Assembly (NCBI RefSeq): GCF_039541335.1
Contig: NZ_BAABGA010000029.1
Span: 211,215-275,214 of the forward strand
DNA length: 64,000 nucleotides
Source of the DNA: Novipirellula rosea
GTDB taxonomy: Bacteria; Planctomycetota; Planctomycetia; Pirellulales; Pirellulaceae
Direction: 5' to 3'
Position numbers and translations under genes: made by a program. Position 1 is the first letter of the stretch, and each line of letters starts with the position of its first letter. This document shows positions 1 through 64,000 of the stretch, piece by piece. The notes under the pieces were generated by a model. That model did not search any database. It saw nothing but the letters and a program-made list of their open reading frames with translations, and was not told the DNA's origin.

Positions 1-385
1 CAATGTGGTTGCCGCTCCGATGCCAAGATCCAAGATTTCAGCATTGGCTTTTTCGATCCCATCCAGGATCGCGGGCCGCAGATCTGCATCGGGGGCCGAC
101 GCGGCGACCATTTCGGCGATGCAGTGCACCGCGATCGCCGACGCTTTGTAGCCAAGCGGGCAGCCGCCCACTCCGTCAGCCACCGCCATCACCAACGCAC
201 CCCCAGCCGTGCGAACCACTACCGAACTATCATCGTTGGGTTCGATCTTGCCTGGACACCTCCGCGAAATCGAAATCACGGATCCCGACAGCATCGGCAG
301 CGAGCGTGGTTCGCCCATATCGCTTTCAATGCAGAACTCGAGCAGCGTTTCGGGGATGGTGGAGAGCATGGTAGGCGGAATCATA
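1..385 (-). CDS. PP2C-family Ser/Thr protein phosphatase (N-terminal part; runs off the window start)
   Basis: Minus-strand translation from ATG ~385 reads MIPPT...SRRCPGKIEPNDDSSVVV...LVMAVADGVGG...ASAIAVHCIAEMV...LDLGIGAATTL. This matches PP2C motifs (GxxRxxNED, AVADGMGG, GMGTTL). It is absent from the ORF track because no stop lies inside the window. It sits 45 bp downstream of the kinase on the same strand. Confidence 0.65.
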
Positions 386-430
386 ACCCACCCGCAGGTG
401 GAGGGGGGAAGAATTAGCGTGTACCTAATT

Positions 431-1255
431 CTAGCCCGTGACTCGGTTCCGACGAGAGAAGCGGATCGCTTTCAGTCGAGTTTGTTCAAAGACCGATAGC
501 ATTTGAGGCGCATCCCGATAACGATGGCGGGGGTTAACTTCAAGTGATTTGCGGATTACAGCGATTAAATCACCGTGAGCACGCCGGCGGAGCTGTGCAG
601 CCCCCTCTAGTGGCCACTCAAACGGGTATTCAGGCCACTTACCGGAAAAAATCCTATAAGCGATCAAACCGATCGAAAAGACGTCCGAGCGGGTCGATGG
701 TTTCCCCATCGCCTGTTCCGGAGCCATGTGTCCGAGGGTTCCGGTTCCCGAACCGCTAATCGTGGTTTGGGCCGCCTTGGCGATCCCAAAGTCGCCTAGC
801 CGAATCACATTGTCCTCGAATAACAAAATGTTCTCGGGCTTGATGTCACAGTGGATGACCCCCTGCTCGTGCGCGTATGCGACCCCTTCGAGCAATTGGC
901 TAACGTAGTCAAACGCCAACTCGAACCCGATCCGCTTTTGGATGCGATCCGCCAGCGTGCGTTCTCCCATGGGGGCAACGATCACGAAGTGGCCTTCGAT
1001 AAAGGCGGCATCGCGAATCGGCAAGATGTTGGGGTGATCCAATTGGACCGTCAAACGCGCTTCGCGGCGAAACTCTTCGAGCAGTTGCGGTGAAACCAAT
1101 TCCGGGGACGGAATCTTCAGCGCCACTTTGATCCCAAGCAAGGTATCAAACGCAGCATAAACGGTCGCAAATCCCCCCGCGCCAAGCCGTCTTTCAATCC
1201 GATATTTTCCAAGTCGCGTACCAACGCGGACAGGGGACTTGGGTTTGGTGTGCAT
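431..1255 (-). CDS. Ser/Thr protein kinase (Hanks-type)
   Basis: GAGGFATVY glycine loop, VALK, HCDIKPENIL catalytic loop, DFGIA, APE motif. 274 aa, kinase domain only. Confidence 0.9.
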   Translation of the reverse strand: MHTKPKSPVRVGTRLGKYRIERRLGAGGFATVYAAFDTLLGIKVALKIPSPELVSPQLLEEFRREARLTVQLDHPNILPIRDAAFIEGHFVIVAPMGERTLADRIQKRIGFELAFDYVSQLLEGVAYAHEQGVIHCDIKPENILLFEDNVIRLGDFGIAKAAQTTISGSGTGTLGHMAPEQAMGKPSTRSDVFSIGLIAYRIFSGKWPEYPFEWPLEGAAQLRRRAHGDLIAVIRKSLEVNPRHRYRDAPQMLSVFEQTRLKAIRFSRRNRVTG

Positions 1256-1451
1256 GAAAGACGTGAGGCAATTTGGGAGAGAAACAAAAAAGGAATCGTG
1301 ATGTCCAACGTGTCATGACATCCGATAGGTCTCGGCGAATGCTTTGATTATCGTTAGCGATCCGCGACTCGGAAAGATGTAGCGAAGAGATTTCTCAGGC
1401 AATCCGCTGCACGCATACTCGAGTGTCTGCGAAATCGCGGCGAACGTCAAA

Positions 1452-2514
1452 TCACTCGGCGACCATTTCGCCGAGCGTCGTATCGAATTGCTCGGGATCG
1501 ACGTTTACATCGCCGTGATGCACACATTGCTGTGGATCCACACGATGGGCTAGTGCGTAGTAGTAGTCCAGTCGCGATGCGGAAGCGAGCGAGAAGTAGC
1601 AGTTCGGCGTCTCTTCAACGGCATCACGGATCTCGAGCACGCGGCTTTGCGGCGTCATCATCATCATGTTGGTCAGCCCCGCGCCGTGGTTGGAAACGAG
1701 ATATTTCGCGTTAGCAGCGACTTGGACCTGGACCCGCCAATCGTGTTGTTCGGCCGTAAATACGGTGAATCCGTGTTTCTTCAGCACCGGCATTATCGCT
1801 TCTTCGTTGGCGACACGCCGCCGCGTTGCCATGCTGCGGCTGATGTAAACGCGATCGCCAAATTTGCTCACTGCGGCGTGGTCCTGGGCCGTAGCCGACT
1901 CGGGCAAATAGCTGCTGAACCGCTGGTGCATTCGCTGGATGATCGGTTGGTTGTGATTGCCCGTCACGGCCACATGCGACGGTAAAATTAGGTTGTGGCA
2001 CAGCACCCGTTCGAACCGTTTTAAGAATCGAACCTCGCCAAGCCCGAAGGGAATCAAGCTTTGCCGCATGTAGGCGTGCTTGCGATATTTGTAGGGCAAC
2101 AGCAGCGTCATCGCCGACAAGTCATGCGATTGGGACGCCATTTCTAAACGCGGCAAGGCGTCGCACATCCAGTGGTAATAGCCACAGCTCCAATTGTCGG
2201 TGATCCAGATTGTGGGAGACTGGATGACCGAGCGAGATTGAATTAGACGTTCGGCAGCGGCACGCAAATGCCCGCGTTCACGCCGCCACGTTTCGGCATG
2301 GGCCGGCGTCACAAAACTCTCTTGTAAGTAGCGTCCTTCGTGACGCAGCGGACCTCGGCCAAACGCCTCTACCCCTCGCAATCGCTCGATCGATGCGGGT
2401 GAGATTTCTTGATACCGACACGAGGCAAAAAGCTGGACGTCGCGGGACCGTAGATTTTTTGGGAAATTGCGGACACTGGTGTGTAGCGGCAGGGTGATTT
2501 CGAGAGTGCCCATG
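1452..2514 (-). CDS. Glycosyltransferase family 61 (DUF563-type)
   Basis: The HGAGLTN motif near the C-terminus is typical of GT61/DUF563. The track ORF extends to 2699, but its first ~60 aa are low-complexity, so the likely start is the internal Met at ~2514 (MGTLEITLPL). Confidence 0.55.
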
Positions 2515-2682
2515 CGTGGTTCCCAACAAGAAAAGAGTGTGTCAGAGAGGGAAAATTGACCCGAGCTTCCGCGTCTGGTGCATCCAACACCCCTCCGGTA
2601 ACAAAACGGCAGCAGCGAAGTCAAGGTGAAAACAGAAAATCGACGCCTCAATGGGATCCCGCGCCCTGCGTTGTTTGGCCCA

Positions 2683-2745
2683 TTCCTAATCCAGCCCATT
2701 CTTAATCCAGCCCATTCTTAATCCAGCACGTTCCTAATTTCGCAC
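2683..2745. repeat. 16-bp tandem repeat (CCCATTCTTAATCCAG x3 plus degenerate copies)
   Basis: Direct reading: ccattcctaatccagcccattcttaatccagcccattcttaatccagcacgttcctaatttcgcacgttc. It is intergenic, between the hydrolase stop and the GT61 5' region. Confidence 0.6.
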
Positions 2746-3375
2746 GTTCACAAAAGCTCCCCACAACGCGATATAGATCACCACGACCACGAGCGTTAGC
2801 AGGGCGATTTGCTGAGCTTGATTGGGCTTCTTTAGCTCGACAATCATGGCGATGGCGAACACGATCGTGACGCCGACGTTGCCCCAGGGGACCAGCGGAT
2901 AGATGAACTGAAAGTGCGAGAAAGGCCACAGCGGTTTCAGCGCCCAGTCGCTCAGACCTACGGCTCCCGAAACCACGGCGTCGGCAGGGATCTGGCTGAG
3001 CGCTGCCACGGTCGCGACGCTGATCCAGACGCACCAGCTGCGGGTGGAAAACGATTGCCGGCGTTCGATCGACGTCGCCAGTTCTTTCAAGGGTCCGTAC
3101 CGTGTGATTCGAGCGGCGGCGCGGCCGCTGAGATCCAACCGGTAATCCGCCGTCCCCAGCAGCAAACCGAGCACGCAGCAAGCCAGCAGGTTGTGTCCCC
3201 ACACGCGATGCCCCGCCTCGAACCGGCTCATGTCGATCAACATCGGCACTCCGTCCCAGTCTGGCGCGATCGCAGCGACGCCAGCGAGCGCAACAATTTT
3301 CCAGCCGTGGTGACGATGTAATCCGGCAGCCAAGGCTCCGTTGATCCCCAGCAGTGCGTGCTCGAACGTCGTCAT
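2734..3375 (-). CDS. Membrane-bound metal-dependent hydrolase (DUF457/YdjM-like)
   Basis: Polytopic membrane protein with His-rich N-terminal motifs (HRHHGW, HRVWGHNL) typical of the LexA-regulated inner-membrane hydrolase family. Confidence 0.45.
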   Translation of the reverse strand: MTTFEHALLGINGALAAGLHRHHGWKIVALAGVAAIAPDWDGVPMLIDMSRFEAGHRVWGHNLLACCVLGLLLGTADYRLDLSGRAAARITRYGPLKELATSIERRQSFSTRSWCVWISVATVAALSQIPADAVVSGAVGLSDWALKPLWPFSHFQFIYPLVPWGNVGVTIVFAIAMIVELKKPNQAQQIALLTLVVVVIYIALWGAFVNVRN

Positions 3376-3429
3376 CGTAGAAAGGAGTCCGTCGCAATAG
3401 AAAAGAACGCTCGTAACGAACGTTCTATT

Positions 3430-4347
3430 CTAGCGATGATCCGCCGTCGGTGCGGTTGCGGTCCGCGGTGGTCGCGACGAATGAACCAGTTCGTTTTGCC
3501 GACGGTTTACATTCTTGATGACCTCGACAAACTGCTGCTTCGTCTCACGCGGGACTTGGGGCAAACGGTGAGCCAGATCGATCATTGAGTGTGGGTTACG
3601 CTGCGACGCGGCCGAGATTTGACTCAAGAAGCGAGCGGTCTCGATAAAGTTGCTGTCCGCCGAGCGGCCGATGAACCCGCTAAACGTGCGAGCAATTAGA
3701 TCGGCACTCAAACTGTCCAACTGCACAAAACAGTCCAACGTCCCCGTGACCGTCGTTTCACCCGAGGCCGATTTTGCATACGTGCTGCGGAACACAAACA
3801 CGCCGCGTCCTTTGATTGGGCTGGCAACCAATTTGCCATCGTACGATCCATCGGCAACATAGATATGCATATTCGGGTCGCCGTAGACTAGGTCGACAAC
3901 GCAGTGAGTACCGCTGCCATCAGACGCATCAAGCTGATACGGCGCGATGCGTTTGGTGGTCACCTGGGTGACTCCCATCACATCCCACATACCGACAAGG
4001 ATTTCGGGATTCCGAGCGATCAGCAAAAACAGATCTCGATCGCAACTAATCGCCTGGGTCGGCAATTGGCGAAAGATCGTAGGCGAATTGGCGATCGACA
4101 GGATCCGCTGCTGCGCATCCACGGTCAATCGCTGCATCGGCAAGCTTGCCAATACTTCGCGACGGCGCTCGATCGACGCGGTCCCGCTTTGGCCGTCATC
4201 GGAATTCCCGATGCCGGCACCGAAACGGTCCAACAGCCCCTGGGCCGACGCGGTGGTTGTTGACAACACCAACGTCAGCAGCAGTGCCGCTGTGAGCGCG
4301 CATCTCCCACCTACGATTCGTTGAATCGATCCCCCCGGCACCGTCAT
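3430..4347 (-). CDS. Secreted hypothetical protein
   Basis: N-terminal signal peptide (ALTAALLLTLVLSTTTASAQG), 305 aa, no recognisable domain. Confidence 0.45.
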   Translation of the reverse strand: MTVPGGSIQRIVGGRCALTAALLLTLVLSTTTASAQGLLDRFGAGIGNSDDGQSGTASIERRREVLASLPMQRLTVDAQQRILSIANSPTIFRQLPTQAISCDRDLFLLIARNPEILVGMWDVMGVTQVTTKRIAPYQLDASDGSGTHCVVDLVYGDPNMHIYVADGSYDGKLVASPIKGRGVFVFRSTYAKSASGETTVTGTLDCFVQLDSLSADLIARTFSGFIGRSADSNFIETARFLSQISAASQRNPHSMIDLAHRLPQVPRETKQQFVEVIKNVNRRQNELVHSSRPPRTATAPTADHR

Positions 4348-4542
4348 CCCCCACCGTGTTTTTTGCCGCAGTCCACCAACCGCGACGAGCTTCGTGATCC
4401 GCTAAGTGCAGACCCCTGTGCTTAAGATGAAGTTTCGGCGATTCAGGAGTATCGAGTTGAGGAAAACTGTGCCGAGTGGAGCGGTTGTTGGAGTTGTCAC
4501 TGCATTGACGACACGGGGATTGCTATCGCGATCGTCGCTATT

Positions 4543-5157
4543 TCAGCCACGTTTTCGCCACAATCGGACGTCGTTGGGACCGCAAAATTGCATCAATAGA
4601 GCTCCACTGGACGCGTAGCGATCGAACACTCGCTCGTGAAAATCGTCCTCGCCCGGCCAGGGGTAGGAGTAGACGATCGCAAAATCATCCAGTTCCAAAC
4701 CGAGCGCCGCGTAGCCGCAGGGGACGTCATGCCCCAGACTCGGCAGCGTCGGATCATCGGCAAGCGATTCGCTATCGGCAGGCAAAAAGTTTCCATGGAT
4801 CAGTTCGACATCCGCTTTCCATTCGTCGACCAAGCGACGGCCTTGCGCTAGCAACTCCGACTCGGCTTCGATTCCAATCACATCCAAATCGAGCGTCGAG
4901 GCAAGCGCACTGACCACCGCAAAACCGCAGCCCCATTCCAGGAACCGTTTGCCGATCAACATTTGCGATTCCAGCGCCCAGCCAAGCGATTGGTAAACCA
5001 GTTCGTAATCGGCGGCGACGAACTGTTCGATTTGCGGTTGGTCCCAGCGATCTTGGAACGCTTCGATCCGCTGCCGCGCGTCGCTGATCCACAACTGGAT
5101 TTCTGCGGGTGGGGTTCGCCGATCAACGGACGAGGGGATGGCGATTCGTTCTAACAA
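4543..5157 (-). CDS. Putative SAM-dependent methyltransferase
   Basis: Glycine-rich motif I-like segment LEWGCGFAV followed by an acidic residue in the IGIE loop. Weak class I MTase signature. Confidence 0.4.
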   Translation of the reverse strand: MLERIAIPSSVDRRTPPAEIQLWISDARQRIEAFQDRWDQPQIEQFVAADYELVYQSLGWALESQMLIGKRFLEWGCGFAVVSALASTLDLDVIGIEAESELLAQGRRLVDEWKADVELIHGNFLPADSESLADDPTLPSLGHDVPCGYAALGLELDDFAIVYSYPWPGEDDFHERVFDRYASSGALLMQFCGPNDVRLWRKRG

Positions 5158-5237
5158 GGAAGTGCTTTCGATAGCTTGGGTTGCGGACCTGCATTTTCTA
5201 GCCGCACTCGCGCCCCCGCCCTAAAATTTCCATCCGC

Positions 5238-5657
5238 TCACGGCGCGTCTGAGTTGGGTTGGTCGGATTCGGGTGGGGCTGAGTCGGGCAGTACATCGAG
5301 TTCGGGTTTGGTGCAGCCAGCCCATCCAAGCACTTCGATGTCGGTTTGGGAAGCCCAGCGACTTTGGTTGCCCCACAAGGGTTCGAGACAAACCGGGCAG
5401 CGAGCGTCACAGCCATTGGGGTATTGATGCCGCGACGTCAGATCCGGCTCGAGCCAGATCGCGTCGCACTCGTCACACACCACCAATCCATGAGGCAGCG
5501 GGGGATCGTTGACGTTGGATGAATCTACGGACTTGGGTGGTTTTTCCGTTGGCTCGGGCAAACCGCAAATGCGAACCCCGCACAATCCACCGCCGCAATT
5601 CGGACAGTAGTCAACTGAATGTCTTGGGCTCACGATGGTGGGGTCTCCGAAAAACAC
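5238..5657 (-). CDS. Cys-rich zinc-ribbon protein
   Basis: Four CxxC pairs (CPNC, CDEC, CPVC and others), 139 aa. Confidence 0.4.
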   Translation of the reverse strand: MFFGDPTIVSPRHSVDYCPNCGGGLCGVRICGLPEPTEKPPKSVDSSNVNDPPLPHGLVVCDECDAIWLEPDLTSRHQYPNGCDARCPVCLEPLWGNQSRWASQTDIEVLGWAGCTKPELDVLPDSAPPESDQPNSDAP

Positions 5658-5729
5658 GCGGACAGCGAAAATAGACAGGGAAAATAGAGAGGGAAAATAG
5701 CCGGGAAAACGGACGTAGGACGGTGCTCG

Positions 5730-6395
5730 CTACAGCGGGTACGCAGTGATGACGCGTGTTCCCTCCAATACAATGCGGACACGACGTGCCATGGGATTGC
5801 GTTTGCGAGCGCCATCACGTCCCCCGACAAATCCGATTCGGCTACCGAGATCAACGGTATAGATGGTCCGCCCGTCATCGACGCGTGTGGTCGTTTTTGT
5901 GCCTTGCTTGGCTTTCAAATAGGCGCGGTCAATCGTCTTAAGCGCTCCCTCCATGTCGCCATCGAAAACACCGTGGCTGCCCGGTCGCGAAGGGTCATCC
6001 TTGATGTGCCGCCGCAAGTGTTCGAGCCGATGGCCCTCGGCACTGCCCGGGGTGTACTGCAATCCAGCGGGCGAAAGATAGCGATCTGTGGAAACCTCAC
6101 GCAGCAATCCGTATTTCAGCTCGGGCTCAGACTTCGACTCGGATTGTGCTGCCGATTCGGATTGTGGCGTCGACTGTGATTGCGGTGTCTTTTGGGGCTC
6201 GAACTTCGGTTCGGCCACCACCGCGACTTCGCCCGCATCGTCAGATCGAAGCTGCGGCAGATTCCAGCCAAAGCGGGCATTCAGCTCCGGTTGGACGAGG
6301 GAGTATACCCCCACAAGGACGAGGGTTCCGATCGCCCCGAGCGACGACTTCCCTACTGTCAGGGGATTTTTCCCAGCAGGCTCGGATTTATCCAT
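5730..6395 (-). CDS. Membrane-anchored/secreted hypothetical protein with Ser/Pro/Gln-rich linker and a C-terminal globular domain
   Basis: N-terminal TM/signal segment (LGAIGTLVLVGVYSLV), low-complexity linker (TPQSQSTPQSESAAQSESKSEPE), and a ~110-aa C-terminal domain. Confidence 0.45.
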   Translation of the reverse strand: MDKSEPAGKNPLTVGKSSLGAIGTLVLVGVYSLVQPELNARFGWNLPQLRSDDAGEVAVVAEPKFEPQKTPQSQSTPQSESAAQSESKSEPELKYGLLREVSTDRYLSPAGLQYTPGSAEGHRLEHLRRHIKDDPSRPGSHGVFDGDMEGALKTIDRAYLKAKQGTKTTTRVDDGRTIYTVDLGSRIGFVGGRDGARKRNPMARRVRIVLEGTRVITAYPL

Positions 6396-6577
6396 CTCGT
6401 ATTCCCGTCAGAGTAACCTAGATTAGTAGACTCGCAGCGAAATCAAGTCATGATGGCCTGCCTTGCAAACCCCTGGAATCGTGAGAAGATGGGAAGCTTG
6501 CCTGGCGTGATCGTCGCATTGCGATCGTACCTGTACTAAAGATCATACACATTTACAGCAGAAAAGAGGAAAGCAGC

Positions 6578-6985
6578 GTGAAGAACGTTCTACGTGCCGT
6601 GTTGATGTTCACCCTTCTACTTGTGGTTTTGGGGCTCGACGTCCAGACGACGAAAGCGGCCGAGCCCGGCTGGTCGCCGATCATCATTCCCACAGGTGCC
6701 TATCGGCAAGAGATTAAATCGATGCCGATCGAACAGCGTCCCTATCGTCCGGGGCATTTTTATGGCAACACCGTTCGGCGTATGCATTATCGCGGCGAAG
6801 TTCTGCCACGCCCCACCGATTTGCCTGTAACTCAGAGCGTCGTACCGAGCGTGGTCGGCCAGCCTGCCGCGTCGAATTATCAATATGCCCCTTTGGCATA
6901 CCCAAGCATGGGAACAAGTAACGCGTCTACGACCTCGAACCCAATGGGACTTCGTCGTCTCTTCTCGAATCGCAATCGGTTCTAA
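6578..6985 (+). CDS. Small secreted hypothetical protein
   Basis: Signal peptide MFTLLLVVLGLDVQTTKAA, 135 aa. Confidence 0.4.
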   Translation: MKNVLRAVLMFTLLLVVLGLDVQTTKAAEPGWSPIIIPTGAYRQEIKSMPIEQRPYRPGHFYGNTVRRMHYRGEVLPRPTDLPVTQSVVPSVVGQPAASNYQYAPLAYPSMGTSNASTTSNPMGLRRLFSNRNRF

Positions 6986-7296
6986 CGTTTTTAAGGAATG
7001 GAGGATGCATTTGTCGAAGCCCCTCCGAGCTACTACGCTGAAGTACACTGTAGTTGCGTGAGCGAAGGGACGAAGAAGAGAAGGGCGAAGAAGAGATTGC
7101 ATCGCCACAATCTTGTTACCGCCCCAACTGATTCGTCTCCGACGTTTTCGTGACGACCGATCCGTTGCCACCGACGGTTGTTCCGGCCTAGCGGAACGAG
7201 CCAACAAAAACTTTGACGCCCATCCATTCCTTCGCGCTCTTCGGACCCGATATTCTCGAGTCAGAAAACGCGTAGCAAGACGCAGAGTACCGTGTT

Positions 7297-9585
7297 ATGT
7301 CATCACTCGATCCGTCCACCGCGACCCCCTTGCCGCAGTGGATCGGTATCCGTGCCCAACGACATGGTGATCGGCTTGCGTTGACGTTCATCGACGATGA
7401 CGGCGGCATGACACAATGGACATACCGCGATCTTTGGTCGCGTGTTTGCGAGTTTGCAGCGCGGATGCCTGAGGTCGATCAAGATCAACCTCGCGCTCTG
7501 TTGTTATTCCCACCAGGACTCGAATTCGTAGCAGGCTTCTTCGCAGCCCACGTCGCCGGCTGGGTTCCTGTGCCGACCTGTTACCCCAAACCAGGCCGGG
7601 TGATGGAACGGCTCGATTCGGCCGCACGCGACTGCCATCCCTCGGCCATCATTGCAGACACCGAAACATTAGCGGGAATGGATCCCGAAAAACTGTGCGA
7701 CGCGGCACGTGATATCCCTCGTCTTGCGACCGACGCCTCCGTGCCACCGCTCGGAACAGACAAACCGCAGCACTGGATCGATCCGCATTCACTGTCGATC
7801 GACCCTGACTCGCTCGCGCTACTGCAATACACCAGCGGCAGCACCAGCCATCCCAAGGGTGTGATGGTTCGTCATCGCAATGTGATGGCCAACCTCGAAG
7901 CGATTCGGCGAGGATTTCAAATCCCCTGGATCGATGATGATCCCAATCAAACCGAATCCGGCGTTTTCTGGCTGCCGTTTTTCCACGACATGGGGCTGAT
8001 TGGCGGATTGTTAGCATCGCTATACATGGGCCGGTCCACCGTGTTCATCAGCCCGCGAGCCTTCCTGCAGCGGCCGCTTCGCTGGTTGCAGTTGATCAGC
8101 GATTACAAGGCGACGATCAGCGGTGCCCCTAACTTTGCCTACCAATTGTGTATCGATCGCATCTCACCTGATCAAACCGATTCGCTGGATCTATCGAATT
8201 GGCGAACAGCGTTCTGTGGTGCGGAACCGATTATGCCTCGCACGCTCAGCGATTTTGCGCACCGTTTCTCGAGCAGCAAATTTTCCGCCAGTTCGTTTTA
8301 TCCTTGTTACGGACTCGCCGAAGCCACATTGCTCGCCGCCGGCGGCAACGGGCCCGCAGAACCACGTTTGCTGAGCGTTTCTCGCGACAAACTGAGTGAA
8401 GGCCGCGTCGACATCCAACCCGAAGGCCGTGGCAAAGCGTTCCAAAAGCTTGTCGCGTGCGGTTCCGCTGTCGACCAAACCGAATTATTGATCGTCGATC
8501 CGCAGACCTTGTCCGTTTGCGAGGAACGAATCATTGGCGAAATCTGGATCAAAGGCGCCAGTGTCACCGCCGGCTATTGGAATCGCGACGAAGAGAATCG
8601 CCAGCGGTTTGCGGCGCTAACCGCGGATGGCCGCGTCGGATTTTGTCGTACCGGTGACCTTGGCTTTTTGGACGACGGGCAACTGTATGTGACCGGACGG
8701 ATCAAGGATGTCGTGATTCTGCGCGGCCGCAACTTGTATCCTCAAGATATCGAAGCGACGGTTCGCGAGATCATCGGCAGCGAAGGGGGCCAATGTGCGG
8801 CGTTCTCGGTCGACGGTCCACGCGGTGAAGGATTGGCGATCGTCGCCGAGGTTCCGCGGCACTGTGATGAAGCTGCGTTTCCCGAATGGGTGCGTTCGAT
8901 TCGCCGAAGCGTCATTGACGTTCACGAAGTCGATCCACGCAACGTGTTGCTATGTCGCCCCGCGACAGTGCCGCTAACGAGCAGCGGAAAAGTCCAGCGA
9001 CATCGATGTCGCAAAATGTTCGACGCCGACGAAATTCGCTGCAAGTATCGCTACGACCGCAAATTTCTGTCCGAGCAGGCGCCGATCGCGATCCCAAAAC
9101 TTCCCGAAAATCCCACCGCAGCGGATCGTGAGCCGCTGACGCGGATGATTGAAGCTTGGCTTGCCGAGTGGTTAGTGGTTCGCGCCGGAGTGGCTCCGCA
9201 GACCATCGAACTTGATAAACCGTTTGCCGACTACGGACTCGATTCGATGACATCGGTCGAACTCAGTGGTGAGACCGAAGATTGGTCGGGAATCGAGTTG
9301 ACTCCGATCGTGGCCTGGAACCATCCCACGGTGACACAACTGAGTCGCTTTATCGCCAAAGAGTTGATTGGTTCGGAAACGCCCGAAACGCTGCCCGACG
9401 ATGTGCCGTCAAGCGTGAATGCAACGCACAACGGCGCGCACAACGGTGCGCCTCGGTCCGAGTCCGTCGACGAGACGGTGTCGCAAGACGTGTCACCCGA
9501 AGAACTCGAAGCCTTATTAAGTGAAATCGAACAACTTTCGGACGCCGAGATCGACGCGGCCCTGAGCGACAAGAAAAAAACGTAA
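7297..9585 (+). CDS. Fatty acyl-AMP ligase (FAAL) with C-terminal acyl carrier domain
   Basis: LQYTSGSTSHPKGVMVRHRNV (FadD32-like FAAL motif) and an adenylation core. The C-terminal phosphopantetheine site is DYGLDSMTSVEL. It lies directly upstream of the PKS. Confidence 0.9.
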   Translation: MSSLDPSTATPLPQWIGIRAQRHGDRLALTFIDDDGGMTQWTYRDLWSRVCEFAARMPEVDQDQPRALLLFPPGLEFVAGFFAAHVAGWVPVPTCYPKPGRVMERLDSAARDCHPSAIIADTETLAGMDPEKLCDAARDIPRLATDASVPPLGTDKPQHWIDPHSLSIDPDSLALLQYTSGSTSHPKGVMVRHRNVMANLEAIRRGFQIPWIDDDPNQTESGVFWLPFFHDMGLIGGLLASLYMGRSTVFISPRAFLQRPLRWLQLISDYKATISGAPNFAYQLCIDRISPDQTDSLDLSNWRTAFCGAEPIMPRTLSDFAHRFSSSKFSASSFYPCYGLAEATLLAAGGNGPAEPRLLSVSRDKLSEGRVDIQPEGRGKAFQKLVACGSAVDQTELLIVDPQTLSVCEERIIGEIWIKGASVTAGYWNRDEENRQRFAALTADGRVGFCRTGDLGFLDDGQLYVTGRIKDVVILRGRNLYPQDIEATVREIIGSEGGQCAAFSVDGPRGEGLAIVAEVPRHCDEAAFPEWVRSIRRSVIDVHEVDPRNVLLCRPATVPLTSSGKVQRHRCRKMFDADEIRCKYRYDRKFLSEQAPIAIPKLPENPTAADREPLTRMIEAWLAEWLVVRAGVAPQTIELDKPFADYGLDSMTSVELSGETEDWSGIELTPIVAWNHPTVTQLSRFIAKELIGSETPETLPDDVPSSVNATHNGAHNGAPRSESVDETVSQDVSPEELEALLSEIEQLSDAEIDAALSDKKKT

Positions 9586-9591
9586 TCGCTG

Positions 9592-12500
9592 ATGGACAAA
9601 CAACTTGCAGCTCGACTGGCCAAATTGACTCCTGCGCAACGTGCGTTGCTACAGAACCGGCTCGGATCGCGTCCGCCATCCGCTGTCAATGATTCCAATG
9701 CGATAGCGATTATCGGAATGGGGTGCCGGATGCCAGGCGCGGATTCCCCCGACGCATTTTGGGACCTGATCCAACAACAACGCGAAAGTGTGGGGCCCGT
9801 GCCGGCAAGCCGTTGGGATCGCGATCAATACTTTGATCCCAGTGGCCGCACCCCTGGGAAAATGTCGGTCGATGCGATGGGTGCGGTCTCGAACGTCGAC
9901 ATGTTCGATCCCGCTTTTTTTGGGATCGCACCGCGTGAAGCCTCGCGAATGGATCCCCAGCAACGATTGTTGCTCGAAGTCGCCTGGGAAACAATCGAAG
10001 ACGCCGGCGTTCCGATCGAACGTCTCTCGGGAACCCAAACCGGTGTCTTTATCGGCATCGGCGGCACCGATTACTCCAAAATTCCCGCTCGCTACCCTGA
10101 CTATTTCGAACAGATTGATGCCCACATGGGAACGGGCAACGCGCTCAGCATCGCGGCGGGCCGGATCTCGTACCTGTTCGACTTACAAGGCCCGTCGTTC
10201 ATCGTCGACACCGCATGTTCATCTGCCTTGGTTGCGGTCCACTCGGCAGTCATCTCGTTGTTGCGTGGTGAAAGTAATGCCGCGATTGCGGGTGGTGTAA
10301 ATCTAATTCTTTCACCGGAAACTACGATCGCGTTTAGCAAGGCCAGAATGCTGAGCCCCGATGGACGTTGCCGTTCGTTTGACGAGAACGCAAATGGTTA
10401 CGTTCGAGGCGAAGGCTGTGGTTTGATCTTGATGAAACGTGCGGCCGACGCGGTTCGCGATGGGGACCTAATCCTGGCCATGATCCGCGGCAGTGCGGTG
10501 AATCAAGATGGGCGAACCAGCGGGATTACCGCACCGAGCGGTTCGGCCCAGCAACGTGTGATCCGCAACGCAATGAAGGCGGCCGAAATCTCGGTGGACG
10601 ATTTGACCTACATCGAAGCGCATGGCACCGGCACCCCGCTTGGCGATCCGATCGAGTTGATGGCGTTGTCGGAAACGTTTGCCGCCCGCGACGAAAATCT
10701 ACCGCCGGTTCACATCGGCAGCGTCAAAGCCAACATCGGGCACACCGAAACGGTCTCGGGAATTGCCGGAATGATCAAAGTACTGAAGATGTGCCAGCAC
10801 CAATGGATCGCGGGTCAGGCTAATTTTGGCAAACTGAATCCGAACGCGAAACTCGATTCGAATCGGCTCCGGATTGCCACCGAGAACCAAGCTTGGACGC
10901 CCAACAAACAGGGACGCTTCCTGGCCGGCGTCAGCTCGTTTGGGTTCGGGGGCACCAATGCGCATGTGATTTTGGAAAAGGCAGTCGGGACCAACACGCC
11001 CGAGCAAGAAGCACCACGCGTGCCGCCGTGTTTCTTTCTGCCGCTGTCGACTCGCAGCGAAGATGCGATGCCCAAAGCGGCTCGGCAAGCCTTGGGTCGG
11101 TTGACCGATTCTTCCACGACCGACGCATTGCAAACGCACAATCTGTGTGGTTCGTACGCAAAATACCGCAGCATGTTATCGCACCGAGCCGTCGCGTTGG
11201 GCGAATCCAGCTCGGAACTTTCCAAAGGACTACAGCGACTTGCCGAGGGCGTCGCAAGTAAACAAGCGGTTAGCGGCCGACCGGTGCATGGACGTCGGCC
11301 CCGGATCGCGTTGCTGTTTACCGGTCAAGGGTCTCAGTACGCGGGAATGGCGTTAGGCTTGGTCCAGACGTTGCCGAGTTTTCAGCAATCACTCGAAGCA
11401 TGTGCGGCGATTCTCGATCCCGTCTTGAATTTGTCTCTGTTGGAATTGATTTGTGACGACGTCCCGAGACGTTCTCTTGACGACACCGCGATGGCCCAGC
11501 CTGCGATCACGGCGGTTCAAATCGCCTTGGTCGATTCACTTGCCGACGTTGGTATCGTTCCCGACGTGGTGGCGGGTCATAGCATCGGCGAGATCGCCGC
11601 GTTGTATGCGGCGAAAGCGTTAAGCAAAGAGCAAGCACTGATGCTTGCGGCTCATCGCGGCCGTTTGATGGGCGAGCTGCCGCAGTGTGGCACGATGACC
11701 GCAGTGCTGGCTAGCGCGGCGGTAGTGCAGCAGTGGATCGATGAACTCGAGTCGGATGCCGTGATTGCCGCCATCAATGGTGACCAAAACACGGTCATTG
11801 CTGGTACGCACGAAGCGGTCGAGCGAATCGTCGCAAAGGCCGAAGCGGCCGGAACGATGTGTCGACCGCTGAAGGTATCGCACGCCTTTCACTCGCCGCT
11901 GATGCAAGATGCTGCCGATCCGCTGCGGGCGAGTTTATCGCAGTGGGTTGGCGACGTAAAACTGCCTCCCTACGTCACCTTTGTCTCGTCGGTCACCGGC
12001 GCGGCGCAAGAGGGAACGATCGACGTTGACTACTGGATCCGGCACTTGATGAGCCCCGTTCGCTTCGGCGACGTGATGGCCGAATTGGCAAACCAAAACA
12101 TAGATCTGGCGATCGAAGTGGGGCCGCGACCTCAATTGACGGGAATGATTCGTCGTTCACTAAAATCCGACGCAGGCGAACCGCTGCTTCGCACCGTCGA
12201 CACGCTGCATCCGGACGACAACGATTACACCAATTGGATCCGTGCTGTCGCCACGGCTTGGTGCGTGGGTGCCCCGGTTGATTTCAGCGCTATCGATCGC
12301 ATCTATCCATCTCAGCGAGTGGCACTGCCGACGTACCCTTTTGTACGCCAACGGTGTTGGCATTCACCTCCCGCTCTGGAATCTGGCATTGGCGGTCAAA
12401 GCGTTCATCCGGTGCTGGGCAGCCGTCAGCGTTTGGCATCCGGTGGTTTGTTATTTATTTCGCATCTTGCGATCAACAAACCTGGTTATCTTTCGGAGCA

Positions 12501-15500
12501 CGTCGTTGCCGAATCGGTGACTGTTCCCGCCGCAGCCTGGATTGACGCATTAGGAATTGCAGCAAAGGAATTGTTTGGCGAGTTTGCCTTCGAGCTTTTT
12601 GAAGTCACGATTCACCGTGCCTTGTTTTTGCACAAGGATCAATCCGTTGAAATCCAAACGACGGCCGATCCGATTCAGGGCGGACAATCACAGATTCAAA
12701 TTCACTCGCGGTCCCAAGGGGATGATTCGGAGTGGACGTTGTCGGCCACATGCCGAGTAAAAAAGGCCAGCGGAACGATGCTGGCGGCCTTAAAAAGTTT
12801 GAGCCCCTCACAAGCCACCGCGGTTGATCGAGCCGGATTCTATGAATCGCTCGCCGCGTCGGGACTTCGTTACGGCGAACTGTTTCAACCGCTGCGATCG
12901 ATCCTGAATCAAGACCACACTTCCAGTGCCCAACTTGAAATCGACGCAAGCTTGGTGAGTGAAGCAAAGCGGTCGCTGGTGCATCCGACTTTGCTCGATG
13001 GCGCCTTGCAACTGATTGCGACCACGATGCCAGCGTCCATTCGCCAATCCGCCGACCCACCCACCTTTCTGCCGGTCGGCGTGGACCGTGTTGTGACGCA
13101 GGACGGAACTGAGATCGCTTCGGCCGTCGTGCGTCGGCACGAAAACACGAACGACCAATGGAGCGAAGTCGTTGCCGATGTCCAATTGCTCGACCGTGAA
13201 GGCCGCATTTGTGTGTCGCTACAAGGGGTGCGTTGCAAACGGCTGCAAAAGGATCACACCCGCTACCAAATGGATCCTCAACAATGGATCTATGAATGCT
13301 CGTGGACTCCCGTATCGGTGGCGGATGGCAACTCGGGTGAGGACCACGACACGTATCCTATCCGCCATTTTGGATCGGCGATTTACCAAACGCTGATCCC
13401 CAAGACCTTTGAACCGAGTTCGTCGCAAGAGCACTGGCTTTGGACACAACCACACACGCATGACGATGTCGAAGCGAGTGTTTGCGAGCTGCTGGAATTC
13501 ATTCAAACCGCGGTTCGCCAGCCCACGACGCCTCTGGTGTCGTTGGTGCTGCAGAGTGCGTTTGGAATCGGCAATGAAAACAGCATCCCGGCGTCCGCGG
13601 CATTGGCCGCCATGGCCCGAGTTGCCGCCAACGAATATCCAGCGTTGCAAATCCGGATGCTCGATGTTGCTGTGTGCGATGCTGCCAGCACCGAACCGGT
13701 TACGTCTTGGCTTGCTCGGCAATCAAATGAAACCGAACTTGCCTTTCGAAATGGTCAATTTTTGTCGCCACGATTGATGGCGTCACCACGTTCGCTCTCC
13801 AAACCTTCTGACGCGTCGCAATTGCCGATCCCGTTGAGCGGCAGTTATCGAGTCCGGCTTGATGGAACCAATCGGACCGAAGGATTGTGGGTCGAGCGGA
13901 TGGCGATGCCGAAACCCAAGCCGGACGAGGTGGTGATTTCGGTCGATGCGGTGGGTTTGAACTTTAGTGATGTGCTGAAGGCGATGGGACTTTATCCCGG
14001 AATTTCGGACGAGGTGGTTCCGCTGGGGATCGAAGCGAGCGGCACCGTGACGGCGATTGGCGATCAAGTGCAATCGGTGGGCATTGGCGACCACGTGATG
14101 GGAATTGTGCCCTACGGATTCGCGTCCGATGTCGCTACAAAAGAATACTTGCTCGTCAAGATTCCATCAGGAATCAGCCCGCAAGAGGCGGCGAGCATCC
14201 CGGTCGCCTACATGACGGCGCATTATGCGCTGCGAAACATTGGCCGGCTTGCCGCGGGCGAAACGGTCTTGATCCATGCTGCCGCAGGCGGCGTCGGATT
14301 GGCGGCGATTGAGGTCGCACACAGCGTCGGCGCCACGGTGTTTGCCACGGCCGGCAGCGAACTGAAACGTCGATTGTTGTCGATGCTGGGTATCGACCCG
14401 CAAAACATTTTTGACAGTCGGGATATCGATTCGCTACACACCATTGGTGCTCGCACCGGAGGCCGCGGCGTTGATGTCGTTTTGAATTCGTTGCCGGGCG
14501 AATGGATCAACCGGTCGCTGGAACTGTTAGCGGCGCACGGCCGGTTTTTAGAGATTGGGAAAACCGATATCTATCAAAACCGACAACTTGGCTTGCTGCC
14601 ATTCCAGGACAACCTGACCTATTCGGCTATCGATCTGGATCGACTGTTCCGGCATCGCCCCGAGCAAGTGCGAACGTTGTTTGCCGAGGTGGCTGAGCAA
14701 TTCGCAAAGGGCATCTATCAACCCAAACCCATTACCACGTTTGCGTTATCGGATTTGCCGGCATCGCTGCGGTTCATGAGTGCTCGGCGGAATATTGGCA
14801 AGATTGTCGTATCGCCTGAAAAGAACGCCACGCATGACGGACGGGATCACGTCACCGCCGACGGGGCTTATTTGATTTCGGGCGGCAGCGGCGCGATCGC
14901 TGCGGGAATCACACGGCGGTTGATTCAGCGAGGTGCGACCAAGGTCGTCCTGCTTGCACGCCGTGAAGCGACCGAGCGGGTCGAAGCATTGATCCGGTGG
15001 GCCGAAGAAAACGGTGCGGAGTGTTTGTATCTGCAGTGCGACTGTACGAACCAAGACGAACTGCTCGCTGCGATGCGGCAACTACCTCCGGCGATGCGAC
15101 CCGTGGTGGGCGTGATTCACACCGCCGGCCTTTTGGACGATGGTCTGATGCACGAGATGACGCCGGAATCCGTGGCCCGTGTGCTGCGTCCGAAAGTCGA
15201 CGGAGCGGTTGCGCTGGCCAAGGCGACCGAAGACCAACCGCTGAGGATGTTCAATATGCTCGGATCGGTGGCTTCGGTATTCGGGTCACCCGGGCAAGCA
15301 AACTATGCGGCTGCGAATGGGTTTTTGGAAGGATTCGCGGCCCGGCGGCGCAACGAGGGGCTACCTGCCAACGTGGTCCACTGGGGCCCTTGGAGTTCGG
15401 CAGGCATGGCGGACGACCCGACGCGGCTAAAGAATCTGGCCTCGCGAGGACTGCGTCCGCTGCGGTTTGATGCCGCTTTGGACCTACTGATTGATGCCGG

Positions 15501-15981
15501 TAATCCAAACGGCCCTCGCTCGCGAGTCATGGTGGACGCGAATTGGCATCAAATGCTTTCTTCGCTTCCCGAATCTGCGGTGCCCTCGATTTTTCGTGCT
15601 CTGCACACTGCCAACGGTCAATCTCGCTCCGAGGCGGTTTCGGCGAAAGACGACGCATTGCTGCAAGAGCTTCGTTTGCTCGACCACGATGCACGGTGCG
15701 AGCGGCTGGAAATCTACTTCAGCGAGCAACTTGGCAAAATCATGTCGTTGGACCCGACCACATTGGATCGATCCGAATCGCTCGGTTCGCTCGGTCTCGA
15801 TTCGCTGATGGCCATCGAGTTGAAAAACACGATCGAAACCAAGTTGGCAATCGTGATCCCGATCAGCCATTTCATGGACGAACCCAGCATTGCCACGTTA
15901 GCGAAGATTGCTGCCGAGATCATCGGAGCCGATGCGGCGGAAGCGAGTCACGAGCAAGAATCGTCGGTCGCTTCGGATTAG
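9592..15981 (+). CDS. Type I polyketide synthase, single fully reducing module (KS-AT-DH-ER-KR-ACP)
   Basis: KS DTACSSALVAV with HGTGT and GHTE motifs. AT GHSIGEIAALYAA. DH HPxxxDG (HPTLLDGALQ). ER MDR-type with GGVG Rossmann. KR GGSGAIAAG with YAAAN. ACP LGLDSLMAIEL. No TE, R or C domain. Confidence 0.95.
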   Translation: MDKQLAARLAKLTPAQRALLQNRLGSRPPSAVNDSNAIAIIGMGCRMPGADSPDAFWDLIQQQRESVGPVPASRWDRDQYFDPSGRTPGKMSVDAMGAVSNVDMFDPAFFGIAPREASRMDPQQRLLLEVAWETIEDAGVPIERLSGTQTGVFIGIGGTDYSKIPARYPDYFEQIDAHMGTGNALSIAAGRISYLFDLQGPSFIVDTACSSALVAVHSAVISLLRGESNAAIAGGVNLILSPETTIAFSKARMLSPDGRCRSFDENANGYVRGEGCGLILMKRAADAVRDGDLILAMIRGSAVNQDGRTSGITAPSGSAQQRVIRNAMKAAEISVDDLTYIEAHGTGTPLGDPIELMALSETFAARDENLPPVHIGSVKANIGHTETVSGIAGMIKVLKMCQHQWIAGQANFGKLNPNAKLDSNRLRIATENQAWTPNKQGRFLAGVSSFGFGGTNAHVILEKAVGTNTPEQEAPRVPPCFFLPLSTRSEDAMPKAARQALGRLTDSSTTDALQTHNLCGSYAKYRSMLSHRAVALGESSSELSKGLQRLAEGVASKQAVSGRPVHGRRPRIALLFTGQGSQYAGMALGLVQTLPSFQQSLEACAAILDPVLNLSLLELICDDVPRRSLDDTAMAQPAITAVQIALVDSLADVGIVPDVVAGHSIGEIAALYAAKALSKEQALMLAAHRGRLMGELPQCGTMTAVLASAAVVQQWIDELESDAVIAAINGDQNTVIAGTHEAVERIVAKAEAAGTMCRPLKVSHAFHSPLMQDAADPLRASLSQWVGDVKLPPYVTFVSSVTGAAQEGTIDVDYWIRHLMSPVRFGDVMAELANQNIDLAIEVGPRPQLTGMIRRSLKSDAGEPLLRTVDTLHPDDNDYTNWIRAVATAWCVGAPVDFSAIDRIYPSQRVALPTYPFVRQRCWHSPPALESGIGGQSVHPVLGSRQRLASGGLLFISHLAINKPGYLSEHVVAESVTVPAAAWIDALGIAAKELFGEFAFELFEVTIHRALFLHKDQSVEIQTTADPIQGGQSQIQIHSRSQGDDSEWTLSATCRVKKASGTMLAALKSLSPSQATAVDRAGFYESLAASGLRYGELFQPLRSILNQDHTSSAQLEIDASLVSEAKRSLVHPTLLDGALQLIATTMPASIRQSADPPTFLPVGVDRVVTQDGTEIASAVVRRHENTNDQWSEVVADVQLLDREGRICVSLQGVRCKRLQKDHTRYQMDPQQWIYECSWTPVSVADGNSGEDHDTYPIRHFGSAIYQTLIPKTFEPSSSQEHWLWTQPHTHDDVEASVCELLEFIQTAVRQPTTPLVSLVLQSAFGIGNENSIPASAALAAMARVAANEYPALQIRMLDVAVCDAASTEPVTSWLARQSNETELAFRNGQFLSPRLMASPRSLSKPSDASQLPIPLSGSYRVRLDGTNRTEGLWVERMAMPKPKPDEVVISVDAVGLNFSDVLKAMGLYPGISDEVVPLGIEASGTVTAIGDQVQSVGIGDHVMGIVPYGFASDVATKEYLLVKIPSGISPQEAASIPVAYMTAHYALRNIGRLAAGETVLIHAAAGGVGLAAIEVAHSVGATVFATAGSELKRRLLSMLGIDPQNIFDSRDIDSLHTIGARTGGRGVDVVLNSLPGEWINRSLELLAAHGRFLEIGKTDIYQNRQLGLLPFQDNLTYSAIDLDRLFRHRPEQVRTLFAEVAEQFAKGIYQPKPITTFALSDLPASLRFMSARRNIGKIVVSPEKNATHDGRDHVTADGAYLISGGSGAIAAGITRRLIQRGATKVVLLARREATERVEALIRWAEENGAECLYLQCDCTNQDELLAAMRQLPPAMRPVVGVIHTAGLLDDGLMHEMTPESVARVLRPKVDGAVALAKATEDQPLRMFNMLGSVASVFGSPGQANYAAANGFLEGFAARRRNEGLPANVVHWGPWSSAGMADDPTRLKNLASRGLRPLRFDAALDLLIDAGNPNGPRSRVMVDANWHQMLSSLPESAVPSIFRALHTANGQSRSEAVSAKDDALLQELRLLDHDARCERLEIYFSEQLGKIMSLDPTTLDRSESLGSLGLDSLMAIELKNTIETKLAIVIPISHFMDEPSIATLAKIAAEIIGADAAEASHEQESSVASD

Positions 15982-15997
15982 GGCGACGGCTGCAGGT

Positions 15998-16303
15998 TTA
16001 CTTCGATTCTTTTAATTTCTTTGCTTCGGCTTCCAACGCAGCGACTTCGTCTTCGAGTTGCTTCAGTTCATCGAGATCGTCGGCCTGTTCACGCGACCCA
16101 GCCAAACGGGGGCGAAGGGTTTGCAGTTTCTTGTTGATAACATCGAGACGCTTCTTCGCTTTTTTATCCATGATTTCGTTATCTAGTGGAGTGAAAGGAT
16201 CAATCAATCCAGCATTGTACTTCATATCGCTCGCACGCCGAGTCGGCTTGTGGAAAAGTCGCAGGCTGGCGGTGAACATCCACTCTGCTGACTCCGCTGT
16301 CAT
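15998..16303 (-). CDS. Small coiled-coil hypothetical protein
   Basis: 101 aa with a Lys/Glu-rich C-terminal coiled coil. Convergent with the PKS stop, 16 bp away. Confidence 0.35.
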   Translation of the reverse strand: MTAESAEWMFTASLRLFHKPTRRASDMKYNAGLIDPFTPLDNEIMDKKAKKRLDVINKKLQTLRPRLAGSREQADDLDELKQLEDEVAALEAEAKKLKESK

Positions 16304-16523
16304 TCATCGTTCTATCCGTCTCGGCAATTACCGGTGCACTTGGTGCAATCGGCACATTCAGCATGACATGCTAACTCGGGCCGCAAAAATCGAAGGAAGA
16401 TCCGCTTTTCTGGGGGGTTTGCAAGCTAGTTATTAATTGAATGCGAAGTCCGTCGTGGATCAATGGCTGCGACGCGAGTCCCTTCCCCACTAGAAAATTG
16501 GCTCAAAGGCGATTTCCGAAATC

Positions 16524-17057
16524 ATGGGTGCCACCGAATCAACACGCAGCGCCGAATCAACACGCAGCGCCGGATCCGAACGCAGCGCTGAATCCGAACG
16601 CAGCGCCGAATTACAAGGCAATCGCTACTTTCGCCGCTCGGTCGCCATCCATCGCGTGGCACAGCGTCGCGGTACCGTCAGCGTCGAATTTGCCTTTGTC
16701 GCCATTCCGATGTTTATCTTGCTGTTTGCAGCCGTCGAACTAGGCCGCGGAATGATGACGGTCCAAGCGTTGGAGGAAGCGGCACGATCGGGTTGCCGGA
16801 TCGCGGTACTCAAAGGAGCCAGCGCCTCGGATATCAAAGCCGAAGTCAAACAATTGACCGAAGCGATGGGAATCTCCAAACACAGCATCGAAATAGAACC
16901 CGCGTCGCTAGACACCACTCCGCAATGGGATCCCGTCACGGTGCGTGTCACTGCGAACTTTGCCGATATGACTTGGTTACCAGTTCCACGTCATTTCAGC
17001 GGCATGAGTTACACCGCCGCTTGTGTTTTGCCTCGTGAAGGCGAGCTCGTTCAATAG
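16524..17057 (+). CDS. TadE-like minor pseudopilin
   Basis: RRGTVSVEFAFVAIPMFILLFAAVELG is the TadE N-terminal motif. An alternative in-frame GTG at 16656 would give a canonical short N-terminus. The first 44 codons of the track ORF are an 18-bp tandem repeat. Confidence 0.65.
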   Translation: MGATESTRSAESTRSAGSERSAESERSAELQGNRYFRRSVAIHRVAQRRGTVSVEFAFVAIPMFILLFAAVELGRGMMTVQALEEAARSGCRIAVLKGASASDIKAEVKQLTEAMGISKHSIEIEPASLDTTPQWDPVTVRVTANFADMTWLPVPRHFSGMSYTAACVLPREGELVQ

Positions 17058-17124
17058 TCTTGATGGGTTAGCGTTCTCTCCACGCCATACGCAATGGCAT
17101 TTCACTTTTCTTCAGCGAGTTACG

Positions 17125-18315
17125 ATGATGCCGCAAATTGCTTTCTCTCCAGCGTGCAAACGTCGCGGGGGCACGATTGTGTTGTTTGCCGTTTTAATGG
17201 TCGTCATTGTTGGTATGGCGGCCTTCGCGGTGGACATTGGCCGGATGCAATTGGTCCGCAGCCAATTGCAGTCCGCAGTGGATGCAGGAGCAATCGCCGG
17301 AGGACTGCACCTTAAAAACAACCCCGATGATATTCAGGGTGCCAAGACGGTGGCGGAAAGTTTTATTGCCAAGAACAAAGTGGGCTTCGTGGTCGATGTA
17401 CCACCGGATACGATCGCTTTGGAAACCGGAAACTGGGACCCCAACACCGAAACCTTTACCGTATCAAACACCAGCGCCAGTGCGATTCGGGTGCACGCGG
17501 TTCAAGACAAAGAGCCTTTCTTTTTCGCGGGCATCTTTGGTCAATCCTCGTTCTCGATCCCACGCCATGCCATTGCATCCGCACCCGGTATCCCGCTGGA
17601 TATCGTCATGGTCCTCGACTTGTCGGGATCGATGAGCTCCGATGGACGCATCGAAGCACTACAACAAGCTTCGCCTGAATTTGTCGGGATGATCGAGCTG
17701 TCGCTGAAAGAAGACCGTATCGGAGTGATGGGGTACGGTGCCCGAAAAGGTAGCTACGATCCCAAAAAAGCGGGACACACCGGAATCATGTATACCGCAA
17801 CGCCGTCCAGCTTGTTTCCGGATCCCTATGACACGTCCACGGACTGGGTTGGCATTCTCGAAGCTCGGATGACAAATGATTTCTCATTCTTGAAGAACAG
17901 CATTCTGTCGAGCAGTTCGTTGACGTCCGACAAATACGGCGGAGGAACTCCGATCGGTGCTGCCGTTCGCGATGGGGCTCACTATCTGTATGCCAATCAC
18001 CGCAAACACGACAGCCACGGTAACAAAGTCAAGATGTTGATGGTGGTGATGAGCGACGGCTATGCCAACAAACCTGAAAACGACCCGGACCAATACGCGA
18101 TCGCGATGGCAAACTATGCCGAAAGCCTTGGGATCGAAATTCACACGATTAGCTTGGGAGACGACGCGGATGTCGCGTTGATGACCGCGATTGCAAACGC
18201 AACCGGCGGTAAACAGTTTTCGGCCACAGGCAGCGGAAGCGAACTTACCCGTACGTTGAAACAGGCCTATCGTAACATCGCCGGCACGATCAACCGCACC
18301 GTTTTAGTGCAATAG
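17125..18315 (+). CDS. TadG-like pilus assembly protein with vWA domain
   Basis: N-terminus RRGGTIVLFAVLMVVIVGMAAFAVDIGRM is a Tad pseudopilin TM segment. The vWA MIDAS motif is VLDLSGSMS. The track ORF starts upstream at 17023, but Met 17125 fits better. Confidence 0.7.
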   Translation: MMPQIAFSPACKRRGGTIVLFAVLMVVIVGMAAFAVDIGRMQLVRSQLQSAVDAGAIAGGLHLKNNPDDIQGAKTVAESFIAKNKVGFVVDVPPDTIALETGNWDPNTETFTVSNTSASAIRVHAVQDKEPFFFAGIFGQSSFSIPRHAIASAPGIPLDIVMVLDLSGSMSSDGRIEALQQASPEFVGMIELSLKEDRIGVMGYGARKGSYDPKKAGHTGIMYTATPSSLFPDPYDTSTDWVGILEARMTNDFSFLKNSILSSSSLTSDKYGGGTPIGAAVRDGAHYLYANHRKHDSHGNKVKMLMVVMSDGYANKPENDPDQYAIAMANYAESLGIEIHTISLGDDADVALMTAIANATGGKQFSATGSGSELTRTLKQAYRNIAGTINRTVLVQ

Positions 18316-18319
18316 AATC

Positions 18320-18775
18320 ATGATGTCATTTTTAAAACCAAAGTCGATTGCTCGTCGTCACGCGAAATCTCGATTCATCGGACGACGAAAATCACACGGG
18401 ATCGCGGCGGTGGAATTTGCCGTCGTCTTGCCGCCCCTGTTGTTGCTGATCCTGGTATCGGTCGAGGTGGCTCGCGCCTTTGCCGTCCAGCACTCGCTAC
18501 AAGAAGCGTGTATCAATGGGTGCCGTATCTACGCCCTTGGCGACAAGACGCAGCAACAGGCAAGTGACATGATTAATCTGTCGCTAGGCGAAGCAGGCAT
18601 CTCGGGACACACTATCGATTTCGTCCCTGCGACCAAGGCGGAGATCACGGCCGAGATGCAGCCGGTCACGGTCACCATCTCGGTGCCATACAGCCAAGTC
18701 GGAGTCGGTGTACAGTGGATGTTGGCCGGCACAACGGTCACGGCCAGTACGACGCTGCCAGCGGAATCACGCTAA
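18320..18775 (+). CDS. TadE-like minor pseudopilin
   Basis: GIAAVEFAVVLPPLLLLILVSVEVARA TadE motif, 151 aa. Confidence 0.7.
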   Translation: MMSFLKPKSIARRHAKSRFIGRRKSHGIAAVEFAVVLPPLLLLILVSVEVARAFAVQHSLQEACINGCRIYALGDKTQQQASDMINLSLGEAGISGHTIDFVPATKAEITAEMQPVTVTISVPYSQVGVGVQWMLAGTTVTASTTLPAESR

Positions 18776-18990
18776 AATTCGCCTGCGTCTCGCCTGGATG
18801 TGTCTTCCCCCCCTCTCTGCAAACTGCTTTGCAATCCTCACTCGCACCCCTGTTCGGTTGAATGCGACGGATGATTCTTCGCAAACCGAAGTCGAACATT
18901 TGCCAGTTCTTGCTACAATCCTGGATTGGCTCGTCCTTCACCACCCACGCTGGCGAGCGAATTGACCCATAGACGACGTACTTAAAGCAG

Positions 18991-19506
18991 ATGATGAGCA
19001 AGAAGAAAAAGAAAAACACCCGCATTCCACACAAATTTTTGCCGTGGATTGATGTTCGCAAAAAGTACCGTTTGTCGCACGCTCAAGTCCAAATGGCTCG
19101 CGAATTGGGGATGTCGCCCAAGCGGTTCGACCGGCTCGCGAACACCGAACATAAACCGTGGAAGGTGCCGCTGCCGCAATTTATCGAATCACTGTACGAA
19201 AAGAAGTTTGGCAAGACCGAACCCGATCACGTGCAGTCGATCGAAGACATGGCGGCTGAACATATGGCCCGCCGCGAAGAGCGAAAAGCAGCGAAAGCCG
19301 CCGAAGAGGCTGCCGCAGAGGTCGCCGAAGAGGCTGCCGCAGAGGGCACTGCAGAATCCAGCGAAGACGGCACTGCCGAAGATGCTCGTGAGCCCTCTGG
19401 CCTGCGAAGTGATGCCCGGGGCGAGGCCGACGTTGCCACAAACGACTCGGTCGACACCAATGCCGAGCTCGATAGCGATGCCAAAGAAGCGTCCGAGCCA
19501 TCGTAA
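18991..19506 (+). CDS. Hypothetical protein with Lys-rich N-terminus and acidic Ala/Glu-rich tail
   Basis: KKKKKN N-terminus and an acidic C-terminal half containing an in-frame 24-bp tandem duplication (AAEEAAAEV/AAEEAAAEG). Confidence 0.4.
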   Translation: MMSKKKKKNTRIPHKFLPWIDVRKKYRLSHAQVQMARELGMSPKRFDRLANTEHKPWKVPLPQFIESLYEKKFGKTEPDHVQSIEDMAAEHMARREERKAAKAAEEAAAEVAEEAAAEGTAESSEDGTAEDAREPSGLRSDARGEADVATNDSVDTNAELDSDAKEASEPS

Positions 19507-19589
19507 CGAATCGTGGATGTCATTCCAGCAAGCCGCCATCGCTCTTGCATCGAAGTGATGCGGGGGCGTCGAGAACAGGCCGGGCAGAA

Positions 19590-20633
19590 TCAGAATTTCA
19601 AGCTGGCTTCGATAAACAGAGCATCATCGAGATCGATCTCGCTGTCACTGCTTTCGAATTCGATCGAGCGATTGAACGCGTAACCCAGCTCGACAAAGTA
19701 GCCTCGGTTTCCGGCTCGCACCGATTCGTAGCCGACAAGCAACCGCAAGTCGCTGAGTGTCAACTCGTCCGACATGCCGCTATCGCGTGTGACGGCCCAG
19801 GTGTTCCCGCCCAGGGTACCGCCAAGATAAGCCCATGATTCCGAGTTGCCGCCGTCTTTGGAAAGCCGGCGGGCGATCCGCGGACGCGGCAACATGGCAT
19901 CGATTTTCCACTGCGGCGTGGGAGTCCATGTGGCACCGGCTGCGGGCAACAGCGGCAGGTCGGCTCGGCCCAAGTAGACCGCTCCGAAGGATAAACTCAA
20001 ATCGGGGCGGCACTGCCAATTGACCAAACCCAACCCAAATAATCGCAATGCATTTTCGTCGGTCGTAAAGTCGCTGCGTACGGACGGTGTGATGACCAAC
20101 GTTGTCGATATGACCGTGGACCATTCCTTGCGGTTGAAAAAGGTCACGCCGGTGTTGTAGAGCGTGCCAGGCAGATCGACGGTGTTCGGCCCATTCAAAT
20201 GGTCGGCGCGAAAATAGGGGCGAAGGACAAGGATGTTTTCCAGGCTGCCAAGGGGCACGGCGAACCCTGCGCGTGCTTCTTCGAACGTGATATCCAATCC
20301 GCCCTCCGCGTCGCCGGTGTCCAACAAGTAGCCGCCAAGCAGCTCGGCTCCCTGATAAAAGCTTTTGCGAAATCGCGGCACGGGAGTTTCACGCAGTGCA
20401 AAAAATGCCGGGTCGTAGGCTTCGATCATCGGCGACGGAGCGTACTGAAATTTGTCTGCAAATGCAGGGACGCCAGCAAAGCTCGGTGTCAGCTCTTGCG
20501 AATGCAACGGAGACGTCGCCAACGTCCAAATCAGGGCGATGGCAGGCGAAAGGAGGCATTTGCGTAATCTCAGCGACATCCTGGCTCCGTCGGGGTCGGT
20601 GACCACCAGGATTAGCAAACAGAGGTGGCCCAC
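19590..20633 (-). CDS. Putative outer-membrane beta-barrel protein
   Basis: Signal peptide, alternating amphipathic segments, and C-terminal ...IEASLKF ending in Phe, the OMP C-terminal signature. Confidence 0.45.
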   Translation of the reverse strand: MGHLCLLILVVTDPDGARMSLRLRKCLLSPAIALIWTLATSPLHSQELTPSFAGVPAFADKFQYAPSPMIEAYDPAFFALRETPVPRFRKSFYQGAELLGGYLLDTGDAEGGLDITFEEARAGFAVPLGSLENILVLRPYFRADHLNGPNTVDLPGTLYNTGVTFFNRKEWSTVISTTLVITPSVRSDFTTDENALRLFGLGLVNWQCRPDLSLSFGAVYLGRADLPLLPAAGATWTPTPQWKIDAMLPRPRIARRLSKDGGNSESWAYLGGTLGGNTWAVTRDSGMSDELTLSDLRLLVGYESVRAGNRGYFVELGYAFNRSIEFESSDSEIDLDDALFIEASLKF

Positions 20634-20686
20634 GGCAAGGGCGACCTGCGGGGGGAAGGAGCGTCCGCGGGGCGTCTACGTCCCGG

Positions 20687-20800
20687 CGAAGCGTCACCCC
20701 AAGCGAACGTGTCGGGTCAAATGAACGTGTCGGCTCAAGCGAACGTGTCGGCTCAAACGAACGTGTCGGGTCACGCGAACGTGTCGGGTCAAGAAGTGGG
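20687..20800. repeat. 21-bp tandem repeat x5 (CGAACGTGTCGGGTCAA-like units)
   Basis: Direct reading of five consecutive units with single-base variation. The array sits between the OMP gene start and the oxidoreductase stop. Confidence 0.7.
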
Positions 20801-20809
20801 GCTATCCAG

Positions 20810-22189
20810 TTAGACGATCTTTGTCTTGCTGCCGGGCACCGGCACGGGATAGCGGCCTTGGGCGTCGGGAATCACGGGGGCGGCATCGGCGAGCGAATGC
20901 ATGACCGAGGTGTCTGCCAATTCGATGCCGCTATTGATGGCATCGTCCCAGCGGACGACTTTGCCGCTGTAAGTCGCCATCCGGCCCATGATCGCCGTCA
21001 TCGTGCTGTGGGCACCGTATTCACCTTCGTTGACCGTTTCACCGCGGCGAAGTGCGGTGAACAAATCGGCGTGTTCCTGCGAGTAACCACGGTTGGCTGA
21101 TCGCGGATCGACATCGCTTTGCCAAATCACGTTACCTCGCGAATCGTGCAGGATCGCGTTGGCGATATCGGCCGACCCCTGCGTGCCGTGGACGAATTCG
21201 CCAATGCTGGTCCGGCAACCTTGCATGTGCCGACATTGGCTCAGCATCCGCGTGCCACTGCCATAGGTATACTCGACCATGTGATGATCAAAGATCTGGC
21301 CGTGGTCGATCCCGTCACGCACTTCGCGGCCACCTTGACCTTGAGCTTCGATCGGATGCGATTTCATCAACCAATTGATCACGTCCAAATTGTGAACGTG
21401 CTGCTCGACGATATGGTCACCGCTGAGCCAGTTGAAGTAGTACCAATTGCGAAGTTGGTATTCGAGTTCGGTTTGCTCGTCGGTTCGCGGACGCACCCAC
21501 ACTCCTGCGCCATTCCAATAAGCTCGTGCAAAGACGATCTCGCCAATCGCACCCTCTTGGATACGCTTGACGCACTCGCGGTAGCGAACTTCGTGACGTC
21601 GCTGCAGTCCAACCGCGACTGCCAAACCTTTTTCGATTGCCATTTGGTTGGTCGCCAACACACGGCGAACCCCGACCGCATCGGTCGCCACCGGCTTTTC
21701 CATGAACACATGCTTGCCCGCCTGGACCGCCGCCTCGAAATGCAGTGGACGAAAACCAGGTGGCGTTGCCAAAATCACGACATCCGCGTCACTGGTCATC
21801 ACATTCTTGTAGCCGTCGAGTCCGACGAAGCGACGATCGTGAAGATCAACTTGCGAGGCGTGTTTGCCTTTGATCGTTCGAAAGGCCGATTGCAGATTGT
21901 TTTCGAACACATCGGCCATTGCGACCAATTTCACGTCACCGCCGTGAGTGCTGAGCGCATCGAGTGTGGCTTCGGTTCCCCGTTTGCCACATCCGACCAA
22001 GCCAATGCGGATCGCATCGCTACCGAAAGCATGGGCTGCGCGAGCGACGCCAAGTTCGGCTCCCGCGATCGCCCCGCCCGCCAAAATGATTCCGCCTCCC
22101 TTCAAGAATCCACGTCGCGATGGAGTCTGCGTCGGCAGGCTGGATTGCGTTTGCGTTTTGGGGGGGCGAGTTGGCATATCAGTGAACAA
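20810..22189 (-). CDS. Gfo/Idh/MocA-family NAD(P)-dependent oxidoreductase with Tat signal
   Basis: SRRGFLKGGGIILAGGAIA twin-arginine signal, then GLVGCGKRG Rossmann. Confidence 0.85.
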   Translation of the reverse strand: MFTDMPTRPPKTQTQSSLPTQTPSRRGFLKGGGIILAGGAIAGAELGVARAAHAFGSDAIRIGLVGCGKRGTEATLDALSTHGGDVKLVAMADVFENNLQSAFRTIKGKHASQVDLHDRRFVGLDGYKNVMTSDADVVILATPPGFRPLHFEAAVQAGKHVFMEKPVATDAVGVRRVLATNQMAIEKGLAVAVGLQRRHEVRYRECVKRIQEGAIGEIVFARAYWNGAGVWVRPRTDEQTELEYQLRNWYYFNWLSGDHIVEQHVHNLDVINWLMKSHPIEAQGQGGREVRDGIDHGQIFDHHMVEYTYGSGTRMLSQCRHMQGCRTSIGEFVHGTQGSADIANAILHDSRGNVIWQSDVDPRSANRGYSQEHADLFTALRRGETVNEGEYGAHSTMTAIMGRMATYSGKVVRWDDAINSGIELADTSVMHSLADAAPVIPDAQGRYPVPVPGSKTKIV

Positions 22190-22291
22190 ACCCTAGGCAG
22201 AAACGGAGCGGCAGGTACGTCGTCGGTGTCATCTAGAATACCCAGCGGTGAGGTTTCCAGCAAACATGACACCCAGAACAACAAATCCCGA

Positions 22292-24517
22292 CTATTTCAT
22301 CAGTTCAATGACGACTTGGTTGACGGTCCCTTGGAGCGGGAAGGGAACCGCGTAAGGCCCGACCGCCCCATTTTCGTCCTGCCCTACCTGCAACCCGTCG
22401 AGCGGTTGTTCGCCCAGCAATCCGTCGATCTTGGACTCAGCGACCTGTTTCTCGCCGATCTTTAGCTGCACGGTTCCTGGTTTACTGACAATCGCGGTCA
22501 CTTGCTGTTTGCCGCTGACACGAGCGTCGGACGTCGTCACCACTCGTTTGCCATTTTGGGTCCATCCAAAGCAGAGTTTTCCGTTTTTCAGATACAGTGA
22601 CCAACCCTGTGACGATCCTCCCTGAGCCACGATCACTCCGTCCCCTTTGACATCGATGTCCGCGGTGACCGCAAACGCTTTGTTCTTGATGTAAGGCGCC
22701 TCGGTCCGATGGAGTTTGTCGCCCATGTTCAGTTTGAAGCGAGTCTGTTTCACGTTCATCGTTGCTCGTTCAGCATGTTTTTGGTTTCCCGGATTCAGCG
22801 GCAACACGTTGGCACGCTCGGCATAGGCTTGCCACATCGCAGCCAGTTTTTGCACGGTCTCGGGCATCTCGCTGCTCAAGTCACGTTGTTCGCTGCGGTC
22901 GTTGGCGATGTTGTAAAGTTCCCACTCGCCCTTCGCTCCCTTCGCCACCAATTTATGGTCGCCGACTCGAACGGCACGGTTTCCTTCGTGTTCCCAGTAG
23001 ATCGCTTCGCGGTCAAATTCATCGCGGGTGTCCGCATCCTCGGCAAACAGTGGGACCAAGCTTTTTCCTTCCATGGGTTTGATTTCCTTGCCATCGTGGT
23101 AGGTGGCGGGATAGGTCGCTCCGGACACATCCACAGCGGTTGCCATCAAGTCGATCAAATGCCCCGGAGTGGTTTCTAGTTCGCCGTGCCGCCGGATCTT
23201 GGCAGGCCAATGAGCGATCAACGGCGTCGAGATACCACCCTCATGAGTCCAGTGCTTGTATTCACGAAACGGCGTGTTGGAAACCGTGGCCCAGCCGCGG
23301 CCGTAACCGATCGCAGTGTCCGCAGGCCCCGCCATCGATCCTTTGCCTGTTCGCATTACAAAGCCATCACGCGATTGTTTCGGTGTCATGTCGGGTTGTA
23401 GATAGTCCGCAGGCAAAGTCGCAAGCGTCGGCTTGTCCGCTCGCTCGCTGCCGACGCCGCCGCGGCCATAGCCTTCGGCGCAGCCCCCGTTGTCTTGCAG
23501 AAAACAAATCAGCGTGTTTTCAAATTGCCCGGTGTCTTTCAGCGATTGAACGATACGTCCAATGCCTTGGTCCATCGAATCGATCATTGCTGCATAGACT
23601 TCCATGTTCCGTTTGTCCCATTCCCAAAACTCGGATTCTTTCCAAGCATCAGGAATCGGCCAATTGACAGTACTGTCGGCGTCGATCAAGCCGAGTTCAA
23701 GCATCCGCTTGTAACGCGCGTCGCGGATCGCATCGTAGCCGGCATCGTACACACCTTTGTACTTGGCAATGTCTTTGTCCAACGCGTGCATCGGCCAATG
23801 CGCGGCCGTAAAGGCAACGTACATAAAGAACGGCTGATCGCCGGATTGAAAATGGTGATCACGAACGAACCGTGCTGCATGATCGGCGATCGCGTCGGTG
23901 TAGTAGTAGGTTTCGCCCGGCCAATCTTCTTTGCCATATTCAGGGTCATTAAATGGCGAGATAAATTCGTTGTCACGCGTCAGTGTGTTGGGGTCAAAAA
24001 AGCTGCCCGCGCCATGAATGGTGCCGTAGAAACGATCAAAGCCTCGCTGGATTGGCCAATTTGCTTTGTCGGCGTCCGTCTTCGGATCAATGGCTTTGGT
24101 GACGTGCCATTTTCCCGACATGTAAGAACGATAGCCCGCGTTTTTGAGGGCTTCGGGAATGGTCACACAGTGTCGGCTCAGTTCACCGCGGTAACCCTCG
24201 TAGCCATGGTCATCCATCATATGGCCGACACCGGCTTGATGAGGATACAGACCGCTCATCAAACTCGCACGCGTCGGACAGCAACGTGCGGTGTTATAAA
24301 ACTGGGTAAAACGAACCCCGTGATCCGCCAAGGAGTCAAGGTTGGGGGTTTTGATTTCGCCACCGTAACAACCAATATCCGAGAATCCCATGTCATCCGA
24401 CAGGATGTAGATGATGTTGGGTCGGTCACCCGTATCCGCTAGCAGTGAATTAAAGTTCGCGAGGATGGTCAGAGAGAGGAAAGCTAAAACGCAATGACGC
24501 AATGAGTTCCGAAGCAT
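22292..24517 (-). CDS. Arylsulfatase-family protein (formylglycine-dependent sulfatase) with C-terminal extra domain
   Basis: CCPTRASLMSG (C-x-P-x-R FGly motif), GKWH. The likely start is Met at ~24517 (MLRNSLRHCVLAFLSLTILA signal peptide). About 250 aa of extra C-terminal domain. Confidence 0.85.
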   Translation of the reverse strand: MLRNSLRHCVLAFLSLTILANFNSLLADTGDRPNIIYILSDDMGFSDIGCYGGEIKTPNLDSLADHGVRFTQFYNTARCCPTRASLMSGLYPHQAGVGHMMDDHGYEGYRGELSRHCVTIPEALKNAGYRSYMSGKWHVTKAIDPKTDADKANWPIQRGFDRFYGTIHGAGSFFDPNTLTRDNEFISPFNDPEYGKEDWPGETYYYTDAIADHAARFVRDHHFQSGDQPFFMYVAFTAAHWPMHALDKDIAKYKGVYDAGYDAIRDARYKRMLELGLIDADSTVNWPIPDAWKESEFWEWDKRNMEVYAAMIDSMDQGIGRIVQSLKDTGQFENTLICFLQDNGGCAEGYGRGGVGSERADKPTLATLPADYLQPDMTPKQSRDGFVMRTGKGSMAGPADTAIGYGRGWATVSNTPFREYKHWTHEGGISTPLIAHWPAKIRRHGELETTPGHLIDLMATAVDVSGATYPATYHDGKEIKPMEGKSLVPLFAEDADTRDEFDREAIYWEHEGNRAVRVGDHKLVAKGAKGEWELYNIANDRSEQRDLSSEMPETVQKLAAMWQAYAERANVLPLNPGNQKHAERATMNVKQTRFKLNMGDKLHRTEAPYIKNKAFAVTADIDVKGDGVIVAQGGSSQGWSLYLKNGKLCFGWTQNGKRVVTTSDARVSGKQQVTAIVSKPGTVQLKIGEKQVAESKIDGLLGEQPLDGLQVGQDENGAVGPYAVPFPLQGTVNQVVIELMK

Positions 24518-24619
24518 AATGAGATTGCTGTTGGGGGGGAGTTTTGGGGGGACGGTTTTCGGCACAGTCGCGATGCTGAATGTAGTGCAAGTATACACAA
24601 AGTCAAAACAGCGAGCCCG

Positions 24620-24710
24620 GGCGACGTAGCTAATCTGCCCAGCGAAACTCGGCAAAACTTGCGAGCGAGGGCGTTATGCGGCCCGGAACTCTTGGCAAGT
24701 TTCGCTGCCG
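24620..24710. repeat. REP-like palindromic intergenic element (family copy 1)
   Basis: AGCGAAACTCGGCAAAACTTGCGAGCG ... GGAACTCTTGGCAAGTTTCGCTGCC. It shares the CGAAACTC/GAGTTTCG arm structure with copies at 40793, 54751 and 55340. Confidence 0.5.
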
Positions 24711-24727
24711 CCGCCGCTAGAGAGAGA

Positions 24728-27700
24728 CTACTGCGGCGGAGTGATATTCTGGTTGCCTGGATCGATCGCCGACTCCATTTGCTGGTAGTTTTTCAGCATC
24801 GCTTCGAGCTGTGATCTCAGCTTCTCTAAGTCACGGCCATTTTCAAGCGACTCGCTCAAAATTGGACGCAGCCATTCTTGCATCAAATGAAATTGGCCTT
24901 TGACAAGATCCGCTAACACGCGTGGCACCTTGTGCTGGACCAAGACTTTTTGGTCCGGCGGCGATGCCGCCTGCTGTTCGCTGATTCGCTCCAGATTTTT
25001 GCTGGTTGCGTGCAGCGTTTCGGAAAGCTGTGATGCCGACGCGGTCACACTTTGACGCAGCAGGTCGATCCGTGCGTCCATTCGCTCCTCGGATCCATCA
25101 CTGCCCACCGCGATCGCACGTGAGATGACTTGGCGGATCGATTCGAGCCCGTCTCGCATCGCCCCGAGTTGACGCATCAACTGGCCCGCTTGGTCTTCGC
25201 TATCCATGCCCTGCATGCGAACGCTTTCGACGAACGCGTATTTGATCGAATCCCAACGCTCTTTCTCTTCCGTCGTCAAAATCCCCATCAACTCTTTGAA
25301 CTTCAGCACATTCGCTTCGTTGTCCGTCGTCAACGTTTGCGCGTCCTGTTCGTAATTGCTGATGATCAGCGTTTGCAATTCCTTCTCGTTCATCACCCCC
25401 GCGACTCGCTCGGCGATGCGGTTCATGTTTCGGTAGCTACCTTGCAACTTGAACGGTGGTTCGGTTCGATAGGAATCGGCTTGCGCGGCACTGCGAATGT
25501 AGGCACGATTGACCTTCAGCACGACATCGCGAACTCGCAGTAATTTACGCACGACCTCGTACATCTCGCGGACTTGATCCATCGACAAATTGCTTTCCAG
25601 CTCAATGCCTTCGATCGAATCACGCTCGGCCGCGCGGATGATCGCACGCGAATCTTCTACGGGAACCGTCGACAGCGGCGCAAGTGTGCGGTTGCTGGTC
25701 AAGCAGTTTTCCAAGTAGCTCATTTCGAACGCGTCGGCCGAATCGCCAATGATCTCGCCCAGGTTATAAACATCGGCGCGGTTGGAAAGCATGTCCGGAA
25801 TCTGGAAGCGATCACCGCTCTCGGTATACGGGTTGCCCGCCATCACGACGGCGACACGTCGGCCGCGCAGATCGTACGTGCGAGTCTTGCCATTGCGAAC
25901 GCCTTCGATCTTACGCGTCGCGTCACACAACGAAATAAATTTTTGTAGCAGTTCGGGGTGCGTGTGCTGGATATCATCCAGGTACAACATCACGTTGTCA
26001 CCCATTTCGAGTGCCAAATTGAGCCGTTCGATCTCTTCACGCGCCGCCGCATTCGGAGCTTCCGCAGGATCAAGCGACGTCACACCGTGGCCAATCGCTG
26101 GACCATTGATCTTCATAAAGACAATGCCAAGCCGGTTGGCGATGTATTCCATCAACGTCGTCTTGCCGTACCCCGGTGGCGAGATCAGCAGCAGCAATCC
26201 CATCCGATCGGTTCGCTTGTCGGCACCCGCCGAGCCCATTTGTTTCGCTAGATTATCGCCAATCAGCGGCAAGTAGACTTCGTCCAACAATCGGTTACGG
26301 ACAAAGCTGGTCAGCACTCGCGGCTTGAACTCTTCTAACCGCATATCGTCACGGGCCGCATCAACCAATCGCGTTTTCGTTTCGTGCAATCGCTCGAACC
26401 GAGGAACGACGTCACCGCGATAGCCGCGAACGCGGTCAAGCAGTTCGTGATAGTGCAGCGTCATGACGCCTTTTTCGATCCGCGGATGAGCCCCCGCCAT
26501 CGAGTCGAGTCGTTTTGCGACCGCTGCGTCGGCAACCGACATCGACTCGGTTCCGCCACATTGGATTAGCCAGGCAAGTTCATCCAGATAAAACGAAGCC
26601 GGATCCAGATCGTCCGGATTTGCATGCGATTGCAAATAGGCCTCGGCCCAATTACGAGCCAAGATAAAGCTCGCGACGGGATCGGATTGATTGTTTTTGA
26701 GCGAACTTTCAAGCAACTTTTGACGATCCGATTCTGGCAACGTTTCCGCGAACGCGTGATGCAGATCGGCAGCCCGTTTGCTGGCGGTGTTTTGCCGTCC
26801 TTTGGCGACCAATTGATCAAACAAATAGTCCGCGATCCGCTGCTCATTCACAGCGGGCGGAAAAATCGGTGCCCAGTGCGATCGGTCGATAGACGCAAGT
26901 TCGGCAAGCCGTTGACGAAACTGAATCGCAGGTTTGGCGTGCGGATAGGCTTTGGCAAGTTTTGCAAATCCACCGATCCACTCGGTCATCGACTTGTTCT
27001 GTTTGGCGTCGAGAATCTTGGTGAACCACAACAACGACGCGGCTCGAACCGATGGCGAGTGACGCAGTAAACCAATCGTTTGATTCATTTCCAACAGCGT
27101 TGACAGAATCCGCACTGCGTCCCCATCGTGCACGCCTTTGGAATAGCCTTCGCTAAACCGACCCGCCAGCTGAGTTTGCATCCATTTCAAGTCGATCGAT
27201 TTGGGATCCATCGGGTTCGCCGACGACGCAGTGAGCGTTTCAAACAAATCGACGGCCAGATACTCACTGCGGTAAACGTCCGCGTTTTCGCTGATCAGTT
27301 CTTGGTTCCAAAGATCTTTGGCCGCCGTGAGCGCCTCGTCGCGAAGCGGCTCAAAAAACTGAGTGCCCGTCAAATGCAAACAAATCTCGCCGCCGCGAAG
27401 CACGGTGGTCAGATCCAATGGCTGCGTATTGACGGCAAATCGGTGTTGGCCCAGCCAAATTACGTCGCCGCCGTCTTCGTAAAGATCCTGGCGGTCTTTG
27501 AGCTGACGTGATGCATCTTCGCGAATCGTTTTCAACCGGCTCTGCAGGTCTTCCACCCGGACAGCGTCGTCGAGGTCACCGAGTTGCTCGATGATGTCGC
27601 GTACCTTTTCGACCATCAAGTCGCCAGCGAAATAGGCTGCGATCTCGTCGCTTGATTCCATCGATCGGACACGAGAATCGATGCCTTTGAGGATCCGATC

Positions 27701-29986
27701 CGCGGCCGATGACAACGACTCGGCCCGTCGGTTGCGTTTTTCAGTCAGCTGGACTTTTCGCGATTCGAACGCTGCATAAACATCTTCGCGTCGCTGAGCC
27801 AATTGGACGATAAACTCGTCGAATTCAGCGAACCGTCCCTCTAGCTCCTCCAATTGGACCATCACCTTGGTCAAGTATTCATCACACTTGGCAACCGAGT
27901 CGCTGACGTCCAAATAGCCAGCGGTGGTTTGCTGAAGCAGTTTCAATTGGGATGCAAATTCGGCTTGCCCTTCGACGCTGACCAATTCGCTAACGCGTGC
28001 CTTTAGCGAACTGCGGACGCGGTTCAGCGAAGCAAAAACGTTACCGATAGCGTCGATGATTTCCGTTCGCTTAGTCGAGTCGTCAATTCGCAGATTACTA
28101 ACGGTCTCGGTTAGCAGTTCCAACTGACTGGCTGATTCATCAATCGTCTCGCCTAGCTTCTTTGCCTCGGCCACCGTTTGCACTTGGCCCACAGCCTCGC
28201 CCGCATCGGTCACTTGGTCCTGGTACGGATCAAGAGCGCCGGGAGTCAGCAGGAAATCGACACAGCGGCGACTGAGCCGTTCGGCACGTTCGGCGGTGGT
28301 CTTTTCGAGTGTTTCGACCAAATCAAGATCAACGTAACGCAGTTCTTTCAGGGCGAGGGCATGCCCACGTTGTTGTCGCAATTTGGCCAGGAAATCAACG
28401 AAGTTTTCGATCGATTCGAACCGTCCACGCTCGATCTCTTTGACGAGGGCTTCGACATTCTGCTGCACTTGATTGGTTTGCGCCAGCGTGTCGCGACGAA
28501 CGCGAACCACCTTCTCAAACTCTTCGACTGCGGCCGAGGCGGCTTCGCGGATTTTTTGCAGTGGCTCGGAAAGCTTTTCGGTCTCGGGTTTGTCGATCCA
28601 GAAATAGCTGTCTAAAACGTCCGATGCTTTTTTAACCAGGTCGACGTAGAGCCCGTCGTAGCTGTCGTCCTTATCGATCAATTGCAGCAGTTCGCTGCAT
28701 TCGGCCATCCCGCGGACAATTTCTTTGTTGCCGATTTTGAACAGCAGCGAATCGGTTTGATTTTCCGGAACGTGGTCGGCACTGGTGAACGGAGTCTGCC
28801 AGACCTGGATCGCATGGTGTTTTTGGGGTTGCTCGTGGGTCTTGAAGCAAACCATCTCGCCAGCATCGAACAGAGTTTGTCCGTTGCAAACCAATGGGGT
28901 GTCAACCGATTGCCGAATCAGGTTATAGCGAAGCTGGACGTAGGTGCCCGATTCATTGTTGTAGAACAAGTACAGAAAGTCTTCGCCGTTAGCCGCTGCG
29001 ACCGTGCGTTGATAACGCATGTCGCCCAGCCCATGGTCAAACCGTTTGCATTGACCCGTTTGCAAGTAGTAGCCGCCTGGAAAAATCAATCCTTGGTCGC
29101 CAGGCAACATTACACAAGCATGTTCGATTTCATCGAGCCGAATCGCTTGCTGGATTTTACCATTAAAGACGATATAGCGAGTCTTGTCTTCCTGGTACGG
29201 ACGCACTTTCATCAGCACAAGATTGCCAACGATGGCGTAATGAATCTCGGCGTCATCAAGTTTCTGGTCGTGATGGTCAACCGGTTCGGCATAAATGCCT
29301 TCGCCCGAATCGGTGTTGTTTTCGATCTTGACGGTCAAATCGCCGCCGACGGTTTCGATAAAAACGCGGTCTTCAATCGAGATGTGAGGGTGAGCACCAT
29401 AGTGATGCTGGTCGCGAGTGGTGCGTTTCCAAGTGAATTCATGTTGCTGCGGATCACGAACCTCATGCTCGCTGCGGTTATCGAGATATTCGATCGAATT
29501 CGGAGTCACTCGCCATTTAAAACTCTTGATATCGCGATGGCTCTTGCCGACTCGAAACACCATATGCAGCATCGGCCCGACACGAAAAAAACGGGCGAAT
29601 GCGGTCCCTTTGTAGAACCGGTACAGTTCGTGAAAGTCGTTGGTGAAACGCTTGTCACCGATCAGCTCGAGTGATTCTTGGTGGAATTGATTGTCGGCGA
29701 AACGATAAACCGAGAAGACATCGGCGAGTTCGATTTCGGTTTTCAATCCGAATTGAACGTTATAGCCAAACAGAAACTTGTCGCCGACCGAGATCAGGTC
29801 ACGAGGCACACAGTTGTGATCGGTCGTTACACGTTCGGTGGTAATCAAACGCGTTTCGATATTGCCAAAGACCGCCGCCCGTTCTTCGTTCAGCTTGGCA
29901 AGACGCGCACGCAAGTCCGACGACGCATCGCGAAGCCGATTGCGAAGCACCTCATACGTTCCGGCAGCAAGTTGGGTGTCGGTCAT
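24728..29986 (-). CDS. Giant (1752 aa) coiled-coil protein with a single AAA+ (AAA_5/MoxR-like) ATPase domain
   Basis: Walker A LLLISPPGYGKTTL (coding nt ~26150-26190), Walker B VMLYLDD, sensor VVMAGNP. There is an N-terminal ~450-aa beta-rich region, about 400 aa of heptad-like coiled coil, and a C-terminal coiled coil. No other recognisable catalytic motifs. Confidence 0.8.
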   Translation of the reverse strand: MTDTQLAAGTYEVLRNRLRDASSDLRARLAKLNEERAAVFGNIETRLITTERVTTDHNCVPRDLISVGDKFLFGYNVQFGLKTEIELADVFSVYRFADNQFHQESLELIGDKRFTNDFHELYRFYKGTAFARFFRVGPMLHMVFRVGKSHRDIKSFKWRVTPNSIEYLDNRSEHEVRDPQQHEFTWKRTTRDQHHYGAHPHISIEDRVFIETVGGDLTVKIENNTDSGEGIYAEPVDHHDQKLDDAEIHYAIVGNLVLMKVRPYQEDKTRYIVFNGKIQQAIRLDEIEHACVMLPGDQGLIFPGGYYLQTGQCKRFDHGLGDMRYQRTVAAANGEDFLYLFYNNESGTYVQLRYNLIRQSVDTPLVCNGQTLFDAGEMVCFKTHEQPQKHHAIQVWQTPFTSADHVPENQTDSLLFKIGNKEIVRGMAECSELLQLIDKDDSYDGLYVDLVKKASDVLDSYFWIDKPETEKLSEPLQKIREAASAAVEEFEKVVRVRRDTLAQTNQVQQNVEALVKEIERGRFESIENFVDFLAKLRQQRGHALALKELRYVDLDLVETLEKTTAERAERLSRRCVDFLLTPGALDPYQDQVTDAGEAVGQVQTVAEAKKLGETIDESASQLELLTETVSNLRIDDSTKRTEIIDAIGNVFASLNRVRSSLKARVSELVSVEGQAEFASQLKLLQQTTAGYLDVSDSVAKCDEYLTKVMVQLEELEGRFAEFDEFIVQLAQRREDVYAAFESRKVQLTEKRNRRAESLSSAADRILKGIDSRVRSMESSDEIAAYFAGDLMVEKVRDIIEQLGDLDDAVRVEDLQSRLKTIREDASRQLKDRQDLYEDGGDVIWLGQHRFAVNTQPLDLTTVLRGGEICLHLTGTQFFEPLRDEALTAAKDLWNQELISENADVYRSEYLAVDLFETLTASSANPMDPKSIDLKWMQTQLAGRFSEGYSKGVHDGDAVRILSTLLEMNQTIGLLRHSPSVRAASLLWFTKILDAKQNKSMTEWIGGFAKLAKAYPHAKPAIQFRQRLAELASIDRSHWAPIFPPAVNEQRIADYLFDQLVAKGRQNTASKRAADLHHAFAETLPESDRQKLLESSLKNNQSDPVASFILARNWAEAYLQSHANPDDLDPASFYLDELAWLIQCGGTESMSVADAAVAKRLDSMAGAHPRIEKGVMTLHYHELLDRVRGYRGDVVPRFERLHETKTRLVDAARDDMRLEEFKPRVLTSFVRNRLLDEVYLPLIGDNLAKQMGSAGADKRTDRMGLLLLISPPGYGKTTLMEYIANRLGIVFMKINGPAIGHGVTSLDPAEAPNAAAREEIERLNLALEMGDNVMLYLDDIQHTHPELLQKFISLCDATRKIEGVRNGKTRTYDLRGRRVAVVMAGNPYTESGDRFQIPDMLSNRADVYNLGEIIGDSADAFEMSYLENCLTSNRTLAPLSTVPVEDSRAIIRAAERDSIEGIELESNLSMDQVREMYEVVRKLLRVRDVVLKVNRAYIRSAAQADSYRTEPPFKLQGSYRNMNRIAERVAGVMNEKELQTLIISNYEQDAQTLTTDNEANVLKFKELMGILTTEEKERWDSIKYAFVESVRMQGMDSEDQAGQLMRQLGAMRDGLESIRQVISRAIAVGSDGSEERMDARIDLLRQSVTASASQLSETLHATSKNLERISEQQAASPPDQKVLVQHKVPRVLADLVKGQFHLMQEWLRPILSESLENGRDLEKLRSQLEAMLKNYQQMESAIDPGNQNITPPQ

Positions 29987-30039
29987 AGCTGAAGATCAAG
30001 AAGTCATGGATGAGTTCGGGGTATTGTGTTCGGTCTGTG

Positions 30040-30960
30040 GTTCCAGTTCGTCCGGCCGGATGTGGGTTTAGGCCCAAGGGGCCGGCTTGTTGTAGGCCCA
30101 AAGGGCCGGTGCTATGTCAGCCCAGGGCAACGCCCTGGGTTTGGTCATGATCCATCCGTACTAGTCCCAAGGGGACGGTCCTAATCCCAGACATAACGCT
30201 CGTCGATCGTAATGCCATGTCGGCGACAAAGTTCTCGAAACTCCTCTTTAAAAGTCATGTTCCGATGATGCATTTCCTGATTGGCGATGTAAGCCTTTAC
30301 CTCTGCAATGTTCGACTCGCTAACCGAAAACGCTCCGTATCCTCCCTGCCACGAAAATTGCGACAACGCTGTCGCTTGGCGTTTCACCCATTTGCTCGTC
30401 TCTGTTTTCGCCTGTTGAACGACATCTTTCATGGCAAAGTTTCGACTTAACAGAAACAATGCGTGGATATGATCCTCGACACCCCCAATAATGATGGCTG
30501 GCGAGTCAACGTTGTCACGAAGAATCGTCGCCATGTAGGCGTATAGCTCGTCGCAAAGGCTACGTGGTTTTAGGACGGGGTGTCGGTGCTTGGTAGAGAA
30601 CACGAGATGGATCGCAACTTTGGATAACGATTGAGGCATTGTTTCATCTCCAATGGGTTAGCGCCGCCCCGTTGGGGCTATCGTGCATTTTATTCCCGGC
30701 GAACCCAGGGCGTTGCCCTGGGCTGACATGGGTCCGTCCCGTTGGGACTACGAATCGTCCCGTTGGGACTTTCAATTTTCCTGAACACTTCAAAACCTGG
30801 GGCTTACGCCGCCAGGCTACTTTGTTTCGCCGCGATGCGGCTGGACCATCCAGGGCGTTGCCCTGGGCTGACATGGGCCCGTCCCGTTGGGACTACGAAT
30901 CGTCCCGTTGGGACTTTCAAAGCCGTTGGGACTACGCCTTGCCTTTCCTTGTTTTGCTGT
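30040..30960 (-). mobile_element. IS200/IS605-like RAYT (REP-associated tyrosine transposase) with flanking inverted REP arrays
   Basis: The CDS at 30181-30639 has HuH (HIHALF) and a conserved Tyr (KAYIANQ). REPs: CCCAGGGCAACGCCCTGGG at 30120-30138 on one side, and its inverted copy CCCAGGGCGTTGCCCTGGGCTGACATGGG at 30704 and 30850 on the other. GTCCCGTTGGGAC palindromes occur at 30736, 30757, 30880 and 30902, and GGCCCAAGGGGCCGG at 30070 and 30095. Local GC is visibly lower than the flanks. Confidence 0.8.
30181..30639 (-). CDS. RAYT / IS200-like Y1 transposase (TnpA)
   Basis: 152 aa, MPQSLSKVAIHLVFSTKHRHPVL...DHIHALFLL, typical IS200/RAYT N-terminus and HuH. Confidence 0.8.
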   Translation of the reverse strand: MPQSLSKVAIHLVFSTKHRHPVLKPRSLCDELYAYMATILRDNVDSPAIIIGGVEDHIHALFLLSRNFAMKDVVQQAKTETSKWVKRQATALSQFSWQGGYGAFSVSESNIAEVKAYIANQEMHHRNMTFKEEFRELCRRHGITIDERYVWD

Positions 30961-33070
30961 CCGCAGGGATCGCGGGGGTTAAGACTCGACTTGCTTTTTG
31001 ATCGGCGATGTTGGCGGTGCCGACGACGCCTAACAAACTGGTCAATTGCGAACGAACATCATCGGTCTTCGCCAACCCCATCATCTTCGCGATCAGTGCC
31101 GCGATCGACAAATCTTTCACTGAGTCGGCGTCCAGATTGAACTGCTTCATCAGTTCGTCTAGCTGATCCCGAAAATAGTCGGCGTTGCCATCGAAGAACG
31201 TGTCCTTGATGTCGGTCGCCACGCGGCTGTTGTAGACAAATCGGTCGATCGCTTTGCCGCCCTTGACCGCATTGGTAATCTGCTCGAAGAACTCGCCATC
31301 GCCACCGACAATGTCGATTCGTGCGGCTCGCAGGGCTTCGCCCATGACGCCTGCTTGGCTTTCGGCAATCCCGCGCTGCGCATCGATCGCTGCGATCTCG
31401 ACATCCTTTTCTTTCTCGAGCTTTAACTTGAACTCTTCGTGTTCCTTCCCGACGCTGTCGAGCTGTTTCATTGCTTCGGCTTTCTCGGTGATCCCGGTTG
31501 CCTCGCTGTGGTACTTCTCGCGTGACACGTTGGCTTCGGCCAGACCTTGTTTTTCGATCGCTTGGGCCTTGGCTTCGATTCCCTTGGCTTCGGCGATGGC
31601 TTTCTTTTCGAGCACGATCGCTTCGGCACTGCCTTCTTTTTCCAAGCTGGTTGCTTTCGCTTCTTGCACGGTCGCTTCGGCCAATCCCGATGCAGCCGCG
31701 GTCGCCGCGTCCGCTTCGGCCAGCATTTTCTTTGCCGCCGTGTCTTTCTCGGCAGCATCGCGACGTGCTTCGGCTTCGATGCGGATCTTTTCTGCGAGCA
31801 GCATGCTCGAATCCTTTTCCGCTTGCGCCTGTTTCGTGACGCGAATCAATTCTTCTTCGCCTCTCATCTCGGCCGCAGTCACTTGGACTTTCTTCAGTCG
31901 GTCGGCAGCCGCGATCTCTTCGGTGTCTTTGATTCGTTCTTTCTCTTCGACCACGGCTCGCTCGACCGCAACACGTTCGCGGATCACCTCTTGGATGTTG
32001 CGTTTCTCGATCTCGATCGCCTTCTCTTTCTCAACCTCGGCGACCCCGACCACTCGCAATCGCTCGGTCATTTCCAAGTCGCGGTCACGATTGACACGCT
32101 CCAGCTCGACCGCGTCGGTCTTTTCCTTGTTCCGCTGTGCGACCAAAATTTGACGCGACTTGTTTTCTTCGGCAACGCCCAGTTCCTCTTCGGTCGCAAT
32201 CCGAGCTCGCTCGGCTTCGAGCCGTTGCTCTTCACGCACCTTGGCGGCCGAGGCTTGTTCTCGCGAAGTGATTTCAGCAATCTCGCGTTTCTGTTTTTCG
32301 ACAGCTTCGACACGTTGACGTTCGAGTTCCAAGATGGTTTCTTCCGCTTCGACGTCCTGCTTCTTAAGCGTTTTTTCTTTGTCGCGAGTAAACTGGTTCT
32401 CTTTGACCTTTTCCGACGAGGTTAATTCGGTGATCTTTTTGATTCCCTCGGCGTCCAGGATATTGTTGGGACTGAGCATTTCCAGCGGCGTTTGTTCGAG
32501 ATAATCGATCGCCGCGTCGTCCAGACGGTAACCGTTCAAATCGGTACCGATCACCTTCAAAATTTCTTCTTTGAACTTGTCACGTTGATCGTACAGGTCG
32601 ACAAAGTCGAACTGCTTACCGACCGTTTTCAGAGCTTCACTGAATTTTGCGTCAAACAATTCGCGAAGCGTTTCCAGTTCGCTACACCGCTTTGCACCAA
32701 TCGACTGAGCCACCTCACGCATTTCTTCGTCGGTTTTATCGACTCGAATAAAGAATGCCACTTTGATGTCGGCTCGAATGTTGTCTTTACAGATCAAACC
32801 TTCGCTGCCTTGACGGTGGATTTCGAAGCTTTTGAGTGTCAAGTCCATGAACTCGTAGCGATGAAACATCGGCACAATGAATTTGCCGCCTGCGGTGGTC
32901 ACGTCGAGTCCACCGAGTCCGGATTTAACGATTGCGCGGTCGGGACCAACGACGATGTAGTACTGTTTGAACGTCACCAGCAATGCGATGAACGCGATCA
33001 ACACGAAGTACAACATTAACATTGGACCCGAGGTCCAATTGATTTCCGAGATCAATAACAACGAGGTCAC
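30932..33070 (-). CDS. Flotillin-like SPFH/band-7 protein
   Basis: N-terminal TM, SPFH domain, and a long EA-repeat coiled coil (EAEARRDAAEKDTAAKK, AEAKGIEAKAQAIEKQG) typical of flotillin FloT/YqiK. Confidence 0.9.
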   Translation of the reverse strand: MTSLLLISEINWTSGPMLMLYFVLIAFIALLVTFKQYYIVVGPDRAIVKSGLGGLDVTTAGGKFIVPMFHRYEFMDLTLKSFEIHRQGSEGLICKDNIRADIKVAFFIRVDKTDEEMREVAQSIGAKRCSELETLRELFDAKFSEALKTVGKQFDFVDLYDQRDKFKEEILKVIGTDLNGYRLDDAAIDYLEQTPLEMLSPNNILDAEGIKKITELTSSEKVKENQFTRDKEKTLKKQDVEAEETILELERQRVEAVEKQKREIAEITSREQASAAKVREEQRLEAERARIATEEELGVAEENKSRQILVAQRNKEKTDAVELERVNRDRDLEMTERLRVVGVAEVEKEKAIEIEKRNIQEVIRERVAVERAVVEEKERIKDTEEIAAADRLKKVQVTAAEMRGEEELIRVTKQAQAEKDSSMLLAEKIRIEAEARRDAAEKDTAAKKMLAEADAATAAASGLAEATVQEAKATSLEKEGSAEAIVLEKKAIAEAKGIEAKAQAIEKQGLAEANVSREKYHSEATGITEKAEAMKQLDSVGKEHEEFKLKLEKEKDVEIAAIDAQRGIAESQAGVMGEALRAARIDIVGGDGEFFEQITNAVKGGKAIDRFVYNSRVATDIKDTFFDGNADYFRDQLDELMKQFNLDADSVKDLSIAALIAKMMGLAKTDDVRSQLTSLLGVVGTANIADQKASRVLTPAIPADSKTRKGKA

Positions 33071-33756
33071 GATGCGGTCTCCGATGGCAGATTAGTGACG
33101 ATGTAGATGCGTTTCTGTTTTTCAAATCCGACGATGCGAACCTCGGTCCCTTTGGGGATATGAGCTCCGTCGGTACGGACATTCAGTAGTAGTGGGGCTG
33201 CGTTGGTGCGAAATTTGGCTTGTCCAAACTCCGGTGTCGCTTCGCTGGTAGTGATTTCACAGGTGCCGCCGACCATGCGACTTTCGTCGTACGAGGGCGG
33301 ATCGACAAAGTAACCTAGCATCGGCTGCGTGATCGCCTTGGTAATTCCGGTGGCAATCACAAAATTGCGGATCGACAACAGGATGCTGGGCAGCCAATCC
33401 GGGGAATAACGCGCCGAATCAAAGCTGTGCCAAAGCCAGTACGAGATTCCCCAGAACGCGACCGAAAAGATCCCGCCCCATAGCACGATGGGAATCCGTC
33501 CAAAATTGGTCCAGCGAACTGCCGCCCCGCCCAGTCCCTGTAACAAGTCGGCATCGACCGAGATCATCTCGCCGTCCGGCAGATCGACGCCGACATCGGG
33601 AACATCCAAATCGACGTCAGGAACGTCAAAACCGAAATCAACCAACCCAATAATCGCCAGGATCGTATAGACAACCAACAAACAAATCAGGATGGATGCC
33701 GGCCACAAGGGGCCGACAAACATGCGGTTGGCGAGATCGATAATCGAGTCCGACAC
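33067..33756 (-). CDS. NfeD-like membrane protein (YqiJ/YuaF family)
   Basis: Multi-TM N-terminus plus a C-terminal OB-fold-like soluble domain (GTEVRIVGFEKQKRIYIV). Overlaps the flotillin start by 4 bp. Confidence 0.7.
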   Translation of the reverse strand: MSDSIIDLANRMFVGPLWPASILICLLVVYTILAIIGLVDFGFDVPDVDLDVPDVGVDLPDGEMISVDADLLQGLGGAAVRWTNFGRIPIVLWGGIFSVAFWGISYWLWHSFDSARYSPDWLPSILLSIRNFVIATGITKAITQPMLGYFVDPPSYDESRMVGGTCEITTSEATPEFGQAKFRTNAAPLLLNVRTDGAHIPKGTEVRIVGFEKQKRIYIVTNLPSETAS

Positions 33757-33949
33757 GGGGTCGAGCCTCCGAAATGGGGTGGATAAGGACGGTACAGCTT
33801 AGTTGCAGGGCTGGAACCTCGCAGAACCAGGGCGCAAGGCAAGCAATAAACCGCAGAATTTTAGCTCAGAAATAAGCCGCACGCGTGTGGGATCAGCTTC
33901 CAGCCTGTCTCAGGCCCTCAACAGCCTGGCGACTTCTTGCAGGTCGACG

Positions 33950-34019
33950 GTAGTGGACGAGGCAACGAGTCCATTCAGGAATGGGGGCGTGCTGGGACTC
34001 TCGTTGCCTCGTCCACTAC
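33950..34019. promoter_or_regulatory. Perfect 20-bp inverted repeat (GTAGTGGACGAGGCAACGAG / CTCGTTGCCTCGTCCACTAC) with a nested palindromic loop
   Basis: Arms at 33950-33969 and 34000-34019. The 30-nt loop contains CCATTCAGGAATGG. It lies in the divergent intergenic region between nfeD and the heme-c dehydrogenase gene. Confidence 0.6.
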
Positions 34020-34081
34020 ACAAAAATTGGCTCGTGGGACCGATGACAGGCTGGAAACCAATCCCACACTGAAAATTGATT

Positions 34082-37000
34082 ATGATGGACGCTCCTGCCG
34101 ACCTTCGGTCTAACCCGAACGCCATCCCTCCGACCACCGATGCCAAAATCTGGGCATCCGTAAACATCATGATGATATCCCGCCTTGCCGCTTTCCTGAT
34201 CGTCGCCTCTTTTGCCAGTTCCACGCTGTCGCTGCAGGCAGAAATGCTGCGGCGAGCGGCACCCTTGGGCGATCAACTCAAAGCGGCCGATCCGCACTAT
34301 CTGGCCGAGCAAGTCCGATTGCGAGGTGATGCCCATCGAGGTGCGCTGGTGTTCTTTAAGTCGGCCGCTGGATGTGTGAACTGTCACAGCAGCGGTGACC
34401 AAGCTTCGCCGCTTGGACCGAATCTTGCCGAACTCGGATCCGATTTGACCGACGAATACCTAATCGAGTCGCTGTTGTTTCCGTCGCGTCATATCCGCAA
34501 AGGTTTTGAAACCGTTTCGCTGCTGACGGTGGACGGACAAGTGTATGTCGGCTTGATCGCTGGCGAGGATGACAAACAGATTCGCATGCGATTGTCGAGC
34601 GATCTGACTCACGACTTTGTGGTGACTCAGGAAGAAGTCGAAGAACGCAATGTAAATTCCAAGTCGTTGATGCCCGATGGTTTGATCGGATCGCTAAAAG
34701 ATCAACGCGAGTTCCTTGATCTTGCTTGCTATGTGATCGAAGTGGCTCGCGGGGGCAAAACGCGAGCATCACAGCTGCAACCCTCGCCTGAACAACTGCG
34801 GGTTGTCGATGACTCGATCGACTTGGACCACGCGGGGATTATCAAAGGATTGGGCCGACGCGACTTCACCGCCGGCGAGGCGATCTATCACGGCTACTGT
34901 TTCGATTGCCATGGCAGCGACGGTAATACCCCGTCACTTTCGACAGCGCGAGCGTTTGGAACTCAGAAGCTAAAGTTTGGTGCCGACCCGTACCAGATGT
35001 TTATGACGTTGACCAAGGGCAATGGATTGATGGCGTCGATGTCTCACTTGACGCCAAAAGAACGTTACCAAGTCGTGCACTACATCCGCGAAGCGTTCAT
35101 GAAAGGGAACAATCCCGATTACGTCAAAGTCACGCCCGAACTGCTGAAATCGCTGCCCACCGGCACCAAGGACGGCACCGAGATCGAGAACGTTCAACGT
35201 GACTTTGGCCCCGCGTTGGCATCTCAACTTCGCCGCGATTTCCCCAGCGTGCTGAACATCCGACTTGGTGACGCGACGATCGCCTACAACTTGCACGCGA
35301 TGGACCAAGCGGATGTGTGGAGCGGTGGATTTCTTGACTTGAGCGAAACACAACATGTCCGTCCTCGCGGCGAAGGCACTGCAAACCCTGACGGGGAATC
35401 GATCCAGGGGCTCGCCGGATGGCACTGGGGACACGGTGGCACCCTCGATTATTCACGCAAAGGCCTGCTGCCACGCGGGCCCATGCCCGCAGAGTGGATG
35501 GACTACCACGGCCACTACCTCCACAACGATCGGGTGACACTCAGCTATGCAATCGATGGTCGCGAAATACTCGAGTCGCCGCAGGAACTGGGCAACCGTG
35601 CCGGAAGCGAGGTGATTGTTCACGAGTTGAAAATTGGCCCCGGTGGTGAACTGATCCTCGCCATTGCCGAGAACGCGGATAACGCAACCGCCATCGTCCG
35701 AGGCGATCACCGCGATTTGACGCCCCACTCTGATGACAAGAATCGCTTGGTACTACGAATTCCTGCGGACACGCGGTCGCGGACGATACAAGTCTATCGC
35801 ACCGAAGGGCAAGATCGCTCTTCGCTACAGAAGCTTGCGGATTCATTCACGCCGACGATGGATTTAGCGTCACTGACCCAAGGAGGCTCGATGTTGTGGG
35901 CGGATGAACTGGAAACGGTTGGCTACCTGGGGCTCGAAAAGGGGGGCTATGCACTGGATACACTCGCGATCCCCGAATCCACGCCTTGGAACACTTGGTT
36001 CCGCACCTCGGCGCTCGATTTCTTTCCCGATGGGCGGATGGCATTGGCAACCCATGGCGGCGATATTTGGATCGTGTCGGGCATCGACGATGACTTGCTA
36101 AATCTTCGCTGGAAACGATTCGCCGCGGGGCTTTACGAACCGTTTGGAGTCAAGATTGTCGATGGAAAAATCTATGTCACCTGCAAGGATCGATTGACTC
36201 GGCTGCACGATCAAGACGGCAATGGTGAGGCGGATTTCTACGAGAGTTTTTGTGCCGACATCGATGTGTCGACCAACTTTCATGCATTCAATTTTGATTT
36301 GCAAACCGACGACGAAGGCAACTTCTACTACGCAAAAAGTGGACATGGCGCCGATTTCTCGCTGCCGGGCGCCGTGTTCAAAATCTCGCCTGATGGCAAA
36401 CATCGTGAAGTCTTGTCGACCGGCTTTCGCACGCCCAATGGGCTGGGCAGTATGCCAGGCGGTCGGATCACCGCGAGCGATAACCAGGGCCAATGGACGC
36501 CCGCCTCGAAAATCAACTTGCTAAAACCAGGCGGCTTCTATGGCTGGGTACCGACCTATTCGATCCCTGGCAAATGGGAGCCCGATGGTGGCAAAATTGA
36601 CATCACCAAACTGGTGCCTCCGACGTCGTTTGACCGGCCCTTGGTTTATATGACGCAAGAGTTCGACAATTCATCAGGAGGGCAAATTTGGGTAGAGGAT
36701 TCACGGTTTGGTCCGCTCGCAGGCCATCTGCTGCACACCAGTTTCGGTCGCGGATGGATGTCGTATTTGATGATCCAAGATGTGGGCGACCTCAGCCAAG
36801 CGGCGATCGTGAATCTGCCGTTTGATTTTTCGACCGGGATCATGCGAGGGCGTGTGAATCCCGCCGACGGCCAAGTCTATGCGACCGGCCTGCAAGGCTG
36901 GAACGGTGGCGGCCGGATTGGCTTGGAAGAAAAGGGACTGCAACGCCTTCGCTACACTGGACGTCCCTATCCCATGGTCACGGACGCATCGGTACAAGCC

Positions 37001-37342
37001 GACGGCTTGACCCTGACCTTCAATTTCCAGCTGGACCCAGACGTGGCGACGGATGTGCGTTCGTACAATGCGACTCAGTGGAATTATCACTGGAGTCGTA
37101 ATTATGGATCGGATCAATTTTCTGTGAAAACCGACAAAGCTGGTGTCGACGAAGTTGCAATCGAGTCCGCCACGGTCGACAACAGTGGTTCGGTGGTCAA
37201 GCTGCAGATCGATGGCATGCAGCCCGCCGATCAATTGCATCTGATTTTGCATGTGCGCGATCGCAATGGAGATGCTTTTGAGGAAGAAATCTACTGGACT
37301 ATCAACCGTGTCCCCGAAGTGGAAAACAATCGTGCGAATTAA
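34082..37342 (+). CDS. PVC-type heme-binding CxxCH protein with putative membrane-bound dehydrogenase beta-propeller domain
   Basis: Two heme c sites (CVNCH, CFDCH). A large beta-propeller-like region with repeated GxxDG motifs. The architecture is common in Planctomycetes/Verrucomicrobia. The track ORF starts at TTG 34076. Confidence 0.7.
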   Translation: MMDAPADLRSNPNAIPPTTDAKIWASVNIMMISRLAAFLIVASFASSTLSLQAEMLRRAAPLGDQLKAADPHYLAEQVRLRGDAHRGALVFFKSAAGCVNCHSSGDQASPLGPNLAELGSDLTDEYLIESLLFPSRHIRKGFETVSLLTVDGQVYVGLIAGEDDKQIRMRLSSDLTHDFVVTQEEVEERNVNSKSLMPDGLIGSLKDQREFLDLACYVIEVARGGKTRASQLQPSPEQLRVVDDSIDLDHAGIIKGLGRRDFTAGEAIYHGYCFDCHGSDGNTPSLSTARAFGTQKLKFGADPYQMFMTLTKGNGLMASMSHLTPKERYQVVHYIREAFMKGNNPDYVKVTPELLKSLPTGTKDGTEIENVQRDFGPALASQLRRDFPSVLNIRLGDATIAYNLHAMDQADVWSGGFLDLSETQHVRPRGEGTANPDGESIQGLAGWHWGHGGTLDYSRKGLLPRGPMPAEWMDYHGHYLHNDRVTLSYAIDGREILESPQELGNRAGSEVIVHELKIGPGGELILAIAENADNATAIVRGDHRDLTPHSDDKNRLVLRIPADTRSRTIQVYRTEGQDRSSLQKLADSFTPTMDLASLTQGGSMLWADELETVGYLGLEKGGYALDTLAIPESTPWNTWFRTSALDFFPDGRMALATHGGDIWIVSGIDDDLLNLRWKRFAAGLYEPFGVKIVDGKIYVTCKDRLTRLHDQDGNGEADFYESFCADIDVSTNFHAFNFDLQTDDEGNFYYAKSGHGADFSLPGAVFKISPDGKHREVLSTGFRTPNGLGSMPGGRITASDNQGQWTPASKINLLKPGGFYGWVPTYSIPGKWEPDGGKIDITKLVPPTSFDRPLVYMTQEFDNSSGGQIWVEDSRFGPLAGHLLHTSFGRGWMSYLMIQDVGDLSQAAIVNLPFDFSTGIMRGRVNPADGQVYATGLQGWNGGGRIGLEEKGLQRLRYTGRPYPMVTDASVQADGLTLTFNFQLDPDVATDVRSYNATQWNYHWSRNYGSDQFSVKTDKAGVDEVAIESATVDNSGSVVKLQIDGMQPADQLHLILHVRDRNGDAFEEEIYWTINRVPEVENNRAN

Positions 37343-38240
37343 ATGGTTTGCCTTCCTGGCATTTGTCTTGATCTCACCGAAGTTGGCAGTCGCTGCCGAT
37401 ACACCGAAGGTATTGTTTCTTGGGATTGATGGATGTCGTTTTGATGCACTGCGAAAAGCGAACACCCCTAACCTGGATCGGCTGATCGATCGAGGGATTT
37501 ACGCTGACAATACGCGTATCTTTCATGCTCGCTATACCACCGCCGACACGATTAGTGGCCCCGGTTGGAGCAGTATTTTGACGGGGGTTTGGGCCGACAA
37601 GCATGGCGTGTTAGACAATCAGTTCAAGGTTTCTCACTACGACAAATTTCCCCACCTCTTTGTCCGTGCCAAAGAACAATTACCTGAAACGAAAACAGCT
37701 TCACTTGTTTGCTGGGCCCCGATTGATCAATACATCGTCGCGAGTGCAGACAAGCGATACTCGTTCACCGAAAAGGATTACGGCGAGCGTGACGACGCGG
37801 CGACCGACGAAGCAGTCAAGCAGCTCTCTGATGCATCCATCGACGTGGTGTTCTTGTATTTGGGAGCCACTGACGAAGCGGGCCACGCCTCGGGATTCCA
37901 TCCGGCAAACCCGAAGTACGTCGAAACGATCCAAGCGGCTGACGCAAGAATCGGCCGCGTCTTAGCTGCGATCGAATCCCGTGCTTCCTACCAAGACGAA
38001 GATTGGTTGGTCGTCGTGACGTCCGACCATGGGGGTAAGGGGACTAGCCATTCCAACGGCCACGAGGTTCCCGAAATTTTCAACAGCTTCCTGATCGTCA
38101 GCGGCGATTCCGCCGAGCGTGGCAAATTCGAGACCGACACCTACATCGTCGATGCATCGGCGACGGTACTAAAACACTTGGGGATCGATGCGCCGGAGGA
38201 CTGGCAACTCGACGGCCAACCAGTGGGATTGAAGAAATAG
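37332..38240 (+). CDS. Type I phosphodiesterase / nucleotide pyrophosphatase (alkaline-phosphatase superfamily)
   Basis: LFLGIDGCRFDAL metal-ligand motif, TSDHGG, signal peptide WFAFLAFVLISPKLAVA. The likely start is GTG 37332, overlapping the upstream stop. The track ORF begins at 37251, inside the upstream gene. Confidence 0.7.
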   Translation: MRIKWFAFLAFVLISPKLAVAADTPKVLFLGIDGCRFDALRKANTPNLDRLIDRGIYADNTRIFHARYTTADTISGPGWSSILTGVWADKHGVLDNQFKVSHYDKFPHLFVRAKEQLPETKTASLVCWAPIDQYIVASADKRYSFTEKDYGERDDAATDEAVKQLSDASIDVVFLYLGATDEAGHASGFHPANPKYVETIQAADARIGRVLAAIESRASYQDEDWLVVVTSDHGGKGTSHSNGHEVPEIFNSFLIVSGDSAERGKFETDTYIVDASATVLKHLGIDAPEDWQLDGQPVGLKK

Positions 38241-38394
38241 CCCGAATTAACGGTGTTTTGCCGCATGCGGCTGATACGGCTGCGGCGTGCGCATTTGGAA
38301 AATAGCTGCTCCCAGGTGTCCGTTGCCTCGGAATCATTGATTACAATGCGGGCACTCGCGGTTTCCTTCCCTTCCAAAAAAATCCTGCCTCACC

Positions 38395-40734
38395 ATGAAT
38401 CTGCGCTCTTTTGTTGCAATTCCCCTGCTTTGTTTTCTGTGCGGCCCGACTCCACTGCGGGCGATGGAGCCGTCCGCCAGCGGCGAGCATGATGATTCGT
38501 CTACCGAGGCGGGGCACAGCTTTCACGGCGAAGCCTTTAATGAGGGACCACGTCAAAAAGCGGTTCTGATTCCAGGGCTCGCCAAAATCAACTTCCCCAC
38601 GTCGACCAAGTCCGAGCGGGCTCAGCAGTTTTTTGAGCAAGGCGTTGCGCAGCTGCACGGGTTCTGGTACCTCGAAGCCGAGCGCTCGTTTCGGCAAGCA
38701 GCCAAAGAAGATCCCCAAATGGCTATCGCCTATTGGGGCATGGCCATGGCCAACGTCAACAATCGCAAACGGGCTCGAGGGCTGATCGACGAAGCGTTAG
38801 AAAAGAAGGACAAGGGGGCTGACAAACGCGAGAAGCTTTATATCGATGCACTCAATCGCTATCTGCCAAAATTTGGCGATGATGCGCCCAAAGATGACAG
38901 CGACGCCAAGAAGAAACGAGCGGAAAACTTTATCGCCGATCTCGAAAAGATCCTGCACGAATATCCTGATGACATCGAAGCCAAAGCATTTTTAGTGCTG
39001 CAAATCTGGCTGGGGGACCGCGAAGGGGTCAAGTTGACCAGCCGTTACGCGGTCAACGCATTGCTAAGTGAGATTTTTGCAGTCGATCCGATGCATCCTG
39101 TCCATCATTACCGCATCCATTTATGGGATTCGGCGCAACCTAAACTGGCACTCCAGTCGGCGGCAAATTGTGGTCCCTCGATGCCCGGCGTGGCTCACAT
39201 GTGGCACATGCCCGGACACATCTATTCTAAACTTCATCGCTATGCTGACGCCGCTTGGCAACAGGAAGCGTCGGCACGAGTTGACCACGCACACATGACA
39301 CGTGCACGGTTGATGCCCGACCAAATCCATAACTTTGCCCACAACAACGAATGGTTGACGCGTAACTTGATCCATATTGGCCGTGTTCGCGACGCCATCG
39401 ATCAAGCCCAAAACCTTGTCTCGTTGCCGCAACATCCCAAATACAACACGCTGGATAAACGAGGTAGCTACAAGTACGGACGTGAACGGTTGCTGCAGAT
39501 TCTTTCGCAGTACGCGTTATGGGACGAATTGATCAAAGAGTCGGGCGGTTACTATTTGCCGCCCACCTCGGACGCGGGACAACAAGAAGAATGGTTGGGG
39601 TGGTTAGCCGTCGCCCATTTCCGTACCGGCAACGGGGCTCGCGGTGCCAAAACACTTCGCTCGCTGAGTCGTCGTCGTCTTGCCTTGGAAACAAAACTGC
39701 TCGATTTGGCTGATGAATCGGCTGCCGCAAAGGAAGCCGCGAAAGAAGCAGCGGACGACCAAGCGGATGACGAGACCGAAGAGGATGTCGAAGCAGAAAA
39801 AGCTGACAAGGAAGAGACGCCGGACGAGATCAAGTCGCACCTTAAAACGCTGCGGACGATCATTGCTCGCGTGTCTGCCGCGGCCGCATCGCATCGCCGC
39901 GACGAGGCGAAATTCAAAGTGCATGCCAAGCAAGCCAAGCTCGAACCGCTGATCGAAGCTCGCTGGTTGGCCGACGCGCGTGATTTGAAGGGAGCGCTTG
40001 AGATTGCCAAACGCGAGCGTAAGAAGCGTGAAGGCGAGGTGCGACCGCTGGCGATTCTAGTCGACCTGCTATGGCGAAATGAACAAAAAGAGGAAGCCAT
40101 CAAGCAATTCGAAACGCTGCGGACGCTGGCCGCCGATGCCGACATCGACACACCGCTATTGGCACGACTAAGCCATATTGCCAAGGCGGCGGGCGTCCAG
40201 GGGGATTGGAGAATCCCGCGTGAACCGGCGGCGGATCTGGGAGAGCGACCGCCACTGGACAAACTTGGCCCGTTCCGCTGGCAAACTTACGAGGCGCCAA
40301 CGTGGGAAGGCAAACTACCCGATGGAACGCTGACGAGTGCCGAAGAGTTTGGCGGTCGACCTCGGATCGTCGTTTTCTATCTCGGATTCGGTTGCCTGCA
40401 CTGCATGGAACAACTGCACGCGTTGTCACCACGGATTGACGATTTTCGTAAGGCGGGAATCGATATCGTGGCAATCAGCACCGAAGATCATGAGACGCTA
40501 AAAACAGGAATCGACAACTTTGATAAGCCTGTCGAGATCCCGTTGATCGCCGACGCCAAACAAGTGATTTTCAAGTCATACCGTTGCTGGGACGACTTTG
40601 AAAACCAGCCGCTGCACGGTACCTTCCTGATCGATTCACGAGATCGGGTGCGATGGCAAGACATCGGCTATGAACCGTTCATGGACGTTGATTTCTTGCT
40701 CGAAGAATCTCAGCGGCTATTGAAGCTGCCATAG
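38395..40734 (+). CDS. Secreted TPR-like protein with C-terminal redoxin (AhpC/TSA/thioredoxin-fold) domain
   Basis: Signal peptide LLCFLCGPTPLRA. The C-terminus has RIVVFYLGFGCLHCMEQL (CxxC) and a redoxin fold. The middle is helical with a KE-rich coiled segment. Confidence 0.65.
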   Translation: MNLRSFVAIPLLCFLCGPTPLRAMEPSASGEHDDSSTEAGHSFHGEAFNEGPRQKAVLIPGLAKINFPTSTKSERAQQFFEQGVAQLHGFWYLEAERSFRQAAKEDPQMAIAYWGMAMANVNNRKRARGLIDEALEKKDKGADKREKLYIDALNRYLPKFGDDAPKDDSDAKKKRAENFIADLEKILHEYPDDIEAKAFLVLQIWLGDREGVKLTSRYAVNALLSEIFAVDPMHPVHHYRIHLWDSAQPKLALQSAANCGPSMPGVAHMWHMPGHIYSKLHRYADAAWQQEASARVDHAHMTRARLMPDQIHNFAHNNEWLTRNLIHIGRVRDAIDQAQNLVSLPQHPKYNTLDKRGSYKYGRERLLQILSQYALWDELIKESGGYYLPPTSDAGQQEEWLGWLAVAHFRTGNGARGAKTLRSLSRRRLALETKLLDLADESAAAKEAAKEAADDQADDETEEDVEAEKADKEETPDEIKSHLKTLRTIIARVSAAAASHRRDEAKFKVHAKQAKLEPLIEARWLADARDLKGALEIAKRERKKREGEVRPLAILVDLLWRNEQKEEAIKQFETLRTLAADADIDTPLLARLSHIAKAAGVQGDWRIPREPAADLGERPPLDKLGPFRWQTYEAPTWEGKLPDGTLTSAEEFGGRPRIVVFYLGFGCLHCMEQLHALSPRIDDFRKAGIDIVAISTEDHETLKTGIDNFDKPVEIPLIADAKQVIFKSYRCWDDFENQPLHGTFLIDSRDRVRWQDIGYEPFMDVDFLLEESQRLLKLP

Positions 40735-40789
40735 TCGCCTTTGAGGCCACGCTGTGAAGTATTTTCCCCTCTAGGGGTTGTGCATTTTT

Positions 40790-40865
40790 TGCGTAGCGGA
40801 AGTCGTCAAGACTTTCGATCCACGGCAAGTGCCTGCCGAAACTCTTGACGAGTTCCGCTGCGAAA
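40790..40865. repeat. REP-like palindromic element (family copy 2; arms GTAGCGGAAGTCGTCAAGACTTTCG / CGAAACTCTTGACGAGTTCCGCTGC)
   Basis: Two ~25-nt arms that are reverse complements of each other (2 mismatches), separated by ~24 nt. Confidence 0.6.
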
Positions 40866-40926
40866 TGCTTCACAGTGTTGAGGGCGAGACTTTCAATTTT
40901 CACCCCTTAGTACGCCAAAGCGACGG

Positions 40927-41517
40927 ATGCAGTATCGAGCTTGTCATTGCTGTGGATTGATTCATCGATTGCCTCCGCTGCAGGCGGGTGACCGCGCCCA
41001 GTGCACGCGATGCAAATCGATCCTGGCGGACACCACGCCATCGCACCAAAGTGCTAGCCGAACGGCGGCCGCCTCGGTTGCCGCGTTTATCCTGTTTTGG
41101 CCTGCCGTGCTGCTGCCGATCCTCGAGATCGAGCGTTTGGGGCAACGCAATGAACAGAGCATCCTGAGCGGCATTCTTGATCTGTTTCATCACGGCAACT
41201 ATTTCGTCGGTGGCGTGGTGCTGTTGTTTTCGATCCTCTTTCCGCTGACCAAAATCGTGCTGCTGGTTGAACTCAGCTGGCTCGAAGTGTTACAGCGACA
41301 ACACAAGGCGTTTACGCTGCGATTGATGGAACATGTGGGTAAGTGGAGCATGATGGACGTGATGCTGCTGGCATTTCTGGTGATGATGGTCAAGCTTGGC
41401 AACCTCGTGCATTTTCAATTTGGCCCCGCGGTGGTTGCGTTCACATTGTGTGTCGCGATGAGCATGATCGCGTCGTTGTCGTTTGATCCCCATTCGATTT
41501 GGGAAGAAGCAGAATGA
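40927..41517 (+). CDS. pqiA: Paraquat-inducible protein A family membrane protein
   Basis: N-terminal zinc-ribbon-like CHCCGLIH...CTRC followed by a PqiA TM topology. Overlaps pqiB by 19 bp. Confidence 0.75.
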   Translation: MQYRACHCCGLIHRLPPLQAGDRAQCTRCKSILADTTPSHQSASRTAAASVAAFILFWPAVLLPILEIERLGQRNEQSILSGILDLFHHGNYFVGGVVLLFSILFPLTKIVLLVELSWLEVLQRQHKAFTLRLMEHVGKWSMMDVMLLAFLVMMVKLGNLVHFQFGPAVVAFTLCVAMSMIASLSFDPHSIWEEAE

Positions 41518-43013
41518 GTGATCACGATCAAAGCGACTCGGACTTTCCCATTGCGGAAATTGCCCAACCCCGTCCGACGTGGTTCCGCCGTCACTCGCCA
41601 ATGTGGTTGTTGACGCTGGTCTGCTTGGGAATCGCAATTGGATTGACTTGGTATTCGTCCGACGCACCCGGAACGCAAATCGTTTTGCATTTTGATGATG
41701 GTCATGGTTTGAAACCCGGCGACCCGATTCGTCATCGCGGGATTCAAATTGGGATGGTTGAAAGCGTTTCCCTTCGCCAAGATCTCAACGGGATTGATGT
41801 CACAGCGACCTTGGATGAAGCGTCCTCGGCGATCGCGTGTGAAGGATCTCGATTTTGGATTGTTCGCCCTGAAGTCGCCATCACGGGCGTCAGCGGACTG
41901 GAGACTGCGGTGGGGTCAAAGTACATCGCGGTGATCCCGGGCAATCCCGCACAGAAACAATTTGAGTTTACCGGGCTCAATTCAAAACCGCCCGACGATT
42001 TAGGCCGCGGCGGAATTGAGCTCGTTTTGCGAGGCGACGATCGCTGGGGCGTCTACCCGGGATCGCCGCTGACATGGCGAGGGATCGAGGTTGGGCAAGT
42101 GCTCTCGAGTAGTCTGGCGCCCGATGCGATGCATGTCGATATCCGCGTGCGAGTGGACCAGCGGCACACCCGATTGCTATCTCGCAATTCAAAATTCTGG
42201 GTGACCAGCGGCGTGCAAATGGGGCTAGACGTGACCGGGTTCGAATTCTCGGCCGAGTCGTTGACGACGATTGCGCGAGGCGGCATCGCCTTGATGACTC
42301 CCGGCACCGCCGTTACTAAGACCGCTGCTACCGGCGACGATGTCCAGCCTGGCGACGTCTTTACGCTGCACCGCCGGCGTGACGACGCGTGGCTCGAATC
42401 CGCGATGCCGCTGAATCTGTTGTCTCATTCACCGCCGCCGATGGCAGCGGTGGTTGCGACGTGGAAGCAGACCTATTTTGGGATTACGCGGACGCGATCG
42501 GATCACGCTGCGTGTTTGGCCGTACCGCTTTCCGATCATGGCCAAGGCATCCTCGTTCCCTCGGATCTAATCGCGAACAAAGCGAACGCTGTCGAAGGCT
42601 CGTATCAATTGACGTACCGCGGGAATAATGCCGAGTCCGTTCTCGATGCTCCTGTCTCTCCCGAGTCGCCCGATGGCATCTCGGTGTTCCAGCTTGCAGA
42701 GAACGCGGTGTCATCGAAACAGGTCGTTGCGGCCGATCGAATGCGGATTCCGCAGGGGCCCGAAGACTGTTTTGCCGTCAGCCGGCGTTCTGGCGATGGT
42801 GAATCCGATGTTGTGATCGAAATGATCGGAGCCGAGCAATTAACGGTTAGCGGGGCCCGTTGGAATTGTAGCGAGGCGAGGTTCAGCCGTGAGGTTTGGC
42901 ATGGCGCTGCGGTGATTTCCAGTCGCGACGAAAAAGTGATCGGAGTGCTGTTGATCAACGAGAAAGGGGTGCAAATTGCGCCGCTTGCCAACCTGCCGAG
43001 CGGTACAGGATAG
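41499..43013 (+). CDS. pqiB: PqiB / MCE (MlaD-like) domain protein
   Basis: N-terminal TM and tandem MCE domains (GLKPGDPIRHRGIQIGMV, GSPLTWRGIEVGQV). Confidence 0.75.
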   Translation: MGRSRMSDHDQSDSDFPIAEIAQPRPTWFRRHSPMWLLTLVCLGIAIGLTWYSSDAPGTQIVLHFDDGHGLKPGDPIRHRGIQIGMVESVSLRQDLNGIDVTATLDEASSAIACEGSRFWIVRPEVAITGVSGLETAVGSKYIAVIPGNPAQKQFEFTGLNSKPPDDLGRGGIELVLRGDDRWGVYPGSPLTWRGIEVGQVLSSSLAPDAMHVDIRVRVDQRHTRLLSRNSKFWVTSGVQMGLDVTGFEFSAESLTTIARGGIALMTPGTAVTKTAATGDDVQPGDVFTLHRRRDDAWLESAMPLNLLSHSPPPMAAVVATWKQTYFGITRTRSDHAACLAVPLSDHGQGILVPSDLIANKANAVEGSYQLTYRGNNAESVLDAPVSPESPDGISVFQLAENAVSSKQVVAADRMRIPQGPEDCFAVSRRSGDGESDVVIEMIGAEQLTVSGARWNCSEARFSREVWHGAAVISSRDEKVIGVLLINEKGVQIAPLANLPSGTG

Positions 43014-43187
43014 CCCTCTCGCTAGCTTTGGAATTGTTGCAAAACTGGTTTGAACCACCTTCTGGTGCATCATTTCGGTGTGACTTAGGTGTATAAATAA
43101 CCTCTGTAATTCGCCTGTCAGGGCTCGCCAGCCGAGCGATCATGGCGACTTCGATCCCGAAACCTCTCATCGCAGAAGAGTTTTACC

Positions 43188-44477
43188 ATGACACTGTGGT
43201 CACGAAACAATGCACGTCAAGGATTGGCTCCGACAACTTGTCAACGAATGATTTGTAGATGGTCAAGATACGGAGTCGTGCTCGTCGCCTCCGCACTCGC
43301 TATCCCCATGACAGCGTCAACCAGCTTTGCCGATGACAAAGCGGACGCGGCAAGCGAGACCGATAAAACAGCGAAGGCAGCTGAGAAAGAAGAAAAGGAA
43401 GAAGTCAAACCGATCGAAGTTCCCGACGGGACGCCAGAAGAATTGTTTGTCTTTATCGACAAGGTCAAAGGCGAGCGTGGTCGCACACTGGAAACCGTAA
43501 TGCGATCAATGCAAGGCGTCTTTGATACGACCGAAAAAATTCGCGGCATCGAAGACCTCTCGCTCGAAGATGAACTCAAAGCAATCAACGAAGCGTTAGT
43601 GGCACAGGCGATGTTGGCACGTTTCTCGCCGGAGGCTCGAGATCGATTCGCCACCTACATCGAGGAGCTGGCGAAAGATCCTCGCGACGAAATTCAGCGA
43701 CTCGCCGCTGCGGAACAACTCAAGCAAGAAATCCAATCCGTTCGTACCGCGTCCGACGAGAAGAAACGCGAACTGGTTGACAAGGTGCTGGCGATCATTG
43801 ACGAAAACGGGATTGATCAAACGAATTACCGAATGGCATCGCAACTCGCATACGCGATTGGCTACGGTGACAACACGGAACTGGCGGCCTCGTTCTACGA
43901 TGCCCTTGCGTCGCGATTAGAAGAAGCCGAGGACGCCAAGCTGCGTGACGCAGCACCGCGAGCCGCGGGTGCTGCACGTCGTTTGCGTTTGCCCGGCAAC
44001 TTCTTTGAGCTCAGTGGAACAACCGCCGATGGAGAAACGTTCGATTGGAGTGCCTATCGTGGCAAAGTGGTGCTCGTCGATTATTGGGCCAGCTGGTGTG
44101 GGCCTTGTCGCGGTGAAGTTCCCAATATGAAAAAGAACCTCGAGAAATATGGCGATGCTGGGTTTGCCATCGTGGGGATCAACATGGACAGCACCTCCGA
44201 AGCGTACGAGTCGTACGTTGAAAAAGAAGAGATCCCTTGGGTGAACGTGGTCAACTTTGAACCCGAGAGCAAGGGATGGCAGCATCCGATGGCGGTTCAC
44301 TATGGCGTCTCGGGAATTCCCACCGCGATTCTGGTCAACGGCGAAGGGAAAGTCATCTCGCTGAGTGCTCGCGGCAAAACGCTCGACAAACTGCTAGCCG
44401 AGACACTGGGCGAACCTGAAGATGACGCCGAAGCGGCGGACAAAGAAGGTGATACGAAGGACGACGCGGCAGAATAA
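43188..44477 (+). CDS. TlpA/ResA-like thiol:disulfide oxidoreductase with long helical N-terminal region
   Basis: VLVDYWASWCGPCRGEVP thioredoxin CxxC motif, signal/TM at the N-terminus. Confidence 0.8.
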   Translation: MTLWSRNNARQGLAPTTCQRMICRWSRYGVVLVASALAIPMTASTSFADDKADAASETDKTAKAAEKEEKEEVKPIEVPDGTPEELFVFIDKVKGERGRTLETVMRSMQGVFDTTEKIRGIEDLSLEDELKAINEALVAQAMLARFSPEARDRFATYIEELAKDPRDEIQRLAAAEQLKQEIQSVRTASDEKKRELVDKVLAIIDENGIDQTNYRMASQLAYAIGYGDNTELAASFYDALASRLEEAEDAKLRDAAPRAAGAARRLRLPGNFFELSGTTADGETFDWSAYRGKVVLVDYWASWCGPCRGEVPNMKKNLEKYGDAGFAIVGINMDSTSEAYESYVEKEEIPWVNVVNFEPESKGWQHPMAVHYGVSGIPTAILVNGEGKVISLSARGKTLDKLLAETLGEPEDDAEAADKEGDTKDDAAE

Positions 44478-44678
44478 CGCGTCAATCGATCACAACATGG
44501 TTGCCCCCAAGCCGTGTCGCGGGGGGTGGCGGAATTCGCTACAACATGATTCCTTCGTTGGACAGATCCCTTCGCTATTCCCCCCCCGTAGCCAAACGGT
44601 CTGTCGATTGCCCTAAGGCCGGAACCGTCTTCTGATTTCCGCTGGGCTTTTACCAGCGGCATCGGAACAGGTCAGGTT

Positions 44679-46364
44679 ATGGGCGATTTTCATTTACACA
44701 TCACGAGCACGTTAGGGCTGTTGCTGGGCGTCAGTTTGGCTGCGGGCGTGTTCGCCGATGTGTTCCATCTGCCCAAAGTCACCGCCTATCTTTTGGTCGG
44801 CCTGCTGGTTGGCCCCAGCGTTCTGGACTGGATTCCCGAAGTCCATGTCGACGGGCTCGAGCCGGTGCTCGAGTTTGCGATGGCCATCGTGCTGTTTAAT
44901 CTGGGGTGCGAGTTTACATTCTCGAAGGTGCGGCGAATCGCCGCTCACTGTCTGGCGTTATCAGCAGCCGAAATCCTGTTGACTTGCGGGTTGGTGACCC
45001 TCGGGCTGAAACTATTTGGCTATGGCAGCAGCACCGCAATCTTGCTGGGATGCTTGGCCGTCGCCACGGCACCGGCGACGACCATCTTGGTGCTGAAAGA
45101 ATTTCGCTCCGAAGGCCCGGTCACTGAGAGCACCGGTTTTCTGGTCGCGGTCAACAATTTTGCCTGCATCGTGTTGTTCGAGTTTGCCTTTCTCGTGATC
45201 CATCTGTTCCAAGGAAAATTGGAGGTCACGATCACCAGCGAACTGCAGTGGCTGATCTCGAATCTGGGGACTGCGTTTGCCTTGGGGGTCGCGGGCGGCT
45301 TGATCATTAGCTACGGATGCGGGCTGTTGAAGTTCAGCCGCTGGTTGGTGTTGCTGATGGCGACCACCACGTTTCTGCTAGGCGCATGCGATTCGCTGCA
45401 CCTGCCCTACATGGTCACGTTTTTGGTGATGGGCGTGACGGTCGCCAACACGTCGGACATGAAAAACAAGATCGTCGGCGAACTCGACCACTTGTCTGGA
45501 CTACTGGCGGTCGTTTTCTTTGCCGTCCACGGAACCCACTTGGACGCCAATGCGTTTATCGCTGCCGGAGGGATCGGAGCTCTCTATATTGTTCTTCGTA
45601 TCGCCGGAAAATGGTTAGGCGTCTATGCTGCCGCACGACTGACGCGGCAGCCGCTCGAAGTGCGTCATTGGCTAGGAACATGCTTGTTCGCGCAAGCCGG
45701 CGCCGCGATTGCGTTATCCACGATTGCCGCGAACCGCGATCCCGAATTAGGCAAACCGATACAAGACATCATCCTCGGATCGGTGGTGGTGTTCGAGATC
45801 ATCGGACCGCTGTTTATCCGCCAATCGTTGTTGCGGACCGGCGAAGTCCCGTTGGCTCAAGCGATCAATCACTCCAGCCGAACGCCGCTGGAACAAGTGC
45901 GTGCGGTGGTCGACCGATTTCGTGCCGCGATTCGTCATGATGCACCCGAACGCACGGTCGCCAGCAAAGTCAAAGTCAGCGACTTGTTACGCAAGACGAA
46001 TGGTATTCATCAATCGGCAAATTTTGATGAGGTCATCGCGCATATCGAACACAGCCACGATAACACCTATCCGGTGGTCGATGAGCGAAAACGCGTAGTC
46101 GGAGTCATTCGCTATCCGCTGCTCAGTAACGTGATGTTTGACGAGAGCGTTACGACGTTGATTCGAGCCGAGGATTTGGCGAGTGAGACGGAATCATTTC
46201 TTTACCCCGACGAACCCGCGCAGCGTGCTTTTGAATTGTTCGAAGCCGAAACCGACGACTGTATTCCGGTCGTCGGTCGAGCGGAACCGAATGAGCTAGC
46301 CGGCGTCGTGCGTCGCAGCGACATCATGCACGCGCTGATCACTCAGCATCGCAAAACGAAATAG
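44679..46364 (+). CDS. Cation:proton antiporter (CPA1 Na+/H+ exchanger) with C-terminal CBS pair
   Basis: About 12 TM helices, then CBS-like segments (VIAHIEHSHDNTYPVVDERKRVVGVIRY). Confidence 0.75.
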   Translation: MGDFHLHITSTLGLLLGVSLAAGVFADVFHLPKVTAYLLVGLLVGPSVLDWIPEVHVDGLEPVLEFAMAIVLFNLGCEFTFSKVRRIAAHCLALSAAEILLTCGLVTLGLKLFGYGSSTAILLGCLAVATAPATTILVLKEFRSEGPVTESTGFLVAVNNFACIVLFEFAFLVIHLFQGKLEVTITSELQWLISNLGTAFALGVAGGLIISYGCGLLKFSRWLVLLMATTTFLLGACDSLHLPYMVTFLVMGVTVANTSDMKNKIVGELDHLSGLLAVVFFAVHGTHLDANAFIAAGGIGALYIVLRIAGKWLGVYAAARLTRQPLEVRHWLGTCLFAQAGAAIALSTIAANRDPELGKPIQDIILGSVVVFEIIGPLFIRQSLLRTGEVPLAQAINHSSRTPLEQVRAVVDRFRAAIRHDAPERTVASKVKVSDLLRKTNGIHQSANFDEVIAHIEHSHDNTYPVVDERKRVVGVIRYPLLSNVMFDESVTTLIRAEDLASETESFLYPDEPAQRAFELFEAETDDCIPVVGRAEPNELAGVVRRSDIMHALITQHRKTK

Positions 46365-46381
46365 ACGATTCGTTTGGTTTG

Positions 46382-46807
46382 TTACGAGAACATGCGACGA
46401 CGAACCATGGCGATCGTGGCAAGTTGATCGGGTTTGAGTGTCATGGTTTGTTTTGCTGTTGCCAACGCCGAATCAAAATGATGATCAGCCAAAAACAACA
46501 TCGCTGGCTGCTGTAGCGATGCTTCATCCGCAATTGCCTGCAGCAACTTGCAGCCTTTGCCATTGATCCGGTGGGCGTAACACAGATCGCTGAACAGCGA
46601 AACCGAGGAATGGGCATTGCGTGCGACGCGACGTTGAATTTGCCAGGCAACCAGCGACGAAACAATCACGATCGCAGCGGTGATCAACATCCACAGCGAC
46701 GAATCGCTTGTTGCGGTCGCCGTTTCTTTGTAATGCAGGTTGACGTCACTCATCCGAGTTTCAGCGAACAACAGGAAGGACGTTAAATTGGCCATGTCGA
46801 AAATCAA
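46382..46807 (-). CDS. Hypothetical single-TM protein
   Basis: 141 aa with one TM (LWMLITAAIVIVSSLVAW). Confidence 0.3.
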   Translation of the reverse strand: MIFDMANLTSFLLFAETRMSDVNLHYKETATATSDSSLWMLITAAIVIVSSLVAWQIQRRVARNAHSSVSLFSDLCYAHRINGKGCKLLQAIADEASLQQPAMLFLADHHFDSALATAKQTMTLKPDQLATIAMVRRRMFS

Positions 46808-46874
46808 AATAACAATGTGAAAGGATGTTTGTAGAAGCAGACGTTAAATAATGAGAGGCAAATCGCTCCTGGCG

Positions 46875-48416
46875 TTAGAACGTTTTCATTGCTTCTCGAT
46901 ATCGGATCGCCTTGATCGCTGCGTCACTCACCGGGCAGGGGGGCAATGCAGACATTTCTTTTAACAGCGATAGCGTGCTGTTGCTTTCGGCTCGTGACAT
47001 GACTTGGCATGCGAGCACACGTGCTTCCTGGTGGTCTTCGCGAGAGATCCGCTCGAACGAATCGCTCAGCAAATCGACGGCGGCCAAGGCGTCCGCTGCG
47101 GCAATTGCATCCATCCGTTTGTTTAGCACTGGATGACGGAGCCCGTCGCGTATCCGTGCGATCGCTTCGGTATCGATCGTCATCACCACACGTCCCAACG
47201 CGCGTCGATGCTTCTCGGGCATGTCCGACAATCGGTGCAACATCGCGTCGGCGTGTAGCGGGCTGAGGATGCGGCGAACCGAACGAACCAGCGAAGCGTC
47301 TTGATGATCAAGCAATTGAATCAAATGATCAAGCAGCAACGCGACTGAATCCGCAGCAATCGCGTCTTGATTCCCGCTGGCGATCAACAACGCCGCTTGA
47401 TGCCAAATTTCGAAACTAGGTATGCTGCATTTCATCATCCCGGCAACTGCCGCAGGAATGCATCCATGACCATCACGATGAATGGCCGCTACGATCGTGC
47501 GGAGATACACCAGGGGGTCGCCACCCGATTGACTGTAAACATGAATCGCAGCAGCACGATGATTCGCACTGATCGCGTCCATTAGTGAGTCATCGTCCGC
47601 ACAACACTTGGGCATCCCAAGTTCTTGCAGATTCTTTAACACGGTGGGTGAGGGTTCTTCGCCAATCGCACGCAACAGCGAATCACGAAACACGTCGTCC
47701 GTGCGGCTGGCCAAAATTTCGAGCAGGAACGAGGGCACGTTGCGGCGACAAATAAACCCAGCCAACAGTTCGACCATTCCAGCACGCTGGGTGGTCAGCA
47801 ATCGATTGCCGATCATTTTGCAATATTCGGAGCTGGATGATGTGAATTGTCGCAATTCAGCATCGGCCCAAGTCGAATTGACCAAAAAGGCATCAATCAA
47901 TTGCTCGTTTTTATGTTTGTGGATCCGCTGGACCGATTCCGAAAGCGCGGCAACCACGGGAGTGCGAACCGACGGTTTGTCTCGATTGGCGCGTGCCTCG
48001 TGCCCGAGTTCATGAGCCAACTGTAGAATCGCATCGGTCGCGGCTTCACGGATGGTTTCGGATGAATGCGATTCTGCAATTGGAATCAAATCGACCAACA
48101 ACGGGTACAACCCGATCATCACCGACGCGTTGATCGCGTGCGAAAGGTTGTCGTCTTGGTTTTGCAGCGATTTCTGGACGGCTGGCGTGATCCAAGCTTT
48201 CCGCTTGCGAAGTTGGCCAAACAAATCGGGTGGAAAGATATCCCATCGCGACAGCACCGCTTCAGCGCAATGCGGCTCGCTTCGCTGCAACAACGACTCG
48301 ACGGAATGCGACCGTACCATTTCGCTGCTGTCTTCGAGCGCGATCAAAAGCAAATCCACCGCAGCAGCATTGCGGGACTCGGCGAGCGTTGCGAAAGTGA
48401 GTGAAGGACCTTGCAT
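46875..48416 (-). CDS. HEAT/ARM-repeat protein
   Basis: Repetitive ~40-aa helical repeats (AVDLLLIALEDSSEMVRSHSVESL and similar), 513 aa. Confidence 0.5.
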   Translation of the reverse strand: MQGPSLTFATLAESRNAAAVDLLLIALEDSSEMVRSHSVESLLQRSEPHCAEAVLSRWDIFPPDLFGQLRKRKAWITPAVQKSLQNQDDNLSHAINASVMIGLYPLLVDLIPIAESHSSETIREAATDAILQLAHELGHEARANRDKPSVRTPVVAALSESVQRIHKHKNEQLIDAFLVNSTWADAELRQFTSSSSEYCKMIGNRLLTTQRAGMVELLAGFICRRNVPSFLLEILASRTDDVFRDSLLRAIGEEPSPTVLKNLQELGMPKCCADDDSLMDAISANHRAAAIHVYSQSGGDPLVYLRTIVAAIHRDGHGCIPAAVAGMMKCSIPSFEIWHQAALLIASGNQDAIAADSVALLLDHLIQLLDHQDASLVRSVRRILSPLHADAMLHRLSDMPEKHRRALGRVVMTIDTEAIARIRDGLRHPVLNKRMDAIAAADALAAVDLLSDSFERISREDHQEARVLACQVMSRAESNSTLSLLKEMSALPPCPVSDAAIKAIRYREAMKTF

Positions 48417-48788
48417 TCTTCTTCAAATGACAATGTTGGGGGTCTCGATATCAATCCGACGTGCCAAGAAGGACATTCACCATCATGTCGTCAGGCAACC
48501 GTAGCTTGATGAAGTGCATGAAATCGCATTGCCAGCAGAAAATGTGTTGCTCAGGCAACGTGAATCGACACCGCAAACGTCACAAACGGAATAACCGAGT
48601 CGATCGGCACCTATTTGTGGGGTGAGACCACCCGCGCATGCGACATGCCGTCGGCTTTTTGTCGGATTCGATTCCACGGGCGTATGCTCTATAATCACGG
48701 TGAGGCACCGGGGATCGCGGCGGCCTCGCACCCGCGATGGAAACCACCCTCTTGGGTATCAACAACGAACCTACAACCCTTTGTTAAT

Positions 48789-49061
48789 CCAATGAATCAA
48801 CGCCCCGCAAACATTGTTCTCGAGGAATCCTTTTTGGATGTTCGAGCGAAGGTGCTCGAAATCGCCGCGGTACTCGATCGCGTCGATCGGTCGCTGCAAG
48901 ACGGCACGCCGCTGGACGAAGACATCAGCGTGCGACGCGATAAGATTCATGATGCGATTCGATTGCTGCTGAGCGAAGAACCCGATCGTGCCGAACGGGT
49001 GCAATTGCTATTCTCGCGAAAATATTCCCCCGCTTGGCGGTCGGAATTAAAAGTCGATTGA
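48789..49061 (+). CDS. Small hypothetical protein
   Basis: Internal Met of track ORF 48615-49061. About 90 aa, charged, helical. Confidence 0.3.
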   Translation, partial: PMNQRPANIVLEESFLDVRAKVLEIAAVLDRVDRSLQDGTPLDEDISVRRDKIHDAIRLLLSEEPDRAERVQLLFSRKYSPAWRSELKVD

Positions 49062-49160
49062 TTTGGCCCTAAGGAAGACGTTCCCGTTGGCCGCGGGGAA
49101 CCGTTTGCGAATCACCATCCTCTATCACTCCCACACCATTTGACCTCGAGCTAATTTGCC

Positions 49161-49979
49161 ATGGACTACATCGACCCCCACATTCACATGGTGTCTCGGA
49201 CCACCGACGACTACGCGACGCTGGCGCGGATGGGATGCGTGGCGATGAGTGAGCCGGCTTTCTGGGCTGGCTACGACCGAGGCAGTGTCGATGGGTTCCG
49301 CGATTACTTTCGCCAACTCACCGAAACCGAACCCAAACGCGCGGCCGCGTATGGGATCCAACATTTCACTTGGCTGTGCATCAACGCCAAAGAAGCCGAA
49401 AATGTTTCGCTGTCGCGCGATGTGATTGCGATGATCCCCGAATTCCTCGAAGCCGCCAACGTGCTCGGAATCGGCGAGATCGGGCTGAACAAGAACACTC
49501 GCAACGAATCGATCATCTTCCTCGAACATCTCGAATTGGCGATCAAACATAACCAATCGATCTTGATTCACACGCCGCATTTGGAAGATAAATTCCAAGG
49601 CACGCGGATGATTCTGGATATGTTGTCCGATGATCAGCGACTCGACCGCACTCGCGTCCTTGTCGATCATGTCGAAGAGCATACGATTGCCGAAGTACTG
49701 GATCGAGGTTTTTGGGCAGGCATGACGCTGTATCCGGTCACAAAATGTACGCCGGAACGAGCGGCGGACATGATTGAAATGACCGGAGGTGAACGGTTGC
49801 TCGTGAATTCGGCGGGCGATTGGGGGCCGAGTAAACCGACTGCGGTTCCCGATTTGATCTTTGAATTACGTCGACGCGGTCATCGTGAATCACTGATCAA
49901 AAAAGTGGTTTATGACAACCCGATTGAGTTCTTCTCGCAAAGTTCTAACTTCAAATTCAAACCACGCGACGTCTCCTAG
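49161..49979 (+). CDS. TatD-related metal-dependent hydrolase
   Basis: MDYIDPHIHMVSRT HxH metal-binding N-terminus and later motifs (ILIHTP, LVDHVEEH) of the TatD/amidohydrolase fold. Confidence 0.6.
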   Translation: MDYIDPHIHMVSRTTDDYATLARMGCVAMSEPAFWAGYDRGSVDGFRDYFRQLTETEPKRAAAYGIQHFTWLCINAKEAENVSLSRDVIAMIPEFLEAANVLGIGEIGLNKNTRNESIIFLEHLELAIKHNQSILIHTPHLEDKFQGTRMILDMLSDDQRLDRTRVLVDHVEEHTIAEVLDRGFWAGMTLYPVTKCTPERAADMIEMTGGERLLVNSAGDWGPSKPTAVPDLIFELRRRGHRESLIKKVVYDNPIEFFSQSSNFKFKPRDVS

Positions 49980-50280
49980 ACGTAGGAGACTGCTGATTTA
50001 GTTGGGCGTTTTGGCGTGAGTCACAGTTTCGTCGCCACTGAACCAGGGCTAGTGCCCAAGCGGCTAACAGGTTTTCACCCATTGATTCCTGCTGACCTGC
50101 TTCGTAGCGGCACGGTGCGGGTCCCGTTCGGTTGCAGCGAGTTAAACGTTCGGTTGAATTAGCGAGCCTTGATGCGTAGCGGCGGAGGTTTTGCGCACGA
50201 CCTCATTTGCATACGCCTTACGGCGGATCCTTTGCGTTTAAAACATTCACTAGATCAACTCTTCGCCAAGATGGCAAACC

Positions 50281-52497
50281 TTGATGAGTTCCGCATCCCT
50301 AAGTAGCGCCGCGTCAAAACAGCGAAGTGGACATGGATTCGGAACCATCGCAGGGGTTTTTACGCCCTGCATGTTGACGATTCTTGGCGTCATCATGTTT
50401 TTGCGGTTTGGGTTTGTGGTTGGCCAAGCCGGGATTATCGGCACCATGGCGATCGTGTTGTTCAGCAACGCGATCACATTGTTAACCACGCTCTCGTTGT
50501 CCGCGATCGCCACCAACACCAAAGTCGAAGGGGGCGGTGCGTACTTTTTAATCAGCCGCAGTTTGGGCGCAGAATTTGGCGGCGCGATCGGACTCGTCTT
50601 CTTCGCCGCTCAAGCGCTATCGGTGGCAATGTATGTGATCGGGTTTACCGAAGCATTGGTCGGCTATCTGCCCGACGGAACGTCGCCCACGTTAGTCGCA
50701 TCGCTTACCAATATCGCGGTATTTGGCTGTGTGGCCATCGGCGCCGCGTGGACGATGAAGCTGCAGTTTCTGATTCTGGCGGCGGTGCTGTTTGCCCTGT
50801 TTTCGTTTTACGCTGGAGCTTGGACGCAGTTTGACGCAGGCATTTTCCTGCAAAATACGGGCAGCGGGTTCAGTGGCGGTGAGTCGTTTTGGACTGTGTT
50901 CGCGTTGTTCTTTCCCGCCGTGACGGGGATCATGGCGGGAGCAAACATGTCGGGCGATCTCCGTAACCCTGCTCGCTCGATTCCCTTGGGGACTCTCGCT
51001 GCGGTCTTTGTTACCGGGCTGATCTACATTTCCGAAGCGATTCTGATCGGAGGATGTCGTGACCGCGAAACCTTGATCACCAACAACTTGGTGCTCTCGG
51101 ATATTGCGGTGATGCCTGCGTTGATCGCTGCGGGGGTGTTCGCCGCAACGATCTCTTCGGCGCTGGGCAGCATGATGGGAGCACCGCGGATTCTGCAGTC
51201 CCTGGCCCGCGACCGGTTGTTCCGTTGGCTCCAACCACTGGGGATCGGGTCGGGTGCCAATTCGGAACCACGACGCGCCATCTTTGTGACGTTTTTGATC
51301 TCGCAAGCCGGCATCCTGCTTGCCGACCTCAACACGATTGCACCGCTGATCACGATGGCATTTTTGGTGACCTATGGGCTGCTGAATCTCGCCACCTTCT
51401 ATGAATCGATCACCAAAAACCCTAGCTACCGTCCTCGATTCAAATTTTGCCACTGGACCACGTCGCTCGCGGGTGCGATCGGATGCGGGATCGTCATGCT
51501 GTTGATCGATTGGCAATGGGCGTTTGTAGCGATTTCGCTGTTCGCCGCTTTGCATTGGTATTTGTCAAAAATCGATCTCTCCGCCGATTTCGGTAACGTC
51601 ACCAGCGGTTTGCTGTTCGAGCGAACACGCAAAAATTTGTTAAAACTCGAAGGCGAGCTTTATCATCCCAAAAATTGGCGACCGTTTGTATTGGCGCTCA
51701 GCGGCACCGGTTTTTCGCGTCCTCATCTGGTGGTCTTTGGACATTGGTTGACGTCACGCACGGGCATTTTGACGCTTGGGCAAGTCATCCAAGGCGAATT
51801 GGATGATCGCCATCGGCGTCGAATCTCGCAAGAAAGAATGCTGCACGCGATGATTGGCGAGCACGGGCTGAACGCGTTTCCCGCCGTGGTGGTCGCCAGC
51901 GACTATGTGACCGGCGTCGAAGCACTGGTGCAGTGCCAAGGGTTAGGCCGACTGCGTCCCAACGCCGTGCTGCTTGGTTGCCCACTTTCGGTCGACCGCA
52001 TGAAGATTTTCGGTGGCCTGCTTCGAAACTTGCGAGGACTATCACGCAGTGCCGTCGTGCTCCGCCGCACGGATGAACCCGCCGACGATTGGAAACCCCC
52101 AAGCGGCACTGTGGACGTTTGGTGGCGCGGACGTGCCAATGGCGAATTGATGGTGCTGTTGGCACACCTGCTATTGCAGAACGAAGATTGGCGAGGACGT
52201 GAGTTGCGACTCTTGCGGGTCGTGGACAACGAAGCCGGAATCGACGAAGTGCGAAATCACCTGAATGGACTATTAAAGGCAGCCAGAATTCCTGGCGTTA
52301 CCAAAGTTGTCGTCTCGAAAGATCCTGAATTAGCAATCCAGACGACAAGCCGTAACGCCGCGATGGTATTCCTGGGCATGCAACCACCCAACATCGGCGA
52401 CGAAGAGGCGTTCTTCTATCGCACTGAAAAGTTGGCGGGCGGTCTATCGCGAGTCGTCTTTGTCCAAAGCGCAGGCGGGATGCGACTCGAGTCCTGA
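50281..52497 (+). CDS. SLC12-like cation-chloride cotransporter / amino-acid-permease-family transporter with cytoplasmic C-terminal domain
   Basis: 12-TM APC-fold N-terminal 450 aa (GTIAGVFTPCMLTILGVIMFLRFG) plus a ~280-aa soluble C-terminal domain. Confidence 0.75.
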   Translation: MMSSASLSSAASKQRSGHGFGTIAGVFTPCMLTILGVIMFLRFGFVVGQAGIIGTMAIVLFSNAITLLTTLSLSAIATNTKVEGGGAYFLISRSLGAEFGGAIGLVFFAAQALSVAMYVIGFTEALVGYLPDGTSPTLVASLTNIAVFGCVAIGAAWTMKLQFLILAAVLFALFSFYAGAWTQFDAGIFLQNTGSGFSGGESFWTVFALFFPAVTGIMAGANMSGDLRNPARSIPLGTLAAVFVTGLIYISEAILIGGCRDRETLITNNLVLSDIAVMPALIAAGVFAATISSALGSMMGAPRILQSLARDRLFRWLQPLGIGSGANSEPRRAIFVTFLISQAGILLADLNTIAPLITMAFLVTYGLLNLATFYESITKNPSYRPRFKFCHWTTSLAGAIGCGIVMLLIDWQWAFVAISLFAALHWYLSKIDLSADFGNVTSGLLFERTRKNLLKLEGELYHPKNWRPFVLALSGTGFSRPHLVVFGHWLTSRTGILTLGQVIQGELDDRHRRRISQERMLHAMIGEHGLNAFPAVVVASDYVTGVEALVQCQGLGRLRPNAVLLGCPLSVDRMKIFGGLLRNLRGLSRSAVVLRRTDEPADDWKPPSGTVDVWWRGRANGELMVLLAHLLLQNEDWRGRELRLLRVVDNEAGIDEVRNHLNGLLKAARIPGVTKVVVSKDPELAIQTTSRNAAMVFLGMQPPNIGDEEAFFYRTEKLAGGLSRVVFVQSAGGMRLES

Positions 52498-52769
52498 GCA
52501 GGGTCCTCAATCACAATCTTACTCGTCATTGGATTGGCCCATTTTTTCGTTTGCCCCCTATTTGTGGGCTGGTGATGCTTGCTGTGGAGGCACATGGAGA
52601 GGGTTGGCCGTCGTAAGCTGGTCGCAATGCGGGTATAAAATCCATTGTGTGGTGAAATTGCGGTGCCGATTCCATTACACTGTGCGTTTGCAAACGCGTT
52701 TGTAAGCATCAAGATTGGGCCTTCGCGTTCGATCGATTCCCCCCCTTTTTCCTGATTGGCTTTCCCTCC

Positions 52770-54728
52770 ATGACCAAATCTCCCTCAGGGCAAATTGACC
52801 ACGTTCTGACCGAAGATCGTTTGTTCCCGCCCCCCGCCGAATTTACTCAGAAGGCCGTTTTTTCGACGACGGACCAGTATCAGGAGATGTACAAGCGTGC
52901 GGCTGAAAATCCGGATGACTTTTGGCGTGAAGAAGCGCTCGAGCATCTGCATTGGTTCGAGCCGTTCGGCGAAGTGTGCAAGTGGAATCCGCCTCACGCC
53001 GAGTGGTTTGTTGGTGGAAAAACCAACGCCAGCTACAACTGTTTAGATCGACACATCGACGCCGGCCGAGGCGATCGCGCGGCCATCATTTGGGAAGGCG
53101 AACCGGGCGATACGCGGACGCTAAGCTACAGTGAACTTCGCCGCGAAGTTTGCAAATGCGCCGAAGGGCTAAAACAGCTCGGCGTGGGTGCAGGCGACGT
53201 GGTCAGTATCTACATGCCAATGACGCCCGAGCTTGCGATCTCGATGTTGGCTTGTGCCCGCATTGGTGCAGTCCACTCGGTTATCTTTGCGGGCTTTAGT
53301 GCCGAGTCGATTGTTGATCGGAACAACGACGCCGGTGCGAAATTGATGATCACCGCGGACGGGCTGTACCGCCGAGGCAAGATTTTGCCGCTCAAGAAAA
53401 CGGTAGACGAAGCGCTCGAAAAATCGCCCACCGTCAAACACTGTTTGGTGCTAAAACGTACCGGCCAAGACGATGTCGCGATGACCGACGGACGCGATGT
53501 GTGGTGGCACGATGTGGTCGATACACAGCCCGGTGAAATCGCTGCCCAGCCGATGGACAGCGAAGCATCGTTATTCATTCTGTATACCTCCGGCAGCACC
53601 GGGAAACCCAAGGGAATTCGGCACACCACCGCGGGCTACAATCTGTGGGCCAAACGAACGTTCCAGTGGGTGTTTGATCATCGCGAGGACGATGTCTATT
53701 GGTGCACCGCCGATTGTGGCTGGATCACCGGGCACACCTATATCGTCTATGGTCCGTTGTCCGCAGGGGCAACCTGTTTGATGTATGAAGGCGCGCCAAA
53801 CTTTCCCGCCGAAGATCGTTTTTGGGAGCTGATCGAGAAGTACAAAGTAACGATTTTGTACACCGCTCCGACCGCAATCCGTGCGTTCATCAAATGGGGC
53901 GACGAGCATGTCGACAAGCATGATCTATCGAGTTTGCGATTGCTGGGAAGCGTGGGTGAAGGGATCAATCCCGAAGCTTGGATGTGGTACCACAAAAAGA
54001 TTGGCGGCGAGCGTTGCCCGATCGTCGATACGTGGTGGCAAACCGAAACAGGCGGCATCATGATGAGTCCGCTGCCGGGGATCACCGCAACCAAACCAGG
54101 CTCCTGCACCACTCCGCTGCCGGGCGTTGTGCCAGCGATCGTGGACGAAACCGGAAACGAAGTCGACGATCACCACGGCGGTATGTTGTGTATCGCCAAA
54201 CCGTGGCCGGGCATGCTGCGAGGCATCTGGGGTGACGAAGATCGTTATGCCGAACAATATTGGTCGATGGTTCCCGGAAAATATCTCACCGGCGATAACG
54301 CGCGTCGAGACAAAGATGGCTACTACTGGATCATGGGCCGCATCGATGATGTGATCAATGTCTCAGGACACCGGCTCAGCACGATCGAAGTCGAAAGTGC
54401 ACTGGTCAGCCACGATGCGGTCTGTGAGGCGGCGGTCGTGGGACGGCCCGATGAAATCAAGGGGCAAGCCATCGCGGCATTTGTCACGATCCGTGATCGC
54501 GAACCCGACGAGGCGTTGCGGACAGAGCTGAAGCAGCATGTGCGGAAGCAGATCGGAGCACTCGCGCAACCCGATGATCTGCGGTTCACTGCATCGCTGC
54601 CGAAAACACGAAGCGGCAAGATCATGCGGCGCTTGCTGCGAGATATCGCGTCGGGCAACGAGATCGGCGGCGATACGTCGACCCTCGAAGATTTCTCGGT
54701 ATTGGCCAAGATCCGCGACGACGAATAG
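52770..54728 (+). CDS. acs: Acetyl-CoA synthetase (acetate--CoA ligase)
   Basis: [14 protein letters not shown]-binding motif, WWQTETGG, and characteristic ACS N- and C-termini. 652 aa. Confidence 0.95.
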
Positions 54729-54750
54729 GCACCCCCGAGCGACATTTCCA

Positions 54751-54780
54751 GTAGCGAAACTCGCCAAGAGTTTCGCATGC
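54751..54780. repeat. REP-like palindromic element (family copy 3, collapsed)
   Basis: GTAGCGAAACTCGCCAAGAGTTTCGCATGC, an 8-bp stem around a CGCCAAG loop, immediately after the acs stop. Confidence 0.55.
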
Positions 54781-54815
54781 TGGGATGGTGTTGACGAACG
54801 TCTTCGCGACATTCG

Positions 54816-55301
54816 CTACGCGGTATAACGCGTCACGGCCGATTCGGGATACCCGTCGTAGAAACGGCGGATCCAGTGTCGGCCGGACCACTGTTGTAGA
54901 TGCCGCTGCCATCCGTTTCGCTCGAGCAAGCGGTCGCTGATCGCACCGTTAGTGACATGCGCGACGATTGCGGCAGCGTTGCGAATACGGGCAATTTCCT
55001 CGAGCACACGGATGGCACCGATAAAGGTTTTGTAACCTGCCTGATGGCCCGAGCGAATGTAGTCGAGCGTCAAGAAGCCAGGCATGCCAAACGGTTGATG
55101 GTAATCCAGCCAACAGACGTCGTCGTTCATTCGCCCATATTTCGATTGCCACCACACCTGGGCTACCGACACGCTGCCCGCGACGAGCCGCCGCTGGACT
55201 TTGACAAACCGGCCACCTTGCATCACGATTCGGCCACACCGCCACGAACGCAGTTGAGCTTGGCCATCGCGAATGTCGGTGATGAAACTCGGTCCAAACA
55301 T
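54816..55301 (-). CDS. Hypothetical protein (161 aa)
   Basis: ORF with ordinary composition and no domain I can name. Bracketed by REP-like copies 3 and 4. Confidence 0.4.
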   Translation of the reverse strand: MFGPSFITDIRDGQAQLRSWRCGRIVMQGGRFVKVQRRLVAGSVSVAQVWWQSKYGRMNDDVCWLDYHQPFGMPGFLTLDYIRSGHQAGYKTFIGAIRVLEEIARIRNAAAIVAHVTNGAISDRLLERNGWQRHLQQWSGRHWIRRFYDGYPESAVTRYTA

Positions 55302-55339
55302 GATCCTGTTCTCGTTTGTTGGTCCGATGCGATTCGGGT

Positions 55340-55408
55340 GTAGCGAAAGTCGCCAAGACTTTTGGGGGGTGACGGCGTTGACCGAAACTCACGCGCGAGT
55401 TTCGCTAC
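55340..55408. repeat. REP-like palindromic element (family copy 4; GTAGCGAAAGTCGCCAAGACTTTTGG ... CGAAACTCACGCGCGAGTTTCGCTAC)
   Basis: Two hairpin arms in inverted orientation with terminal GTAGCG/CGCTAC. Confidence 0.6.
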
Positions 55409-55455
55409 CTTGAAGTTGATAACCACTGATGACAGGCTAGCAGCCTATCCCACGG

Positions 55456-56235
55456 TTAGGCGGCGGCTTGTTGTCCGTTTGCGATCGGCAAGCGAATCAC
55501 AAATGCGGTGCCGCGACCGACGGTGCTTTCCACTCGGATGCGACCTTTGTGGGTGTCGATGATTTCTTTGCAGGCGGCCAATCCCAAGCCAGTGCCCCCT
55601 TTTCCTGATTCGTCGGGACCCGCCTTCGTGGTAAAGAAGGAGTCAAAAATGCGAGGTAATTCGGACTTGGGGATTCCGCAACCACTGTCGCGAATCATCA
55701 GCTCCACCCACTCGTCCTGTGCCGAGCGCGTGAGCTTGACAAGGATGGTGCCCCCTTCGGGCATCGATTGTCGTGCATTGATCAGCAGGTTCAACAAGAC
55801 GCGTTGGATCTGATTGCCGCTGGCGAATGCTTTCGGAGTCGAGGCATCGATTTCGGTTTCGATGCTGATGCGGTACTTTCGCATCTCACGCTCCAATAGC
55901 ACCAATGAATCGTTGATGATGCTGGCCAAATCAGTCGGCTCCATCGATTCACTGCGATTGCGAGCTTGGGCCAAAATCGTGTTGGTGATCTTGGCGGCTC
56001 GTTCGGACGCTTCAAGGATTTTGCTGAGCGCCTTGTCGCGGCTGGCGTCATCACGATTGCGAATTCCCAGCTTCGAATAATTGATCACGGTCATCAACAC
56101 GTTGTTGAATTCATGAGTCGCGGTACTCATCAATTCCCCCAACGAAGCGAGGCTTTGCAGTTTCCGCATTTCCGCACGAAGGTATTGGATTTCCGCTTGC
56201 GCGTCGTTGCGAGATGGCAGAGGAGATGATGACAT
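55456..56235 (-). CDS. Cytoplasmic sensor histidine kinase (HisKA + HATPase_c)
   Basis: H-box ELMSTATHEFNN, N/G1/G2 boxes (LLNLLINARQS, DSGCGI, GGTGLGL). No TM segments or response regulator adjacent. Confidence 0.85.
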   Translation of the reverse strand: MSSSPLPSRNDAQAEIQYLRAEMRKLQSLASLGELMSTATHEFNNVLMTVINYSKLGIRNRDDASRDKALSKILEASERAAKITNTILAQARNRSESMEPTDLASIINDSLVLLEREMRKYRISIETEIDASTPKAFASGNQIQRVLLNLLINARQSMPEGGTILVKLTRSAQDEWVELMIRDSGCGIPKSELPRIFDSFFTTKAGPDESGKGGTGLGLAACKEIIDTHKGRIRVESTVGRGTAFVIRLPIANGQQAAA

Positions 56236-56512
56236 AGTGATACGGTTTCATGCGAGCGAATGCGGCCGGTTTATCGACACAGTCGCTGCGGTGGATCAGG
56301 TGGCACTGATGCCAATGCGACTGTAAATGATCTATCGTCGAAGCCCGTCGATCCGCTACACCTCGTATGATCGTACCTGCATAGTTTGCCACGCTAGCCG
56401 AGTCGATCGGTGTCCCCTGGGCTGCGAAAGGATTCCGACTAGGCAAACTGTTTTCATTAGCCCGCTATTTTTGTCACGCCACTTTAGTTTTGCCCCGCCA
56501 TTTTTTTACTGT

Positions 56513-56803
56513 GTGATGGATCGACCGATGCGGAATCAAGCAAGTGATTCAAAAATTGCTGACGAAAACGTGGTTCAGCGACTGCGTCGTCGCACTCAAC
56601 AAGCTCGCGACTTGGGATTTCATGTCCGCACCGAATTGCTTGATGGGCAAGAACCGTCGTGGTGCATGATCGGCAAGCGAAAAACGATCTTTATCGATCT
56701 CGCCCAAACCGCGGCCGAGCAGCTTCGCCAACTCGAAGAATCGATGTCCGAGTACCAGCAGCGTTTGCGGAAATCACGCGAATCGATGAATCCAGCAGCC
56801 TGA
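56513..56803 (+). CDS. Small hypothetical protein
   Basis: About 96 aa from an internal Met of track ORF 56327-56803. Charged, helical. Confidence 0.25.
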   Translation: MMDRPMRNQASDSKIADENVVQRLRRRTQQARDLGFHVRTELLDGQEPSWCMIGKRKTIFIDLAQTAAEQLRQLEESMSEYQQRLRKSRESMNPAA

Positions 56804-56971
56804 GTGGCGGCGGTTTCTGATTCGGCGTCACCCCAAAAAAACGACTCTTTTTTCGCTGTCAGCGGCCGAAATAGCGTCGCTGGCTACTTTTCAGCCTCGT
56901 GACACGGCACAATAGGCAGATCATCATCTGGTTCTGTTGACTCGCTGTGATTTTTTTGAGGCCGTTGTCCT

Positions 56972-57994
56972 GTGTTTTCTCGCCGAATGAAGCTGTCCGC
57001 TGCCTCTGGCTTTTGCTATCGATTTGGAACCGGCATCAAAGCGGGGGCCGATTTGCTAGCGATGCTGCAGAGCGAAGCGGGCTATGGCCCACCTCGTCAA
57101 CGCGCGGCGATGGTGGCGATTCGCGAGGCGGCCAAACAGGGTGAACTGCTGAGTGAATCGATGAAGCGAGAGGATCCGTTTTTCCCACCGCTGTTGATCT
57201 CGATGGTTCGCGTGGGCGAAGCCACCGGGCGACTAGAGCGTGCCCTGCTGTCGCTGGCCGAGCATTACAAACACCGATTGGCGCTGCGTCAGAAATTTAT
57301 CAGTTCGCTCGCATGGCCTGCGATTCAATTGATTTTGGCCGTGTTGGTGGTGTCGCTATTCATTTGGTTGATGGGCCAATTTAATATGGCCGATATGCTC
57401 GGATTCGGGCTGACCGGCACCCAGGGCGTTTTGAAACTTTGGGCTTACTTGTTTGTCTTTTCGCTGTTCGTCGGCGCGGCCATCTGGGCGTTCATGCGAA
57501 ATGTCGGCGGGGTCCAGAATCTGATTCCGCTGCTCTACATGATTCCGGTGCTAGGCCCAGCTTTGCAGACAATCACATTGTCGCGATTTTGCTGGACCTT
57601 GTCGCTTAGTCTGGATGCGGGACTCGATCCGATTCGCTCGATCTACTTGGCACTCGAAAGCACCGATAGCGACTACTACAAAAGTGTCGGCAAGGATGCC
57701 GAAGAGGCGATCCTCGGTGGCGATTCACTCTCAGGGGCATTGAAGGCGACGCGGTTATTTCCCGATGAGTTCATCACTCGAGTGGAGATATCTGAGTTGT
57801 CGGGAACCGACGCCGAATCGATCGACATGCTCGCTCAAGAGTATGACGAGAAAGCGAAGCGTGCGGTCGGTACGCTGGCAGGACTTGCGACCGGCATCGT
57901 CTGGCTCGGCACCATGGGCGTGCTGGTCTTTTTGATCTTGCGGATCGCATTGAGCATCGGGGGCGCCTATAGCGACGCGTTGCAGCCAATCTAA
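56972..57994 (+). CDS. Type II secretion system F-domain protein (GspF/PilC/TadB-like)
   Basis: Three TM segments and a T2SSF-like cytoplasmic segment (PLLISMVRVGEATGRLERALLSLAEHY). Confidence 0.55.
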   Translation: MFSRRMKLSAASGFCYRFGTGIKAGADLLAMLQSEAGYGPPRQRAAMVAIREAAKQGELLSESMKREDPFFPPLLISMVRVGEATGRLERALLSLAEHYKHRLALRQKFISSLAWPAIQLILAVLVVSLFIWLMGQFNMADMLGFGLTGTQGVLKLWAYLFVFSLFVGAAIWAFMRNVGGVQNLIPLLYMIPVLGPALQTITLSRFCWTLSLSLDAGLDPIRSIYLALESTDSDYYKSVGKDAEEAILGGDSLSGALKATRLFPDEFITRVEISELSGTDAESIDMLAQEYDEKAKRAVGTLAGLATGIVWLGTMGVLVFLILRIALSIGGAYSDALQPI

Positions 57995-58137
57995 GGGAGA
58001 GGGCCCGGCCGGATCAATTTGCCCCAAGCGATGCGGATCCGGGATGCAGATCCGGCAGGATTCGTAAGTGATGGCGAGCTCATCACTGAGCCGCCATGCC
58101 GGAACTTCGCTCCGCTGCGAGTTACCGAAGGCCGATC

Positions 58138-58530
58138 CTAGGAATCGGTGGTCGTGATGACGATGCCGTCGTCCACAGGGATCTGGTCGGGAGACGTCAG
58201 CAAGCTGTCGCTGAGCGTGAAGATGATAAAGATCCCCAGAAACACGAAGGACGAGACAAATACGACAGCGTTAAACGGTTTGTCGTACAAGACGTGCATG
58301 AAAAACATGACGACAAGCGACGCTTTGACCGTCGCGATTGCCATTACCACGACCACGTCGTAATCGCCGAAAAAGCTAAAACTTGCTTGCGCAACAGTGA
58401 CGATCGTCAAGAAAACGAGCGCGGCGAAGACGCCAAACAAAATCGGCAACGGCAACGGGTGAGCAAAGTCATAGCCTTCGCGATGTTCACCAGCGGCATG
58501 GTCAGAAGAAGCGGAATCGTGAGCGGACAT
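58138..58530 (-). CDS. Cytochrome c oxidase subunit IV (prokaryotic CoxD/CtaF family)
   Basis: 130 aa, 3 TM, position after coxC. The [16 protein letters not shown] and MFFMHVLYD motifs fit the caa3 subunit IV family. Confidence 0.55.
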
Positions 58531-58630
58531 AATCGGTAAATCGAATGAGTTGTGTGTGTCGTCAAGCCGAGGCCCCGTTCGATACGTTCGCCAATGCGAT
58601 GACGTGGGGCCGCAAAAACCAATGAATGCG

Positions 58631-59893
58631 TTAGCGAATCAGATACAACAATGGGAACAGGTAGATCCAAATCAAGTCGACCAAGTGCCAATACAAACCG
58701 ACGTAGTCGACCGGGCCAAAGTAGTTGTGATTGAATTCTTGGCGAACTGATCGCACCAACAACCAGACCAACACTCCGATGCCCGCCAGGATGTGGATCG
58801 CGTGGACTCCGGTCATACAGTAGTAGATGCTAAAGAAGACGCCCGCTCGGCTCGGTGTCAAAAATTCACTCGGTACCGAATCGATTGTCGCATCAATTTC
58901 GTATTGACCCACAATAGCCGATCCGCTGGCCATCGCCGATTGACGTTCCATCGCGCTCAATTCGTTTTGAACACCGGTGTTGGTCGCGTCGGTTGCCAAT
59001 CGCTCTTGCACGCCGTACTCGGTACCCGCAACTTGGTTTTCAAGCGTTGCAAGTGATTCTGGTTTCGCGTGATCTGCGTTTTCGGCATGATCGTGACTCG
59101 CGACAACCGCATGCTCTTCGCCAGCATGCTCTTCTCCGGCGTGCTCGCCCGACTCGGAGGCGTGTGCTTCGGTCGAATCGCCACTTTCGAGAATCGTACC
59201 CAGTCCGACGCCGCCAAAGAAGCTTGCACAAACGACGATCAAAGGCAGTGCGACGGCGGCTTGGAATTTTTTACCTTGAAGTACCGCGATTGCGTACCAA
59301 ACCACCACACCGATCAGGGCGATGATGAAGGGGAAACAGATCCACAACAAGTAGTTGGGACCACCCTCGTGATGCGGATGGGCGGGGTCGTAGCTAAAGA
59401 GTCCCGCGGGCAACAATCCCATGTGGAACTTGTGCGAGTACTCGATCGCTTTGACGCCCAAGAAGACCATCGCACATGACAGCGTGGTTGCCAGCAGTGC
59501 GGTCAAGCCTTTGTGGTTCTCGGTTTGTGAACAGCGAACGGCCCAAGCCATCGTCAGCGAACTGAATAGCAGCACGCCGGTGTTGATCGCGCCCAGTTTA
59601 GTATTGAGGAACTGGCTGCAACCTTCAAAGACTTCCGGACGCAACGAGCGAAAGATCGCGTAGGCGCAAAACATGCCACCGAAGAACAGGACTTCGGTAA
59701 CAAGGAAGATCCAAATGCCAAGCTTGCCACTGTCGAACTGTTGTTCAGGAGTGTCAAAATGATGCGCCAAATACGACGGGTGATCGTGGTCATGATCATG
59801 AGCGCCGTGAGCGTCAGTCGCGGAATCAGCTTCGAGAGTGGACATGAAGATTGGAAGCAGGAAAAAGGTTGAAAGTGTCAGGAGCCGCGGCAC
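58631..59893 (-). CDS. ctaE: Cytochrome c oxidase subunit III (enlarged, with His-rich insertions)
   Basis: C-terminal [18 protein letters not shown] is a subunit III signature. 420 aa versus the usual ~200-270. Confidence 0.8.
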
Positions 59894-59938
59894 TCGACAG
59901 GGGAATACCGCGGTAAATCAATCGTTGATGATGAACGA

Positions 59939-61669
59939 CTAGTGCTTGTGGCTTGCGTGAGCTGGCGATTTCGCCGGATCCGACTCCGGAGCCAATTTGC
60001 GTTCAGGTTGAACCGTCACGTAGCGTTCGTCCGATTCTTCCCATTCGATGTCGTGGAAGTCGTAGGGGTCACCCACAACCGGAGCACGTTCAAAGTTGTA
60101 GAACGGTGGTGGGCTGGTGCAGTTCCATTCCAAAGTCGCTCCGCCCCATGGATTCGCAGGAGCTCGTTTGCCTCGGAACAATGAATGCATCAGCGTGATG
60201 AACGCGACCAAGATGCCAAAGCCCAGCAGCAACGCACCATAGGTGCTCATTTGATGCAAGAAAGCAAACTCGGGATCGTACGTCGCGTAACGTCGTGGCA
60301 TTCCACGGCTACCGAGCACGAACTGTGGCAAGAACGTCAAGTTGAAACCGAGGAACACGAGCAGTGCGGAAATCCGGCCACCTGTTTCGTTGAACATCTT
60401 GCCAAACAACTTCGGCCACCAGTGGAACACGCCGCCGAGGAACGCAACCAACGTCCCACCCACCATCACATAGTGAAAGTGAGCGACAACGAAGTAGGTA
60501 TCGTGCAAGTGTTGGTCCGTCGCCAAGGTTCCCAAGTGCAACCCGGTCAAACCACCAATCGTGAACAAAAAGATGAACGAGATGCCGTAGCACATGGGGG
60601 CGGTCAAGCTGATCGACCCTTTGTACATCGTGGCCAACCAGTTAAATACCTTGATCGCCGATGGAATCGAAACCGTAAAGGTCAACGCACTGAATACGAT
60701 CGTCGTCAGCGAGCTCATTCCTGCGGTGAACATGTGGTGTCCCCAAACCAGGAATCCCAGCAATGCAATCGCGATGGACGAGTAGGCGATAAAGCGATAG
60801 CCAAAGATGTGCTTGTGGCTGTGAACGCTGATGATTTCGCTGATGATACCGAAGGCAGGCAAAATCATGATGTAAACCGCAGGGTGACTGTAGAACCAGA
60901 AAAAGTGCTGGTAGGTCACCGGGTCACCGTTGAATTCAGGATTGAAAATCCCGATCTGCATCGTTCGCTCGGCGATCAGCAATAGCAGGGTGATCCCAAG
61001 TACGGGCGTCGCCAAAACTTGGATGATGCTGGTCGCGTAGGTTGCCCACAAGAACAACGGCATGCGGAACCATGTCATCCCCGGCGGACGCATTGTGTTG
61101 ATCGTGACGATGAAGTTCAAACCGGTAAAGATCGAGCTAAACCCAAGAATGAACGCCCCCATCGTGGCCATGATGACCGACGTGTCGGTCGTTGTGCTGT
61201 AAGGCGTGTAGAACGTCCAACCTGTATCGAGTCCACTCGAAAACAGTGCCATGACAAAGAAGATTGCCCCGAAAACCCACAGATAGAAACTACTCAGATT
61301 CAACCTGGGAAAGGCCACATCCTTTGCCCCCAGCATCACCGGAACTAAGAAGTTTCCGAGTGCCGCGGGGATACTTGGGATGATGAACAAGAACACCATG
61401 ATCGCGCCGTGCAGCGTGAACACTTGGTTGTAAATGTTGTTGGCGTTCGCACCGTGGAACATCCAGCCTTCGGGATCCATCAAGTGCAAACGAATCGCCA
61501 GCGCGAGCAGACCGCCCAACGCGAACGATACCGTGACCCCGATCAGGTACATCACGCCGATTCGTTTGTGGTCCAGCGTGAACATCCAACTCAGAATTCC
61601 CTTGGAATTCGTCAGATAGTTTTCTCGCTCGGTGGGAAACCCAGGGTCGCGAATGGTTCCAGCAGACAT
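59939..61669 (-). CDS. ctaD: Cytochrome c oxidase subunit I
   Basis: 12+ TM, heme-copper His ligands (WFFGHPEVY-like [15 protein letters not shown]), 576 aa. Confidence 0.95.
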
Positions 61670-61856
61670 CTCAAATACCTCGTCAAACGCAGGAAATGCG
61701 TCAGTCTTCTATCGTTGAGCCGACAAACGTCGGTCGTTATTTCAAATGGTTTCGGTTCACAGCTTCATTCTGAAGACTGCGGTGGTGGGGCTCAAGGACG
61801 TTTTTTCTCGATCTGCCTCAGACGCGAGTGAAAAACGATCGTTCACGGCACCCGGT

Positions 61857-62996
61857 TTACTCTGTTTTCTCTTCGGCTTTTTCCTCGGCCGCAGCTTCCG
61901 ATGCCGGTTCGGCGTTGGCCGAAAGCGACTTGATGTAGGCGACCAGCGAATCCAAATCGTCGTCGCTGAGTTGTCCCTTGTAACTAGGCATCACAGGTTG
62001 GAAACCGGCGACGACCTTGGCTTTCGGCACAAGGATCGATTCGCGGACGTAGTTTTCGTCCATCATCACCTTCTCGCCATTGGCCAATTGGCGAGTCGTG
62101 CCAAAGGCGTCTTTGTAGGTCGGACCTGTTCCGCTTGTTCCATTGTTTGTGTGACAGCCGACACATCCGCGACGGGCATACAGTTTCTCGCCGTAAGCTT
62201 CCAGCGTGTCGGTACCACGACTGCTATATTTTTTGATCCAAGCGTCGAGATCTTCACGCGTTTCGTGAACGACGACAACAGTTTGCATTTGCGAATGGTC
62301 TTGCCCACAGTACTCGGCACAGTACAGGTCATAGAACCGATAGCCATCGGGGGTGAATTGCCATTTGTCGTAATCCCACGCGGTGGCGCTTTCCTTGGTC
62401 CACTGAGTCGCCTTGGCAAGTTCTTCGTCGCTGACTTTCTCGGTCACCTTGGTGGGGTGGAACCACATGTAGTTGTAACGACCGGGAACCACGTCTTTCT
62501 TGGCGCGAAATGCGGGGATGTACAAGCTGTGAATGACGTCACTGCTCTGCATCGTCAATTTGACAGGTTCGTTGACCAATAGGTGCAATTCAGGATGGTA
62601 GGTGCCGCGGCCGTAATCCATCGACCAACTCCACTTGGACGATTGCACGCCGATTTCGTTGGCACCTTCAGGAATCGTTCGCATGTCGAGGTAGGCACGG
62701 GCGCCCATCACAAACATGCCGACCATGAAGATCGAAGGGCCGATCGACCACAACAATTCGATCGGGGTGTTGTGCGAGACTTGGCTCTCTGCCTTCTGTC
62801 CCTTGGGCTTGTGGTACTTTGCAGCAAAGTAGAACAAGCAAATCGAGATCGGGATAAAGAAGAAAACGCAGACGGCGGTGATGGCATAATAAAGCCAATC
62901 CGAATCTGCAGCGAATGTCGACGCGGAATCCGGAAACCAAGCGTAGTCTTCGGTGTAATCGCTCAGCAGGGAAAATGCGGCAGGTAACATAGCCAT
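61857..62996 (-). CDS. ctaC: Cytochrome c oxidase subunit II with fused C-terminal cytochrome c domain (caa3-type)
   Basis: CuA site CAEYCGQDHSQM, C-terminal CVGCH heme c motif. Confidence 0.9.
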   Translation of the reverse strand: MAMLPAAFSLLSDYTEDYAWFPDSASTFAADSDWLYYAITAVCVFFFIPISICLFYFAAKYHKPKGQKAESQVSHNTPIELLWSIGPSIFMVGMFVMGARAYLDMRTIPEGANEIGVQSSKWSWSMDYGRGTYHPELHLLVNEPVKLTMQSSDVIHSLYIPAFRAKKDVVPGRYNYMWFHPTKVTEKVSDEELAKATQWTKESATAWDYDKWQFTPDGYRFYDLYCAEYCGQDHSQMQTVVVVHETREDLDAWIKKYSSRGTDTLEAYGEKLYARRGCVGCHTNNGTSGTGPTYKDAFGTTRQLANGEKVMMDENYVRESILVPKAKVVAGFQPVMPSYKGQLSDDDLDSLVAYIKSLSANAEPASEAAAEEKAEEKTE

Positions 62997-63089
62997 CGTT
63001 TATCTGTTAGTCAGTTGCAAAATAAAATTTGGGTTCAAGCCGGATGCTTCGCATTCGCTCCAGCAAGTCTCGATTGTTGGCAATCGAGG

Positions 63090-63998
63090 TTACGTTTCGT
63101 TTTTTACATTCAAGTCGTTGTCGACTGCATCGGTCATCGTTTCGCCGCCGTTCAGCATTTCAGTGTCATCCCTGGGGACGACCGATACTCCGCCTTTGCG
63201 GCCCAGCCAATACGGCGCCAAGCAGGCAAGCATCAATCCGATCATCGCAGCTCCGCCGAGTCGCATTAGTCGCCAGGCGTGCCAGGTGTAACTATTGGAA
63301 TCGGGATCGTAGCTGTAACACCACTGGATAAATTGGTCGACCGGGGTTCCCACGGTTCCTTCGCCCGCTTCGACAAGTGCGAGTTTCAGTTGGTCGGTGG
63401 GAAAGTCGATTGCCAGCGAGTACCGCGAGATCACACCCTCAGGCGAGATGAACGCGAGCATCGCGGGATGGTTGTATTCTTTGCTTCGTGCGTCGTATCG
63501 GTAACGAAACCCAAGCACATCGGCCAATTTGGTGATCACAGGTTGTTTTGCCGTGCAAAACGCCCAGCCGTCGGCAGCCTTGGGATGGTTCGTTAGTTGA
63601 TCGATGTACTTTTGTTTTGTCTCGCGAACACGTTCGGTTGATTCTTTGGGGTCAATGCTGACCGTCAAAATCTGAAAGTCTTCGCCAATTTTCAGTTCAA
63701 GCTTGTTGAGCGAATCGGCCAATCGATTCAGTTGCACGTTGCACAGCATGGGACAGTTGCTGTAGTTCAGCGTGATGATCGTCGGCCGTTTGCTATCAAT
63801 GTAATATCCGGTTTTCGTTTTTCGTCCAAGCGAATCGAGCAGAGGTAGATCCAACGGAACAAGGTCGCCCAGTTTTTGTTCGACCGTGATCCCGCGGGCT
63901 TCCAATGGCAGCAAATTGTTTGTGACCGGGGCACCTTCACGCACCCCACCGTCCTGGGCCATCGCCGCAGGAGCGGTAGCGCACAAACCGACCAACAA
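63090..63998 (-). CDS. SCO1/SenC copper chaperone
   Basis: ITLNYSNCPMLCN thioredoxin-like CxxxC SCO motif. The start is near the window edge and may be truncated. Confidence 0.8.
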   Translation of the reverse strand: MLVGLCATAPAAMAQDGGVREGAPVTNNLLPLEARGITVEQKLGDLVPLDLPLLDSLGRKTKTGYYIDSKRPTIITLNYSNCPMLCNVQLNRLADSLNKLELKIGEDFQILTVSIDPKESTERVRETKQKYIDQLTNHPKAADGWAFCTAKQPVITKLADVLGFRYRYDARSKEYNHPAMLAFISPEGVISRYSLAIDFPTDQLKLALVEAGEGTVGTPVDQFIQWCYSYDPDSNSYTWHAWRLMRLGGAAMIGLMLACLAPYWLGRKGGVSVVPRDDTEMLNGGETMTDAVDNDLNVKNET

Positions 63999-64000
63999 CA

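Follow-up and report, generated by a model that had tools for sequence, protein, structure and literature searches.

A conserved operon encoding a YqiJ-like protein, a long flotillin and a giant AAA+ ATPase in Novipirellula rosea

The locus analysed here lies in a 64,000-nucleotide stretch of Novipirellula rosea DNA (the window) and is very probably an abbreviated, PspA-less form of the widespread YqiJ-flotillin-giant AAA+ operon. The three genes constitute a true conserved operon, present in at least eight bacterial phyla. They are codirectional neighbours in the order YqiJ-like gene, flotillin gene and ATPase gene (Table 1), and the GTG start of the flotillin gene overlaps the stop of the NfeD-like gene by 4 bp. 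The spacer between the flotillin and ATPase genes is 945 bp long, widened by a RAYT. An earlier note on this DNA had placed the NfeD-like, flotillin, RAYT and ATPase reading frames on the minus strand and had reported the 4-bp overlap; all four positions and the overlap were confirmed. A divergent cytochrome-c/DUF6797 gene is the upstream neighbour of the trio.

Table 1. Features of the locus, with positions counted from the first nucleotide of the window
Feature	Position	Strand	Basis
YqiJ/YuaF-type NfeD-like gene	33067..33756	minus	229 aa ORF
Long flotillin gene	30932..33070	minus	712 aa ORF, GTG start
REP-like palindromic repeats 5' of RAYT	30640..30931	minus	pattern search and sequence
RAYT (IS200/Y1 family)	30181..30639	minus	152 aa ORF, Y1_Tnp
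Spacer 3' of RAYT, up to ATPase	29987..30180	minus	sequence and pattern search
Giant AAA+ ATPase gene	24728..29986	minus	1752 aa ORF, DUF3686, DUF7902 and AAA
Beta-propeller domain, ATPase residues 46-397	28796..29851	minus	AF2 and Foldseek
Coiled-coil-rich middle, ATPase residues 471-835	27482..28576	minus	DUF7902, composition, heptads
Small beta and all-alpha domains before AAA+ core	26237..27481	minus	AF2 of residues 820-1752
AAA+ module, ATPase residues ~1251-1560	25307..26236	minus	invariant columns, model, Foldseek
C-terminal helical tail, ATPase residues 1561-1752	24731..25306	minus	model helices, heptads

The earlier note had taken the three genes for an undescribed module. However, the operon has already been described in silico by Ravi et al. 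(2024, mSystems, PMC11237479), with a full form of CesT/Tir-PspA-YqiJ/YuaF-flotillin-AAA+, a published example in Dokdonia donghaensis (ANH61663.1) and PspA-less abbreviated forms that are widespread. The proposed role of the operon is ATP-dependent sub-membrane remodelling or dynamics, and the ATPase was stated to be present 'in some cases' (PMC11237479). The trio in the window is orthologous to the genes of this operon and keeps their order, with the YqiJ-type protein of three TM segments, the flotillin and the propeller/coiled-coil AAA+ ATPase all found. A tblastn search with the Flavobacteriia proteins gave no significant match to CesT/Tir, PspA or the HTH regulator in the 64-kb window. 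Thus, with no CesT/Tir-PspA dyad in the window, the locus is assigned to the abbreviated form, from whose published description it differs in the RAYT/REP element held in the flotillin-ATPase spacer. What the locus contributes is an example from a planctomycete and a firmer statistical basis for the linkage rather than a new type of system, the module being already in the literature.

Comparison of the gene neighbourhoods showed that the long flotillin gene is located directly upstream of the ATPase gene, on the same strand, in 59 of the 62 ATPase-anchored genome loci, which cover five phyla (Planctomycetota, Verrucomicrobiota, Bacteroidota, Desulfobacterota and Clostridia). Similarly, the ATPase gene lies downstream in all 45 flotillin-anchored metagenome loci, and a YqiJ-like gene precedes the flotillin gene in 53/58 genome loci and 66/66 metagenome loci. 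The annotated records of Streptomyces and of the Pseudomonas fluorescens plasmid pQBR103 show an unchanged gene order. The linkage between flotillin and ATPase is near-obligate in both directions, which is new in the present analysis; whereas Ravi et al. described the ATPase as present in some cases, it accompanies the long-flotillin subfamily nearly always. These counts bear out the three-gene module proposed in the earlier note, which had made its proposal depend on the ATPase recurring beside flotillin in other genomes. They also refute the alternative that the adjacency is a coincidence created by the RAYT insertion, an explanation left with practically no probability. Although a mobile element does separate the genes here and Novipirellula galeiformis, the closest named relative, has an 87% identical ATPase with no adjoining flotillin, the same order is found with no RAYT in the great majority of genome and metagenome loci of many phyla. 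The N. galeiformis arrangement indicates that co-transcription is not obligatory.

The distribution of PspA is narrower. In the Flavobacteriia loci the published full layout recurs, complete with its divergent HTH regulator. PspA is encoded upstream of the trio in 17 Bacteroidota loci, 15 of which have the full form (<-HTH / CesT_Tir_1 - PspA_IM30 - YqiJ-like - flotillin - (variable) - ATPase), and a PspA/polyamine operon is joined to the trio in pQBR103. None of the Planctomycetota, Verrucomicrobiota, Clostridia and Desulfobacterota loci examined encodes PspA. PspA is an accessory to the trio, seen in the 17 Bacteroidota loci and pQBR103, which is likewise a new observation of the present analysis.

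The NfeD-like protein consists of TM1, an acidic D-rich linker, TM2, TM3 and a C-terminal beta (OB-like) domain. This layout was read off the family alignment, in which three hydrophobic segments are visible. The protein itself matches Pfam NfeD weakly (E 1.8e-3) and YqiJ_N at E 0.013, and YqiJ_N is matched by 11 of the 27 family members (best 3.6e-8). The weak NfeD assignment is supported by profile comparison, since the family profile agrees with E. coli YqiJ in hhalign (96.6% probability, E 6e-10); the profile also matches the YuaF structure 2k14 (E 0.026).

The flotillin is composed of an N-terminal hydrophobic anchor, an SPFH/band-7 domain, a long E/A/K-rich coiled coil and a conserved C-terminal block, in that order. 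Its Band_7 match spans residues 40-182 (E 6e-11), and just 4 of 28 members of the subfamily pass Band_7 at E 0.01. The hhalign comparison with E. coli YqiK (E 1.3e-41) covers the SPFH domain and the coiled coil (residues 23-429) and leaves the C-terminal block (HEEF...IDIVGG..FF) outside the alignment. In this block the columns H544, E545, E546, F547, G589, G590, F594 and F595 are invariant. With ~160 additional residues and the extra block, the flotillin is a YqiK homologue of a distinct and longer subfamily. The pairs YqiJ-YqiK of E. coli and YuaF-FloT of B. subtilis are homologous to the pair in the window and have the same order, NfeD first, so that the YqiJ/YqiK-type pairing suggested in the earlier note holds at the level of profile homology. 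In E. coli K-12, however, yqiK is followed by sibD/ibsD rather than by an ATPase gene. Identity of the flotillin with the FloT equivalog was rejected (NCBIfam FloT 23.8 bits vs. a cut-off of 700).

The ATPase is conserved over its full length across phyla, with more than 4269 homologues (926 cluster representatives at 50% identity); the Bacteroidota homologues are shorter (~1620-1660 aa vs. 1752 aa). Residues 24-462 already belong to Pfam PF12458 (DUF3686; E 1e-191, 637.8 bits vs. a cut-off of 25), and the family has an NCBI product name. PF25472 and PF00004 also score above their cut-offs, with the AAA match C-terminal to DUF3686, and DUF7902 covers residues 584-666 (E 9.7e-28). From the N terminus, the domains are a beta-propeller, a coiled coil, an alpha domain and a single AAA+ core. 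The propeller, which lies inside DUF3686 after a long N-terminal helix (residues 3-40), was predicted by AF2 as all-beta over residues 46-397 (pLDDT 92.3, pTM 0.89), and the PDB matches listed by Foldseek are mostly beta-propellers (among them DCAF1, PALB2, Vps18 and CyRPA; E ~1e-7 to 1e-5). The middle region is poor in Pro and Gly and rich in E, K, R and Q, and a crude script marked heptad-like segments at residues 598-718, 742-796 and 808-844. It is followed by a small beta domain (~842-880) with a conserved GxHRFxVN motif and by an all-alpha globular domain (~886-1250). The AF2 model of residues 820-1752 has pLDDT values mostly above 90 in this beta/alpha part, which has no evident solved relative because the 50 PDB fold matches listed for the model are all AAA+ proteins, with no non-AAA+ relative among them. 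The tail has helices of pLDDT 50-68 and, by a crude estimate, a heptad-like segment at 1583-1675. The earlier description of a protein dominated by coiled coil thus stands for residues ~600-845 and 1583-1675 and fails for the propeller and the globular alpha domain.

The AAA+ module contains the Walker A motif PPGYGKTT (1270-1277), the Walker B motif VMLYLDD (1332-1338) with DD instead of DE, the sensor-1 motif AGNP (1383-1386, N1385) with a beta-hairpin (1359-1372) before the sensor-1 strand, an invariant R1403, a lid and an invariant QGSYRNM block (1515-1521). The Walker A and B motifs, the sensor-1 Asn and the Arg are invariant in 24-46 diverse sequences, so that the motifs GYGKTT, VMLYLDD and AGNP quoted previously are both present and family-wide. 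A DD Walker B is also found in DnaA, which hydrolyses ATP. The core fold was modelled confidently and matches the hexameric motors NorQ, CbbQ, RuvB, Lon and Msp1, with NorQ, RuvB and CbbQ as the best Foldseek matches (E 3e-5 to 1e-4, TM 0.4-0.5 on target). The MoxR-type proteins NorQ and CbbQ and RuvB, like the core here, have a pre-sensor-1 beta-hairpin; however, their identity to the core is 14-20%, and they lack equivalents of most of the ~1450 residues that lie beyond the AAA+ module. The class of substrate cannot be read from homology because the core is distant from the solved motors (best E ~3e-5). Of the earlier assignment to a MoxR/AAA_5-like core, the likeness in fold to NorQ and CbbQ is retained, and membership of the MoxR family is rejected (AAA_5 21.2 bits vs. 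a cut-off of 22). The VWA partner gene typical of MoxR proteins is not conserved nearby either; among the neighbours, only the flotillin and YqiJ-like genes recur in every lineage. The classical AAA clade (Vps4, p97 and FtsH) was rejected on the partial PF00004 match (E 3.4e-6, P-loop part only, profile positions 1-38 of 131), the pre-sensor-1 hairpin and the top-ranking folds.

The NCBI product name of the family is 'DNA repair ATPase', which is probably misleading. It is highly improbable that the protein acts in DNA repair or on the chromosome, as the NCBI and Pfam names and weak RuvB P-loop matches would have it, with no functional relation to its neighbours. With 21-24 bits the RuvB models stay far below their cut-offs (282-299), and on these scores a functional repair ATPase of the RuvB or SbcC/Rad50-like type was rejected; the match of 24 bits against 282 is restricted to the P-loop. 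A Pfam search detected no DNA-binding, nuclease or other DNA-related domain, a literature search on the product name found no study supporting a repair function, and the near-obligate linkage is to membrane proteins. The possibility raised earlier of a well-characterised repair or partition ATPase is not borne out.

The function of bacterial flotillins is still debated, and to our knowledge there is neither a known energy-consuming partner that controls flotillin assembly nor a proven active remodeller of SPFH scaffolds. By analogy with the solved SPFH-NfeD and HflK/C assemblies, which are oligomeric membrane scaffolds, the flotillin and YqiJ would form such a scaffold at the cytoplasmic side of the inner membrane. 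The ATPase, a cytoplasmic protein, would dock on it through its propeller and coiled coil, with the C-terminal flotillin block as a conjectural site, and, as an oligomer, would spend ATP on assembling, disassembling or remodelling the scaffold or the clients held there. Such remodelling may be part of membrane maintenance or of an envelope-stress response. In the Bacteroidota and some Proteobacteria the trio would be transcribed with PspA (ESCRT-III-like) and the CesT/Tir chaperone, and in the present genome any PspA would need to be encoded elsewhere. This ATP-driven mechanism, drawn from gene linkage and domain analogy, is put forward tentatively, at slightly under even chances; a literature search found no experiment on any member of the trio. 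The identity of the module together with a remodelling machine is, taken as a whole, the explanation we lean towards by a little. The lack of PspA in the window, the RAYT between the genes, the N. galeiformis ATPase with no flotillin beside it, the distance of the AAA+ core from the solved motors and the DD of Walker B count against the remodelling mechanism.

A more specific version is a tentative possibility, in which the flotillin, YqiJ and the DUF3686 ATPase would form one obligate machine whose hexameric motor builds or dismantles flotillin cages independently of PspA; docking would occur by the propeller and coiled coil on the subfamily-specific C-terminal block of the flotillin. If so, this would be a bacterial ATP-driven, PspA-independent regulator of membrane microdomains. 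The near-obligate link of the flotillin subfamily to a giant AAA+ motor extends over at least eight phyla, and genetically tractable hosts are among the carriers (Flavobacterium, Streptomyces, P. fluorescens with pQBR103, Proteus and Vibrio). Through these hosts, flotillin dynamics and the connection with PspA/ESCRT-III-like membrane repair become directly accessible to experiment.

Clustering of the trio with PspA/IM30 in the Bacteroidota and in pQBR103 resembles the ESCRT-III/Vps4 and PspA/Vipp1 systems and suggests ATP-driven polymer remodelling. The ATPase might accordingly be mainly a remodeller of PspA, an analogue of Vps4 for which the flotillin and YqiJ serve as a platform and PspA is encoded elsewhere. 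The operons of 15-17 Bacteroidota loci with PspA and CesT/Tir and the PspA in the pQBR103 cluster favour this reading, which is also the framing of Ravi et al. (PMC11237479). However, it is rather unlikely: the two-way linkage is to the flotillin and not to PspA, PspA is missing from the window and from the loci of the other phyla examined, and the pre-sensor-1 hairpin and the MoxR/RuvB-type best matches place the core outside the classical Vps4 clade.

In the HflK/C-FtsH complex, an SPFH cage encloses an AAA+ protease. The coupling of an SPFH scaffold to an AAA+ machine at the inner membrane may be a working resemblance to the trio, but the ATPase is no member of the HflK/C-FtsH family, being soluble, with propeller and coiled coils, no protease domain and a different AAA+ lineage as marked by the pre-sensor-1 hairpin. 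The trio could by analogy serve membrane-protein quality control, the cage confining clients that the AAA+ protein unfolds or extracts. The fold matches to Lon, Msp1, ClpX and Skd3 and a propeller and coiled coil that could recruit clients agree with such a role, as does the established HflK/C-FtsH precedent. It is nevertheless unlikely, since the ATPase has no TM segment or protease domain and its neighbourhood shows no conserved partner protease.

Defence systems often include large coiled-coil NTPases, which leads to the alternative that the trio is an anti-phage or conflict system in which the coiled-coil NTPase senses invasion and the flotillin acts at the membrane. Variable small genes, one of them DMP19-like, lie between the flotillin and ATPase genes in some Bacteroidota, one copy of the trio is on the megaplasmid pQBR103, and the coiled-coil region of the ATPase, though no other part of it, weakly matches the SMC-like LmuB (E 2e-4). 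However, PADLOC-DB 2.0 gave no match for the flotillin or the NfeD-like protein, and its matches for the ATPase are marginal (this LmuB match and mad8, E 8e-3). The trio was found in no phage record and in only 13 of 72,556 plasmid records, mostly very large replicons; the genes around it are unrelated housekeeping genes rather than defence islands, and a literature search found no paper tying SPFH/NfeD to anti-phage activity. ATPase identities of 66-87% within the Pirellulaceae suggest vertical descent. A defence role is thus very unlikely, and the caution of the earlier note on this point was justified.

The RAYT protein matches Y1_Tnp (E 3.5e-21) and scores slightly below the cut-off of NCBIfam IS200 (52.8 vs. 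55 bits); a HUH-like HIH motif is seen in its translation. A pattern search found six copies of the REP-like hairpin AGTCCCAACGGGACG, all within 30163-30915, against a chance expectation of 0.13. The 5' flank holds two AGTCCCAACGGGACG doublets, each followed by a CATGTCAGCCCAGGGCAACGCCCTGG repeat, and one degenerate copy. In the 3' flank, the ATPase leader is preceded by an inverted REP-like copy (30163-30177, plus strand) and a CCAGGGCGTTGCCCTGGGCTGACAT repeat, also inverted; a scan of this flank, of a kind that is uninformative for Planctomycetes, gave neither a convincing sigma-70 promoter nor a convincing terminator. The hairpins on both sides of the transposase, with the downstream copy inverted, fit a RAYT, as had been claimed. 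The element is absent from the flotillin-ATPase spacer of Crateriforma, which has the trio, and from that of other Pirellulaceae loci, which measures ~100-200 bp. The RAYT/REP element does not belong to the conserved module but is an insertion specific to the lineage, and the flotillin-ATPase junction accepts insertions in many lineages, which is new in the present analysis. A RAYT with REP hairpins at this position could uncouple the transcription of the flotillin and ATPase genes.

A full-length homologue of the long flotillin (about 35-87% identical) lies directly upstream of the ATPase gene, on the same strand, in 59 of the 62 ATPase genome loci that reach 3 kb or more upstream. These belong to an ATPase-anchored set of 80 loci from Planctomycetota, Verrucomicrobiota, Bacteroidota, Desulfobacterota and Clostridia, which were fetched after a diverse family alignment. 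When the neighbouring ORFs were clustered, just two families proved to be conserved in all lineages: the flotillin (~700 aa) and, upstream of it, a protein of ~227 aa. HMM searches placed this small, YqiJ/NfeD-like protein directly upstream of the flotillin in 53/58 genome loci and 66/66 metagenome loci. In the reverse test, 80 metagenome loci were picked by flotillin similarity alone; 45 of them reach 3 kb or more downstream, and every one of these 45 has the ATPase downstream on the same strand. The linkage of the ATPase to the long flotillin and the YqiJ-like protein is near-obligate in both directions, which bears out the earlier note's reading of the genes as a functional module. The flotillin-ATPase adjacency is strongly meaningful, and the probability that it arose by chance is negligible, as the order is kept at nearly all loci of both sets. 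The earlier note had named as its refuting case ATPase homologues that are never adjacent to flotillin/NfeD; this case fails because the trio is conserved across phyla, including Crateriforma conspicua, which has a 132-bp flotillin-ATPase spacer and no REP-associated tyrosine transposase (RAYT).

Annotated records extend the trio to Pseudomonadota (plasmid pQBR103) and to Actinomycetota, where a Streptomyces plasmid record has the order hypothetical protein, 'flotillin family protein' and 'DNA repair ATPase'. ATPase homologues also occur in Deinococcus, Proteus, Vibrio, Halomonas and Photobacterium. The best matches place the source organism in Pirellulaceae, close to Novipirellula. In its nearest named relative, Novipirellula galeiformis (L003:6710-13259, SJPT01000005.1), the ATPase is 87% identical and has no adjoining flotillin/NfeD pair, with an EcKL-type kinase gene upstream; two further loci (L030 and L050) are also exceptions, with an ATPase and no adjoining flotillin.

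All four minus-strand ORFs of the locus were confirmed at the coordinates first assigned to them. The GTG start of the flotillin gene shares 4 bp with the stop of the preceding NfeD-like gene. The transposase matches Pfam Y1_Tnp (E 3.5e-21). REP-like hairpins AGTCCCAACGGGACG are present in six copies (0.13 expected), all at 30163-30915, with no other copy in the 64-kb window. The hairpins are arranged in doublets with a second repeat, CATGTCAGCCCAGGGCAACGCCCTGG, after each doublet, and both repeat types reappear in inverted orientation 3' of the transposase. As REP-like hairpins flank the transposase on both sides, with the downstream copy inverted, its initial description as a RAYT insertion is fair. 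A scan of the spacer and the operon with a sigma-70 consensus, which Planctomycetes may not follow, gave no promoter over background; between the flotillin and ATPase genes there was no convincing terminator.

Features of the locus and its surroundings in the window
Feature	Coordinates	Strand	Length	Remarks
ORF	7297-9585	+	762 aa	precedes the polyketide-synthase-like ORF
Polyketide-synthase-like ORF	9592-15981	+	2129 aa	KS, AT, DH and ER-type domains (Pfam matches on the identical contig, L001)
Tad/TadE pilus-type genes	~17200-19050			between the polyketide-synthase-like ORF and the module; mapped from L001
Sulfatase and GFO/IDH/MocA oxidoreductase	20810-24655	-	787 aa (sulfatase)	3' of the ATPase gene; possible TAT signal in the oxidoreductase
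ATPase gene	29986-24728	-	1752 aa	ORF and translation
Y1 transposase	30639-30181	-	152 aa	ORF and translation
Flotillin gene	33070-30932	-	712 aa	ORF and translation
NfeD-like gene	33756-33067	-	229 aa	ORF and translation
Heme protein	34076-37342	+	1088 aa	divergent from the NfeD-like gene; CxxCH heme-binding (TIGR02603), cytochrome c, DUF6797 and glucose/sorbosone-dehydrogenase-like region

Across the genome and metagenome loci, the flotillin-ATPase spacer ranges from 2 to about 2360 bp; here it is 945 bp with the RAYT. Many Bacteroidota have one to four small genes between flotillin and ATPase (L025:8618-9704, L031:6992-8158, L076:7841-9741, L041:8525-9949 and L042:9232-9915). These genes are mutually unrelated (DMP19-like, DUF3997, lipoprotein, DUF3592 and others without a Pfam match). 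Thus, from the unrelated genes and the range of spacers, the junction is a site tolerant of insertions and looks like a recurrent insertion slot. The interposed genes were rejected as extra conserved partners, being variable and unrelated to each other. Apart from the RAYT insertion in its spacer, the window locus is an ordinary member.

A longer operon was found in 15 Bacteroidota loci, consisting of a divergent XRE-type HTH gene followed by CesT_Tir_1 (E 7e-56), PspA_IM30 (E 4e-42), YqiJ-like, flotillin and ATPase genes, sometimes with one to four small variable genes between the last two. In two further loci of Bacteroidota, PspA is close to the trio and the HTH regulator and the chaperone are absent; at one of these (L034), PspA lies downstream and on the other strand. 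On pQBR103 of P. fluorescens SBW25 (NC_009444.1 85112-97641; L085:1-12187), a PspA/polyamine-type operon encoding PspA, a rhomboid protease, DUF2491, DUF350, DUF1190 and glutathionylspermidine synthase runs directly into genes for a hypothetical protein of YqiJ size, an SPFH protein and a 'DNA repair ATPase'. This hybrid cluster strings together two of the classes of PspA operon distinguished by Ravi et al., on a well-studied megaplasmid with a genetically tractable host. Outside the Bacteroidota no further conserved partners were found and the upstream genes are unrelated housekeeping genes, as are the flanking genes outside these Bacteroidota and pQBR103. Sequence searches for PspA, CesT and an HTH regulator gave no match anywhere in the 64-kb window. 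That the ATPase is a Vps4-like remodeller of PspA is possible but rather unlikely, as its tight linkage is to flotillin and not to PspA. The same linkage favours, from gene order, a flotillin scaffold as the probable primary partner of the ATPase, with PspA as a putative lineage-specific accessory, which refines the published PspA-centred view.

Although the earlier note took the module to be undescribed, it had been described by Ravi et al. (mSystems 2024, PMC11237479; preprint 2020), whose conserved neighbourhood includes CesT/Tir-PspA. The Dokdonia donghaensis context in their supplementary table has the same gene order as found here in Flavobacteriia. The role they propose is in sub-membrane dynamics that depend on ATP and in assembling complexes linked to the membrane (PMC11237479). 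The module is already known, in silico only: literature searches found no experimental work on any trio member, and the ATPase is not mentioned in a P. aeruginosa SPFH paper or a 2009 paper on SPFH evolution.

Pfam assigns residues 24-462 of the ATPase to DUF3686 ('ATPase involved in DNA repair', E 1e-191) and residues 584-666 to DUF7902; AAA is matched in part. AlphaFold models residues 1-470 (pLDDT 92.3) as a long N-terminal helix and, after it, an all-beta domain (46-397), for which beta-propellers dominate among the PDB matches listed. Residues ~471-835, which include DUF7902, are low in Pro and Gly, highly charged and partly heptad-like. For residues 820-1752, the model (pLDDT 84.8) has a small beta domain, a globular alpha domain of ~360 aa, a single AAA+ module and a tail of helices. 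The motifs GYGKTT, VMLYLDD and AGNP, recognized in the earlier note, are present and invariant across the family alignment, as are the Walker A, the Walker B (DD), the sensor-1 Asn and one conserved Arg. DnaA also has a DD Walker B, and DD is compatible with hydrolysis.

The best fold matches of the AAA+ core are NorQ and CbbQ (MoxR type) and RuvB, with Lon, Msp1 and others after them; none of these matches is better than E 3e-5. In the model, a beta-hairpin (1359-1372) directly precedes the sensor-1 strand and is read as the predicted pre-sensor-1 hairpin of the HCLR/MoxR/MCM superclade. AAA_5 is under its cut-off, and there is no conserved VWA partner gene among the loci. Together, the hairpin, the weak fold matches, the sub-cut-off AAA_5 and the VWA absence set the core apart from classical AAA proteins of the Vps4/p97 type and do not allow it to be assigned to the MoxR family. 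A PDB sequence search returned generic P-loop matches only. That the ATPase is a true DNA-repair enzyme is highly improbable, as its scores with RuvB models, about 22-24 bits, are far below the cut-offs (near 290) and Pfam shows no DNA-related domain. Literature searches for DUF3686/PF12458, or for a 'DNA repair ATPase' with flotillin, returned no paper. Thus, no basis was found for the name 'DNA repair ATPase'.

The small protein matches Pfam NfeD weakly (E 1.8e-3), and 11 of 27 family members match YqiJ_N. Its family alignment shows TM1, an acidic D-rich linker, TM2, TM3 and a C-terminal beta domain. The family profile aligns with E. coli YqiJ over the full length (96.6% probability, E 6e-10) and weakly with the soluble-domain structure of B. 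subtilis YuaF. The flotillin matches Pfam Band_7 (E 6e-11), which only 4/28 family members pass at E 0.01, and it does not pass the FloT equivalog model. Over the SPFH and coiled-coil parts, its profile aligns with E. coli YqiK (E 1.3e-41). PDB searches with the single flotillin or NfeD sequence found nothing, and profiles gave weak QmcA and YuaF matches only. The long flotillin exceeds YqiK by about 160 aa, and E. coli K-12, unlike the trio loci, has no ATPase-like gene after yqiK. A strongly conserved C-terminal block (residues ~535-700, with H544, E545, E546, F547, G589, G590, F594 and F595 invariant) is not aligned to YqiK. By these sequence comparisons, the long flotillin is a distinct subfamily, and the block may be specific to ATPase-linked members and a candidate docking surface.

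By analogy with solved SPFH-NfeD and HflK/C assemblies, flotillin and YqiJ would oligomerize into a scaffold beneath the inner membrane, and the propeller and coiled coil of the soluble ATPase would dock it there. The ATPase, working as an AAA+ motor in oligomeric form, would then assemble, disassemble or remodel the scaffold or its clients, in membrane maintenance or stress. A trio working as an HflK/C-FtsH-like quality-control unit is distinctly unlikely. A defence system is improbable: PADLOC gave no meaningful match, phage records had no match, the ATPase is rare on plasmids (13/72,556 records), and literature searches linked no SPFH/NfeD protein to an anti-phage role. The earlier note's caution about function was right. 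The trio is widespread and offers a promising handle on bacterial flotillin function.

The 1088-aa protein divergent from the NfeD-like gene is a large heme protein of a kind typical of planctomycetes; in other genomes it has no tie to the module. In several Pirellulaceae loci the ATPase has sulfatase genes (ORF cluster C6) in its vicinity, with no fixed strand or position; this recurrence most likely reflects sulfatase abundance in Pirellulaceae genomes rather than a functional link.

Follow-up and report, generated by a model that had tools for sequence, protein, structure and literature searches.

Short palindromes recur between the genes of a 64,000-nt stretch of the Novipirellula rosea genome (GCF_039541335.1, NZ_BAABGA010000029.1, positions 211,215-275,214; hereafter the window, to whose positions all coordinates refer), raising the question of what kind of element they represent and which enzyme, if any, disperses them. 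A first-pass annotation had described them as a dispersed, REP-like palindromic family, and this description holds: the repeats carry a GTAG tag and an 8-bp compensated stem, form head-to-head dimers, sit beside unrelated genes, lack target-site duplications and flank a clade of RAYT genes. We consider it very probable that the window repeats are GTAG-tagged REPs paired head-to-head as REPINs, with a dedicated RAYT that is flanked by the same unit in related genomes.

Four repeat doublets in the window

A covariance model trained on units from other genomes and then run on the window yielded seven significant units (E 9e-9 to 3e-5), all of which fall within four elements, E1 to E4 (Table 1). 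The matches exceed chance in shuffled-sequence controls as well: the 23-nt unit pattern, allowing ≤3 mismatches, was matched six times against 0.00 expected (100 shuffles), and the strict hairpin pattern twice against none expected. The four copies reported earlier are all present and intergenic, but the third ends at 54819 rather than at 54780, its second unit (54795-54819, minus strand) having been missed. Similarly, the copies do consist of hairpins, but instead of "one or two" each comprises a head-to-head doublet of two units. A possible fifth copy at ~1376-1410, also intergenic, scores 8.6-8.7 bits with the covariance model (E ~5), which is chance level.

Table 1 Repeat elements of the window, their units and the genes next to E1
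Feature	Positions	Strand	Evidence or remark
E1, decayed REP doublet	24639-24708	.	sequence, covariance model
E1 left unit, degenerate	24639-24663	+	not significant alone (covariance model)
E1 right unit, GCAGCGAAACTTGCCAAGAGTTCCG	24684-24708	-	31.8 bits, E 1.2e-5
DUF3686/AAA gene, neighbour of E1	24728-29986	-	stop side towards E1
Sulfatase gene, other neighbour of E1	22292-24655	-	
E2, heterotypic head-to-head doublet	40793-40861	.	spacer 19 nt
E2 G-type unit	40793-40817	+	44.3 bits
E2 C-type unit	40837-40861	-	40.3 bits
E2 composite form	40748-40882	.	folding z -7.5
E3, heterotypic doublet	54751-54819	.	sequence, covariance model
E3 C-type unit	54751-54775	+	44.6 bits
E3 G-type unit, diverged	54795-54819	-	30.2 bits
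E4, heterotypic doublet	55340-55408	.	sequence, covariance model
E4 G-type unit	55340-55364	+	40.4 bits
E4 C-type unit, 6-nt loop GCGCGT	55383-55408	-	31.5 bits

Both units of E2 carry the G7/T14 variant, and the doublet folds with z-scores of -6.3 as DNA and -7.8 as RNA. It is embedded in a composite, in which an outer imperfect inverted repeat, CACGCTGTGAAGTATTTT ... AAATGCTTCACAGTGTTG, has the doublet and a variable piece of 25 nt between its arms. Composites of this type are also found at four non-orthologous sites (L001, L058, L101 and L112) with unshared flanking genes, and the 131-nt megablast matches of the E2 composite stop at the limits of the element.

As noted previously, the third and fourth copies bracket a small gene, the 161-aa ORF 54816-55301 (minus strand), whose stop codon is the TAG of the right-hand GTAG of E3. 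The antisense ORFs 40679-40903, 54622-54912 and 55223-55426 are indeed spurious, their LDDFRY, LGEFRY and LGDFRY peptides being the translated unit. The visible effects of the repeats in the window are intergenic padding, a stop codon for ORF 54816-55301 and spurious antisense ORFs. BIMEs of Escherichia coli bind IHF or gyrase, and a putative host-level effect of the window copies, for example, mRNA 3′-end stabilization or protein binding, is possible.

A compensated hairpin structured on its GTAG strand

The 25-nt unit consists of a 5′-GTAG followed by an 8-bp stem, CGRAASTC/GASTTTCG, and a 5-nt loop, GYCAA. Stems are either G-type (AAGTC/GACTT) or C-type (AACTC/GAGTT). Across 237 units, GTAG is kept in ~95%; pair 10:20 is G-C in 137 units, C-G in 80 and unpaired in ~20, and pair 11:19 is T-A in 217 and C-G in 10. 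In a set of 50 distinct units, double changes affect five of the eight stem pairs, and the observed values were reached in none of 500 shuffles; this set was selected by hand, which inflates the percentage paired. Wobble pairs read on the GTAG strand are strongly asymmetric, with 154 G:T against 19 A:C, from which it follows that each unit is structured on its own GTAG strand and that, within a doublet, the left and right units take up their structure on opposite strands. This strand specificity would fit recognition of single-stranded DNA by a RAYT.

Strong stem covariation, wobbles compatible with G-U pairing and a sequence conserved across genera would equally be expected of a structured non-coding RNA or a cis-regulatory RNA motif. 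Nevertheless, in a single transcript spanning a doublet, every G:U in one hairpin would be matched by an A:C mismatch in the other, the neighbouring genes are unrelated, orientation relative to them is unbiased, and the copies cluster around a transposase gene. Rfam provided no match either, for the whole window at gathering thresholds or for 54700-55480 at E≤1. We therefore regard an RNA motif as very improbable.

Doublets with conserved units and free spacers

Units are organized predominantly as head-to-head doublets (n = 79), mostly 64-70 nt long and with the GTAG ends facing outward; only eight pairs are arranged head-to-tail or tail-to-tail. The spacers measure 9-47 nt and their sequence is unconserved. 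Given that spacers are far less conserved than units, recent copying of whole doublets is insufficient alone, and selection or conversion acting on the units is implied. Furthermore, G-type and C-type units are combined more often than unit frequencies would predict, with 53 of the 68 clean doublets being heterotypic compared to ~46% expected.

Dispersal without a preferred gene context

Among the matches listed, the unit occurs at more than 113 loci, several per genome, in Novipirellula, Stieleria, Rhodopirellula, Rubripirellula, Pirellula, Neorhodopirellula and metagenome-assembled genomes (MAGs). The window has one copy per 16 kb; at the other loci the figure is ~1 per 34 kb, and any number per genome is an extrapolation from such values. 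Nine of 66 doublets lie inside crude ORF calls. Clustering of ORFs within 1.5 kb of copies gave one family at nine loci, which matches the window sulfatase, and a second family at six loci. A gene-specific regulatory site was rejected, there being no recurrent neighbour beyond the abundant sulfatases and this one six-locus family.

E. coli REPs stabilize upstream mRNA. A survey of GTAG REPs (PMC3733652) likewise puts forward mRNA stabilization by REPs as a hypothesis. The hairpins here are stable upon folding, and the elements lie nearer to stop codons than to start codons (median distances of 46 and 118 nt, respectively), all of which would suit intrinsic, possibly bidirectional terminators or mRNA 3′-end stabilizers maintained by the host rather than by transposition. 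However, a scan of 54000-56500 detected no terminator-like site and no T-run, and doublet flanks are T-rich on the 5′ side and A-rich on the 3′ side, the reverse of a terminator. Moreover, judged by the wobbles, the hairpins of a doublet form on different strands. The enrichment at convergent gene ends that the first-pass annotation had envisaged in connection with a terminator role did not materialize: with crude ORF-based gene calls, convergent contexts numbered 14, compared with 11.3 expected (p 0.29), and the split in orientation relative to transcription, 15 versus 12, was not significant. As the primary explanation, a host-maintained terminator or stabilizer is thus unlikely; as a secondary host effect, such a role is compatible with the REP explanation.

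A Planctomycetes-specific RAYT clade flanked by the unit

The decisive result is the presence of exactly this 25-nt unit on the flanks of RAYT genes from a clade specific to Planctomycetes (RB11751-type). Such genes were found at eight loci: L198 (Novipirellula sp.), L199 (N. artificiosorum), L200 (Stieleria maiorica), L201 (Rhodopirellula sp. P2), L135, L141, L142 and L202. At L198 and L202 the neighbours of the RAYT gene encode a LysR-type regulator and a transaldolase, one on either side. The RAYT genes, too, have their stop codons in GTAG. Each of the seven RAYTs with ≥65% identity to the L135 protein is accompanied by this unit, whereas those below 61% have REPs with other stems and 4-nt loops; the REP type thus tracks RAYT relatedness, with stem sequence and loop length shifting stepwise along with RAYT identity. 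In Rhodopirellula sp. P2, two RAYT paralogues (L116 and L201) are each associated with a separate REP family.

The flanked protein is, as modelled, a single-strand HUH/Y1 tyrosine transposase of the RAYT type. In the RB11751-type RAYT, neither the PDHxH sequence, with its HxH motif, nor the tyrosine within EYIARNPER varies. Searches with the AlphaFold model (pLDDT 93) retrieved 4ER8, "REP associated tyrosine transposase bound to a REP hairpin", as the best PDB match (E 3.8e-8, TM 0.60/0.71), followed by the TnpA proteins of IS608, ISDra2 and IS200. Because Pfam Y1_Tnp remains below threshold on the clade (E 0.005-0.04) and a sequence-based search of PDB with the RAYT profile returned only noise, the assignment rests on motifs and the predicted fold. 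Class 3 TnpA_Y1, which is enriched in Planctomycetes (Quentin et al. 2018, PMC6006769), was considered and rejected: its motifs are NHVH and Y----Q and its foot CnGA, as opposed to PDHxH, YIARNP and GTAG here.

Searches of the window and of 782 kb surrounding 113 copies, by tblastn with the window RAYT and with an HMM of 120 homologues, revealed no cognate RAYT. The RAYT encoded in the window (30181-30639) was rejected as a partner, its REPs having a different sequence. The earlier statement that the present family is distinct from the RAYT-associated REPs at 30040-30960 is accordingly correct as regards sequence, but the family is itself RAYT-associated, through another clade that the window does not encode.

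Possible mobility of the doublets

By analogy with E. coli TnpA_REP and the IS200/IS605 family, the RAYT would recognize the folded hairpin and its 5′ GTAG on single-stranded DNA, and would cleave and rejoin at this site. Doublets would thereby be copied or moved into new intergenic sites without duplicating the target.

A single polymorphic site bears on mobility. At the syntenic site of Novipirellula sp. SH528 (NZ_CP197418.1), in a locus 88-92% identical, E3 is missing, with ~91 nt lacking in the alignment, whereas E4 is kept at 90% identity including the element. The ~22 nt adjoining E3 differ too, indicating that the difference is not a clean insertion, and it could reflect a deletion in SH528. 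The suggestion that copies three and four flank a variable gene and mobilize it is contradicted by the same comparison: SH528 has the small gene with copy 4 only, and the bracket is therefore not a gene-mobilizing unit.

This presence/absence difference could also be accommodated by MITEs whose terminal inverted repeats are the 25-nt units and whose movement depends on a DDE-type IS transposase. The units are indeed inverted repeats at the element ends, and left and right units agree at position 7 in 68 of 79 doublets and at position 14 in 66 of 79, as expected under whole-doublet copying. Yet target-site duplications are absent, the length distribution being that of a shuffled-partner control; internal sequence is unconserved; and the copies adjoin neither a DDE transposase nor any other recurrent gene. 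In addition, each supposed terminal repeat has a GTAG foot and folds into a compensated hairpin of its own, and the enzyme flanked by the units is a Y1/HUH RAYT rather than a DDE transposase. The MITE reading is largely refuted, and we assign it hardly any probability.

Within the REPIN explanation, G-type and C-type units could represent the functional left and right ends of a miniature IS200/IS605-like element, comparable to the LE and RE hairpins of IS608, in which case a heterotypic doublet would be an internally deleted REPtron and heterotypy would be needed for RAYT-mediated excision and integration. We put this forward tentatively and consider it less probable than not. It is favoured by the over-representation of heterotypic doublets, by a RAYT gene located between an upstream G-type and an inverted downstream C-type unit in Novipirellula sp. 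and in the MAG ERZ3422408, and by the doublets on either side of the RAYT at L135, L142 and L200, which share polarity relative to the gene. If it were true, the combination of near-invariant units across genera with free spacers would be a product of co-evolution with a vertically inherited RAYT.

Relation to known REP systems

A literature search with the unit sequence returned only chance primer matches. Nonetheless, Di Nocera et al. (2013; PMC3733652) describe GTAG REPs as head-to-head heterodimers with compensatory stem changes, G-T pairs and variable spacers, and report the families GTAG-20 to GTAG-22 and several RAYTs in Rhodopirellula baltica. The present family is a sibling of GTAG-21, associated with RB11751. 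GTAG-21 shares with our unit the GTAG foot, the 8-bp stem including a G:T wobble, the GCCA(A) loop, head-to-head dimers and a position flanking a RAYT from the same Planctomycetes-specific family. Its sequence was deduced from the peptides SRIRQEF and RILANPA, given in Additional file 3 of PMC3733652, and from L116 of Rhodopirellula sp. P2, where dimers of GTAGCCGGATTCGCCA(A)GAATTCGG flank the orthologue of RB11751 (94% identical). The stem differs, being CGRAASTC here and CCGRATTC in the deduced GTAG-21 sequence, and the cognate RAYT forms a separate clade, ~55% identical to the GTAG-21-associated RAYT. The GTAG-21-type and the present system coexist in one genome (L116 and L201). The present unit may conceivably be among those that the survey lists as GTAG-20 to GTAG-22.

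As in the REPIN-RAYT systems of Pseudomonas fluorescens and Enterobacteria (Bertels and Rainey 2011, PMC3116915), two inverted REPs enclose a spacer, a RAYT is flanked by its own REP type, targets are not duplicated and the system persists for long within a bacterial family. In contrast to those REPINs, the doublets here are mostly heterotypic, differing by one compensated pair, their spacers are very variable, and the family extends across several genera with almost unchanged units. Compared to E. coli TnpA_REP (PDB 4ER8), the RAYT, of ~195 aa, is only 18% identical and lies under the Pfam Y1_Tnp cut-off. In E. coli BIMEs, as outlined in PMC3733652, two REP subtypes likewise alternate in inverted orientation and form heterodimers; however, the subtypes of these Y/Z mosaics differ by loop length, and those described here by a G-C/C-G swap in the stem.

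Collectively, the repeats belong to an ordinary type of bacterial "junk" repeat and represent no new kind of biology; their importance lies mostly in annotation and housekeeping. The family explains the recurrent spurious ORFs with an LG(E/D)FRY motif, the altered gene ends, as in the stop codons of ORF 54816-55301 and of the RAYT genes, and the alignment breaks between close Pirellulaceae genomes. A widespread Pirellulaceae REP family is now paired with a Planctomycetes-specific RAYT clade that is missed by Pfam Y1_Tnp and mostly annotated as "hypothetical protein", providing a clean example of REP-RAYT co-divergence beyond Proteobacteria.

Four REP doublets in intergenic regions

All four copies announced by the first-pass annotation are present, each lying between genes, and share one architecture read directly in the sequence: two 25-nt units face each other head-to-head with their GTAG ends outward and 18-20 nt between them. 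The unit reads GTAG-CGRAASTC-GYCAA-GASTTTCG, with a four-base foot, an 8-bp stem and a 5-nt loop. Allowing up to three mismatches, this pattern has six matches in the window against 0.00 expected from shuffled sequences, and a covariance model built on units from other genomes finds seven significant units there (E 9e-9 to 3e-5), none outside E1-E4; the left unit of E1 has degenerated too far to be scored. For E3, the first unit had been recognized correctly, and the extent has to be enlarged by the overlooked partner unit at 54795-54819 on the minus strand. The suspected fifth copy near 1380 dissolves into noise (8.6 bits, E about 5). The antisense ORFs sharing an LG(E/D)FRY motif are spurious as proposed, the motif being the translated unit.

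Coordinates of repeats and associated features (the window is from Novipirellula rosea; L handles denote loci from other genomes and metagenomes)
Feature	Source	Position	Context
Doublet E1	window	24639-24708	between DUF3686/AAA gene and sulfatase gene
Doublet E2	window	40793-40861	between AhpC/TSA-domain gene and pqiA
Doublet E3	window	54751-54819	between convergent ends of acetyl-CoA synthetase gene and 161-aa ORF
Doublet E4	window	55340-55408	between 161-aa ORF and histidine kinase gene
161-aa ORF	window	54816-55301 (minus)	no Pfam match
REPtron of another type	window	30040-30960	complete
RAYT of that REPtron	window	30181-30639 (minus)	152 aa, IS200-like
145-nt duplication	window	30705-30920	within REPtron region
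Partner RAYT	L198, Novipirellula sp.		unit on both sides
Partner RAYT	L199, N. artificiosorum		unit on both sides
Partner RAYT	L200, S. maiorica		unit on both sides
Partner RAYT	L201, Rhodopirellula sp. P2		unit on both sides
Partner RAYT	L202, ERZ3422408 MAG		unit on both sides
RAYT stop within GTAG	L135	2043-2046	downstream unit
RAYT stop within GTAG	L141	2028-2031	downstream unit
RAYT stop within GTAG	L142	715-718	downstream unit
RAYT stop within GTAG	L200	2585-2588	downstream unit
Composite	window	40748-40882
Composite	L001	1004-1133
Composite	L058	about 6429-6555
Composite	L101	2680-2804
Composite	L112	122-248
Third palindrome	window	55425-55453, 33885-33909, 34039-34069
Third palindrome	L198	1759-1786
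Third palindrome	L202	1231-1257
Third palindrome	L040, Novipirellula sp. SH528	4440-4451
18-nt tandem arrays	window	20693-20793, 16516-16623	4-5 copies each

Distribution and genomic neighbourhood

A search for the exact pattern in one genome per species recovered at least 113 loci with the unit; the matches listed are throughout from Planctomycetota and nearly all from Pirellulaceae (Novipirellula, Stieleria, Rhodopirellula, Rubripirellula, Pirellula, Neorhodopirellula and many MAGs). Together with the window, the 113 loci listed hold 237 units and 79 head-to-head doublets, mostly of 64-70 nt. Units are nearly invariant across genera, and spacers are free in both sequence and length (9 to 47 nt). 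A perfect doublet also occurs at L012 1327-1392, on a contig whose bin is labelled 'Candidatus Kuenenia sp.'. This anammox planctomycete is distant from Pirellulaceae, and the find could reflect mis-binning or a wider distribution of the family.

Among the loci listed, genes beside the copies are unrelated, only sulfatases and one 6-locus family recurring, which rules out a gene-specific regulatory site. Doublets are closer to gene ends than to gene starts (median distance 46 nt from stop codons, 118 nt from start codons), a placement typical of REPs (PMC3733652). A terminator role, for which enrichment at convergent gene ends had been suggested as a check, is not supported: that enrichment is not significant, no terminator-like site was found at 54000-56500, and the sequence flanking the doublets is rich in T on the 5' side and in A on the 3' side, opposite to what a terminator would show. 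Nor do the doublets look like MITEs, no target-site duplication being found around them. A search of the whole window against Rfam at gathering thresholds gave no match, and orientation relative to flanking genes is unbiased (15 vs 12), giving no sign of an RNA function.

Stem compensation and doublet composition

Among the 237 units, stem pair 10:20 is G-C in 137 (G-type) and C-G in 80 (C-type), and pair 11:19 is T-A in 217 and C-G in 10; this tally is the unbiased count, because the hand-picked set of 50 distinct units, in which double changes occur at five of eight stem pairs with shuffled and slid controls nowhere near, favours pairing. Position 7 is A or G facing an invariant T. On the GTAG strand, G:T wobbles far outnumber A:C (154 vs 19), and each unit is therefore 'read' on the strand that bears its GTAG, so that opposite strands are used for the two units of a doublet. 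Such a pattern fits recognition of each unit as single-stranded DNA and does not fit one RNA spanning both hairpins. In 68 doublets, the 10:20 pair of each unit is cleanly G-C or C-G; 53 of these are heterotypic, against about 46% expected. Positions 7 and 14 are independent within a unit, yet the left and right halves agree in 68 and 66 of the 79 doublets, respectively, which suggests that doublets are passed on or copied as one piece. Conservation continues outside the unit: C precedes GTAG in 46 of 79 doublets and positions -4 to -6 are T-rich, mirrored at the other end (L001-L113 and window), which may represent a cleavage- or target-site preference.

Comparison with Novipirellula sp. SH528

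Locus L040, on the SH528 chromosome, aligns in synteny with window 52581-59891 (88-92% identity). It retains E4 at the identity level of the flanks and lacks E3 together with about 22 adjacent bases. In the alignment, the convergent genes at the E3 site have overlapping stop codons (CTAG) in SH528, and the 161-aa ORF of the window ends on the TAG of E3's GTAG; since E3 supplies this stop, the last residues and stop differ between the two genomes. From these two genomes, insertion of E3 in the lineage of the window would be the simpler reading. The ORF is likely a real gene, as its protein is 94% identical in SH528; its presence there also contradicts the idea that E3 and E4 mobilized the gene they bracket.

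The partner RAYT

None of the 113 loci listed has a RAYT near the unit copies. The supplement of Di Nocera et al. 2013 (PMC3733652) lists the R. baltica families GTAG-20, GTAG-21 and GTAG-22, and places the RAYT rba11751 next to an ORF with a GTAG-21 dimer. Querying with rba11751 yielded 863 proteins of about 190 aa, a family confined to Planctomycetes. Its orthologue in Rhodopirellula sp. P2 is flanked by dimers GTAGCCGGATTCGCCA(A)GAATTCGG, of the same design as the window unit with a different stem. R. baltica GTAG-21 is a sibling of the E1-E4 family. A profile of the family retrieved 80 metagenome loci, in three of which (L135, L141 and L142) the exact window unit flanks the RAYT. The L135 protein has homologues in Stieleria, Novipirellula, Rubripirellula and Rhodopirellula, all of them genera in which the repeat also occurs. 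When all 88 RAYT loci were ranked by identity to this protein, all RAYTs at least 65% identical had the 25-nt unit with its 5-nt loop, whereas all those below 61% had another stem, usually with a 4-nt loop; both systems coexist in Rhodopirellula sp. P2, where each RAYT has a REP of its own. At four loci, the stop codon of the RAYT is the TAG within the GTAG of the downstream unit, a sequence overlap that might exist by design or by descent.

The partner matches Pfam Y1_Tnp only below threshold (E 0.005-0.04), and a profile search of PDB sequences gave no match. Both PDHxH and the EYIARNPER tyrosine are invariant, and an AlphaFold model (26 sequences; mean pLDDT 93) has as its top PDB fold match the REP-associated tyrosine transposase of E. 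coli in complex with a REP hairpin (4ER8; E 3.8e-8, TM 0.60/0.71, rmsd 2.5 Å), followed by the IS608, ISDra2 and IS200 transposases.

Other repeats

The E1-E4 repeats are distinct, as first noted, from those of the REPtron in the window, which are of type GTAGGCCCAAAGGGCC. The RAYT of this REPtron (Y1_Tnp, E 3.5e-21) has the same sequence as a Novipirellula rosea protein (100% identity) and is bordered by short GTAG REPs (GTAGGCCCAAAGGGCC, GTAGTCCCAACGGGAC) and CCAGGGCGTTGCCCTGG palindromes. In a subfamily composite of ~135 nt, found at non-orthologous sites in different genomes, the REP doublet sits off-centre within an outer inverted repeat of ~19 bp (GCAACGCTGTGAAGCATTT ... AAATGCTTCACAGCGTTGC), with 25 nt of variable sequence on just one side and a very stable fold (z -7.5 as DNA, -8.8 as RNA). 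A third small palindrome, GTGGGATAGGCT(N3)AGCCTGTC, occurs ~20 nt beyond E4 and is also conserved in SH528. In two genomes resembling Novipirellula it directly precedes the G-type unit next to the cognate RAYT; it could represent a GTGG-footed REP that accompanies the family. The two tandem arrays, of GTCGGNTCAANCGAACGT and CCGAATCAACACGCAGCG, probably encode hexapeptide repeats within coding regions.

A REP/REPIN family with an identifiable RAYT

By analogy with E. coli TnpA_REP and the IS200/IS605 family, the RAYT would recognize the single-stranded hairpin and cleave at GTAG. Every trait seen is already described for GTAG REPs in PMC3733652 (GTAG foot, compensated stems, G-T pairs, head-to-head heterodimers, variable spacers, association with other small repeats and REPtrons); the family is nothing new in kind. 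The REP-like reading holds: with all observed features matching GTAG REPs and the unit flanking a RAYT in other genomes, E1-E4 belong to a genuine REP/REPIN family whose RAYT partner is identifiable in related genomes.
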